Below are positions 1 through 64,000 of a DNA stretch of 64,000 nt, piece after piece. This DNA comes from Callorhinchus milii (lineage: Eukaryota). Position 1 is the stretch's first letter, and each line of letters begins with the position of its first letter. The notes below the pieces were generated by a model that was not told the origin of the DNA, searched no databases, and worked only from the letters and a program-made list of their open reading frames with translations. Position numbers and translations under genes: made by a program. Location: the NCBI RefSeq assembly GCF_018977255.1, contig NW_024704762.1, positions 7,440,001 to 7,504,000 on the forward strand, given 5' to 3'.

Positions 1-3000
1 TATTTAATAGAAAACAAAGCAAGTGTTCTCTTTGAAACGAGAATTTAATTGATATACAGAAGAGTTAAAACAAATCTTTTGATCGCTTTCATTTGGTTCT
101 CTGCAGAGCTCAGCCGTATCGGCGCATACATCAACATGTCAGAGTGAGTCAGTGTGTGTGTGCGGGTGTATGACTGCATCCAGTGGAGAATTTGTGGTCA
201 GTTTCCCACTTGGTGCTTCCCCTAGCAATGGGATCCTACACAAGTTAGAATCTTTAAGTGATCATCCCGCTACTTAAACAGGAGAATCGGGGTAAAAGCT
301 GCAAGTGAAGGTATTATTATTATGTGATTACAGTTTAAGTCACCTTGTGGAGGTAATGTCTTAATGGTTTTCAGTGATGCGTCGCCTAGACCAATAGCAC
401 TGACACTTTACATCTGAATATTTTGCCCACAAAATACTACCAATAATAATAATAATCCTTGCATCTGATATAGTGCCTTATCATATCATTGAGACATCTC
501 AAAACGCAACGCAGAATATACTGTAAAGTGGAGTGACTGTGTGTTTTGTGGGCAAATATGGCAGCCAATGGCGCACAGCAGTGTCCCACAAACAGTCGTG
601 AATTAGAGCGACCGTATATTTTGTAAAGGCTTTGAGACACCTGCTATTCAGTTCGCCCCTTGGACAAATTTTGCAATAACTCAGAGAGTTTAAAAAACCG
701 AACGCAGTTCACGCACCAGAGCATCATTGACAGCCCGAGAGCCAGCACATTGGTGATGGACACTTTGGTACTTTCTCAGACCTACAGTGTGAGAACCTGG
801 TTTGTACAGCTGTGAGAGACTGAGGGAGATCTCTGCTGTTGGTTGATATCCAGAAGCTTCCCGCTCCCCCCCCACTCACCCCCGTCCCTGCCTCTCCCCC
901 AACGACCCAGGAGAGAAGGTGTGAACTCACATGTTCCTGCATGGGAAAAGGCTTGTTTCTCACAGAATCCTGTGCTGGGCTGCCTGTGTTTATTCAGGGC
1001 ATTTAATGGGGCAATTTAGGGGTCATAACTCACAGAGTAAAGCTCTGCATTGCCAATGACAGAGCCCAGAGGCTGGGTCATTACAGGAATCTTTAGCTCA
1101 CCAATCAAACCCTGCTCATGGCTTGTGTTAGTAAGAGACCACTTTCTGGAAGATAACTCTCGGTTAGATTTCTTTTAAAGGTTTTATGACTGTTGGGAGC
1201 TGGCCAAGAGATTAGAACTTCCAGGAATCTGTGGACTGACTAATAGGGACTGAGTAACAAACCATTTAATTCAGAAAATATCACTTCTTGCTGCTACTGA
1301 AGTGGTTTCATTGATTTATCTCTCCTGCGCCCACGATTTCCTTCTCAAGCAGCTTCCTATCTCTCCGATCTGCTCTTAACTCACTCCTCAAGCAGCTTCC
1401 TATCTCTCCCATCTGCTCAGCTGTCCTCTGTGCTACATTGGCTGACCGAGTCATCGGTCAAGGTTCCCCAAATCTCAGGAACTCCCTACCTCTATAGCTT
1501 TGCCTTGCCCCCCCTCTCTATCTGTCCTTAAATCCCACTTTAAAACCTACTTTTTGTCCCCCGCCCCCCACAAAAAAAAATTTGATCACTCAACCACGAC
1601 TGTTTGCGGGACGCTGCTGTGCACAATTGGCTACCACATTTCGCCCACAAACTACAGTCAATCCACTTCACAATATATGCTGTGAAGCGTTTTGAGACGT
1701 CTCAACGACATAAAGCACTTTATCAAATGCAAGGATTATTATTACCTTTTCGACTGCATCTATGTTCACTTCCCTCTTCCCCCTTCTCCCTAGCTCAGCA
1801 TCCAACCCCACCCTAACCCAGAGGTCACTGAGGCCAACTGTAATGACACATTGTGCCCCAGTCGGCAACTTAGCTCTGAGCAGGATATGAACTTGGGACC
1901 TTCCTGCTTCTGTGCATTTCGGTGCTGCGTTTACCCATTCAAGCGACCCCCCCAAAAAATGCCAGACTCAGCAAAAAAAAATCAAGCGAGGATCAAGGAG
2001 TTAACGATCTTCAGCCTCGTCTCTTGTTCATTACGTGAGAACAATGGCAGCTCCTGCCTGCAGTCTGGGCTCTGAGCTGAGACTGGAAGTCACGAGAACG
2101 TGGGAAGAGTCCGATTTCCTCCAGAGAGAGAGGGGGAGAATGCTGGGAAAGCCACGGAACTTCCTCCACAGCGCACCGTCCTAGCACCAACCCCATTGTG
2201 TCCCTCTCACTCTCTGGGAAGCTCAGATATCTCAGCAATTGAATTGTAGAAACAATTCTCCTTTGTCTCTGGTTACAAAGGGAGATTTGCCATGAATTCC
2301 TTTTTTTTAAATATACATACACACACATTTATATATGCCCTTGATTATATTTACGAGACAATAAGTGGTGGTGGCTCCATTTGGCAACGAACCAAGGAAA
2401 GGTCAAAACAAATTACTTCTAATTTACGCGAGAATCTTTTTGCATTTGCTTCAGTGCCTGGAATATGAAACCAAAATGTGTTTTATCTGGAGGATTGCTG
2501 GCCAAGACCCTGTGAGAAACTCTGGGATGCTTAACGTCAACCTTTCATGAGGAAGGGGTTTGAATGATGGTCACAGATGACATTACGTAGTTCACTGGTG
2601 TCATACCTCAGAGCATGTGCTGGCACTTGAAAAATAATAATAATAATAATCCTTGCATTTGATATAATGCCTTATCACATCTTGGAGACGTCTCAAAACA
2701 CTTCACGGGATGCACTATAAAGTGGAGTGACTGTATGTTTGTGGGCGAAACGCAGCAGCCAATTGCGCCCAGCTAGCATGAGCCTTCATTCCAGTTAACC
2801 AGTTATTTTTGTCTTCCCTTGATCAGCCTATTAGATCATTCTATTAGATCAGCCATGAGGGGCTGAATGGCCTACTCCTGTCCCCGTGTTCCCTGGGGTC
2901 TGATTTCTCAGATACTTTGCCCAAATGGCCATTTGTAGCCAAAGCATTGACGACTGGCTCTATGGATTAGACTGTTGTTATTTGTCAGGGCTTCTGCATC

Positions 3001-5899
3001 TTACACATGAGGATAATAATAATAATCCTTGCGTTTGATATGGGATCAGCCTTGGCCATGATGTTGCCCCTCCCCACAAACAGTCAAATGTACTACCAAC
3101 ACTTACTGTCAAAGTGACACACGTGTAACATTCAAACCAGGTTCTGGGTCTGCTCAGTGCCTGTGAACCGTCCTTAGTGGTGACACTACAAGACTGTGTG
3201 ACGGAAGCTTTGTTTAGTCGGCTTACAGATGCCTCCACATATACAATAGTGAGCTCTGAGACCTGAGATCAAAATCACAACCTCACATACATGATTTTAC
3301 AGCACATCTGCAATTTGCAAAACGTCTCTGCCAAATAATGGTTAACAAATGATAATGGTGGGGAGAGAGGCTGAGTAAATTCTCCTCTACCACCCGCCTC
3401 TAGCCCATACACCTACCTCTCCCCTCCCATCTTCTCTCCCCCCCGTTTAAGGAATAATTAAAAAAAAGTTCCAGCAATAGCCTTCTCAGCCCCCACCTGT
3501 GTAATTTACCCCTCACCCCCATCAGTAAAACATTCCCCTCCTATCACCTACCGACCCTGGCTGCAGGATTTCACCACTTGACAATAAATTTGCTCTAATT
3601 TCAAAACCTCTGTTTTTTCATTGTTCTTCAATCGAGAGCGAATGACAAATGGGAGGATTTTGTTTTTCCCCAGAAAACTGATGCCCGACCCTCCCAGAGT
3701 CTGGCTCTTGCCCAGTGTTCCTCAGTCAGAGTTCACGTGGGAAAGGCTGTTCCTGGCCTCCGATCCACTTGTTTCCTGGAAGAGAGAAATCCCTGATTTT
3801 TTTCCATTTGTCAGAAAACTTGTGGAAGCCTCCTTCAAGATTTCAACCACTTGGTGATTGACCACTTAATGACCACCCCCCCCACACACACACACACGCC
3901 GCCTATTCAATGGGAAAGGCTGCCTAGAAAAATCAATTTGCGGAAAATCAGCCACTGGGAGAGGAAATCCCCGGCTGGTACTGGAAACTTTGCAAGAGGT
4001 CAAGTTCCATTTTTCCTGGAAATGCTCAGGATTAACCAGAGAAGCGGAAAATAAAACCACCTCTCCCCCCCCCCCCCTCCCCCCACACAAAGGTTTCTCC
4101 ACCAGCTAACCTTGTGTAACATTAACCCGGTGCCTCCTCAGTAAGAAAACGACTTGTTCTTTTAATGAACATCATCACGTCAAAATGCCTTAAAGGTAAT
4201 TATTGTCAAGTGTAGTGACTGTTTTTTCGAGAGAAATGTTGCAGCTTTTTTTTTTTGCATCAGTAAACTTTCTCAAACAGCGATCGAGTGAATGAATGAT
4301 TGTTATGAATCAGACCTTTCACAGAGAGGTTGATGAGAATATGTTAAGAAATGAATCAAGCTCTGGATGAGCATCAGCATAAAGATCCGCGTGTGCCTAT
4401 GTGTGAGCCTGACTGTAGATCAAGTGGATGGCAGCCAGTAGCGATGAGATTCCCATGGACCCTCACATGGTTCTGTCATGTCCGTTCCAATTAAAAGCCT
4501 TAGTTTTGTCACATTCGGCCGAACAGAGGTGTGGGTGACCAGAATCCAGCCTGTGCCTTCAGTGTGTGACGTCCGCTTTCCACTCTTTCCTGACTCGGAA
4601 GGAACATTTCACAACAGGGCGCTTACTGCAAAGAGACACAGAAAAGTACCGAAGCAACACTTAAATTAGATGTGGAAACTCTTGCATGTCTTTACTTCCC
4701 GTTTTCTCCTCCTCCACACATTTCAGAGTGCCTGCCATCCAGTGTTTGTGTGTATTCCCTGTGTCTACACTTGTGTGTTTACTGCATGATAACAACTTGC
4801 ATTCGTATAGCACTGCTCACCCAGGAGAGTGTCCCAGAGCCTTACAGGCCCGCATGGGTATGCATGTGTGAAAGTGTGCATGTACCTGTGTACGTGTGTG
4901 CATATCTGGGGAGGGGCAGTGGGAATAAGAACAAAACCTGCCCCTCACTTCACCCATGTCCACCTACGTGCACATTTCAGCAAAGGTCAGTGAAAGATAA
5001 CTAAGAGCAAGAGCGCTGGCTGATTCTTCCTCTCCCTAGCCTAAGGGAGCCAATTACAACCCTAATATTGCTTTGCGCTGATCCAGTGGACAGCTTCTTA
5101 ATCCAAGCAGCAACCTCTTGTCGTTGTTTAAGAGATGAACAGACGTGCAATTTCTTTTTTTTTTTGCTGAGTTCGCAAAGAGCGACTATTATTGGCTAAG
5201 TCACCTGTTCCTCCCAATTAATAACAATAGTAGTAATATTAATCCTTGTGTTTGATATAGCGCCTTATCACAAATTAATACAATACAAAATTACGTCCCA
5301 TGGTGCTTCACAGAATGTACTTAATATTGGCCCTCACCCACCACGACCGGCTCTCCCAATAACACCACAACACCCTTCCTCTGACCCCCCCCTCCCCCAC
5401 ACTGTCCTACTCCGCCTGCCCCTTCCCCCCGATCACTACTCAGGTCAGCTCCAGTTTCCTGTTTGCAGCCAGCGAATTCAATGAGAATTGACAGGCAGTG
5501 CATTAGACCAAGGCACATTGTACAATATGTTTTTTTTTCTGTTGACACACATAAATCAACACCGTGTTGCTGCATTTCCCGCTTCACATGTCAAGCAAAG
5601 TCCAAACCTCTGACACCAACTATAAACTTCAAAAGATGTCAGTGGCTCCAGAACAAGGTGACCCAGACCAGATTAACCCGGTGATAAGAGCCAACGGTTT
5701 CTGGAGTCAGAACAACCCCGGTCCCATCTGCCAAGTACACCGACCAACCTTGTATTTTAGGCTTGTTTCAGCCACGTTGAACATCTCACTTCAAACCCCC
5801 AACTTGCTACCTCACTCGCGAATCGGGAGCTTTCTGCGGTGAGTGAGTTTTTCTACATTAGGCTTATTTTCTCTCATATATTTTTTGCCCTTAGTGAAG

Positions 5900-6050
5900 G
5901 TGTTTCCACCATTGGTGGCCGTGCCTTCAGCCACTATGCCCCGAAGCTCTGGAACTCTCTCCCCCATTCCCTTGTCCTCTCACTCCCCACTTTCAAAAGC
6001 CGCCTAAAGACCTTCCTTTTTGATCGTGCTTACGGGCACCTCCCCCCCTC
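5900..6050 (+). mobile_element. L2-clade LINE 3' fragment
   Basis: GGRAFSHYAPKLWNSLP...FKSRLKTFLFDRAY is the typical L2 ORF2 C-terminus. Related fragments lie at about 1430-1560, 52297-52506, 59895-60140 (minus) and 60820-61075 (minus). Confidence 0.8.
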
Positions 6051-8853
6051 CCCGTGAGTCGCATGAACAATATTTTTGTGTTTCCCTTCCACGAATGTGT
6101 AATAGCATTAAGCGCAAGGCGCCTTTTTTTTTCACGTCGGAAGGACGTCTCAAACCCCTCGACACTGTCAGCCGGGCACCCGACCCGGTGGTGGGAGTCG
6201 ATGGAAGTGGGGTTGGCAAGGGAGGGGAGAAGATGACCTTACAAAACATTGGGTTGAAAAACACTTCATAAATTTCAGCAGCTTCGGTGCAAAAAGCTCT
6301 GGCAGAAACAATTGCATTGTGAGCTCAGCACTTTGTACTGTATCTGTAACATTGTGCTGAGGGCGGGAAGCAGAAGCAAAATCTGGTTCCAGTTAATTTC
6401 TGCAACTTGGCAATGTTCAACCTTGTTTGTTACAGTCGGCAATCAGTTACCATATGTGTGTGTATACAGTGGGCAAATATGCATGTATATATATATGTAT
6501 GTATGTATACACGTATATGTGTGGGTATATATGTTTGTGTAGGACTTCAGATCATCTGTTCGGGTGATGTTAAACATTCCACAGCACTTTGAAAAACAGA
6601 AAGGTAGTTAGTGTCTCTCCATGACCTGAGATAATTCTTCAGTGAAAACAGTCAATCAGTTTGTGGCTATTCGTGGGAGTGACTGTTCTGTCTGTCTATA
6701 AAACAGCCTCTGCACGTGACAAAAATAATCTGCGAAGTACTCAATAATAATAATATTACTTTGGGACGTTTTGACATTCTGGGTGTCATTTGAAACGTAG
6801 GATTATTTTAGGTGTGTGTTTCTTTGTGAGTGAGGCAATGCTTTCTGAAACTCTGACCTGCAGCCACTGATGTGCGAAGAGGTGAGATGGTCCAAGTTCC
6901 CTTCTCTTTCCCTACAAAATACAAGTACAGTGAGTTCCAGAATCCTTTGTTCCTCTCCAACCGCACAGTTTGCACATTACCCACCAATAAATTCCAACAC
7001 TGGATCACCCTGTGCTTTTTTACTTGCTGCCATTCCCTTTAAATGTCAAGCCAACTTTACCATTAACTTGACTTAAGAGCTCAACATTCAGGGATATAAT
7101 GCAGCAGCTAATAGGGTTTATAGAGACTTGTGGGGACGAACAACAAGAATAGCTTGCATTTATATCGCGCCCTTCACGCAGGGCAGTGTCTCGGGAAGAG
7201 TCCCAGAGGCAGCCAGAAGCTGAACGGTTCCTTGCTCCAATGCTCTACTTGTTAGTTTTCGCTGAAGGCTGGCTGCACTTTCCAAACAGAACACACTGCT
7301 GTTTGCTCTACGTGTGGACGGTAGGACTTGGCTCCTTTCCCTCCGCTCCCCTAACCCCTGCCTTCGTTTCCCCCTCCCCCCACCCGGAGTTAACCTAATG
7401 CTGCTGCGTTTGCCTACAAACAGACAGACAGTCACTCCATTTCACAGCAATTCCTGTGAAGTGCTTTGGGACGTCCTTCCGACGTGATAAGGCGCTATAT
7501 CTGCTGCTACCTTCCTACTGGCTATGCACTGAATGCACACTTCAGAGGCTGCTAGAGACTAACAGTCACACTGAGGAATATCAGCTGAACCCGCCCACAC
7601 CCAAAATCATTCTTGCTTCAAGGGTGATGTAACTAAAGGCTGCACTTTGAACAAGATAAAGCAAGGTGACTGATGGTAGCATCCGTGGGTCGTGATGACA
7701 GATGCCTCTCACCCACCTTGCGCTTCTGCAAGTACAATTCTAACAGGGAGGGGGTTAGATTTAATTTCTAATATTAATAATAATCCTTGCATTTGATGCA
7801 GCGCCTTATCACGTTGTCGAGACGTCTCAAAGCGCTTTGCAGAATACACTGCAAAGTGAATTGACTGTACATTATGTGGACGAAATGCAGCAGCCAATTG
7901 CGCACAGCAGTGTCCCACAAACAGAACTTGGGGGCCAGATTCCTCTTTGATTATAACAATCTGACAGAACAGGAACAACGGCTGATGGTAGGAAACAATA
8001 CGGCTGATTTGCAATGTAATATTTGCCGTTTTCCAGGCAGGTAATAACAGGAAAGAAAGCACTTTCCACCAGACAAGCTCCCCCCATTCTAACTTGGCCT
8101 CCAGCCTGTTGCTGACACTGAGCTCGCCCACTACACATGAGCAGTTAGCGGCCTTCTTACTGCCAGCCGCTCAGGCTGCACGGAAAGAGGAAGAATTTGC
8201 AGATATCCGTACGCATACATTTTGCCTTGGGGTACACACACACACACACACACTCAGACTCTGCACCGTTGAAGCCAGTCAGTCACCATGGTTGCAGTGT
8301 TTTGAAAATGCAAAGAGGGACCTGGCAATGTGCCATCGCGTGACAGCGCCAATGGATTACAAGTGTTTCAACACGTGTTTTATAGCACCATAAGCAATCA
8401 GGTTCTTAATATGTTAGCCAGTGAACTAGTCCTAAGACGGTTTGCTTAATAAGTCTTCAGTGAAAGCACAGGCTGCAGAGGACAGAGATGGGAGATGGCT
8501 GGACAGGACGGAGCAGTCATCAGGAGTCTGTTGAAGTTCCAAGGCCACTGCTTCACATACTCCCCCTTCTCCTTTCACCCCACTCCCCTTACCACCCCTC
8601 CCCCCCCAACCACCCCCCCCTCCACCACCTCATAAAGCACTGACTCACGGCTGCTGCCTTGTATGAATCAGTCCGAGGTGGGAAAGGGTAGCTAGGATGT
8701 GTAATGGAATATCAAGCTGAGTGTGTGCGATTGGAGCTTGAAGATAACTCTCGGTGCCTATCTCTTTTTTTGGCCAGCCGGGTGGCTCGCACATGGGGAA
8801 ACCCATCGCCGTGCTTAAGAGTCTCCAAACCAAGCTGAGAAACCACGCATCGT

Positions 8854-9156
8854 GGAATCTTGTAGCTCAGTGGTTAGAGCGCTCGCCTCGCAAGCGAGAG
8901 ACCTGGGTTCGATTCCCGGCAGGGCGAAACCTTGGGCAAGTTTCCTTAGTACACATGTCTGATAATAATCCCTCAAGAAAAAAAAGCAATAATAAATTGG
9001 TCACTTCAATCCACGATGCCGCTGTGCGCAATTAGCTGCCACGTTTCACCCACAAATATACGGTCAATTCACTTTACAGTATATTCTGTGAAGCGCTTTG
9101 AGACGTCTAGAAGACGTGAAAAGCGCTATATCAAACGCAAGGATCATTATTATTAA
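8854..9156 (+). mobile_element. Full-length tRNA-derived SINE (dominant family in the window, dozens of partial copies)
   Basis: A box TAGCTCAGTGG at 8863-8873, B box GGTTCGATTCC at 8906-8916, body GCTGTGCGCAATT.GCTGCC, tail GTGAAGCGCTTTGAGACGTC...GCGCTATATCAAA.GCAAGGA(TTA)n. Confidence 0.9.
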
Positions 9157-11887
9157 TAATGGAAAACACTGACTGTTTTATCCTCAGTCCATCAAGTCAG
9201 CGGTAAAATATCTATATTCAGTCCGAGTATGGAGAAGGGGATGTCCCTCATTCAGTATCTATTACAATTTCTCACCAGCCTCAGAAATGTCAAGTGCTTC
9301 TCTCGCTTTCGTTTTGTTCCTTGGTTTCCTTTCGTTACCGCACAGTGACAGCGGATTCTCTTTCCTAGCACTCGCTATGGGCTGTACGTAATAGGTATTT
9401 TCTCTGGTCCACCAACTGGCTGTGTAGGAGCCCAGGCATTGAGCTTCAGTCAGCAGGAGGTATCACCATGGGAAGCATCGCAACCTGACTCAGGCCTCAC
9501 ACACTCGCTGTTCATTCAGCAGGAGGTTCTTGGAGGGAGATCAGAAACCGGAACCCCATCTGATTTTAATCTGAATAGCACACTGAGGCACACCTCCCAA
9601 TCCTCTCCTGACTCAGATTAATTACCAGCGTAGACTGGAGATTGCACCTTCCTTTATTAATAATAATAATAATACCTTAATAATAGTAATAATCCTTGCA
9701 TTTGATATAGCGCCTTATCACTCCATCGAGACTTCTCAAAGCATTTCACAGGATTTACTGCAAAGTGTAGTGACTGTGTGTATTTTGTGGGCAAAACGTC
9801 CCACAAAGAGCCATGGAGTGAGTGATCATTTTTATTTGCGGAGAATTGTTGGCCAAGAAACTAGGAGAGAGAAACTCCCTTCTCTTTTCAAACAGTCCCT
9901 TAATGTTCACCTGCACAGGATTGTAATTATAGCATATAATTGTATTTTTCTGATGTCAGATGTGGTGACTGTTGAACTGGTTGCTGGCAGAGCTCAGAGC
10001 TCGTGGCTGTTACTGAGCAAACACAACACTGAACCAGATCCGTTTCCTTACCGTGACTCCGCAAAGTTAATGCCAAACCCTAGGTCTAACCTGTTGCTCT
10101 CTTTCCCCATGACTCAACACTCAATTTCTGTAGACAACCGTGGCTCTCAGTCAAATGTTTTCCAAAAAAAAATGTAAAAGTTTTGCTCGTGAATTTCACA
10201 GAAATTTTAAACTGCCATCGATTTTTGTCAGCAGTTCTTTCCCCGGTTCTCCCCTCCCCTCACCCCCGCTTCTTGCCTCCCCCGTCTCTGCGTTTCCCAC
10301 TGCCTCTTTCCCCCACCCCCGGTTCCAGTGGTCAAGGAATATTTTTTTTAGTCATCCGAGTGTGTGACACATGCAGAAACCCGCCACTATGCACAAGAGT
10401 ATTCAAACTAGATTGAGAGCTCCACATGTGCATTTACCACTCTAGGTCCTGCTGACAAGCTAGGCTGGGCTGTTCTGTTGTGTCACCAGTACTGACGTGG
10501 GAGTGTTGTGGATCCAGCTGGCTCAGGATCCAGACAACTGGGACTATCGCAGGGGGTTAGCTCGACTCTGATGCTCTGTTGATGAGCGTATTGATCTGCG
10601 GATCGCTTTTCCAATCCCTTTAAAAGTGGTCACTTCAGTCCTCGACTGTTTGTGGGACGCTGCTGTGCGCAATTGGCTGCCACGTTCGGCCCACAAATAC
10701 ATACACTCAATTCACTTTACAGTATATTCTGCGAAGCGCTTTGAGACGTCTCAAAGACGTGATAATGCGCTGCATCAAATGCACGGATTATTGTTATATC
10801 ACCTTTGAGCCAGCTCAGACCTAAGGAGACTCTGCTTACCTCCCCCTCCCCCCTGCTTCCAGTAAGACAGTTGAGGAAATAGAAAGGGCAATAAAAATTG
10901 CAACTATTTCAAAGTTGAAACTGAGCTTCTAGAAAAATGTTGGTATGCTTGGCAGAGGGAGGATTCAGCTGAGTGAGTTCCAGTTCACCTCCCCAGCTAG
11001 GGAGTCCTGATCTGCACGGGGAGGGACATGAAATAGCTGACGTACCAATACGAAATGCTGTGCAGTCCAATTGAACAGTTAATTTCTGATGCTGTGCATT
11101 CCAGAAACCCTCGGATTCTTGTGACCCTAGGTTTTTTTTTGCCATGAGTACTTTTCCACGAAAGATGCTCTTTAGAAGGTTTATCTTTGTTTAAACTGAT
11201 CAGATCATCAGTGCGAAACCCTAACCACTGAGTGATTTGAGGGGGGGGGGCTGGGAGTATCACATCAGCCACTGCTTTCTGCAGAACTAATCAGCATTTT
11301 GCTGATTATGTTGGTTTGCTTGAATATGTTGAAAGATTTTCTGACTATTGTAGTGCACGTGTTCAAAATCAAGTCACTGCAGCAGGACAGCGAAGAAAGG
11401 TCGAACTTGGGAAGTTTAATTGTGCAGATAACTGTATTACAAGATGTGAGTTGGTCGAGTTTAAAACAAAACTGCTTGAAGTACTTATCCAGCTCCCTTT
11501 TCAAATTATTTTATTTACTCTTTGCGATAGATAATAATAAACCTTGCTTTTAATATAGGGCCTTATCATGTTTTTGAGACGTCTCAAAGCACTTCTAGAT
11601 GTATTCCCTTTACAGGTTCATTACTTTGTAACCGAACCTATCTCAGTTAGTATTGATAATAAGCATTACTTGGCTGGACAGAACATTGTCAATTTCCTAA
11701 ACTGAAATGAATTTTACTCGCGTCAACTTCTCACGACCCCCAGGTAAATGCATCCCTTCGACTCCTAAATGATGTGTAAAAGGGTCACGTAAACCAGCTG
11801 TTCTCACTACGTTGTGAGAATAGCAAGTTGGTTGCACCGACCAGACATTTAGACCAAACGTGTATTGTATTTCAACTTTAAAATGGT

Positions 11888-11893
11888 TTTATT
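11888..11893 (-). terminator. Probable GADD45B polyadenylation signal (AATAAA)
   Basis: TTTATT on plus, about 735 nt past the stop codon, at the end of a U-rich 3' UTR. Confidence 0.6.
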
Positions 11894-12627
11894 GTGTCAC
11901 TGCAAATGCAACAAGAAAGAAAGAGCATACAAGAAGCTAGAGAAAAAAAAACACACAAAATCAACAAGAAACCGAGGCACTATTCATAAACAAAACGCCC
12001 AGTTAAAAGACAATCCGACACAAGTATAGATGTTAAGTTGAAAATTGCACAGTCCAGTCTAGCTCTTGATAAAGTTTTTTTTATATATAGTTCGAGATTC
12101 AATGCAAGTAAGCGACGTCTTGCACTGAAACATACGGTGTTCATTTCAGGTCGAGTCCTTGACACAGTTACAAGTCTCCTCCAATGGGTAAAAACAATGC
12201 CGACAAGCTTCCGCCTTCAAAACAGCTTGACTCTCTCTCTCTCTCTCTCTCTCTCTCCGCCCGCTTCACACTGTTAACATTTCCTTCAGTTCAGTGGGCT
12301 TAAGGGCTCCTTTTGTTTGCTTGGCTCCACAACTCCTTTCCAGTCCTCGTAGCCACGACCGCAGTCCACTCCAGACACGCTTTCACCTCTCAACTCTGCT
12401 CTGAATCAGATCCAGGTTCTAGCACAAACCACTCTCCCTCTGTCCCTCTGCTGCTCAGCTCCCCGTCAGTCTGAGCGCCCGAATCCACAGCCTTCTCAAA
12501 TCAGCCTTGATTTTTTTTTCTTAGCTTTGCAAACAACGATATTTCAACCCCATTCGCAATCTCTGCTTCGTGGGTCATTTTTTTTTTTGTGTGTGAGGGA
12601 AAAAAAACACAGCACTCTTTTCCGTCT

Positions 12628-14144
12628 TCAGCGCTCTTGCAGACACACAATAGGGACCCACTGGTTCTTGCTTCTGCTTTCTTCGCAGTAGCTTCCTACT
12701 TCTTCCAGAGCGTCGCATTTCCAGGCATCGGTGTGAGAATTCTGCAAATAGACAAAGACAAAAAAAATTCCGACGTTACAAACACGTCACGGTAATCACC
12801 ACGTCAGTTCCAGTCAGTCAAGTCACAAGGCAAACCAGCTTTTAACTGAGCACACTGTTCCACGCCTGCAAAACCATTAACCCATCAACCACCACCACTA
12901 CTACTATTATTAAAACCTTCAACCCACCACTAAAATAAATCAATGTAAATTAATAATAAAGTATTGCGGCTTTGCTTTATTTCCCCTCAACCCGCTTCGT
13001 TTTATTCGGTATTAATAATAATTTGGTAATAATAATAATAATAATAATCCTTGCATTGGACATAACGCCTTATTGCCAGCGTTGCGACTTCCTCCAAGCG
13101 CTTCGCCGGAGTCTAAAATGCATTGGTCTCGAATTCATTTTGTGGGCGAACACCGCAAGACGTTTGAAATTTAAATAGGAAATTCTTTGGGTGTCTTTTT
13201 TTAAAAAAAAGATCATTTGCAGATCAAATGCAATTATTATTTATCGCAGTATGAGGATGATTTTTTTTTGTTTGCAACGATTGCATTAGAATTGCACCCC
13301 ATAAGTAATAATAATAATAATAATTATCCTGCAAGCTAAGAGGACAGGGAGAGATTCTCACCGTGACAAGGATGCAATGCATGTCCCTGGGTTCAGAACC
13401 CTCTTCCCCGACCCCCAACAGCTCCTCCAAACGAGTGACTCCTCGCAACCGCACGATGTTGATGTCGTTATCGCAGCAGAAAGCCTGGATCAGGGTGAAG
13501 TGGATCTGCAAAGCGATGTCCCCTTCGTCCTCCTCATCAGCCGCCAGCAAACACAGCACAACACTGTCAGGATCTCTGCAGAGACAGGGTGGGTGGTGAG
13601 GAGAGATCTGTTAGACAACCATTCACTTTATTAATGATGGGTTGCAATTTGCTATTGCTTTTTTTTTTGCACTCCCTCTCTCTCCCTCTCTCTCTCTCTC
13701 TCCCTCTCTCCAAAGTTGCATAATACTTACACATTCATTAACTTGGCTGATTCGTACACCCCGACTGTGAGACAGTCCTGTCGTTGAGCAGCGACCAGCA
13801 ATTCTTCCAAAGCTTGATCAATGGTCTGCATCCTGGAGAGAGAGAGAGAGAGAGGCAATGCATTAGAAATCCTGGTGAGATAACACTTGGAAACATACTC
13901 ACACACACACAGCTTAAAAGCTGCAAACACTCCACACACACACTCCACACTCCACACACTGTGTGAGTTACCCCACACTGAACCAGTCTTAAACCCCAGT
14001 TTGCATCCATCCACCAAAATAAAATAAAAAAATACCCCTTTGGTCCAAAAGAAACAGCATCTTTTATCTTCCCCCCACAAAAAAAACACTCTTAACTTAC
14101 TTTTTGCTTGTGTTGTCAGTCCCAGTGATTTCCTCCAGAGTCAT
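12628..14144 (-). CDS. GADD45B: Growth arrest and DNA damage-inducible protein GADD45 beta, 157 aa; coding exons 14101-14144, 13731-13832, 13362-13575, 12628-12741
   Basis: Spliced translation [91 protein letters not shown]...[43 protein letters not shown]. All introns are GT-AG and phases are consistent (44+102+214+114 nt). The C-terminus resembles GADD45B rather than GADD45A or GADD45G. Confidence 0.96.
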
Positions 14145-14378
14145 GTTTGGGAGCAAGTAAATCCAAATAGGTTCTCTTCTTTTTTTCTTTGGAAAAAAAT
14201 ATTTTTTTTTAAAAAAAAGAGAGATGAGGAACAAAACAGACACGTTGAGTTCTCGTTGTGCAAAGGAAACAAGTGAGTAACAATCCCCAGTTCGAGAAGA
14301 GAAGAATCCAAAGGGTTTCTGGTGTGAGATCTGAAGCTTTGTATCTTTATCTGTAGTTTGAGTCAAAGCTGCATCTCC

Positions 14379-14556
14379 TTTTATACCTTCCAGACTGTGA
14401 ACGCCCCCTCATTAGAAATTTACCCTGCAATTGGTTAAGGCATTGGTAATGTGTGTTAATTTATGCCTCCCCCCCCCCACACACACACCCACATACACAC
14501 CCACACACATACACACTGTTACATGACTGCCTGTTTTGCCTTGACTGGGAAATTCC
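14379..14556 (-). promoter_or_regulatory. GADD45B core promoter: TATA box, GC box, CCAAT boxes and NF-kB consensus site
   Basis: On the minus strand: TATAAAA at 14379-14385, GGGGGCG at about 14402-14408, CCAAT at about 14430-14434 and 14442-14446. GGGAAATTCC at 14547-14556. All lie 235-410 nt upstream of the ATG. Confidence 0.7.
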
Positions 14557-16743
14557 TTGTTTCTCTCTTTTTTTTCTTTTTTCGCAGAATCATCTTGGCC
14601 GGTGGGGTGAAGTTGGTGGTAGGGGAAGGTTTGCAGCTCGCGATACTGACTGAGCAGATAAACCTCCCCCACGCAGCCTTGCCAGTCCGGTCCCTGCAAA
14701 TAACCCAATGGTTGTAATAATCTGTAATTGCATTTGATATCATTACGCCTCATCGCGTCTTCGGGACGTCTCAAAGCGACTGTGCATTTTGTGGGCAAAC
14801 CGCGGCAGCCGATTGCGCACAACGGCGTCCCGCAAACAGTCGTGGGTTGAGTGACCAAATTGTAGTGATTATAATAGTCGTCCTTACGTTTCATACAGTG
14901 CCTTTCATGTCGGAGGGACACATCAAAGCGCTTCACAGGGATGTGCTGTAAAGTGTAGTGACTGGTGTTTTACAGGCTTAAGTTTGGGATGTGGTTTAAA
15001 TGGCTTTCAAACATCCCAACCCACCTTCCCCCCCCCCAAAAAAAAACAACAACTATCTCCTTTGTGCTGATTCTAAGTGAGCCAGATTTTGTCTGGCAAG
15101 GCAGCAGCCAAAATGTCCTTTCTGCAACCCTAAACTGGAATGGTTGCTATCTGTATTGGGAATTTGAATGAGTGCTTTGCATTGGATTGCACAGATATTA
15201 CCGCAGGGGAACATCCAGGCAGTGTTATTTTCCAGAATGTAACCTTGACTCGAAGCCACGCACATATTTTTAAACATTAAATAATGTTCCAAGATCCCCA
15301 AACCCATTCAGAAAGTTTTTTTTCTTCTCTCTCTCTCTCCCTTTGCGTTGATTGAACGAGACTGATAGCAGTGAGTCGATGTAAGTAGGAATAAACAGTA
15401 GCAATAATTCGCTGGGGGCTTTGATATTAAGGGGAAAGTAGGTGAAACTAAAATATTAAAACTTTTGCAATCGTTTCCTGGCAGGAGCCAGATACTTTTG
15501 CTACCTGTGGTACAAAGCGGTACTGGATGTACTTCAACCCTTTAACAGTACACAGTGTATGTTTGTTTGTTTCAGAAAGAAAAAACACAATGAGCTCGAA
15601 AAATAATCATTGGCTGTTTCTTTTATTCACAGCAGCTCTGGGTTCGGGTAAACTCCATCTGCTGTAGTATCTTAGAATCGCATCTGCCACATAAACAGAA
15701 ACACATGCAAAGGACATTTCTTTTAAAAAGTTTGCAGGGAAGGGAATTATCCTTTCTGCAAAATCTACAGGGAGGGAAGGGAGAGGGAGGGAGAATAATT
15801 GGAATGACTTTAGTCAGAAAGGGAGTTATGTTTTTTTTTCTATGGTTTCGCCCACAAACCACACAGTCGATTCCCTTTACAAATATATTCTGCGAAGTGC
15901 CTTTGAGACGTCTCAACGCCGTGATAATGCACTATATCAAATGCAAGGATTATTATTATTATTATCGTGAACTCCCCATGTTGGCATTTGAATAAGCGGC
16001 TCTGTAATGCACACTGTCACATGTTGCACACTGTATGTTTACAACTTAAGTTACAAGTATAGGGTATCCTTACCCTTTAAAGTGTAAATCTGTAGGGGGC
16101 TAAATCACACAAAAGTTTCTGAAAGTTCCCACAGGAAATCTGACAAATTCCTATCATCTGTTGTATTTCTGATCTTGCACACAATTTAATTTACATCTTG
16201 TATTATATATCGTCCTGTTGCATATATATTGTATATATATTTATATAGCAAATGTTCTGCGCATTTTTGTAATCTGTAATAGGGCGAAACCTTGGGCAAG
16301 TTTCCTTACTCCACACAGAGCCTAATAATAATCCCTCCAAAGAAAAACAATAATAAATTGGTCATTTTCAATCTACGACTGTTTGTGGGACATTGCTGTG
16401 CGCAATTGGCTGCTGCGTTCGCCCACAAAATATACAGTCAATTCACTCTACAGTATATTCTGTGAAGCGCTTTGGGACGTCTAGAAGACATGAAAAGCGC
16501 TATATCAAGTGCAAGGATTATTATTATATTTATCTGTTATAATATATTCTGTGTACATATCTGTTACCGATATTCCGCATCTAGGTGTTCATTGTGCGCA
16601 AGGACTGTATATAAAAAAACTGTTTAGGTTTCACAGAGAACTCACAAGAAGCTCCAATAGCCGTTAAAGTGTTTGGACTCAGTTATAAACAAATTTCATA
16701 AGTCAATACAGTACAAAGGGAAACCGAAAACACGTATCAAACG

Positions 16744-16757
16744 CCGCCCCCTACTGG
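16744..16757 (-). promoter_or_regulatory. CTCF consensus site
   Basis: Minus strand CCAGTAGGGGGCGG fits CCASYAGRKGGCRS at every position. Confidence 0.55.
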
Positions 16758-17294
16758 TCGAGGTCAACATTTGTCCCGCTATCAGCTCGTTGGTTCCATC
16801 TGGGGGTAAAGGGAAGAAAACCCCAAGGTTCTGGGTCACTGTTAGGGAAGCAGAGCGATGCGTTTTCTCAGGTGAATTTACCTGGAGGTGCGCTCAGATG
16901 TCTGCAACTCCATTCCGCGGCCAAAAGCATAGTTAGTGCAGAAGCGCAAATTGCCTGCGCCCACAGACAACCGCAACAACTTGCACTTAAGTAGCAGAGG
17001 AGCGTCCCAAAGTGCTTGAACCTTGGCAGAGCGTGCACGACGCCAAGCTGAGGGGGGGGGGATTGTAGGCATGGTTGAAGAGGAACGACCTGAAGATGGG
17101 GAAGGAGTGAGCAAGGCAGAGGGATACAGGGAGAGTAGGCAGTTTATATACAGGGTATACACTCTACAGAAACATTATGAAGCACTTTGAGATAATTCCT
17201 GACATTTATAGTTAAATGCAAGGATTGTTATTTTATTTTGCACTGCAGCAATAATGGTGTCTTATTCCCCCCACCCTCCTCCCTCCAAATCCCA

Positions 17295-17590
17295 GAGGTA
17301 TCAAGGCCAATCGAAGCACCCTTACTGCTGTTCCTACTGAGAGCAAGCTAAAAGAATCGTACTTGTAATTAATGAAAGAGAGGAAGCAGCAATGCGTAAG
17401 ATACCGGAACATACTATCAAAGAAGATTTCAAAATTATTTGGGGTCAGAAGGTACATATCGTGTGGCTTCCTGAAGGGTAGGCTGTGCTGAACCAATGCC
17501 TTGGAGCGTGTGGAGATAGTCCGGGTGAAGGTAATGTGGCTGATATCAAATATCTTGAATTTCACAGGCATTTTACAAAGTCCTTGACTG
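17295..17590 (+). mobile_element. Old, highly decayed CR1 LINE RT fragment
   Basis: Frameshifted remnants GFLKGRLC*TNALE and EGNVADIKYLEFHRHFTKS resemble the CR1 motifs HGFxKGRSCLTNLLE and GxxVDVIYLDFxKAFDKV. Confidence 0.6.
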
Positions 17591-20487
17591 ATAATAACTG
17601 TGTTCACTTCAGTTCCACCCTCCTGTAAACACAGGAAACTGTTGATAAACAGTCAAAGATGGTCAGCTTGTCTAATGGCTCAGTAGGTATGGTGTGCCAC
17701 TGGCCTAAAGTTTCCTGCCTTGGTTCCTAGGTGGCATAATAATAATAATAATCCTTGTATTTGATACAGCGCTTTATCACATAGTTGAGGCGTCTCAAAG
17801 CGCTTCACAGAATACACTGTAAAGTGAATTGACTGCATATTTTGTGGACAAAATGTATCAACCACATGCTCAATTAAAGCAACAGGCAGGAGTGATAGTC
17901 ACTGCAGTTTAAACATTAAGGTTTATGTTTTTATTTTGAGATGCATGAAATACTTTGTGCATCTGGATTCGTTTTCAATTTGACTCAATAATAACGCGGT
18001 TCTATCGCTCCTTCCTCTAGCAGCAATTGACCGGTTGGAGACCCCAGGTTTAATTTAGGCCATTGTTGGACAGGTTAGTTTTACCCTATTATATTGTATT
18101 TTTTTGTGTTGTATTGTATTGAAGCTTTCTTCTATTCTTGTTATCTGTGTAATTTACAAGCAGCAAACAGCACCACCTCATAGCCAGATGGTAGTACTGC
18201 AGCCAAATGTCCTGTTGTTTTTGATCAGCCAGGGTTTGGCACACATGGAAACCCATCACCAACCCATCACCACGCTTAGCAGTATCCCAACCAGTTACTG
18301 AAAGTTGTACATATTCATTGATATGTTGGGAGCGAGTGGGATTCAATTCAATTCAATTGATCAGACTGCTCCTTCCAGGCTTGCTGCCGAGCCAGGCTGG
18401 TTGGTCCTTCATTAACAGTGCCTTATGCCTTGCCGTACGTACTGTACACTGCCTGGTTCAGGAACCAGACCACCTCGGAGACTTGCCTTGATTCCACTAT
18501 TCCATTGCCAGGCATGATTATCTTTAGCCAGCTCATCCCAGCCACATAGAGACACCTCTCCCTAAAACCCAGGACGTAGTGAGCGCTAATGATTCCCCTA
18601 CAGTCTGAGTTAGTTGCCTCAAACCAGCAACATTTAGATCGCGATACCCTGTCTGACTGATTTGCTCTAACCTTTGCTCAGGTGTGACAATTGTAGCCCC
18701 GAACGGCTGCTTACAGCTGAGATGTGTAATTCTTAACATGAGGGAATGAAACAAAAACAACTTGCATTTTTAGGTGTTTTTTGCCCCCAAAATATGCAGT
18801 CAATTCACTTTGAAGTATATTCTGCGAAGGGCTTTGAGACATCTCGAAGACGTGATAACAACAACAAAATTACATTTGTATAGTGCCTTTCACGTCCTAA
18901 GGACATCCCAAGCCACTGAGGTGCTACATCAAATGCAAGGATTATTATATTTATTAGCAGGACCACAGGCCTCACCACAGGTGAAAGCTGGAAAGAAAAC
19001 TTATTTTTTGACCATAATCACTGTAATTGTTCTGTTTTTCTACATGCTGAAGATAAGTGATTCAGGTCCAGGTGACTGAGAGGAAGGACAGACTGTTTCT
19101 CGGATACAAGGTCATTAGTGTTGTATTAGCTGTTGCTAGAAACGCTGTATTTTTATTTTCTGCTTGCAAAACAAGTAGTCACCAAGCCTCGACTGGCTAA
19201 GAGCTGGACTGCTTAGAAGCCACCAATGTTATTTCCCCCCCCCCCCCCCTTTGTATCTCCAGTGTTTGCCTCTTTTTTCCTTTCACCAGGGCAAGGATCT
19301 AAGGGTCCCATCTTGTGTCTCAACAAGTGTATCATCTTCCTGTGTGAGTCGCAGAAATCAGGTCCTGTTCAACTGTTCAGGTGGAGGTTGAGGATCCCGT
19401 GGGCTCGATTGGAAAAGAAAAGGGAGTTTCCTCTGGTGTCCCGCCGACAATTCTCCAGGTACCTCATTCCTTCTCATCTGTTTGTGGGACACTGCTGGGC
19501 CATATTTGCCCACAAATACACAGTCACTACACGTCACAGAAACCTCTGTGAAGCCCTCCGAGATGTTTTGATGACGTGTTAAGGCGCAGTATCAAATGCT
19601 GGGATAATTATTATTATTATGTATCTGTTTGGCTCAGTCTCACTAGGGATTTTACCTAAGTCGGGGGGATTTCATTTTATTTCCAAAGGGAGAATGAATT
19701 AAATTCATAGCTTGGAAGAGCTGAAGGTCCATACAGATTAGGAAGGTCCCAGGTTACAATCCACAGGACATGTTTCATTTGCTCATCTTAACTAGGGCAC
19801 TAGTCAGGGGTACAAATTGGTCATAGTGTCCTTAAGAGCAAATCAGTCAGATCCCTATCCACTGATTCACTGAGGAGGAAAGTGTGAGTGTGGGCTGTGT
19901 TTGTGAACAAATTGTCTCTGATGTCCTCCTCTGTCAAACAGGATCAACAGCAACAACTTGCATTTAGAAAGAGTCCTTCACCCGGGGTAGTATCTTGGAG
20001 CACTTGACAGTGTCGGAGTCTGACCTCAAGCCAGGCAGAGAGGGAGAAGGGAGATGCCAAAATCACCTGCACCCCAACCCAAGTCAGCACCGCACCTTCA
20101 TGATAACAGGCAGAGTCCTAACATTGCACTTGAATCCATATCTTCTGACCTGGTAGTTACAACACATCCATTTTTTGCAGTATACAGTATATGTATCTGC
20201 TTTATTATTCGGCCTCGAGATAGGATGCTGCGCCGTTTGCTGAGGTTGGCAGCACAGAACTATATGAACATTCCTGGCGTATGTTCGCTGTGTTCCTTGT
20301 TCTGGCAGCTTGTGCAGTTTAAAATCTAGAAACACAAAACGTTTTGAAATGTTCAGATAAATTATTCTATGAATGTATTTGAGCAACAACCATTTAATAC
20401 TGCTGACTGATAAAGGATTTCACCATCTGACAGTATTGTATGTCTGTCTGTCTATGTATGTAGGTATGTATCTTTGTGAGTGAGAGC

Positions 20488-20836
20488 CACAATTGCAGTA
20501 GTTAGTAGCATTTGAAGGCTGTTGAAACCTGATATTCTTGTTCCATTTAGTGTATCAATAATAATATGACTAAAAGAGTCTGTAAGTCCTCTCTGGATTT
20601 TAAAGACCAGACCCTCCATACAAACTTCATACAAAGGCATCCTTTATAGCACAATGTGTTGATACCCAAAGACAACCTGACAGTGTTAATTAAACAAGCC
20701 CAGATTGTTGTGTACAGAGCGACCACCACCGACCAGAAGCAATACAACATCATGTTTCAGAGAACAGATCATTATTGCTTTCTAAGTACTCTGAACTCTA
20801 TGCTTATTTTACACTGAAGGGAATTTGTACAAAAGA
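20488..20836 (+). pseudogene. Decayed duplicate of semaphorin exon 10 (pseudo-exon 20551-20767) with flanking intron sequence
   Basis: Aligns by eye with 35482-35824. Translates CINNNMTKRVCKSSLDFKDQTLHTNFIQRHPL*HNVLIPKDNLTVLIKQAQIVVYRATTTDQKQYNIMFQRT; in-frame TAG at 20647-20649; donor GT replaced by AT. Confidence 0.9.
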
Positions 20837-20897
20837 ATTTCATGCAAACATATGGGAGGGCGAGGGGGGTGGGATGGGTGCCAATGTGAACTGTGTC

Positions 20898-23345
20898 TAA
20901 GACCATAAGATGCAGGAGCAGGAGTAGGCCATTTGGCCCCTCGAGCCTGTCCCGCCATTTAATAAGATCATGGCTGATCTTCTAACCTAATTCCATTTAC
21001 CTGCCCAATCTCCATATCCCTTAATCCCTCTATCCTTTAGAAATCTATCAACCTCAGTCCTGCATATATTCAAGGACTGAGCATCTACATCCTTCTGGGG
21101 TAGAGAATTCCATAAACTCACTACTCTTTGAGTGAAGAAGTGTTTCCTCAACTCTGTTCGGAAGGGCTGTCCCTTAATCTTTAATTCTAGATTCTCCTAC
21201 CAGGGGAAATAGTCTTGCACTGTCTACTCTATCAAACCCCATAAGAATCTTATATGTTTCTAGAAGATCACCCCTAATTCTTCTATATTCTAGAGAATAT
21301 AGGCCTAGTTTGCTCAACCTATCCTCCTAGGTCAAACCCCTCATCCCAGGAACTAACTTAGTGAATCTACACTGCACCCCCTCTAAGGCGAGTGTGTCCT
21401 TTCTTAAATAAGGAGACCAAAACTGCACGTAATATTCTAGGTGCTGTCTCACCAAGACCTTATACAATTGCAGCAAGACTTCCCTACTCTTGTATTCTAA
21501 CCCTTTTGCAATAAACGCCAACATGCCATTAGCCTTCCTAGTTGCTTGCTGTACCTGCAAACTAACTTTTTGTGACCTGTGTACAAGGACACTCAAATCC
21601 CTCTGAACACTAACACTATCTAGTCTCTCCCCTTCTAGAAAATAATCTGCTTTTCTGTTTTTACTACCTAGGTGAATAATTTAATTCTTCCCCACATTAT
21701 ATTCCATCTGTCACCTTCTTGCCCACTCACCTAGCCTATCTATATCCCTTTGCAATCTTTTTGTGTCATCCTCAGAGCTTGCTCTCCTACCTAGCTTAGT
21801 ACCATCCGAGAATTTAGATATTTTAAGTTCTATGTCCTCGTCCAGATCATTGATATAGATTATAAATATTTGAGGCCAAGCACTGATCCTTGTGGCACTC
21901 CACTCATCACATCCCACCAATCTGAGAAGGACCCATTTATCCCTACTCTCTGTTTTCTTCCCGTTAGCCACTCTTCGATCCATGCTAATACATTGCCTTT
22001 AGTTCCATGTGCCCTAATCTTGTGTAGCAGCCTTTTATGTGGCACTTTGTCGAATGCCTTCTGAAAATCTAAATATACTACATCTACTGGTTTCCCCCCT
22101 ATCTAATCTGCTAGTTACATCCTCAAAAAACTCTAAAAGATTTGTTAAGCATGACTTCCCTTTTGTAAAGCCATGTTGACTCTGCCTAATCATATTATGG
22201 TCCTAAGTACCCCACTACAACGTCCCTAATTAAGGATTCTAGAATTTTCCCTACCACCAAGGTCAGACTGACTGGTCTATAATTCGCCATCTTCTCTCTC
22301 CCACCCTTCCTAAATAGTGGTGTTACGTTTGCGACCTTCCAATCAATGGGAACCATTCCAGAATCCAAGATCAATTTTGCAAGATCAAAAACAAAGCATC
22401 TGCTATCTCTACAACCACCTCTTTTAAAACCCGAGGATGCAGGCCATCAGGTCCAGGGGGATTTATTGTTTTTTAATCCTATCAATGTTTCTAGTACTAT
22501 TGCTTTACTAATGTTCATTTCTTTACGTTCCTCACTAATATTAGCCTTCAGATTCCCCTCTATTTTCGGTAAGTTTTCAGTGTCCTCTAACGTGACGACA
22601 GAAGCAAAATAATCATTTAATGACTCTGCCATTTCTTTATTCCCCATTGTAATTTATCCTGTCTCTGCCTGCAATGGACCCACATTCACTTTTGGTAGTC
22701 TCTTTCTCTTTATGTGCTTGTAAAAACTCTTACAATCTGTCTTTATGTTCCTAGCTAGTTTACTCTCATATTCCATTTTCTCCCTCTTAATCAGTTTCTT
22801 GGTTTTCCTTTGATGTTCTTTAAAGCCCTGCCAGTCCTCAGGTTTACTGCTCTTTTTGGCAGTATTATAGGACTTTTTTTNAATTTTATACTTTCCCTAA
22901 CTTCTCTAGTTAGCCAAGGTTGAACCACTTTTCCCGTGTTTTTTTCCAATGGAATATGTGATCACTGGGAATTATGTATTATATCTTTAAACGCTTGTCA
23001 TTGCTGGTCTACCGTCATATTTTTAAATCTAATTTCCTAGTCTATTTTAGCCAAATCTTCTCTCATACGACAAAATTCAACAACAACAAAATTACATTTA
23101 TAGAGCGCCTTTGACGTCGGGAGGATGTCCCAAAGCACTGGAGGGATCATGTCCAAATTACTTGGAGGGATCATACCTGCAAAGTTGGCTTTATTTAGAT
23201 TTAAAACCCTGGCTTCAGATTCAACCATATTACTCTCTAACTTAATGTTAAATTCCATCATGTAAGAGTCACTCTGCCCTAGAGGAGCCTTAGCTTTCAG
23301 ATTACTGATTAGCCCTATTTCACTACACAAGACAAGATGCAGGAT
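20898..23345 (-). mobile_element. 5'-truncated, frameshifted CR1-clade LINE (ORF2 RT region plus 3' tail)
   Basis: Minus-strand peptides VPHKRLLHKIRAHG..W..SGVPQGSVLG, YINDLDEDIELKISKFSDGTKLG and LYKVLVRQHLEYYVQFWSPYLRKD are typical of CR1 ORF2. A shark CR1-type 3' end (..ggcctactcctgctcct..tcttatggtctta) is at about 20900. Confidence 0.92.
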
Positions 23346-24364
23346 AGTGTTTGTGAATAAATCTTCTGTCACATCCTCCTCTGTCACGTAGGCTCACAGT
23401 TGTCCAAAGCACCTGGGTCGTGGCGATGCACCACATCCGAAATCAGCACCTTCAAGAGAACAGGAGGAGAAATAAGATAATAATAATAATAATCTTTGCA
23501 TTTGATATAGCTAACACCTTATCACATAGTTGAGACATCTCAAAGCGCTTCACAGAACATACTGTGAAGTGAATTGACTGCATACTTTGTGGGCAAAACG
23601 CGGCAGCCAGTCACGCACAACAACAACAACTTGGATATATATATATATTTGTGTGTATATATATATATTTATGTGCACACAGCAGTGGCCCACAAACAGT
23701 TGTGGATTGAGCGATCAAATTATTATTATTATTACTTGGAGGGATTATTACCCCCGGAAAAGCTTCACAACAACTCGTGCTCACGCAGAGCCACTTGCAA
23801 TGCATGCAAGTCTCAGAGCTGTATTGACATTACAACAAATGGCCTTCACATGTTTTACCCACAGTACGATCAGCCTTGTTGATAAAGCAAATCCAACAGA
23901 TACTCACTGCTGCAAATCAGATTAAACCTGCTCCCTTTTCAGCTGCTTTTAGTCAAAATACCAAAGTCTCTGCTTTCTCCCTGTCATCTCACAAGCTGTG
24001 TATTTAAATTTTCTCCCCTCCCTCCGTCCCTCACACACAAAAACAATGAGTGTGTCATGAATGAGAGTAAATGTATCTCGCTTTATAATTTACTCATGTC
24101 AAATTAAACGAAGTTAGTTCTGTTTAAAAATAATCAATCTCCAATGTTTTACCACTGTCTCTTAGTTTTGGGAATAAGTGGTTTACTTCACACTAATTTG
24201 TTTTTTCCCCTATTTAAAGGTTGTATAACTCCTGCTGCTGTGGTTATAGACAGGGATAGAGAGAAAAACAGAAAGCAAGAGAGAGCACACTGGGCACGTG
24301 TTGGAACACATATTGCTCCTCAGAGAATTTAACATTAGCTCCACACGTGGCAATGTGTGTCAGA

Positions 24365-24805
24365 CTGGCTAGGTTGCAAGCACTCTTGCCTCTGATTCAG
24401 AAGATTGTGGGTTCAAGCCCCACATCAGCTTCGAACTCACACAGTCTAAGCTGCCACTCCAATGCAGTGCTGGGGTGGGTGTTGCATTGTCAGAGGTGCC
24501 GTCCTTCGGATGAGATGATAAACCGAGCCCCTGCCCAGTCTGGCTGTTCAGGTGGACATTGAAGATCCCACATCACTACTCGAAAAGAGAAAGAGTTTCT
24601 CCTAGTGTTCTGGCCAACAATCCCCCAAATAAAATTGATCATTCACTTCATGGCTGTTTGTGGGACAATGCTGGGCGCAAACTGGCCGCTGGGTTCACCC
24701 ACAAACTACGAAGTCACGGCACTTTACTTCTATATCCTATCAAGCACTTTGGGATGTCCTCATGCTGTGAAAGGCGCTAAACCAAATGTGAGGATTATTA
24801 CTATT
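24365..24805 (+). mobile_element. Older DeuSINE (SacSINE1/AmnSINE1-like) with Deu central domain
   Basis: Contains gtgccgtccttcggatgagatgataaaccgag...caggtggacattgaagatccca...gtgttctggccaa, which resembles the Deu-domain consensus as recalled. Partial copies lie at about 19360-19620, 52060-52570 (minus) and 58410-58705 (minus). Confidence 0.75.
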
Positions 24806-25986
24806 ATGAATGGATACCCGCCGTGACATTGGCTGAAACAGAACCTTGTTACACAAGGAACCCTTGGGGTCGGAGGAGGGAATTTGCCTAACACATAGTT
24901 TTTATCAACTGTATATTACCAATAAAGGAGTAATAAAAAATTGCAATTTTTTTAGCAATAGTCGTGAGATAGGCTCCCAGTGACAGTCAGTCTCCCTTCA
25001 AATCTTTCTGTTACTACTACTAAGGTAGGTACCTACAGCCCTTCTGTTACCCATTCATTACAAGTAAAATGATTATTCATTTAGTCTTAAGTGCACTTAA
25101 ACAGGCAGGTGCTGAACTCAGTCCCTGGTCTGTGCTAAATTAGCTAATCTCAGAGAAGGTAATCTTAAATTTTATGACCGAATTGTCCCAAGGCTAAAAC
25201 AAAGAGTAATTTCAGGCTGCCAAGGTCATATAATTAATTAATCGCTGCAATGATCCACTCTCCTGAAAGTGTGGGTATAAGTGCTTGAATGTCAACATCT
25301 TGTATCCAACACTTCATTGGAGAGCAGATGGAGCCACAGACGTTAATATTAAAGCAAATATAGTAACATGGGCTCATTCATCATTCATCTTTCACAAGGA
25401 CAGGTTGTTTGTGGCTCCTCTCACAGTAGCCTGACATGGTATCTATCCATTTAGTAGCAATGACAACCAACACAAACACATTGAGTGGCTTTGAAGCAAC
25501 CCCAAACCTCAGTCTTATCTGGGAACAATCAGAAGGTTATTAATCCTTCACTGCATCACCTTGTCATTGAACCCTGTGGTGTCTGAGGCAGGTTAGATTT
25601 AACTCTTTGTGCACTCAATGTCTTCTGCAGCTTTTCTGTTTGTGAGTATTTTTCCTAAACTACAACATGATGTGAAATTGGTTGGCATGGATTATTGGAT
25701 TTTGTGGTTAAGATCCTGCCTCACCTGATCTGGTATTCCAGCTGTTTAATAGTCACTGGGGACATGAAAGGTTTGTCTTCAACTTCTCTTGTTGGGACCC
25801 TGCATTACATTTACACTGAAATTCAACCCAAGTGTCAGTGCATGAATCATCCAATACTGCTGTCTGTCCTTTGTGGAATGTGGATTCTTTTGTAGGTATT
25901 GCAATAAACTCATATACAAAATAATGAGCCTGTCCATTGAGAAAAGGATTGAACAGCAGGGTGTGCAGTGTTGGGGAAATTGTAAT

Positions 25987-26277
25987 GAGTTGGATGGCAT
26001 TTGAGTAAAGTTGGAGTTGGATGGAGTTTAGATGGGAGTTTAGATGAAGTTGGATGGAGTTTGGATGGAGTTGGATGGAATTTAAATGGAGTTGGATGGA
26101 GTTTAGATGAAGTTGGATGGAGTTTAGATGAAGTTGGATGGAGTTTAGATGAAGTTGGATGGAGTTGGATGGAGTTGGATGGAGTGGATGGAATTTGGAT
26201 GGAGTTGGATGGAGTTTGGATGGAGTTGGATTGAATTTAGATGAAGTTGGTTGGAGTTCAGATGAAGTTGGATGGAA
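25987..26277. repeat. 10-bp tandem repeat (GGAGTTGGAT / GAAGTTGGAT / GGAGTTTAGAT variants)
   Basis: Directly visible tandem array. Confidence 0.95.
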
Positions 26278-26284
26278 TCAGTGG

Positions 26285-26392
26285 GAGCTGGAGCCGCGCG
26301 TGCGCAGTTGTGTGGTGGCGGGGAGGGAGGGCGGGGCTTCTGCGCGCGCACGACGGTTGCTGTGTGGGAGGAGTCGCGACTGAGAGTGAGAG
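26285..26392 (+). promoter_or_regulatory. Small CpG-rich promoter and probable non-coding first exon of the semaphorin gene
   Basis: NRF1-like GCGCGTGCGCA at 26296-26306, GC box GGGCGGGG at 26329-26336, a CpG cluster, and donor AGA|GTGAGA at 26386. The first coding exon has acceptor AGs at 29093-29094 and 29100-29101. Confidence 0.5.
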
Positions 26393-26464
26393 GGGTGTTG
26401 GGGGGGGGGGGATGGTTCCCATGGCACTACCCCTTGGTCCGGGGCTGGAGAGGTGGGGGTGGGG

Positions 26465-26815
26465 ACTGTTGATGGGTGGTAGGAGTGTTGATGGGTGGGG
26501 GGGGGCTGTTGATGGGTGGGGGGGGGGTGTTGATGGGTGGGGGGGGTGTTGATGGGTGGGTGGGTGGGGGGTGTTGATGGGTGGTGGGGGGTGTTGATGG
26601 GTGGGGGGGGTGTTGATGGGTGGGGGGGGTGTTGATGGGTGGGGGGGGTGTTGATGGGTGGGGGGGGTGTTGATGGGTGGGGGGGTGTTGATGGGTGGGG
26701 GGGTTGATGGGGGGGGTGTTGATGGGTGGGTGGGGGGTGTTGATGGGTGGCGGGGGGTGTTGATGGGTGGGGGGGGTATTGTTGATGGGTGGGTGGGGGG
26801 TGTTGATTGGTGGTG
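26465..26815. repeat. G-rich minisatellite (GGGGGGTGTTGATGGGT)n
   Basis: Directly visible 17-22 bp units. Confidence 0.95.
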
Positions 26816-27534
26816 GAACAGGGTACAGTCAGGAAAGTGAGTTCCGCACTGTCAAATTAGTATGGGCAAAACTTTAGATTCAGATTGTATTGTGGAATAG
26901 TTCCACGAGCGGCCTGACTGGTAGCCTCTCTATTGGTGTTTGTAGCCCTTTAATGATTTGCTCAATTTGTTACGTGAGTGTGAGCACACAGATCAACCAT
27001 GGGGGACATTTCATTCTCACTTGACATGCAAGGATGCGCTGTTTTCAGCACTAGGTTAACCATTCCACCCCACTTTCTTTAGTTGAGGAGCGTTGAGATT
27101 GATTGTTGCTTTTCAAATGTTGTTCCAGTTGACATGAGCGTCTTCAACACAAGTTGTAACTCACTTGCCTGCCAAAGCCTCTGTTGTATTCTGTTATCTG
27201 AAAGCTGTATTCTGTCCAGCGTCTTGGGACGTCCTCTCGACGTGAAAGGCGCTATGCAAATGTAATCTTGTTGTTGTTGTATTTACATTTTCTCCTCAGT
27301 TTAACATCTCATCCAAAGCACTGCAACCCTGACAATGCAGCACTTCTGAAGCGAGGCTACAAACTGAGCCAGACTGACACTTTACCTGGTGTGAGCAATA
27401 CCAGTGCAAATCTAGCCTGTGTTGTACACAAATGGCGGAGGGAGGATAATGTGTTAGCTTCATCCAAAGCCAAATCTTGCAGATATCCAAATGGTCTCTG
27501 ATCAACCTTGCTGATCTTGTGCTGGTCTTAGCTA

Positions 27535-27715
27535 TGAGCTATGAACGATTAGATAAGCAAGAGTTCTTCAGCCTTGAAAGATATATCTCTGAGGGGACCT
27601 TGAAGAGGTGTATATGATTTTAAATGGGATTGAGAGAGTAAAGCCACAACAATAGTTTCAGATACATCAAGAACAGGAGAGCACAAGTCCAGGGTAAGTT
27701 AGGGAAACTTAAGTA
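27535..27715 (+). mobile_element. Decayed CR1 ORF2 C-terminal fragment
   Basis: YERLDKQEFFSLERY..GDLEEVYMILNGIERV resembles CR1 YEERLxxLGLFSLExRRLRGDLIEVYKIMxGxDRV. Confidence 0.6.
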
Positions 27716-29143
27716 GGATAATAATAATCCCTGCATTTGATATAGCGCCTTATCACGTCTTCGAGATGTCCCAAAGCAGGATATACCATAAAGTGAATTG
27801 ACTGTATATTTTGTGGGCGAAACAAAATGATGAGACTAAATGGACTCCAAGACCTTTTACATCTGAATCCATCTTGTGATTTGTTTTTTCAAAGAGCCGC
27901 AGTTTTCCAAGATTTGTGCAATGCCGAGATGGGAATAATATTGTGGATGGAGATACCAAACTCATTAAATGTGCCTAAGGTTAAGACTGTAGAGACCTCA
28001 TCAAGAAGCTGAGAAGATGGCGGGGGGAACGAGAAGTGTGAAAACAAGAAATCCTTGCAGGTGTGACTTGGCAAGGAACTGCTCGATCCAGCTTCATTCA
28101 TAATTCTGAGTGAGAGAATTGCTGACAGTTGAGTTTAAGGTAATGCATCCTTTGAAACCTCTGGTTTCATTTCATTTCACATATTCTTTATGGTTTCTTG
28201 TGCCCTTCGGGAAGGATTCAAACTGCTGAGATACTTAGAACAAATAGAGAGTCAAGTGTGGGTTCGACTGAGGCTGGGCTGGACGCCTTACACAGACTGT
28301 TCTGAAGTGTGGTTTTACATGATACATGTATTGTGATGGGTTCTGTCCTTCTTGCTCTTATCAGTGCAAATAGCGTTGGGTTATTGTTATTCGTGGGCAT
28401 TTCTTCCTAAAGTGGCAGAATCTTTCCTCTGTAATTGGGAGGTCCTGTGCAGATACAACAATTTGCATTTGTATAGCACCCTTGAAGCGAGGTAAAGTCT
28501 CGGAGCGTTAGTCAAGATTTCTTGCAGCAGATTAGCGAGTATTGAATTAGGTACCAGCTAGCCATTGAGCAATGAAGTACACTGAAGCCAACCATTGACT
28601 CCTGGTAATCAGTGTTGGAGGAGTTTGCCTTTTAATCTGTGATCGCTTAAAAAGAAACAACGAGGTGGTGGTGGAGCCAAAGAGAACAGAGGAAATTTGA
28701 TGAGAATTGGGGTTGAGTAAGAACTGGGCTAGCCTTCAGGTAAATTACTCAGTTGTGGTTTGTTGAATTTTTCAAAGGGATAATAATAAAAAAAATTGTT
28801 CCTTGCATTGAACTGTACCTTCAATGTACCTTCTACTGTACCTTTCATGTCCATACACATTCTGGTGTCCCCAAGCCTTGGCTCTTGCTAACCTGCTACC
28901 CTCCAGAAGTAGGTAAGCAAGGCGTGTCCTGCCAGGAGAGAGAGAGAGAAGTAGAAAAGCAAGATGTGTCCTGCTAGGAGAGAGCAGAGAGAGAGTGCAT
29001 GTGTGGGTGACATACATTTGGAAGGCTCAGTCTGGTTTGCATATTTTTAATTGTGTTAATTCTGCAAAGGTCAAACACCCGATTCTCTTTTAAGTTTTAA
29101 GAGATCGTTGCATAAAAGTAATCTCCGAAGGTAGAGTCTGAAA

Positions 29144-32100
29144 ATGTGCTCGTCCAAAACACACAAAACTGCTGTATTCCTGTGTGTTCATCTGTTTGTT
29201 GAACATCTTCTGCATTCTCAAGCCTCTGTCCTGGACTCTACACCTAGACGATCTGTAAATTATAAAGGTAAGATGTTTGTGGTGTTTTTTCCAACCACAA
29301 TTTCAGAGAGAGAGAGAGAGAAAAAGAGAATTTACTCCTCTAATATGTAGTATTTTGCAATGTGACTGTAACTTACATTATTGCTGTAACTACTTTTGCA
29401 GATGCAAAGTTGAAAACTTTCACCGAAAAAGGACTGTCCAATGTTTCATCACTGCTGCTCAGTGAGGAGCACAAGCTGCTGATTGTTGGTGCCAGAGATG
29501 CTATCTTTGCACTCAACATTGAGGATATTTCAAAGACTATTTCACAAGTAAGCATTGTTGTGATAATAATAATAATAATAATAATCCTTGCATTTGATAT
29601 AGCGCTTTTCACGTCGGGAGGACGTCCCAAAGCGCTTCACAGAACACACTGTAAAGTGAATTGACTGTATATTTGTGGGCGAACGCGGCAGCCAATTGCG
29701 CACAGCAATGTCCCACAAACAGTCGCAGATTGAAAATGACCAATTTATTATTGTTTTTGGTTTTGGAGGGATTAATATTAGGCTCTGTGTGGAGTAAGGA
29801 AATTTGCCCAAGGTTTCGCCCTGACCTGCCTGGAATTGTACTCAGGTCTCTCAACCATCACACAACCATCTGAATCCACACTGAGCGGTGTACAATCTCA
29901 AAATTGTACTTGCCTCGCAAGTGAGAGGACTCAGGTTTGGTTCCTGGGCAGGGCGAAACCTTAGGGATGTTTTCCTTATTCCACACACCTGTTTACCTAG
30001 CAGTAAGTTGTATCCCAGTGTTAATTGACTGGTGGATCGCTTTCCGGGGTAATAATCCCTTCAATTAAAAAATGATGATTTGCTCACTCAATCCACGACT
30101 GTTTTTGAGACACTGCTATGCCCAATCGCAGTCACGTTTCTCCCACGAAAATATACAGTCAATTAATTTACAGTTTGTTCTGTGAAGCGCTTTGAGACGT
30201 CTCGACGACGTGATCTGGCGCTATATCAAATGCAAGGATTATTATTATTAATATTAAAATGAAGACTGGCCACTTGGGACAAAAGACTAGGAAAGTCTTT
30301 CAGGAAAGGGGTACATTTAATGTAGCTGAGAAGAGTAAAAGATCGGAGGGAGGACTGGAGTTACTGCAGAATTTGATTTAAAATTCTCTGGCTTCTCTTC
30401 CAAGTACAAAATAAAAGCAGCCATCTCCGCAGTTTTATGCATTTGTAGCTCTCTTCCTTTTTCTAGGAAGCATGGCCAGCCCCTGAAGCGAATAGCAGCG
30501 AGTGTGAGAAGAAAGGGAAATCTCGAAACGTACGTACATGTCGCAAGTAGCCAGAAGTCTCTCAAGATAATCTGCCGCCCTCTCTTATTCCCTTAGAAGT
30601 TTAGCAGGTTTAGCATTAACTTAAAAGAGATCAATTTACCGTAAAGCACCCTTACTGGCACTCGCTGTAGCCCTGTTCATCTCAATTTCGCCAGTTGAGC
30701 ATTCAAAGAAAAAAAATCGCTTCTCTCAGAAATCTGACACCCTAGACAGTGATCTAGTACCAATTCCTAAAGCGGCCCCAGACCGGAGAGGCCAGTTTCT
30801 GGAGGCTTACAGTCAAACGTGAAGATAATTGAAGCTGAAACTGAACGAATGAAAGCAGAGTGCAGTCAGCTCAGATTCTACTGCAGTGGACATCATCCTA
30901 TCAACCACTAGATTTCATGCGGTTAAACAGAATCGTAGCATTTCCCAGCACAGAAGGAGGCCATTAGGTCCATCTTGGTCATTCCAGCTCTCTGACCTAC
31001 TTAACAGCCCTTCTCTGACCCAATACTCATTCAGAAGATCCTAATAAGAACAATAGTTACACAATACACTACACATTTACATTGATTTACAGTGCCTTTC
31101 ACATTGGGTAGGACATCTCAAAGTGGTCATTATGCGAAAGAGTATCCGTCAAAAAAGAATTATATTTATGTTTTTTTCATTGCAGGAAGACTGCCGTAAC
31201 TACATTGTTGGCATCCACAGGGTAACTGAAAACAATTTGTACGTTTGTGGGACACATGCGTTTCATCCAATGTGCGATTACATGGTGAGTATACAGTGGC
31301 TCTGGGGATCAAGTGATCCACAGAGGTAATAGCGTGCTGGACTGAGATTTGTATCTCATTTCACAAATGAAGTAAGGCTCCAGGTATTGAGGTCTATTCA
31401 TATCCAACATGTTGATAAATGTGTTGTTTTTTCTATTTTATTATACCATGTAACTGTAGCGAATCCAAGTAAGAAATTGATATTGGATTTATCTCCAGGA
31501 AGGGTGGTTGAGACCAGGATATTCAACCTTAATTTAAGAAACAGCTCAATACTGTAATGGGAAGACTGTACAGTTGATGTTCTAGGGAATGAGGGGGTGG
31601 GGTGGTGGGGGGGGAGAGATTAAATGGGTAGAAGGTTCTGCTTCATCCCAACCTCTCTTGTGATCTACGTAAAGTCACCCATGCTTCTTAGTGGTTTCAG
31701 GTAGATTTTACCATCAGCTGATCTAGTTCTTATTATATTAGAAAACTACATGCACGCACGACACAGGGTATCGATAAGTATACTGGTTGCTCTCAAAATG
31801 AAGGTGTAACACAACCGATTCATTTTGCTTTTGTCAAGATCATGATGATAAATTCTCAGAGTGTATGAGTTACTCAGGTTCTGTTTGACAGACTGTTGAC
31901 AATGGTAAAATCCAACTGAAGAGGCAACCGAAATTCAGCAAGGGAAAGGCACCGTATGACCCGAAGTACACTTACACCTCCATCGTGGTCGGTATGTCAT
32001 TCAATTCAAGTTGACCACTTTGTTCTCCAAAAAATAATAGTTTCCAGCGTTACAGTTTGTAGTTCTTGCACTGTGCAAAAGAAGAGTTGCAGAGAATGAA

Positions 32101-35100
32101 ACGATTTTAATTCATCTGCAGAAATTGAGACGTCTTGACGACGTGATAAGGCGCTATATCAAATGCAAGAATTATTGTTGAATATGTTCTGTTTGGAAAA
32201 GACTGACGGAAAAAACTTGCACGTTGTCTGAATGAACAGTCTATTCCATCTTATTTACACTGAATCCTTTTTACTGTAATTTGGACTGGAATTCAATTGA
32301 GGTATCGTTCTAGTCATTACAGTGTGTTTAAAAAAAGCTGAACTAAAGAGACCAATAATCCAGTAACACCCAATCTTTGTAAATTGCAATAATAATAATT
32401 TAACAAGAACCTTTGTGTTTGATATAGCTGTCTGAAAGTACTTGTAGTGATTGTACCTTGTAGGCAAATCCATCTGTTGACCATAACGAAAGCCCTTGTG
32501 TTTAATTCAACCTTAGTGTTAGGATATAATAATAATTCTTGCATTTGATATTGCGCCTTATGACATCGTTGAGATTTCTCAAAGTGCTTTACAGAATATA
32601 ATCTAAAGTGGAGTGACTTTGAGTTTTGCGTGCAGCCAATTGCGCACTGTAGTGTCCTACAAACAGTTGTTTATAATATTTAGATATTATCGTTTTAATG
32701 CAGTTCATAGTTAAATGACTTTTCACTCTACTTTCATCAACCAACTGTGATTCATCTTCTGGTTGTTATGTGTTTCAATGCATTTTAGACGGAGAGCTTT
32801 ATTCGGCAACAGAAAACAATTTCCTTGGCTCTCAGCCGATTTTCCAACGCAGCCTTAAGGACAGTAGCCTGAGAACAGAGAACATTGGTTGCTGGCTGAA
32901 AAGTGCGTACATCCTGTGTGTAACAGTGGAAGGTTCCAGGAACTCCTTTCTCTCATCCAGCATGTTTTGGAGTCGGGTTATGTTTTGATCTGACCTTTGA
33001 ATTGAAACCAAACAGACCCTCCTCCCGCACTATCACCCAACCATACCAGATTCACAAGCTTTGACATCATTGGGTTTGATTCCTTCACTAGAGTCTTCTC
33101 CTGTTATTTATGCCTTCCCCTGTCTTTTATGTCCTGGTTCCTCCTCCCAATGCATACTTGAGTTTGAGTATGCCTGAACTCAACTGATAACATAGCCCAG
33201 AATCCTGTTTACCCTTGTTTATTGCTGCTGCGTTCTGCTTTGACAAGATGAGTGATGTGTCAATTGACATCCCTAGGTATCGTTCAGTTCCCCTTCCCCC
33301 TTCCCGCTCCCCAGCAGTTTCTCTTAACTGTTCGCAGAACAGTACTGATGTGAGCAAATCTACCGTAGATTTGCTCTGTGCAGTCATTCTGAATATCAAT
33401 GCATTTTATTTTGACAGATCCCAATTTTGTTTATGTGGACGTGGTGCGGGAGAGTGAAGACAGCCCCGAGGGTGACGAAGATAAGATTTACCTTTTTTTC
33501 AGTGAGGTGGCCATTGAGTATAATTTCAAATCTGAAGTACTGATCTCAAGAGTTGCCCGAGTGTGTAAGGTGAGTGCTCCGTGATGGGATGCCTTTGGTC
33601 TTGCTTTATAAATCAAACGTGGTGAGTCAAGTCACTTCACAAACATCTTTATATCTTATCTACTGTGTGGGCCTGCAGTGGGGATTCAGCCTGCGTAATT
33701 ATATAATCGCCTTGCAACAGCAGAGCGCACAAGTGCACTACTTAAGTTGCACAACTTAAGTAGCTGAAGAGACAAAAGGCAAAACATTTCAACCATTGAG
33801 GAGGTGCAGCTAATCATTGCCTGGATTGTCCCAAGGCGCTGGATGTATTCATTGTAGGGACTGTGTATTCTGGAGGGAAATGTGGTGGACAATTTGCTGA
33901 GAGTCACGTCCCAGAGAGAGTATCAGATAAGCCCCAGAACAGTAACAATATGTGATAAAAGGAAAGAACTGGAATGTGGGATTAATAACAAAGGATGATA
34001 AAATAGTCCATGGCACAGACACAATGGACCAAATAGCCTTCTTCTGTGACAAAACTTTGTAGGTTTCTTCACTATAGGATGGTGCAGAACCATTGGATTC
34101 GGAGCTACTGTTGTAAGTTGGAATATTATTATTATTATCATTATTATTAAAATTGATATTATTAATATATAATGTATTTTTGTTCATGTTTGTTCCGATG
34201 AGTCCAGGGGGATAAGGGTGGCCAACGGATTTTGCAGAGGAAGTGGAGCTCCTTTGTGAAGGCTGGACTTGAGTGCAATTTTCCTAAGTCAAACTATCCA
34301 TTTAATGTCATTCAGGATGTTTTTTTATTGAGGGCACCCAAATGGAGAGATAATATTTTCTACGCCACCTTCACATCACAGTGGTAAGCCAAAAAAAAGA
34401 CATTAAAACAAAATGTTTGAAGGTCAACCGCGTGAATAAAAGTATACAAGCATTTCCACCTAATGCGAGTGGAAGCTGCTTTAAGCGGACGCCAGTTAAA
34501 CTTTGGACGGCGGGTAAATTGGACAAAACGCCCGGTCCCGACTCATTTATATTCTTACCCGTTTTAAAAATGGCTTCTGACTCCGTTCAGCCACCAGTGG
34601 AAGCTGGTTTTGGAAGCTGCCCGCTGAGGCAAACTAATGTTACTCACACAGGAGCCTGCAGAACAACTCCGCAGTCTGTACTTTCACTATGGCGGCGATT
34701 CAAAAAGTATTTAACGAAGGAAACTTCAAAACATTTGATATAATTCATCACAAGATGATGGAGTCCATAAAACCAAATCCTGTGCCCCGTCCTGGAACTG
34801 TAAGTACAAGAACTTTCCAAACACAAAACAAAATCTGCACAACAATTAGAGGCTGCTTTTCTTTCTGCATAAAATGGAATACATGTTTACTTCCAGCCTG
34901 TATTTTTTGTTATGGAGAACGATCCTTGTATTTGATATGGTGACATTACTGTTGAAATAGCCAGTGTTGTAATAACAATAAATAATCCTATGATATAATA
35001 ATCCTTGCATTTGATATAATAATAATCCTTGCATTTGATATAATAATAATCCTTGCATTTGATATAATAATAATCCTTGCATTTGATATAGCGTTTTTCA

Positions 35101-38100
35101 CGTCTTCTAGACGTCTCAAAGCGCTTAACAGAATATACTGTAAACTGAAATGACTGTATATTTGTGGGAGAAACGCGGCAGCCAATTGTGCACAGCAGCG
35201 TCCCACAAGCAGTCGTGGATTGAAGTGACCAATTTTATCATTGTTTTTTTCTTGAGGGATTATTATCAGGCAAGGAAAGTTGCCCAAGGTTTCGCCCGGC
35301 CAGGAATCAAACCCAGGTCTCTCGCTTGCGAGGCGAATGTTCTACCACTGAGCTACAGGACACCTAGCAATTAATCACGTCTTTGAGACGTCTCAAAGAG
35401 CTTCACAGAATATACTGCAGAGAGAATTGACTGTATATTTTGTGGGCAAAATATTGTATATATAAATGTATGTGAGATGTACAATTGCAGGAGTTAGTAG
35501 CATTTGAAGGCTGTTGAAATCTGGTATTCTTGTTCTATCTAGTGTATCAATAATAATCTGACTAAGAGCGGCTATAAGACCTCTCTGGATCTGCCGGATC
35601 AAACCCTTCTGTTTCTACAAACGCATCCCTTGTTGAATGATGTGGTGATGCCTAAAGACAACCAGCCGGTGTTAGTAAAACAAGCCACTATTTACACCCA
35701 GATAGTTGTGCATAGAGTGACTGCCACCGACCAGAAGCAATACAACGTCATTTTCTTGGGAACAGGTAATTTGTACTCTGAAATATGTGCTTACTTTACA
35801 CTGAAGGAAATTTACACCAAAAGATCTGATTTAAGCTTTCTAAGTGTCCTTTTTAAAAGTGGACATCATACAAAGAAAGGTACAAATGCAGGAACATTGT
35901 ACGTAACCAAATATAGGCATTTCTCTGGATGTGTATGACTAATATGTAACCCGCAGTGAGTGAATGGCTTGCTGTTATAAGCAAATAATTATCTGTGAGA
36001 GTGAAGCTTGAGCAGTTTAAAGGCTTCAATAAAAATCAGAGCTCATGGCAGTGATACAAGTTCCCTGCTGCTGGCCACTGGTGTTTGTTCTCATCAAAAT
36101 GAGAGACGTCTATAGTATTCGAGTGAATCTTTAGGAGTTTCCGGGAGAAACTCCCTTGTCTTTTTGAAGAGGGCAATTAATGTCCACATGAACAGGCAGT
36201 GAGGACTTTGGTTGAAACATCTCAAGCCTTCTGAGAAAGTTTTTCTGTGGAATATTTTGGGCCTGGTTGATGACTTTGCACCAGAGAAACAAAATGTGGC
36301 CATTCAGAACCTGTAACATTAAACCTGGATGTTCACTCTTTTTTTTCAGACAAAGGATACTTGCATAAGGCACTGAGTATAACTGGGAAGATGTTCATTG
36401 TTGAAGAGGTACAGATCTTTCCTTCTGAGGAACCTGTGAAAAATCTGCAGATTTCACCAACCAGGGTAAAATAATAATAATATTTGATATAGCCCCTTAT
36501 CACGTCTTTGAGACGTCTCAAAGCCCTTCACAGAATATACTGTAAAGTGAATTGACTGTATTTTTGTGGGCGAAAAATAGTTTACAACAATGTGAATGCT
36601 GGGTGTAATTAATGTGTGGGGAGAATAGAATTTTTTTTCTTATGATGATAGCTTTCATTGATGTAAAATTGTTTTGCTTCCCAGGGTCAGTTGTACATCA
36701 GCTCCCCATCTCAGGTGGTACAAGTGCCTGTAGCTGTCTGCAGTCAGCACAAGACCTGCTGGGACTGTGTGTTGGCAAGGGATCCTTACTGTGCCTGGGA
36801 TACAATGTCAAGACAATGCCTCAACATTGCAAGCAAAGACAGCAAGTGAGTACCGAGCCTCCTCTGCATGTATGTTCCTAGTGTAGTGGGAAACCCTGCC
36901 TGCATATACTGGGTATGACTTTGGTTCTGTAAATCCAGATCAACTAAGGCCATTGTTGATGTGTTTCCCAGTTGGGTCTCATCTCAGCTGGGTTGGTCAG
37001 CACTCTTGCCTCTGGTTCAGAAGCCACACACATCAGGCCTTTAGTTTGTCATGGTCCAGGCTGAAACGCCAGTGAGGTATTGGGGGGCAGGTGGTGGGGA
37101 GGGAATGAGAACATAAGAAATCAGGAACAAGTTCATTTGGCTCTGCCACAGATCATTCCGTGGCCCATGCACCACAACCTTCCTTAAACCCACCTCCCTG
37201 CCATATCCCCTAAAATATTTACTCTCTAAGTAAGTCTTTGTCTGATCTTGCTGTACACAAATTGCCTGCCACATTTGCCCACAAATGAGCTTTTTTCCCC
37301 CAAACCAGAGGATGGATCCAGAACGTGGAGAACGGAGACGCTTCGGAATGCCCCAGTCCAAGTACGTACCCTGCGAGCAGCTTTCTGCAAAATCATCAAT
37401 TAAAAGGTCTTCTGGACTAAAGCTAGGTGCAATTTCAGACGTGGACTGGACTTTCCTGTTCACCCCTCTTGCCCCTGAGCTGAAGTCAACTGTAGTACCC
37501 TTACTATCGACCTGGCTCCGATCTAATACTGATAATCCTTATATTTAATATAGCGGTTTATCACGTTGTCAAAACGTCTCAAAGCGCTTGACAGAATACA
37601 CTGTAAAGTGGTTTCATCATTATGATGATCTACCTGAGATCCACTGAAAGCACAAATCAAGGATCCAACTCTCAGTTGTTCCTTGGGTTACAGTAAGGAG
37701 CCAAGTATCTGCACTAATTGGCTCTGGCCCCATCATAGATAAGCAAACAGAGTGGATAATTGAGTGTCAAATAAATTACAAATTAGCTATAGCGCTAACT
37801 AAAATATTGTTGCATTGGGCATTATCATAGTACAACACAGAATCAGCCTTCTATGCAGACAGACAATGCTACTGCTTTGGTATCTTTAAAAGATCTGGAA
37901 GCATGTCAGTTCTTCTGTAATTTTGTTTATAATACAGTTTAATACAATATTTTGATGGAATTGGTCATATTAAATCAAGCACAAATTCTCCTCTCTTCAG
38001 GAAGGGCTTCGCTACAATATCAAGTGATTATTCTGAAACATAGCGATTTTTTGAAATGCCATTCGACATCTAACCTCGCTCAGAAGGAGTGGCTCCTCAA

Positions 38101-38827
38101 TGGAGAGAAGCTTCCAACAGATAATTCAAAGTACATCCATATCAAGGATGGATTATTAATACTTAACCTCTCTAGAAATGACAAGGGTCAGTATGACTGC
38201 CAGGCTGTTGAAATGACTAATGGGAAAAAATTCACTCACATCCTGGCAAGTTATTCCCTGTTGCTCCGTGAATCTAGATCAGTTCATCTCTCTCGTCCTG
38301 CCATGTTTGAGCAACCGAATTGGGCTCCGAATCATAAATCTGGAGTTCTCTCCACCGCAAAGCGTGACATTTCTACCTTTGGTGCCCGGCAGCCTAATCT
38401 TTTGGTGACACAAAGAGACCTGCGGGCTAACGTTACAGTTCAGAGTTTCCTGGTTCTGTTTGTCATCATGTTTGGGCTTCTCCTGACGTGGAACATTTGG
38501 AAAGGCCATGTGCCTTTTCAGTGGATGAAGTGCATCCCTTCGAGCCATGTCAGCATCAAGCAGTCGCCAGCCAGCCTCCTCAAGAGCTCCGTGCAAAAGC
38601 TAGGAACAAAGATGCCACTGCAGAGGAAGCTGGTGACACCGGGAAACCAGCAACAGCCGAGGAACAACCTACAGCTTATGACCATCGCGAGCGAGAACTC
38701 ATTCAGGGGCAACTGCACCAGTAGCACCACCCTGGTAGACACAGCAAACTCCAGCTGTTCTAGGCCACTTTTTATTCTAGACGACCAGGAATACTTTGAC
38801 GCAGAGGAGCCTGAATCAAACGTGTAG
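29144..38827 (+). CDS. Class-4 transmembrane semaphorin, SEMA4D-like and probably the sema4e lineage, 833 aa; coding exons 29144-29267, 29402-29547, 30467-30529, 31186-31284, 31892-31991, 32789-32902, 33418-33569, 34208-34383, 34652-34799, 35543-35765, 36350-36465, 36685-36845, 37309-37361, 38001-38827
   Basis: Putative signal peptide; sema-domain motifs ([67 protein letters not shown]); PSI domain ([14 protein letters not shown]); Ig domain (LKC...W...DKGQYDC); TM segment; cytoplasmic tail ending ESNV. All introns are GT-AG; total 2502 nt, in frame. Confidence 0.93.
29563..29822 (-). mobile_element. Young SINE copy, 5'-truncated
   Basis: Near-identical to 50168-50380 (same diagnostic cacgtcgggaggacgtcccaaagcgc variant). 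Confidence 0.88.
29909..30252 (+). mobile_element. SINE, long subfamily with an extra internal segment
   Basis: Partial tRNA head, internal ctgtttacctagcagtaag...ggatcgctttcc segment, (TTA)n tail. Confidence 0.85.
34991..35364 (-). mobile_element. Full-length SINE of the same family with a tandemly repeated 24-bp 3' end
   Basis: tRNA-like head at about 35290-35364 (minus). The unit tgatataataataatccttgcatt occurs about 4 times at 34991-35083. Confidence 0.9.
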
Positions 38828-39787
38828 GCTTTGAGTGAAGCATACCATTGCTTGAGGATGAATAGTATGTACATGAGTCCTCCAGTGATCTCATATTCTT
38901 CCCACCTCTGCATTTGTATTTTTAAGGCTTTTAACTTTAGCATTTGTTGAAATTTTACCAAATATTTTCTCCACCTTCCCCCCCCCCCCCCCCCCCCCCA
39001 AGAACAAGATTCTTGTATGGGAAAAGTGATTAAATGAGATTATTTTATGGTTTCTTCCTTGTGCCAGAGATTTCTTGTTCTGCATTTTTTTTCGGGGTGA
39101 TTGGGGGTTGGCAATCAATGATGGTGAATAACCCATTATTGTATCACTAATTTTAACCCCAAATTAAGGGAAGGTTGCTATCACCCACAAAATAGCCCTT
39201 ACCTTTCATAATACACTCTGTGAAGTGCTTTGAGACGACAGCAACAATAAATTACATTTGTATAGCATCTTTCGCCTTGGGAGGATGTCCCAAAGAGCTG
39301 GACGGTCAAGGATTACACCTAAGCTGGATAAGGAGGGGTAGAAGGCAAGGAGGGTGGTGGTAGGAGGGTAACCGAAGCCCCTTGAGAAGCCCTCCCACCA
39401 CAAAATGAGCTGCATCAAAATGTAGGTATTATTAACAATGAGATGCTTTGCAGTATCCTCCTCACTTTATTAAGGACCCCATTCCTGTTCTTGTTAGTGG
39501 CTGCACCAGCATCCCGCCAGAAGTGAGAATTCTTTGGTGTCAGGAAAAAAAAGAATAGTAATCCTTGCATTTGATGTAGTGCCTTATCATGTCATTGAGA
39601 ATTCATAGCGCTTCACGGAATATACTGTAAAGTGAATTGACCGTATATTTTGTGGGCAAAATGCGGCAGCCAATTGCGCACGGCAGTGTCCCACAAATGG
39701 TCACCAACATTTCACCAATTCTTTCCAATTAATCTCAATTTATCAAGCACTTTTGACACGTTTCATGACAAATGCACCTGATCCAAA

Positions 39788-40128
39788 TATAATAATAATT
39801 ATATTATTATTATTATTATATTGTTAGTTTTATTATTATATTACAACAACACATTACATTTGTATAGCACCTTTCATCGTCGGGAGGATGTCCAAAAGTG
39901 CTGAAATTATATACTATAATTACTATAACTATAATTATTATTCTTATTATTATATAATAAAATAATAATTATACCAATAATATGACAATATATTATAATT
40001 GTTATAATATAAAATAATAATCATACCAATAATATAATAATTATTATAATAACAATACAATATATTATATCACTTTTATTATATTATGATATAATAATAA
40101 TAAGTATTGTTATATTATAATAACAATT
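39788..40128. repeat. AT-rich low-complexity (TAA/TAT) tract
   Basis: Almost pure A/T with an embedded L2 tail at about 39843-39903; abuts the COPE CpG promoter. Confidence 0.85.
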
Positions 40129-40137
40129 AGTCTCCCT

Positions 40138-40290
40138 GTGACGTCACTCAGAGCCAGTGCGCCTGCGCGGATTGTGCGGGCGGTGGGAGGGGCGGCGCGA
40201 GGTGGAGAAAGGGGGCGGGAGCTTCTTCGTCACTTCCTGTGCCACGCGTCCCGCTTCCGGAAAGGTGGGAGAGGAAGATGGCGGCCACCC
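40138..40290 (+). promoter_or_regulatory. COPE housekeeping CpG promoter
   Basis: Perfect CRE TGACGTCA at 40139-40146, NRF1-like TGCGCCTGCGC at 40158-40168, GC boxes, ETS/GABP-like CACTTCCTG and GCTTCCGG at about 40231-40260, YY1-type AAGATGGCGGC overlapping the ATG. Confidence 0.8.
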
Positions 40291-43200
40291 AGTCGGAGGG
40301 AGATCCCCTCTTCGACGTGAAGAACAATTTCTACATCGGCAGCTTCCAGCAGTGCATCAACGAGGCGCAGAAGATCAAGGTGGGTCCCGGGGAGACATGG
40401 AATGACAGGGGGGGGAGAGGAGCTGGGGCTGGGGTCCCGGGGGGGCTGGGCCCCAGGGGGCTGGGGCCCTGCAGGGAGGGGGCTGGGGCCCCAGGGGGGA
40501 GGGGGCTGGGGCCCCAGGGGGGAGGGGGCTGGGGCCCTGCAGGGAGGGGGCTGAGGCCCCTGCAGGGAGGGGGCTGGGGCCCTGGAGGGAGGGGGCTGGG
40601 CCCCTGCAGGGAGGGGGCTGAGGCCCCTGGAGGGAGGGGGCTGGGGCCCTGGAGGGAGGGGGCTGGGCCCCTGGGGGGGGGCTGAGGCCCCTGGAGGGAG
40701 GGGGCTGGGGCCCCAGGGGGGGGGGCTGGGCCCCTGGAGGGAGGGGGCTGGGGCCCCGGGGGGGGGGGGGGGGGGGGCTGGGCCCCTGGAGGGAGGGGGC
40801 TGGGGAGGGGACCCCGGGGAGATATAGAACGACAGGGGACTCCGGGGGTAGGAGGCTGGGCCCCGGGCTATATAAACGGAGGAGGGGGCTCCAACTGCGG
40901 CAGTGAAACATTTCCCTGCATTTCGTTGGTTTAATTCTTAATTGTTTGGGATGTGTTTTATCTTCCAGCTCTCCAGACCAGAGAAGGAAGTTGAGAGAGA
41001 TGTGTTCCTGTACAGAGCTTACATTGCACAGGTAATAATAATAATAATGATGATGATAATGATAATCCTTGTGTTTGACATAGCGCCTCATCACATCGTC
41101 GCCAGGTCTCAAGGGGCTTCACAGGTGAGACTGTGAACTTCCCGTGTCGTAGCCACTGTTTTGAGGTGGCAGCCAATCTGCACCAGCAGCATCTTGCACT
41201 CAGTGACACGAAAGACACCCTCCCAACAACAACACCTAACATTTATATAGCGTCCTTCATGCGGGATAGCTTCCCAGAGCACTTGAAATAAGCGCTCAGT
41301 ACTGTACAATCCACCCCCCCCCCCCCCAATATTACCCAGAAGCTTTATTGTACTCTAGCGCTGCTCAAAAGTGAATGTTGATCAGTGATGTATTTTTGTT
41401 TTCTCCCTCTCTCCCCACCCATCAGAGAAAATATGGCGTGGTATTGGATGATATCAAACCAAGCTCTTCCGCAGAATTACAGGCTGTCAGAATGTTTGCC
41501 GAATATTTAGCCAGTGAGGAACGAAGGTGGGTGTCTTTAATCTTACTGTCGAGGTGCAGCATATAGACTGTGAGCGAGTTGCAGTGTTTTGCTGAACAGT
41601 TTTAGTTAGTTTCGTATTTCATTTACAGCTTTTGGTGTGAATATTTGTTTTGTTTTTTAGTGACTAATTAGATGAATGTCTTCTGAGAGCAAACCTGTTC
41701 AACAGTATTTTCCGATGAACTGTCATTTTCCCGATGTAGATTCCTTCGGTGGTGTTCCTGTGTAATGTACTGACCGGATCGCTGCTCTAAGAGATCTGTT
41801 CAGAATCTGATGTGGACTCATCAGAAATATATATTACCTTTACACTTAAAATAAATGTCTTGTAGTACTTTGGAATGTAATCTACGAGGAGAGCTCAAGG
41901 GGTTGCTTTATCGTGCAGAGATGGCATCACGGCCGAACTGGACAAGAAAATGGCAAAGAGTGTTGATGTCAGCAACACCACCTTCCTCTTGATGGCTGCC
42001 TCCATATATTTACACGCGGAAAACACTGATGCTGCGTTCCGTACACTGCACCAAGGGGACAGCCTGGAATGGTGAGTCTCTTTCACTAACGCCCGCACCG
42101 TATTAGATTATGGCAGAGCTCAGATGTGTCTGCTTTCAGCCAGGACCCACAAAACCTGGAACCTTATGCTCCCACATTTGCTGCTCAGTAAAGACTGAGC
42201 TGCCCCTGAGCAGTTTGTTGTCTGCGTGGAAGAACAAGGCTGATGATCCCTTTTCGCTCTCTCCACAGCATGGCAATGTCCATCCAGATCTTCCTGAAGC
42301 TTGACAGGCTGGACCTGGCTCGGTAAGCTGCTGAGTCGCCACATGGAAATGATTTTGTTCCAGTAAACCTATATGCACATCGTCCAGAACAATCGAGTCA
42401 TAAAATAAAAACCACTTTATAATAATCCGTGCATTTGATACAGGTAGCTCAGACCTCCTGTCCCATTGCAGTATCACTGACTTGATGCATTTTCTCAGGA
42501 AAGAGCTGAAGAAGATGCAGGAGCAGGATGAGGACGCGACTCTGACACAGCTAGGCACGGCCTGGGTCAACCTGGGAATGGTGAGTGACAGCAGTTGGTG
42601 CTAGCTGGCTGGCATAGCAAACACGCGTTATTCATCCTGAGGAAAGATCACAGCTATAACATTAGTTCTCTGCTTCCAAGTATCGTGCCTCTTTGATCGT
42701 GGCCCATCGTGCCTGTGGTGGCTCTTTGATAGACCTACCCAACTAGTCCCGTTCCCTGCTTTCCCTCAGTTTATATTTCTATTTTTCAGCTTTCGTGTAT
42801 TTTGCTCTCTCTCTCTCCCCCCCCCCCCCCCACCCAATGGTGAGAGTTTGATTGGAAGCTCACGGCATTCATCAGCCCTGGTAACTTGCAGGCACCTCGG
42901 CTCTACAACTGCGAGCACGGCTGTGATTATAGAAACCCATGCGGAGAGGCTTCAGTTCCTAAAGGTGTTTTAATAATATAGTGGAGATCCATGGGGTGTG
43001 TGTATGGATACTGTTGTGTTTACTGTGTGACTCTTCAGCGCTGGGTGCAGGTAAGCTGCTTAGTGATGTACGTTCCCCACCCCCCCCCCCCCTCACCACC
43101 ACCACACTAACCACTGTTTAACCTGCTCGCAGGGTGGAGACCGGCTCCAAGACGCTTACTACATCTTCCAAGAAATGGCCGACAAGTACACAGCCACCCT

Positions 43201-45152
43201 GCTGCTCCTGAACGGCCAGGCAGCCTGTCACATGGCACAGGGCAAGTGGGACGACGCGGAGGGAGTACTTCAGGAGGCGCTGGACAAGGTAGGGAGGGGG
43301 CCGGAGACAGGATCGACTCTGTAAAGCAGTGATTGCACTTTTCAGGAGAAATAACTCGAGAAATACTGGGCTAAGTCAGACCTAGGCTCAGAGAGCGCAG
43401 CCTGAGATATCCTGGCAGCTCTTATCAGAGAGTTATCAACTATTGACTGCCTGGTATACCTTCACAAACAGACATTAAGTCTGGGTTTGGATGGTCAGAA
43501 GTGTTGGTGCTCCTGAGAGAGACAACTGATGTTCTTCCTTATTTACAATTTCATGGATGTTACTCAGCTTCCCAAACCCTGTGTGCAAAACCAGATGTGC
43601 TGCCACTTTGTGGCCGAACGAAGAATTGAAGCGCATCAAATCAGTGCATTGAACCTTGGAAAATTTGCAGAACAGGAGGAGTGCTTTTGGCTTCTGATTG
43701 TATTGATTTGAGTTTGAGAGGTTTGTGTGCTGCACGGCTGTGACCCCTGTTTGTGGATGAGTATGTGCTTGTCAGCCTTTGGCTGTTGGTCAGTTTTAAT
43801 CTGGGTGTCCAGTCATTGGGCTTTGCTCCCCTCACAGCTCCCTCCCTACTTACTCGAGTCACAAAGGAAGAATGCCACTTGGGGTGTATTAACAGAGTGT
43901 AGGACAGCTCCATAACCCAGCACAAGTCAGTGCCTTTGGAGGAGTGAATTACCTCAAAGAGATAAATAATAATAATAATCCTGGCATTTGATATAGCCCC
44001 TTATCACGTCTTCTAGACGTCTCAAAGTGCTTCACAGAATATACTGCAAAGTGAATTGACTGATATTTGCGAGATAAGAAGAAACTGAAGACTTTTAGCT
44101 TCAAACATTCCACAATCTGCAAAATCTGCCACATCTTTGACCTCCCACACAAGTGGATGTGACGTTTTATGCACACGTCTCCTGGACTGTGTCCTTGAAT
44201 AATTATGAGTTATTGTGATTGTTGTTTCCTCTCCCCTCAGGACAGCAGCCACCCCGAGACTCTGATCAACCTCATTGTTCTCTCGCAGCACCTGGGAAAG
44301 GCTCCCGAGGTAATGTTCTGGAACCTTCCGTCCGACTGTGGGTGTGTGGGTGCAGAGTGAGCCAAGTGCTTGACCTGTGTTGTGCTGAATGTTTCTGGTT
44401 GGAATTGAGCTTGGCCTCATAATTGGAATACTTTGTTTATCACTGGCAGTTCATATTCCGTTTGTGACGACTTCCACCGGAGATAACATCTGACCCGAAT
44501 GTTGTTGTTTTCAACGAGACATTCATTTGAAAGGAATTTGTTGTGGTATTTGTGGCCGGAATGTTAGACTGGCAAAATCACCGGATTTCTGCTCTGCCTC
44601 GCTCCACATGAATTGGTTGAAGAGAAATGCTCACCCCCTTTTTAAAAGCAAAGCAAATGGGGCTGGTCTTGTGTTGAAGCAACTTTGCTGCACCTTTTAT
44701 AATGACATTTTAAAGTGAGCCACTTAATGAGGGAATCCAGATACATTCATATTCGTAATGGGATGGAGCAATGATGCCAGGCTAACTCTCTGTTTTTTTT
44801 TGTGTGTGTACAGGTTAGCAATCGCTACCTATCTCAGCTGAAGGATGGACACCGGACCCACCCATTTGTAAAAGAATACATGGCCAAGGTATGTCGTGCT
44901 TCTCTGTCAGTACATCCGTCTCCAGTAATACCAACAAGTACCCTCCGCACCCCCAACTCTGGTCTCTCTTATCTGCCGGTTTGAAACATCGAGATTTTCA
45001 TGTGTAATTTGGCTTGTGCTGAAGTTGAGAACTAAATCATAAAAGCTTTTTAACTGTATTTTAAATCTGCTGTTGTAATGGGTGATTCTAATCCCTCCGC
45101 GCAGGAACACGAATTTGATCGCTTGGTGCTACAGTATGCTCCCAGTGCGTGA
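40278..45152 (+). CDS. COPE: Coatomer subunit epsilon, 300 aa; exons 40278-40379, 40969-41031, 41426-41526, 41919-42071, 42269-42322, 42499-42580, 43133-43288, 44241-44309, 44814-44888, 45105-45152
   Basis: Translation [69 protein letters not shown]...[18 protein letters not shown]...[15 protein letters not shown] matches epsilon-COP. All introns are GT-AG; 903 nt, in frame. Confidence 0.97.
40420..40815. repeat. GC-rich minisatellite of about 22 bp (GGGGGCTGGGGCCCTGGAGGGA)n in COPE intron 1
   Basis: Directly visible tandem array. Confidence 0.95.
41034..41124 (-). mobile_element. 5'-truncated SINE tail inserted at the COPE exon 2 splice donor
   Basis: (TAA/TGA)n-atccttgtgtttgacatagcgcc...cttcacag, flanked by the direct repeat CACAGGT (41027-41033 and 41120-41126). 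Confidence 0.8.
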
Positions 45153-45351
45153 GAGGGTTCGGAGCGAAGACTGAACACTTCAGCCCTGTCTCTTCAACCT
45201 ATGAGCAGTGGGTCTATCAGCAATTGTCACCTTGCAAAATTGTCGCCCGCCTGAGATTCCCATGTTAATTATTATAAACTTTATACCAATTCTCTCCAGA
45301 GACCAATTTGGATGGTTATACGTGATAAATCTTTACCAATGATGCATTCCT

Positions 45352-45357
45352 AATAAA
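45352..45357 (+). terminator. COPE polyadenylation signal AATAAA
   Basis: 200 nt after the stop codon, followed by a GU-rich tract (gtgtgttctgtg). Confidence 0.7.
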
Positions 45358-47665
45358 ATTATTGTCAGTGTGTTCTGTGACTTTGTGATTAAATCGATGC
45401 TCTTCCTTTGTGCTGGAGGTAATGTTAGTAACATGATGTGAGCCTTGCTCTGATAGCTTTTAATATCGGGCAAAGAGGATTGATGTAATTCCTGGGGGGT
45501 GGGGGGTTGAGAGAGTATTCACCATCAATTTCCCAGGGGCACTAAAGGCAATTTCAGAGCTGCCTACCACTCCCTTAACTGAAATTTGTTGACAGTGCTG
45601 CAAGGGGAGGGCAAAGGGAGAGAAGATATTTTAACTAATTATCTGGGCATTTCTTTATGGAACAAGGTTAAGTAATGACTTGATGCGTTCTTTGGAAGCT
45701 CCTTGAAATTCCTACTACCAGTAGCTGGTTTGTCAATAGAGCCAGAGATTGGTGGAAGGGAAATTTTGAAGTATTTTTCTTTGAGGGGCGTGGGGCTGGG
45801 GAAGAATGATTATTTTACGTGAGTTCTGATCTCAGGCATGATTCCGCCTGGGGAGGGAGGGTGTGGAGATTAACAGCTTCTCACCAAAGCTCCCCGAACT
45901 ATAAAAGATTGCCTTTCATGTCCTGACCTGTCACTGGTGTTTTGTCTTTCCCCTAATCAATTGATGTCAACTCACAGCTTTGATTTCAAATGAGCATTGA
46001 CATGACAGATTGTCAATTACTGTCAAAAATGCTAACATCACTGTTGAGAAGACATTATCTGAGGTTCCCATTCCCCTCTGCAGGTAAATGTTAAAAAGAT
46101 GCTTTGGTACTATTTGGAAGAAGAGTGGGGAGTTTCTTCCGGTGTCCTCCCTTGTCCAAAAATTATTATTAAAAAAANCGGTCGTTCACATGAATGGGAC
46201 AAGACAAGTGAAGTAACCCACGGAGATTCATTCCTCTTCTGGTGGGTGTAAAAGTGACGGATTCTTCTTGCTTCACAGCAGAAGGTTGTTCCCAGGATTT
46301 TCCAAATTGACAAGAAATTCACTCACCTTTCCGGTTGGTGTCAGAAACTTCCATCCAACAGGTTGCACCTGCCTTTGGAATCGCAGGCAAATCTCAGCCA
46401 GGTGATATTTCAGCCACTTATATTGATGCATTAACCCCATGAGCACCGGATCAGTTTCATACACAAGAAGTCTAAGACTAGAGTTGGTAACGGGAATAAA
46501 ATGGATAGAGGTGAATATTCTCCAATTTATAATTAAGCATCATTCTCACAGCCAGGAGAACAGGAGCCTTCTCTGATTCATTAAATTGTTGAAATTCCAA
46601 AGGGATCCAGTGCAGGAAGGGTTACATTTATAAATAGGAGAAAAAAAACTCCACTGGGAAAGAAGAAAGCTGGGAGTTTTACTGTGAGAGAAGGTGAGTG
46701 AGGAACATTGTTGTTTTATTCTGACGATTTGAATATTGTGGGATGTTTGAAGCTCGAGCTTGGAAACAGCAAAACGTATGTATTGCACCCAGTGTCAGTG
46801 TCCAGCACCAACTTTATAATGTGGTTTAAATACAGAGTAAAACTTTCTTACAAGATGCTTTAAATTGTAGAATATATCTCTCCACTCCAGTTTAATACAA
46901 AGTAATATAAACTTCAGAAAAGCGCCCTCTTGTGCATCCTTGTGATAGTTTCCACTCCTGCCTCTTTTATAATAATAATTCTTGCATTTGATATAGCGCC
47001 TTATCAAATCGTTGAGACCTCTTAATGCTACATCAAGTTTGTGCTGAATTCTGAACATCATTAGTGAGGATTTGGCTCATTTTATCATTTTATCGGCTCA
47101 TGTTTTGTGGACTTGAACCTCGATCAGAACGGTTCTTGGTGTCTCTGGCCTGGAAAAAGATCAGAGGTGAATGGGCAGTTTTCACCTGTCCTCACGGAAC
47201 TATTCTGCTCTGTTTGCAAACAGCTGCTCTCGTGTGCAGAGGTTGTGAGGGAGATTCCCAAGAACAGTGGCATGGATTAGTAAATATGGCTCAATGTGTT
47301 AGTTACTAATCTGTAGATCTTCATACACCTGAAGCTATGGAACTTTCTTCCTCTACCCCTCCACCTTTGGCTTTCATCAGATCGCACCTGAAGCCCTTAA
47401 AAAAAAACAATAATAATAATTTGTCTCAATCCAGGACTGTCTGTGGGACACTGCTGCGCCCAATTGACTGCCGTGTTTCGCCCACAAAATACACAGTTTT
47501 GTCCTCTTTACAGCATATTCTGTGATGCGCTTTGAGGCGTCTCAATACTTGATAAGGCGCTATATCAATTGCAAGGATCATTATTATTAGTAACCGAAGG
47601 AGCAAGCCTCTGATCAGCTATCTGTTGTGTTGCTGGACTCTGTGCATTTTGTCCTTTGTTCTCAG

Positions 47666-50600
47666 ATGGATCCGAGCTACAGAATGAATCTGCGTTCTTC
47701 CAAAGCCCTGTCTTTGGACCCTCAGACCCTTGACTACAGCCAGACGTGCAGCAAATCCCCACGTCAACGAGGGCGAGGAAAGGTATCGAAGATGCTGTGC
47801 TGCACAAGAGAAAAACGTACAACAGCGAAACCCTCCAAGGAAGGGAATAAAAGGATTGGGCATCATTTGGACAGTAAACATCCAACAAAAAGGGTGAGAA
47901 TTAGTTTCTGTGTCACTGGGCTAGAGAGATAAAAGATCAAGCAGGATTCTTGCACCTGATCACCACACTGTTTCATTTGGCAACTCTCGTGCGATATTTA
48001 ATTGAGCTCAAGATTTTTAAAGGGAACAAAAATTTCTTTGCTTGTTTTCTGAGACAGTCTTGGTTGGTTATAGAATCGTAGCATCTTACAGCACAGAAGG
48101 AGGCCATTCAGCCTATCATGCCTGTGTCGGCTCTTTGAAAGGAGCTATCCAATTATTCCCTCTCCCCCGCTCTTACCCTATAACCCTGCATATTTTTCCT
48201 TTTCAAGTACATTTTGCCCACACGTTTCGCCCATAAAATGTAGTCAATCCACTTTGCAGTGTATTCTGTGAAGCGCTTTGAGATGTTGCGAAGACGTGAT
48301 AAGGCGCTATATCAAATGCGAGGATTATTATTATCATTATTATTATTGCATATCCAATTCCCTTTAAAGGGCTCACATTGACATTTTTAATTTTTTAAAT
48401 TTTAAAATGTAAGGTCTGTGATTTGCCTTTTCTTGCTGTTGTCACAGGCTAAAGGAGACACAGGAGCTCCAGACAAACAACCTGATGGATACGATTCACA
48501 CACAACTACCCCCAGAGCCACGAGGCTGGCAGCAAAGCGCTGGTGGGACCCACCACTGAACAGCACCGGTAGAGACTTCATTGTCTGCTCCGTGATCCAT
48601 GTAATGTCAGAAGCGCTGAGCGACGTCTCGAAGACGTGATCAGGCGCTATATCAAATGCAAGGATTAATATTAATATTATTAATGTTCGTTAGCACGGTA
48701 ACAGCAGCATTCAGGAGGCATTTCAAACAGACGGGCATTGGTCTTAAAAGATCTGCCAAGATGTAATGACACCTGGGTTTGGTTTTTGGTTCATTTCAGG
48801 GTGGCAAGTTGTTTTACTAAATTCCTTTCTCCGCACCCCTCCCCCCCACCACCCCTTCCCCACCCCTTAGATTTGCAGAGTCTGGAGTATGAAGAGGATA
48901 TGGAGTCTATGGAGATGCCTTTATCTGTCTATTTTTCAATGCCCTCATCTTGGCACTTGGAGGAAAAAAGCGAAGTGCTTAAGCAGTAAGTACCTGAGCT
49001 GGCTGACTCGACTGTCCAGACAACCTGAAGATGGGGAAGGAGGAGGCAAGATGGAGGGATTGAGGGCGAGTGTTTGCAATAAGTTACAGTTGGGGCATAT
49101 TATTAGGGTATTGTTGGGGAAGTTTCACTCTGCATCTTGTCTGTATGACGTGTTGCTTTGGGAGGAATGAATACATAATTAATATATTTTTGTTGGAAGT
49201 TCAATTTGTTTAAAACTTCCTTCAGACACAAATTCATCGAACGACTAATATCCTCATCAGAGCAGCATCCACCATCTCAGAAACCCAGCCTTCCCGTCCA
49301 GACTCGCAGTGTTCCCAGTCACACCCTGGTTCTGGGGCTGGTGAGTACAACTACAACAACTTGAATTTATCTAGTGCGCTTAATACGGGTAATGAAAGGG
49401 ATTATTACCCCCTGGAAAGCGATCCGCTAATCGACTTAACAATCAGGTTCCTACTTACTGTTAGGTAAACAGAGTAAGGAAGTAAGTGTGGAGTATGGAA
49501 CGTGCCTCAGATTGCACCCTCCCCAAGAATCGAATCTGGGTCCTCTTGCTTGCTAACCATTAACCTGCGGGACTCCAGAATATTTACAATCCAGGAGGCC
49601 ATTTGCGTTAGCATTTCTCCTTGTTCACCCCACTGGACCTCTCCACTCTAATCCCATTTCACTAACTGCCTGTTAATCCAGTCTCTGTCTCTCTGATCCC
49701 CAGGATGAGACTCTTGTTCATTGCGAGCTGGTTCCAATGGAGAAAGTAGAATTCCAGTTCCCAGTCCATTTTCAGGATAACAATTACCAGGTTTGCCTTT
49801 GTCAATTTAATAAAAATGGGGGGAACTTTATGATCGATTTGGTTACTTGTTGTGTGGCCACAACAGTAATGCCCTGTTAGTCTGGCACTTACAGCAGAGG
49901 GGGCGAGGGGGATATATCTGCTAAAGAATCTGTGAATGAACTGTTTGAGACAGCATCAGCCTCAGTGCATCTCTCTCTCTCTCTCTCTGTCATGTCTTTG
50001 TTCTTTAAACACAGCCCCAGTGTGCAAGGCCCTTTTCAGTTCCCTCCCTCTCCCTCTGGGATGTCTGTGGGTTTATCCAGTGAGCAGCTGTTCATGTAGA
50101 TAGAGGGGCAGCAAGTTCAGCCGTGATCTAATAGAATGGCGGAATAGACTTGAGTGGCTGAATGGCCTATAATAATAATAATCCTTACATTTGATATAGC
50201 GCTTTTCACGTCGGGAGGACGTCCCAAAGCGCTTCACAGAACACACTGTAAAGTGAATTGACTGTATATTTGTGGGCGAACGCGGCAGCCAATTGCGCAC
50301 AGCAATGTCCCACAAACAGTCGCGGATTGAAAACGACCAATTTATTATTGGTTTTGGTTTTGGAGGGATTATTATTAGGCCTACCCCTCAGATGGAAAAA
50401 TTAGTCATCGTTCCTGTTCCTGGTAACCAAATCTTCTCAACATTGGCTGTAAATTCGAGATCATTCAAAAATCTGAGAAGTGTTTAAATTCAGTAGTCAT
50501 TTTGAAAGTCGGTTTTCCACAGTTCTGCAAAAGAAACCGGCTTCCAAATTAGGACCGGGTTTAAGAATTTCTCCCAGTTCTGCTCGCTCGCAAATTTTTA

Positions 50601-53569
50601 AGGTGGATTTATTTTAAATGCCTCATTTAATTTATTTCCTCGCCTCCACCCTGTCACGCTGGTTTGCCTTTCAGGTCTACATGCAATTGAGGCCTCACTG
50701 CAGGACCTTCCTGGAGAGCTTATCCCAGATCTACGAGGTAAGGAGCGGAAAGTCACCCCTTTTCTTATGTTGGATATGACACACCAGCCTCATCTCAATA
50801 GGTGACACCTGAGAATTGAGCTGAAGCTTTTTGTCTTGGTCTCTGATCCAGTATCTAATAGAGTCAGCATGTTGCCACCTGTCCAAAGTCTCGGACAAGG
50901 GACTCACTTGCCCACTTTGTTTTCCCGTCAGATCATCGTGTTCACTTCCGCCACGAAGGATTACACGGACAAATTGGTGGATATCCTTGACCCAAACAGG
51001 CGGCTGATCAGGCAAGTATTGATACCGGTGCGAAAGCTCCACCCTCGAAACACAGGAGGTGCCTGCTGTTTGAAAAGAGAAGCAATTTCCAACCCCCTAA
51101 CCGCCCACCCCACTGGTGTCTTGCGTGGCTTTTTCACTGAACTGTTAAGATCACAGTTGGTTGCACCGTATAGAAGAGGGAGTGAAATGTAGAAGTGGTT
51201 GATTGATCTGGTTGATCGATCAGTTGGCTGCCGCATTACGCCCACAAAATGCACCGCCACCACACTTTACAATATAGTCTGTGAAACGCCTCGAGAACGT
51301 CTCAACGACATGATAAGGCCCTACGACAAATGCGAGAATTATGATTATAATTATTATTATCTAATATAATGTCTCTAATATCACATTTCTCCCCTCCCCC
51401 CCCACATACATACACACCGGCTGCAGACACTGTCTCTTCAGGAAACACTGCCGATGCGTGCAAGGAAGCTATGTCCGGGAGCTGAGTGTCCTCGGGAGAG
51501 ACTTAGCAAAGACTGTGGTTGTGGACAGTTCCCATGAGGCTTACGCATTTCAGGTACAATGAGAGGTGCTTTGTAATTGTGATATCCACTGTGGTCAAAT
51601 ACCGTCAACACTCACTGTCTGGGCTCACACAGAAAGTGCCCACTTTTGGTTAGATACCAAAGGTAACCCCTATGACCGTCTCCAACACCGTCAGGAGAGG
51701 AAAGGGTTAGAGAAGATTGTCACCCACTAACCCTTCCTAAGCCTACAGCCTCTCTTCCTAGATCACAAACGGAATTCAAGTCAAGAGCTGGTTTGAGGAT
51801 CGCAGAGACCAGGAGCTCCTTAAGCTGCTGCCTTTCCTGCGTCTGTTGACTGAATTGGTGAGTCCTTGACTTGACTGTGTCTCAGAGAACGAGGTTCCCA
51901 GGAGGGGGGATTAAGGAAGAGTAACTCTTCCTTATGTTCTTGGTGGGAGGGAGGGAACAAATGATTTTGTTTATTTACATCATTTACAGGCCCATTGCCT
52001 AAGGGGAAGTTCCCACCCCCCTCCAAACCACCCCTTTTTTTTGCTAAGCATACTGTTATATAATAATAATCCTTGCATTTGATACAGAGCTTTATCGTGT
52101 CGTCGAGATGTCTCAAAGCGCTTCACAGGATATACTGTAAAGTGGAGTGACTGTGTATTTTGTGGGTGAAACGCGGCAGTCAGTTGCACACAGCAGCGTC
52201 CCACAAACAGCCATGGAGAGTGAGTGACTGATTTATTTGGGGAGAAGATATTGGCCACAACACTGGGAGAAATTACCTTCCCTTTTTAAATGTGCCCCAA
52301 AACTCTGGGACACTCTCCCTCAATCTCTCCGCCTTCCACCCCTCTCTCCCCTCTTTTAAGTCCCTCCTGAAGACTTTACTGTTCGTCCGTGCTTACGACC
52401 ACCTCCCCTCTCCCCGGCTCGGAATCAGATTCCGCCACTGTTAAGCGCTCTGAGATGCTACCCTGCGTGGAGGGTGGGGGGCTATTTAAGTGTAAGTTGT
52501 TGTTGTTGTGCCATGGGATCTTTAATGTCCACCTGAACAAGCAGACGGGGACCTCGGTTTAATGTCTCACCTCATATATTGCCTGTGATACATAACTTCC
52601 TGGTTCATTTAGTTCTGTGGGGGGCGGTGGGGTCAAAATTAGCTCAGAGGAGGGGGTTGCTGGGGGGAACTCTTCTAAAACCTAAGGGGGGATGATTCCC
52701 AATTGAAGGCATGAGATGTCTCGGAGTTCAGTAACTTATCTCGTGCCTTCAATTTCTAAATAGCGCAAGTTCTCCCGTTTCTTGGCCTCTAGAGTGTCCT
52801 TGGGCCAAGTCTCAGGGTTAGGATTCCCACCACCCCATGTCCTCTGTTATCATTGGCGAGGAGCTCCGCTTCGAAACCTGACACGGTCCTCATATAACTT
52901 GCTCCAGGTTCAGCTGTTTAAACTCCACCTGAACCCCAAAATAAACCACTTCCCGAAGAGTTCAGATGTCAATGATCAGTGAGTCCTCAATCCTGTGAGG
53001 TCCCTGTGAGGTAGCGTAATGGTTAGAGCACTCGCATCGCAAGCAGGAGGCCCCGGGTTCGATTCCCGGACAGGGCTGGGCGAAACCTACGGCAAGTTTC
53101 CTTACACACACACACACACTCCTCTACTGACAGTAAGCAGGAACCCGGTTGCTGGTCGATTAGTGGATCACTCTCTGAGGATGATTATCCTTCCAAAAAA
53201 GAAACAAAAAGTGGTCACTCAATCCACGACTGTTTGTGGGACACCGCTGTGCCCAATTGGCTGCTGCATTTCGCCCACAAATACACAGTCAATCCACTTT
53301 ACAGTATAATCTGTGAAAACACTTTGAGACGTTTCGACGACATAAAGCGCTATATCAAATGCGAGGATTATCATTATTATTTGAATGTTAGTGAATTGGG
53401 ATTGCGATCTCCTCCCCCACCTTTCCCCCCGCGCTCTCTTCCCCCCTACCCCACCCACTTTCCCCCACCCCCTCTTTTCCCCCCTTTTCCTTGTATTCAA
53501 TTAATAAACTCTTCCTAATCTCCACAGAGTGACGTCCGGCCTGCGATCAACCAGAGCCAACGGCTCTAG
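47666..53569 (+). CDS. CTD small phosphatase-like 2 paralogue (FCP/SCP HAD domain) with degenerate active site, about 357 aa; exons 47666-47893, 48448-48568, 48871-48985, 49226-49340, 49704-49790, 50675-50737, 50932-51011, 51427-51553, 51762-51857, 53528-53569
   Basis: C-terminal exons translate [27 protein letters not shown]...[127 protein letters not shown].../[13 protein letters not shown], collinear with CTDSPL2. The three N-terminal exons rest only on splice sites and phase, so they are less certain. Confidence 0.88.
50168..50380 (-). mobile_element. Young SINE copy, 5'-truncated
   Basis: Near-identical to 29575-29783. Confidence 0.88.
52999..53381 (+). mobile_element. Full-length SINE, long subfamily
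   Basis: tRNA head with GGTTAGAGCA and GGTTCGATTCC, internal segment, standard tail. Confidence 0.85.
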
Positions 53570-53719
53570 GGAGCTTTTCCCAGGACTGAGAACCTGTCAG
53601 CTCGAGATTAGCTCCGGTTCCATTTCAGCCCCCCGGCCTCCGGTCCCTACAGTTGATGTCTCGTTCCTTTCTGTCTCGCAGCTAATTTGTTCTAAGTTGA
53701 TGCCTGTTCCCTGAGAAAC

Positions 53720-53725
53720 AATAAA
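53720..53725 (+). terminator. Polyadenylation signal of the CTDSPL2-like gene
   Basis: AATAAA 150 nt after the stop codon. Confidence 0.55.
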
Positions 53726-55304
53726 GATTTATTATTTTAATACTTTGACCGATGCCCGGCGTGCAGTTTTCATGTAGTGTATATGTAATTACATATAATT
53801 TAATGTGATGTGTCTTGTCACGCCTTCGAGACATCTCAAAGCGCTTCACAGAATGTACTGTAGAGTGAATTGTCATTTTGCAGGCGAAACCGTGTAATGT
53901 GCTGTTATTGTTAATTTAGGACATTCACAGCTCCCTCCCCCCCACCCCACCCACCCACCCACCAGCCCCCAGCCTCCGGCACGCATTCTAGGGCGGGGAG
54001 CAAGTGTGACATGTTACGTCGGGCATTTTATGCTGTGATCAATTAGGTCTTGTACTGTTTAATACCAGCCTGCGGAGAGAGAGCGAGAGAGAGATGGGGG
54101 GTGGGGGGGGGGGGGGGGAGAGAGCTGTGCGGAAAGAGAGGTGGGTGGTGAGAGCTACTCACAGTTGAATGAACCAAACGGATGACGAGATCCACAACCC
54201 TTGACAGCCCATAATATACGGGCTGGGGAATGGTGCAGTGGAGGCGCTATTTATTTGTGTGTGTGTGAGAGAGGAGAGAGGGAGAGAGAGAGGGCTGAAC
54301 CTTTGTAAGATGCCCTTGTCCTCTCTCTCTCTCTGTGTGTGTGTGCGTGTCACACACATTACACAGTGCGACAAAAGATCCGGCCACATATTAACGCTGC
54401 TAATAAAAGAGGTGACGATCAGGGAGGAGGGGAGGGAGGGAGTGGAGGGGGGGGAGAATGCAGAACGTGCGTAATTATTTATATTAGGGGGGAGATTAGC
54501 GAGTGACAGGCGAACCAAGAGCTGCAGAGACACAGAGAGAGAGAGAGAGAGAGAGAGTGTTGATTTGCGCTGTATTTGTCTCTCTGACTGTGTCGCACTG
54601 TGGGAGGTTCCTGTGCGACGGGAAACGTGATCTAACTTTAAGATCAGCTCGTGCTTTGGGGTGGTGGGGGGGGGGGAACAACAACGACGACAAGGTTACC
54701 TTTGTACAGCGCCGGGAGGACGTCCCAAGGCGCTGAAACTCAACGACAGAACAGCCTGGTCCTGTCGCTTTTCCTTTAACACGATCCCCTCCTTCTCTCC
54801 CCTTCCTCCCTCCTTCCTTCCTTCCTTCCTTCCTTGCTCCCCTCTCTCTCGCTCTCTCTCTCTCGCTGTTCCGACCTCTTGTGAACAATCTCGAACCGTG
54901 AGGTTTTGGAGGCTGTAAAGGAAGGGGATGATTGGGGGGGGGGGGGGGGGAAGGAGAGGGGGGGGGGGGGGGAGGAAAAAAAACTTGACAACCTTTTTGC
55001 GCCACCAACCGGAGATGGAGAGAGGAGAGAGAGAGAAAAAAAACCTTTTCAGCTGAAATTGACATGAAAATGGACAAGTGGTGAATACACATCAACCTTT
55101 CTCTCTCTCTCTATTCCCTTTGAGGACAGTGAGACACAGTGTTTTTTTTTTTTGGGGGGGGGGGGGGTACCCCAGGACACAACTTACTTAACCATTTAAA
55201 TCATCTCTTTTTTTCTGAATGAACTGGGGGGGGAATTAAAGGAGGAGGGAGGAGGGATTTGAGATCAATCCAGGGTTTTGAATCTGCTAAAGCTTTATCC
55301 ATTG

Positions 55305-55863
55305 CACTCCCCCCCACACACACCCCCTCCACTCCTCCTCCCCCCCCACACACACACCCCCCCCCCCCCCCCACACACACACCCTCCCCCCCACACACAC
55401 CCCCTCCACTCCTCCTCCCCCCCCCCCCACACCCCCCCCCCCCACACACACACACACCCTCCCCCCCCACACACACCCCCTCCACTCCTCCTCCCCCCCC
55501 CACACACCCCCCCCCCCCCCACACACACACACACCCTCCCCCCCCACACACACCCCTCCACTCCTCCTCCCCCCCCCACACACCCCCCCCCCCCCCCCAC
55601 ACACACACACCCTCCCTCCCCCACACACACCCCCTCCACTCCTCCTCCCCCCCCCCACACACACCCCCTCCACTCCCCCCCCCCACACACACACACCCCC
55701 CCCACACCCCTCCCCCCCACACACACCCCCTCCCCTCCTCCCCCCACACACACCCCCCTCCCCTCCCCCCCCCCCCACCCCCTCCCTCCCCCACACACAC
55801 ACACCCTCCCTCCCCCTCCACCCCTCCCCCCCCCCCCCCCACACACCCCTCCTCCCCCCCCAC
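55305..55863. repeat. C-rich compound minisatellite (C runs, CA runs, CTCCACTCCTCCT) upstream of CERS1
   Basis: Directly visible; it accounts for the Pro/His/Thr-rich and Gly-rich ORFs. Confidence 0.95.
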
Positions 55864-56958
55864 GTGTCGGGCGGTGATTAGGAATCTTAAAACCTACGAA
55901 GGTCTAAAGGTCTTCTCTGTGATCATCAGCGGCGACAGAGAGAGAGAGAGAGATTGTGTCTAATAATAGGGGGAGTGTGTGTGTGTGTGTGAGGTGTGAG
56001 GGTGAGGTGTGAGGGGTTTGGGGGGTGTGAGGGGTTTGAGGGGGGAACAAAAAATAAGGGGATCGATCAGATCAGACGGTCGGTGTCGGTGTCGGGACAC
56101 AGACGGTTTGTTACGCGGTGCCTTTTCCTCCCGCGTTTCGTCGCCGTTTTCTCTCCTCCTCTCTCCTTCTTTTTCTTTTCTCTTTCGCTTTCCTTTTCTT
56201 CAATCCCTCTCTCTCTCTCTCTCTTTCTTTTCTTTTCACTTCTTCTTCTCCTCTTATTCGTATTTACGCGACTTTTTATTTATTTTGCGTCGAAATTCGA
56301 GACACCGCGTCGGAGAGAGGAGAGATTTTAAAAATATTTTTTAAAAAACAGTGTTATTGTATTTATTACGAAATAATGATGTAAAAATCTCTTCATATCA
56401 TCTCTCTCTCTCCCCTCTCCCCCCCAAAAAAATAATATATACCCCCCCCCCCCCCCCCCGGGAGGAGGGGGTGTGAGGGGCTGTTTGTTACCCCATCGGA
56501 CAGAGCTTTATTGCTCAATCGCAGCGAAATACCTCATCGTCTGCGTCTCTCTCTCTCTGTGTCTCTCTCTCTCTCTCTCTCTGTATATATATATATATAC
56601 ACAAAAAAAAGAGTTAATTTCCGGGTCTCTCTTTATTTCCGTATCCTTTCTTCTGATTTTTTTTCTCTCTCTCTCTCTCTCTCTTCTGATCGGCGCTCTC
56701 GAACCACACTCTCACGGCGACGAGAGAGAGAGAGGGAAAAAAAATAATTTGAGGGGGTGAGAGAGGGGGTGAGGGGAGAGGGTGAGGGAGGGGGAGAGAG
56801 GGTGGTGGTGGGGTTCTCCCTTGTATTAAGGCACCCATTTTTTTTTGGGTGGGGGGGGAGAAGAAGGGGGTGAGGGGGGGGGTTGGGTTGGGGGGTTGGT
56901 TGGGGGGTGGAGTGGGGGGGGTGTGTGTGTGTGTAAAGGGGGTGTTTCGTGGCTGTGA

Positions 56959-59900
56959 ATGGCGATCAGGGATCCGGGGCAGGAGGAAGATGCCAAGAGG
57001 CTGGTGATGATGATGATGATGGTGAAGGAGGGGGTACAGCAGCAGCAGCAGCAGCAGCAGCAACAGGGGGTGGTGGGGGTGGGGTTGGGGGGTGTCCAGG
57101 GGGGTGTCGAGGAGATGCCCGGCTACGCCGAGATGCTGGCCAAGAGCTTGGGCTCGCTGACCGCGGCGTGCGTGGAGTGCCGGGGCTGCGGCTTCGACCT
57201 GACCCGCCGGACCTTCGTCCAGCACTGCTGCCTGTCCGCCACCGACGCCCTCCTCTTCGTGCTCTGCGCCGTGACTTGGACTTTACTCCGCAAAGCCACC
57301 ACCAGCTGCTTCTTCCAGGTCGGTTTTGTGGCTTCTTTTCCCCCTTTCCACCCCACCCCCCCCCCCCCACCCCACACACTACCACCCACCCCCACCACCG
57401 CCGCCCCCACCCACACCCCCACCACCCGGCGTCTTTTTTTTAAATGAATAATTCGTTAATTATTAACAACAATAATAATCCTTGCATTTTGGATCCCCAC
57501 CCACTCCCCCTATTGGGTCTTCGAGACGTCTCAAAAGCCCGCAGCGGGTGAAGCGTTAAGCTTCGGGGTAGGGTTTTTTTTTTGCGGGGGCCGGGGGGGG
57601 GGGTTTCAGGGTTTTTTTGGGGGTGTTTGCGGCGGCAGGGGGAGTAGGGGGTGGGCAGGGGAAATCGAATAAAATTCAATCTTCTCATTTTTATTTATTT
57701 TTGGACATTCAGTTGTTTCCGCTCCGGGAGGGAGGGAGAGAGAGAGAGAGAGAGAGAGACCGCATTCCATTCCGGCAATCTTATCTGCAGGATTTCCATG
57801 TGTCGGTGGGATGCGCGGGATTCTCGGTTTGGTTTGGAGACTCTCAAAAGAACGGTGATGGGTTTCCGTGTGTGTCAGACATGCTGCCCGACCTAAAAAA
57901 AAATATGTGTATATGTATGTATATATATATATATATATATAGTATCGTCGATCAGCAGAGAGAAAGAGAAAGAGAAACGTACACAAAGTCACGTCTCAAA
58001 TCCCCAAACCTCCCCCCAACGCTGTCAGTCTGTGAAATGTTAAAAGCCGTTGTTTATCGTATTTACTCTTAATCATTTTATATATATATATATATATGTG
58101 TGATGTTGCATCATGCCTAACCTGTGAAAATATGATGAATAATGCGTAGCCCTAAACTGCTGTTGCTGCTTGCTTGCCTCCCGCTGGGAGATGCCTCCTG
58201 TGCCCTTGGGTGCTTTGCCCGAGATGCGGTGGTTTCTGCTGTTGTGCCCTGATGGTTAGTGTCAGTGACCGCAGATGTCCACCTACGTGCGCTTCCCCTG
58301 GCTGGAGATCAGCAGCCGGGACCGGTTGGTGTGGGCAGCAAGAGTGGGAGGGACAGCCTCAACACAGACATAACGGGAAGGGAGCAGGGAATTGGGATTA
58401 GGGTAGGAATAATAATAATAATCCCTGCATTTGATAACAGCGCCTTATCACATCATCGAGACGTCTCAAAGCACTTCACTGCATATGCTCTGAAGTGGAT
58501 TGACTGTGTATTTTGTGGGTCAAACGCGGCAGCCAGTGTCCCACACACAGCCATGGATTAAGTGACTAATTTTATTTGGGGGCAATGTTGGCCAGGACAC
58601 CGGGAAGAGGAACTCCCTTCTCTTTTTGAACAGCGCCATGGGATCTTTAACTGTCCACGTGAACAGACAGATGGGACCTCGGGTTCAACGTATTATCCGA
58701 AGGGCTGGTGCTGCAGCGGGGGAAAGCGACTATCAGTACTTTTGTGTTGCAAACCATACCGGGAGATCAACAAAATCAATGTCCAGTTACCTTTTGACTG
58801 CATCGGTTTTGTTAATCATTAACACATAACAGGAGAACTTTGTTATCCTGCTCAGTGGTGGTGGGAGGCGGAGGGGTGGGGGGGGAGTTGGGACATGCAG
58901 AGCGGGCCAAGTGGGTTCATTCTCACTTGACAATGTTCTAATGCAGAATCATTTAGATATGTACTGTATAATTTAGTTAATTTTCCCATATTAAAAAAGA
59001 AACACAGATAATGTTGACCTTGGTACATCTCTGCCATAAATACCCGCTTGTTTCGTTTAAAAATGACAAGAGCCAAGTCTGATTTGTGGGAAGAGTCGGT
59101 TGGGAATTCAAACCGGCCATCAGCTCCCCAGATATGCCATTCTACCCCCTCCCCCATCGACACGCTGAGGAATAATGGCCCTCTTCACCATTTGTTACAT
59201 TCCCCACATATTTATTGTGACATTTCACAACTGCATTCGTTTTCCGACAAGACAAAAAAAACGTTTAGCTTTTTGCAAATCCTATATTCATCACTGAAAG
59301 ACTGGATTAACCTTTACTTAATTCTCTTTTTATGATAATATAATAATAATGATCCTTGTATTTGATATAACAGCTTATCGCATTGTGTTGAGACACCTCA
59401 AAGTGCTTCACAGGATATACTGTAAAGTGAATTGACTGCGATCCATTTCTCACGCTCTCAAAATTCCTTGAGGACGAGAGAAAATGAACGGCTCCCATTC
59501 AGGTTGTTCCGATCATCCTGGGAAACAGGTTTGGACGAAACACCCAAATGTTTACAAGACTTCTTGTGCTTTGGCAACAGTTTTCATTCACGTGGTGCTG
59601 AAACTCACACACGTTTGTTAACTTTAGAGATCACAGAGGTATTGAACTTTAGAGGTATTCTAACTTAGTCTCCTCACCAGAAGTTGCTGACTGGTGCTGG
59701 CGACCACTTGAGACCTCAATCGAGTGGCTATTGGAGGTTGAGGGCAAACACTAGACAGAGGCATATTGTGCACGTGACGTGAGAGCTCAGAATGGGTCAG
59801 TGTAGAGGAAGCTTTGCTCTGCATCTACCCCATTCTGTACTTGACCTGAGGAATTCTTGTTGTTGCAACTTGCTTTACAGATAAACTTCTAGTAATAACA

Positions 59901-62900
59901 AAAAACAACAAATTACATTTGTATTGTGTCTTTCACATAGGGAGGACGTCCCAAGGCGCTGGACAGTCAGGGATTTGGACCCCGAGCTGGGGGTTGGGAT
60001 TAGGAGAGGGGTGGAGAGTTGGGAGGATAGGGTAGGAGACTGACCAAAGGCTCATTCGAAGAGGAGGGTCTTGAGACAGGCCTTGAAGGAGGCACGGGAG
60101 GGGGCAAGGTGAAGTGGCTGGGAACTGGTTCCAAAGGCGATAATAATAGTAACAATAATCTTTAGGTTGGTAATAATGCCTTATCACCCCGTTGCAATGT
60201 CTCAAAACTCTTCACAAGATGTTACTTATTTTGAGATGTGATTGGCAATTTGTGGCTTTTTTCCCAGGAATCGCAGCCCAGTACGGAGAGCGCTCCTTCT
60301 CCCCGCCGGCCATCCCTTCTGTTAGTTTCCTGGGATCCACGCAGGAGGTCTGTGTCTTACGGTCCAGGTGCTGAGCTTATTCTTTGTCTCTTTCAGCCAC
60401 TGGGCCGGTGGTGTCGCCTCCATCCCAGAGATGCAGCTAAGATGCCAGAGAGCGCCTGGAAGCTGTTGTTCTACACCGGGTCCTGGTCCTACAGCACCTA
60501 TCTCCTCTTCTGCACCCACTATCCTTTCTTCCACCACCCGCCCTCCGTCTTTCATGGTGAGCAACGCAGTTTGAGCCACATTTGCTGTGTATTTAATACA
60601 GCACCTCTCGCATAAGGATGCACAAAGGGCCCTCAACAGAGGTTATGAGGAGCTCTTAATCCTACAGCGCCTTAATCACGACTTCGAGACGTCTCAAAGC
60701 GATTCACACAGTACACTGACTGCAGAGTGAATTGACTGTATATTTTGTGGGCGAAATGCGGCTGCCAATCGCCACACGGCAGCGTGCCATGAACGGTCAT
60801 GGACGTTGGCGAACAAAAGGGTTAAGAGATGTTAATCAGAAGGGTTTGAAAGCAGGGGGAGACGGTTCAAAGTGAAGAGAGAGTTCAGGAGAGAAGTGGA
60901 GCGGTGGGTGGGGGTGGGGGGAGAATATACCTGTCGCCCCTCACGCGGGGTAGCATCCCAGAGCGCTTGATGGTGGCGGAGCATGGCGCTGGGCCAGTCA
61001 GAGAGGTAGGGATGTGCCAGGGTGTGAAGGGATTTGAAGACGAGTGTGAGGAGGTTGAAATTGATGTAGCTTGAGGATGGAATTCGGGAGCGCTGGGTTT
61101 GCGAGGCTCAACATTGTACCTAGAGGTGCATTGCTCGTGTCCTCTTATCGCCGCAGATTGGAAGTCGGGGATGGAAGTTCCGAGAGATATCGCCATCGCG
61201 TATCTCATCCAGGCCAGCTTCTACGGTCACGCTATCTATGCCGCCTTCTACATGGACACCTGGAGGAAAGACTCTATCGTGATGTTAGTCCATCACATTA
61301 TAACTCTGGTCCTCATCTCCTTCTCCTACGCCTTCAGGTGAGAGAGAGAGAGAATCTTGTACCAGCCATTTGCTGAAGCGCTCTGGGACGCTACCCTGTG
61401 TGAGTGTGGGTGGGGGTGCGGGGGTCTATGTAAATGCAAGTTGTTGTTGTTGCTGCTGTGGATTGTCGCTACAATCTAAAACGTTGGTCCCCAAAAAACG
61501 GGAAGAATGATGGGTCATTGGGCCCGTCAAGGTCGCACCTCACGCCAAGTCCATTCTACTCATTAACCTCTCTCTGTGTATGTCTCTCTGGCTTTCTCCG
61601 ACACCTCTTACTTCCTTTTGCCTGTTTTATTCCCCAACCCTCCCCCCCCTCTCCCTTCCGCTCTCTCAGGTATCACAACATTGGAATCCTGGTGCTTTTC
61701 TTGCACGACATCAACGATATTCAGCTGGAATTCACCAAACTCAACGTTTACTTCAAAAACCGAGGTGGTGTGTACCACAGACTGAATGACGTGGTATCCA
61801 ACATTGGCTGTGGCTCCTTTGCCGTGAGCTGGTAAGAAACTCCCCATTGTTAAGAGCTTCGGGATTGAGGGAATCACAGCAGATCCCATTAGCTGATCAT
61901 AGGGTCCTGTAGTATATTGGTTAGAGCACTCACCTTGCAAGTGAGAGGACCCGGGTTTGATTTCCGGGCAGGGCAAACCTCAGGCAAGTTTCCTTGGCTG
62001 CCCACAAAATATACAGTCAATTCACTACGGTATATTCTGTGAAGCGCTTTGAGACGTCTCAACAACGTGATAAAGCGCTATATCAAATGCAAGTACTATT
62101 ATTATTATGTCAATGACCTGAAGCCCTTAATCACTATTAAGCATAACAGAGACTGTGTGAGTCTCCTTCCTTTCTCTCTGTCTTACTCTCTGTTTCTCTT
62201 AGGTTCTGGTTCCGACTTTATTGGTTTCCCCTCAAGGTGTTGTACGCGTCCTGTCACTCCAGTCTGCAGTCTGTTCCCAATATTCCTTTCTACTTTTTCT
62301 TCAACATTCTCCTGCTTACCCTGACTCTGATGAATATCTATTGGTTTCTGGTGAGTAATTTGGACTCGGTCTATCTGCTTCTCCCCTTCTGTTCTGTCTC
62401 ATGTCATCACACTGTGCTCTCTTCCCTGGCTTTTTGTGGCAGAGATGTGCTTTGCAGTCAACAAAGGTTTGTGTGTTCACATACGTGTGAGTGTATGTGT
62501 TCGTGTGCGTGCGTGTGTGTTCACGTGCGCGTGTGTGTGTTCACGTGTGTATGTTCACGTGTGTGTGTGTTCGGGCGGGAGGGGGCGTACCTGATTCCCA
62601 CTTATGTCCAACCACAGAGCCTGGCTCTGTTGGACGTTTCTCTGTCTGCTCATAGATAAGGAAGTTGGGAGGGAGCCAGGGCCCTGTTCAGAGTTTATCT
62701 CGACAACTTACTGGGGAGAACAAGTCGTCCATTTGTACGACTGGGGATTGCTTATTGAGGAATTGGTGAAGAAATACAACAAACTCAGACCAACCCCAGC
62801 GCTCTAAAGCTTTTGCCTTCACTCCCAATGTCTTTTGCAAAACGTTTCAGTGTCTGCAAAATGCATGTGGTTCAGTTTATCCAAATACTTGGCTCAAACT

Positions 62901-63785
62901 ACACGCATGTGTTACTTCCCAATTCGACCAAACTCTATAACACCACGTCCGTTATTCACACCTCCCCCTCTCCCATTCTCATCAGTTTCCCTGGTTACAC
63001 ATTCATTGACTTGAACATCCAAATTGCTTCACTCTTTCACTTTCCCTGCCAATACCATCTCCCTCCAGCCCTGTATTCTTCCTGTCTGTTCCCACCATTC
63101 CCCCAACTCCCCCAACTAGTTTACAGCTAGTTCGTCCACAAAATATATTCAATCAATTTGGTCACTTCAATCCACGACAGTGTGGGATACTGCTGTGCGC
63201 AATTGGCTGCTGCGTTTTGCCCACAAAATATACAGTCAATTCACCTTAAAAGTATATCCTGTGAAGCTCTTTGAGATGTGTCAACAACATGATAAGGCGC
63301 TGTATAAAATGCAAGGATTATTATTACTAGTTCCTCATTGCTTCCAGCCTCTATCAATCGCCTTCACTCCTCTGAAGCTCACTCCAAAAATACCTTTGCT
63401 TTGCTTCTCTCTCTCTTTATCCCTCTCTGCTTTCAAAACCTTTTAAGGTTCCTTTACCCACTGCTTGCCAATGTCTCTGAGTGCTCGTAAACCTGTACGT
63501 ATCCGATATGAAAGGCACTGTGTAAAGTCCACGTTGCTTTTGCTCATGGCTCATCTACTATGCTTGTTTTTTCTCTGTGAGCCACATCCAACCTCAACCC
63601 AATTGCCTTGTTCTCCCGCAGTACATTGTCCTCCTAGCGCTGAAAGTGCTGACTGGTCAAATGAACGAGGTAAACGACGTCCGAGAATACGACATCGATG
63701 AGAGTCAGCCCGAGGATGAGGGTCAGCCTGTGGTCCCAGACAAGAAAAGCCCCGACCTTCACTCCAAGAACTGTTACAAAGAAGG
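56959..63785 (+). CDS. CERS1: Ceramide synthase 1 (last exon probably beyond the window); exons 56959-57318, 60397-60556, 61157-61337, 61670-61831, 62203-62350, 63622-63785
   Basis: MPGYAEML...PRDAAKMPESAWKLLFY...MDTWRKDSIVMLVHHIITLVLISFSYAFR/YHNIGILVLFLHDINDIQLEFTKLNVYFKNRGG (Lag1 motif)/FWFRLYWFPLKVLYA.../YIVLLALKVLTGQMNEVNDVREYD; GT-AG introns with consistent phases. The start codon and the end of exon 6 are less certain. Confidence 0.95.
57007..57066 (+). repeat. Coding microsatellites (ATG)5 and (CAG)8-CAA-CAG in CERS1 exon 1
   Basis: ATG x5 at 57007-57021; ten Gln codons at 57037-57066. Confidence 0.9.
61902..62108 (+). mobile_element. Internally deleted SINE (tRNA head joined to tail)
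   Basis: The head ends at caagtttcctt and joins directly to ggctgcccacaaaatatacagtc and the tail. Confidence 0.8.
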
Positions 63786-64000
63786 GTACGAGGTTTCACA
63801 AGGCAAACCAAAGGAGTATTTTTTTTTACAGAGAAAAAGCCTAAAATTCAAGTCTATAACACGTGTGAATAGATTTGTTATTTGATTCAAGCTTGGGAGG
63901 TTAAAAAAATAAGGAAAATCTCCTTCCCGCAATTGTTTTGTCTACTTACCCGACGCACCAGCTTTGGCTGAAAGACCGACCACTGTCTGTCTGTGCAGCA

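Follow-up and report, generated by a model that had tools for sequence, protein, structure and literature searches.

An intact, spliced duplicate of CTDSPL2 in the elephant shark, ctdspl3, encodes a predicted pseudophosphatase

Results

The ctdspl3 locus

The window analysed here, 64,000 nucleotides of the elephant shark (Callorhinchus milii) genome, carries on its forward strand a gene whose ten exons join in frame to give 357 codons and a stop with no interruption, followed by AATAAA at 53720, as a first-pass annotation made from the letters had described. The 357-residue product is identical to XP_007896971.1, named 'CTD small phosphatase-like protein 3' in Callorhinchus milii by NCBI, and groups with ctdspl3 proteins; the gene, for which only a possible kinship to fish ctdspl3 had been suggested, is therefore ctdspl3 itself. 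The exons are flanked by AG acceptors and GT donors throughout, except that intron 7 has a GC donor (51012-51013); the corresponding CTDSPL2 intron begins with GT. The start motif of exon 1 is common to CTDSPL2, and a longer database isoform adds 11 N-terminal residues from an upstream exon. The neighbors are COPE, recognized by its Coatomer_E matches, and a TLC-domain gene, putatively CERS1 from its translation; the location proposed earlier was between COPE and CERS1.

46743..46775, forward strand: coding part of the upstream exon of the longer isoform (matches the N-terminus of a database isoform; GT donor next)
47666..47893, forward strand: coding exon 1 (residues 1-76), basic disordered N-terminus, of low pLDDT in the model
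48448..48568, forward strand: exon 2, with a splice to exon 3 in X2 and X3 contigs (loose ends)
48569..48870, forward strand: intron 2, which holds a repeat fragment
48871..48985, forward strand: exon 3 (spliced-frame translation, run contigs)
49226..49340, forward strand: exon 4, in which the FCP/SCP domain begins (spliced frame, run contigs, profile match)
49335..49337, forward strand: G192 codon (GGG), at the position of the Asp nucleophile, SCP1 D96 (sequence, runs, alignment)
49704..49790, forward strand: exon 5, with first residue D194, the retained acid/base Asp, SCP1 D98 (frame, run contigs, alignment)
50675..50737, forward strand: exon 6, with the conserved RP, R228 (frame, alignment)
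50932..51011, forward strand: exon 7, with motif II T248 retained and the GC donor next (X2 contig spacing fits the splice)
51427..51553, forward strand: exon 8, with R275, R287, E288, D303 and S304 (frame, alignment)
51762..51857, forward strand: exon 9 (spliced-frame translation)
53528..53725, forward strand: exon 10, whose coding part ends with the stop at 53569, then 3' UTR with AATAAA at 53720-53725 (frame; contig ends)

Spliced contigs were found across several of the junctions. A 1,014-nt contig of run X2 splices exons 3, 4 and 5 together across GT..AG boundaries, crossing the motif I junction, and runs on to exons 8 and 10 with spacings equal to exons 6 plus 7 and to exon 9. The X2 and X3 contigs terminate at 53715 and 53712, near the AATAAA, and X2 reaches 39 nt further 5' than 47666. 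The spliced contigs come from two studies; as the runs are only presumed to be RNA, it is the splicing itself that is evidence for transcription. The independent runs X2, X9 and X10 cover 49335-49337 with no letter other than GGG listed, so the Gly codon stands, with no GAC or GAT, and an assembly error there is ruled out. The sole exonic difference in these three runs, at position 48974, is synonymous.

Active site and fold

The motifs read as first reported, LVLGL|DET, YVREL and VDSS, with GGG at 49335-49337 and CGG at 51476-51478. Motif I is thus G192-L-D194-E-T196 and departs from DxDx(T/V) with its Asp nucleophile. The Thr of motif II is present (T248), the Lys of motif III is absent, R287 occupying the position of SCP1 K190, and in motif IV D303 (SCP1 D206) is kept with S304 at the second position (SCP1 N207); R275 (SCP1 R178) is kept and E288 replaces SCP1 D191. 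Loss of the first Asp precludes the phospho-aspartate intermediate and removes one of the Mg ligands. Because Gly replaces the nucleophile, we predict that the protein is catalytically dead.

The roles of the first Asp, the Thr and the Lys in FCP/SCP catalysis are described in excerpts of PMC4436666 and PMC7281111; K-to-R mutants at the motif III site were not found in the open-access literature. It is conceivable, if very improbable, that the chondrichthyan protein is still an enzyme, acting through D194, E288 or D303 by an altered mechanism or on another substrate. D194, T196, T248 and D303 are retained, and E288 and G192 are jointly fixed, but the first Asp serves as nucleophile and as Mg ligand, and an Asn in its place abolishes Fcp1 activity (excerpt of PMC4436666), and the literature searched, though searched with other questions in mind, holds no precedent.

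The domain matches the NIF/FCPH profile PF03031 at 180.7 bits against a cut-off of 21.8, and ESM Atlas matches fall in NIF clusters only. A structure model was built from 135 sequences, an earlier one from 19 sequences (pLDDT 44) having been discarded; its domain pLDDT is mostly >90, and it superposes on the SCP1-peptide complex 2ghq with Z 27.0 and rmsd 1.5 Å over 179 aligned residues at 36% identity (Foldseek against SCP1, E 5e-22).

Origin of CTDSPL3

In a tree with CTDSPL2 and ctdspl3 orthologues, as the first-pass annotation had proposed, a branch with support 100/95 separates the 31 CTDSPL3 rows from the rest, and the elephant-shark gene lies inside this clade, which ranges across jawed vertebrates up to marsupials and whose topology largely agrees with the species tree. 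In the best tree CTDSPL3 falls outside the vertebrate CTDSPL2 sequences, long branches being in play, and a vertebrate duplication is not rejected (p-AU 0.47). Domain introns have the same places and phases as in CTDSPL2. Contigs C21 and C22 each carry CRTC, insulin-receptor-family and convertase P-domain genes, a paralogous block with CTDSPL2; a MEF2 paralogue was found on C21 and none on C22. The early genome duplications of vertebrates are the likely source of the duplicate.

The reading to which we give least credence is that the chondrichthyan gene and bony-vertebrate ctdspl3 are separate fast duplicates joined by their long branches, which would make the PP1 motif described below irrelevant to the elephant shark. 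A newt record in which ctdspl3 is fused to an ADAMTS-like gene, whose best match in the elephant shark lies on C22 and not on C21, speaks for it. Against it are the clade support and species-like topology, rejection of the tree joining chondrichthyans to CTDSPL2 (AU test, p-AU 0.008), a derived Ala at the SCP1 S154 position shared by all aligned CTDSPL3 records, V-x-F at the same aligned place in the N-terminus, and the use of the name CTDSPL3 by databases for both groups.

As far as sequence can tell, the family is not uniformly dead: all five core residues are intact in 13 of 72 CTDSPL3 records, among them lungfish, bichir, eels, salamanders and some frogs. Motif I is altered differently by lineage, to Gly in cartilaginous fish and to Glu in caecilians and in amniotes.

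An RVxF motif in CTDSPL3 orthologues

The RVxF consensus is a docking motif for PP1. After exclusion of 16 records whose N-termini are short or missing, it is present in 39 of 56 CTDSPL3 N-termini (6.5 expected); not one of 100 CTDSPL2 records has it (14.4 expected). The motif sits in a disordered region, and in most bony vertebrates a Ser/Thr-Pro site lies at most 12 residues upstream. At the aligned site elasmobranchs carry V-x-F in 11/11 and the full RVxF in 3/11; RVxF is absent there from percomorph fish, pigeon, monitor lizard and the one scorable marsupial. The loose pattern V[HRQK]F matches three percomorph fish through a different motif, and the count was not used for them.

The elephant-shark N-terminus holds no RVxF, the single pattern match in this protein falling inside the folded domain. 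At the intron 2 site elasmobranchs encode ~47 extra residues, including the V-x-F core, that the elephant shark is without. A decayed RVxF exon in intron 2 was considered (tblastn E 0.088) and rejected as not above chance, since 560 of 1000 shuffles did as well; intron 1, intron 3 and the upstream region gave no good motif of the RVxF type.

PP1 complexes of like kind have reportedly been solved already. A predicted complex of a stand-in PP1 with the Xenopus segment gave weak support, scoring 0.41 against 0.00 for the best control; the runs agree in at least 36% of contacts and partner pLDDT is at least 36. Of 78 solved pairs 51 reach the mark for this score, and of 108 mismatched pairs 2 do; the scores of ≤0.60 among those that pass belong to no more than 5 of the solved pairs but to every one of the 4 passing mismatches.

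Conservation of the altered pocket in cartilaginous fish

Gly occupies the nucleophile position in 13/13 chondrichthyan CTDSPL3 records from sharks, rays and the chimaera, as had been asked of other chondrichthyans, and Asp in 13/13 of CTDSPL2; a young pseudogene is ruled out by this shared Gly. The K-to-R change that had been singled out in motif III is real in the elephant shark but not fixed: of the 12 aligned chondrichthyan records 10 have R and 2 retain K, one further row being truncated. G192, A250, T251 and E288 are fixed in the group, T248, R275 and D303 are kept, as are the groove residues V214 and Y254, and R287 is usual. In 11 chondrichthyans 80 of 173 domain columns are invariant, 14 of which differ from CTDSPL2, and mean conservation is 0.94 at 19 hand-chosen pocket positions versus 0.86 elsewhere. 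Between chimaera and elasmobranchs the domain is 66-74% identical and the N-terminus 32-43%, whereas the CTDSPL2 domain is 98% identical between chimaera and sharks. By these alignments the altered pocket is conserved and not drifting. The earlier suggestion of a retained non-catalytic protein instead of random decay is supported by the shared Gly, the splicing, the contrast between domain and N-terminus and the predicted fold (Z 27), non-catalytic being itself a prediction.

A dispensable duplicate under relaxed selection, decaying slowly toward loss, would account for branches that are long relative to CTDSPL2, motif changes that differ per lineage, the segment lost in the elephant shark, the several database CTDSPL3 models that are truncated or exon-skipping, and the lack of a placental-mammal member among the 91 matches listed (7,994 candidates scored). 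We nevertheless regard it as rather improbable. The 11 full-length chondrichthyan records have kept an open frame over roughly 400 million years, conservation of the domain is about double that of the N-terminus, the substituted residues do not vary among the records and the one exonic difference in the runs is synonymous.

The protein had also been proposed to act as a substrate trap or dominant-negative competitor, which would shield CTDSPL2 substrates from dephosphorylation. T248, which contacts the phosphate, is retained, position 287 remains basic, the groove still has R275, V214 and Y254, and D96N SCP1 has been solved with CTD peptides (2ghq, 4ygy), indicating that a dead SCP can hold a peptide. 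Yet human CTDSPL2 D293A loses STK35/PDIK1L binding (excerpt of PMC8796272), and D295N binds H3 more weakly and leaves H3pT3 and aneuploidy unchanged (excerpt of PMC13400628), and 14 positions, several of them in the groove, are fixed for residues that differ from CTDSPL2, which points to other partners. These mutants weaken the proposal, and we consider it unlikely.

Discussion

ctdspl3 is already annotated by NCBI and UniProt in fish, amphibians and reptiles, by name only. No functional paper on it and no remark on its dead site was found in the open-access literature, where an excerpted table enters it under 'protein dephosphorylation'. Other papers matched by the name concern Toxoplasma. 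No paper linking CTDSPL2 with pseudophosphatases, or RVxF with a HAD pseudophosphatase, was found there, and none of the gene-loss papers listed mentions ctdspl2. The main text of PMC3296468, supplements aside, mentions neither CTD nor phosphatase, and the seven human FCP/SCP members listed in the excerpted review PMC7281111 do not include CTDSPL3.

Several known proteins share parts of this design. In yeast, Tim50 is a non-catalytic receptor use of the FCP/SCP fold. It has this fold in common with CTDSPL3 (3qle, 4qqf; Z 23.3) but is a mitochondrial membrane protein of an ancient separate branch, whereas CTDSPL3 is a duplicate found in vertebrates and shows no evident transmembrane segment. 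SCP1/CTDSP1 (2ghq, 4ygy) has the same predicted fold, with the equivalents of D98, T152, R178, Y158 and D206 kept, whereas the elephant shark has Gly for D96, Arg for K190, Ser for N207 and Thr for L155. CTDSPL2/SCP4, a nuclear FCP/SCP phosphatase (excerpts of PMC8796272 and PMC13400628), shares the Pfam NIF domain (58.6% identity in the elephant shark), the domain introns and the N-terminal start motif. Relative to it, CTDSPL3 is without the Asp nucleophile, carries K-to-R, D-to-E and N-to-S changes near the site, has a shorter N-terminus, evolves much faster and bears RVxF in most orthologues. PP1-targeting subunits such as Repo-Man have RVxF in a disordered region, as CTDSPL3 orthologues do; Repo-Man/PP1 dephosphorylates H3T3, a substrate shared with the parent enzyme CTDSPL2 (excerpt of PMC13400628). 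Unlike in Repo-Man, targeting would fall to a dead HAD phosphatase domain, and the elephant-shark copy is without RVxF.

We consider it probable that elephant-shark ctdspl3 is an intact, spliced CTDSPL2 duplicate that is predicted to be dead owing to G192 and that serves as a non-enzymatic adaptor through its remodelled pocket. In the course of events that we propose, the duplicate was at first probably still catalytic, as the five core residues intact in some bony lineages would suggest. An N-terminal RVxF would then have been gained, likely docking PP1; the protein's own catalysis may have become dispensable and been lost several times via different substitutions. In cartilaginous fish the pocket would have been rebuilt, likely into a site poor in metal that would accept phosphorylated or acidic partners. 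In the elephant shark the RVxF segment appears to have been lost and therefore only the pocket function would remain. Several observations run against this reading, among them the lack of RVxF in the elephant-shark N-terminus and in other lineages, the 13 of 72 records with an intact core, the position of CTDSPL3 in the best tree and the lack of a MEF2 match on C22. The dead human CTDSPL2 mutants bind partners less, not more, and therefore a dead pocket need not bind well; and the domain evolves far faster than that of CTDSPL2, which also fits relaxed constraint.

More tentatively, and with less confidence than in the adaptor, we suggest that CTDSPL3 may be an unrecognised vertebrate PP1-targeting subunit. 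Duplicated from CTDSPL2, it would have gained RVxF beside CDK-type sites and left catalysis to PP1. Its active site would have been lost in three or more independent events, to Gly in cartilaginous fish and to Glu once in caecilians and once in amniotes, so that living lineages would represent active, half-dead and dead stages and the elephant shark, with neither nucleophile nor RVxF, a pure binder.

An intact, spliced gene, a conserved predicted fold and the absence of an essential catalytic residue are the marks of a pseudophosphatase, with inactivity as the prediction. With CTDSPL3, the vertebrate FCP/SCP family would gain a probable branch of pseudoenzymes, which phosphatase catalogues centred on human would overlook. 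As ctdspl3 is present in zebrafish-type fish and in Xenopus, this is directly testable. The repeated loss of catalysis by different routes, alongside apparently intact forms, would offer a natural series from enzyme to pseudoenzyme, and if the RVxF works, one class of phosphatase would have been turned into a targeting subunit of another.

The ctdspl3 gene is intact and spliced

As the first-pass annotation had proposed, ten exons join in frame, giving an open frame of 357 codons whose product is identical to P0001 (XP_007896971.1), named by NCBI 'CTD small phosphatase-like protein 3' of Callorhinchus milii.

Coding exons of ctdspl3 in the window
47666-47893, plus strand, coding exon 1
48448-48568, plus strand, coding exon 2
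48871-48985, plus strand, coding exon 3
49226-49340, plus strand, coding exon 4
49704-49790, plus strand, coding exon 5
50675-50737, plus strand, coding exon 6
50932-51011, plus strand, coding exon 7
51427-51553, plus strand, coding exon 8
51762-51857, plus strand, coding exon 9
53528-53569, plus strand, coding part of exon 10

Intron 7 (51012-51426) is of the GC-AG type, and the CTDSPL2 intron at the equivalent place has a GT donor. The codons first reported for the altered motif residues are correct in the window sequence, and the glycine codon at the nucleophile position is covered by sequencing runs X2, X9 and X10 with no alternative letter listed. The exon junctions expected of a spliced transcript were found in two runs, which, like X9 and X10, are putatively RNA: one X2 contig joins exons 3, 4 and 5 at GT..AG ends and extends to exons 8 and 10 with the spacing that the gene model predicts, and X3, from a separate study, joins exon 2 to exon 3. 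At 48732, 48782 and 48974 each of X2, X9 and X10 departs from the window sequence (one inserted G, one intronic change and one synonymous change in exon 3).

Upstream of ctdspl3 lie a semaphorin gene, presumably class 4, and COPE; downstream is a TLC-domain gene (the names CERS1, USE1, INSR and IGF1R are presumed from translations). In the ceramide synthase gene, exon 1 (56959-57380) codes for stretches of poly-Met and poly-Gln close to the N-terminus. A very abundant repeat is spread window-wide; one 16-base core is matched 31 times, 7 of these in or near ctdspl3.

Other features of the window
about 31100-38827, semaphorin with PSI and Ig domains and a cytoplasmic tail, just upstream of COPE; best paralogue match on contig C1
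8856, 35292 and 61904, three tRNA-Ala-like elements, probably SINE heads
40400-40830, GC-rich tandem low-complexity array in COPE intron 1
55200-55900, GC-rich tandem low-complexity array upstream of the ceramide synthase gene

Active-site residues are replaced on a predicted SCP1-like fold

Residues were mapped through an alignment with SCP1, its numbering anchored on D96 and, from PDB titles, D206. Elephant-shark CTDSPL3 has G192 for D96, R287 for K190, E288 for D191 and S304 for N207, and retains D194, T196, R228, T248, Y254, R275 and D303. According to a study of Fcp1, the first Asp is both nucleophile and Mg ligand, the phosphate is held by Thr and Lys, and an Asp-to-Asn change abolishes activity (PMC4436666). 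Accordingly, the canonical reaction is predicted to be impossible for elephant-shark CTDSPL3. The structure was modelled from 135 sequences: pLDDT is mostly above 90 across the domain, the N-terminus is of low confidence, and the model matches SCP1 with Z 27.0 and an rmsd of 1.5 Å over 179 residues. The same genome holds an intact CTDSPL2 on contig C22.

The substitution of Gly for Asp, which the first-pass annotation had singled out, is common to other chondrichthyans: Gly occupies the nucleophile position in 13/13 records, two of them partial, and in one additional skate record. Among the aligned records Glu is found at 288 in 12/12 and Arg at 287 in 10/12. Of 173 domain columns, 80 show no variation across 11 full-length chondrichthyan records, and 14 of these 80 differ from CTDSPL2. 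Seven chimaera-elasmobranch pairs share 66-74% identity over the domain and four pairs share 32-43% over the N-terminus, whereas for the CTDSPL2 domain the value is 98%. As judged from sequence identity, the domain is thus under constraint and yet evolving much faster than its parent.

Origin of the family and its catalytic residues

Relatives recovered by profile search come from ray-finned fish, lungfish, amphibians, turtles, crocodilians, squamates, pigeons and marsupials. In a tree of 66 rows (31 of the 72 CTDSPL3 records, 11 CTDSPL2 and 24 outgroup) a branch supported at 100/95 sets CTDSPL3 apart from all other rows, and among the CTDSPL3 rows chondrichthyans are sister to the remaining members. 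Grouping chondrichthyans with CTDSPL2 was rejected (p-AU 0.008); a vertebrate-level duplication is not rejected (p-AU 0.47), though the best tree shows a different arrangement, and both tests are limited by long branches. Domain introns agree with those of CTDSPL2 in place and phase, and three gene families are represented on both C22 and the window's contig (C21); MEF2 was found on C21, with none on C22. We infer that ctdspl3 arose in an early-vertebrate genome duplication. Beyond the window (G000:C21:7509000-7534000) lie an exon resembling USE1 and a gene of the insulin-receptor family, the latter with a paralogue on C22.

The newt record P0302 (Lissotriton), which is likely a read-through gene model, joins ctdspl3 to an ADAMTS-like protein; the ADAMTS-like part has its best match on C22, a discordant clue to the origin of the family. 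P0334 (Heterocephalus), a CTDSPL2 record, is substituted at several positions around the active site, in part in a CTDSPL3-like manner, and is possibly a retrocopy or model error. In the metagenome proteins P0132, P0133 and P0295 the FCP/SCP domain occurs four times in tandem, in several cases with a changed motif I.

Core active-site residues appear to have been lost repeatedly. Across the 72 records, all five are present at the sequence level in 13 (5 ray-fins, the lungfish, which is intact, and 7 amphibians), some of them with further changes nearby. Ray-fins keep the first Asp in 11/11, with Glu at the second position in 6 and Gly in motif IV in 2. In amphibians the first position is occupied by Asp (22), Glu (3) or Ala (1), with one gap, and the second by Glu (13) or Asp (7), with seven gaps. 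The first residue is Glu in 15 of 18 sauropsids (one Gly, two truncated) and in the sole scorable marsupial record.

A candidate PP1-docking motif in CTDSPL3 N-termini

RVxF is the PP1-docking consensus. It occurs in 39 of the 56 CTDSPL3 N-termini long enough to score (16 records excluded) against 6.5 expected from shuffles, a gap that is not a p-value because related species are non-independent; none of 100 CTDSPL2 records has it (14.4 expected). The site aligns from sharks through crocodilians, and V and F are two of just five invariant N-terminal columns in 40 sequences chosen for motif presence. A Ser/Thr-Pro lies at most 12 residues upstream in 18/20 amphibians and 6/6 sauropsids but only 1/10 elasmobranchs, which at the aligned site have V-x-F in 11/11 and the full consensus in 3. 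Elephant-shark CTDSPL3 is without the entire segment; what looked like a remnant of it did not exceed chance when tested.

Residues 68-116 of the Xenopus protein were paired with a PP1 stand-in, and the complex, predicted without alignments, scored 0.41 against 0.00 for the best control, with shared contacts of at least 36% and partner pLDDT of at least 36. The score mark was reached by 51/78 solved and 2/108 mismatched pairs; in the score range of this complex it was reached by only 5 solved pairs and by all 4 passing mismatches, in a benchmark that includes no peptides. The prediction weakly supports docking of this segment on PP1.

Discussion

The ctdspl3 gene was already annotated and pseudophosphatases are an established kind, Tim50 being one of the same FCP/SCP fold. 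A search of open-licence full texts found no paper on what CTDSPL3 does, on its dead site or on the RVxF motif. Ctdspl3 is an intact, spliced gene of assigned family that has lost its nucleophile and conserves a rebuilt pocket.

Of the roles first suggested, that of a retained non-catalytic protein is favoured. Those of trap and dominant-negative regulator are weakened since human CTDSPL2 mutants are reported to bind STK35/PDIK1L less well (PMC8796272) and H3 less well, with no dominant effect (PMC13400628); by analogy, a dead FCP/SCP pocket may be a poor binder. As H3T3 is described there as a target of both CTDSPL2 and Repo-Man/PP1 (PMC13400628), a mitotic role for CTDSPL3 could be considered, as a lead only.

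That CTDSPL3 is a PP1-targeting protein strikes us as a tentative proposal, with odds somewhat against it. Most likely, and with modest confidence, we regard CTDSPL3 as a non-catalytic adaptor, which in the elephant shark would be inactive as an enzyme and would bind partners at the rebuilt active-site pocket, and which in its orthologues may dock PP1 by RVxF.
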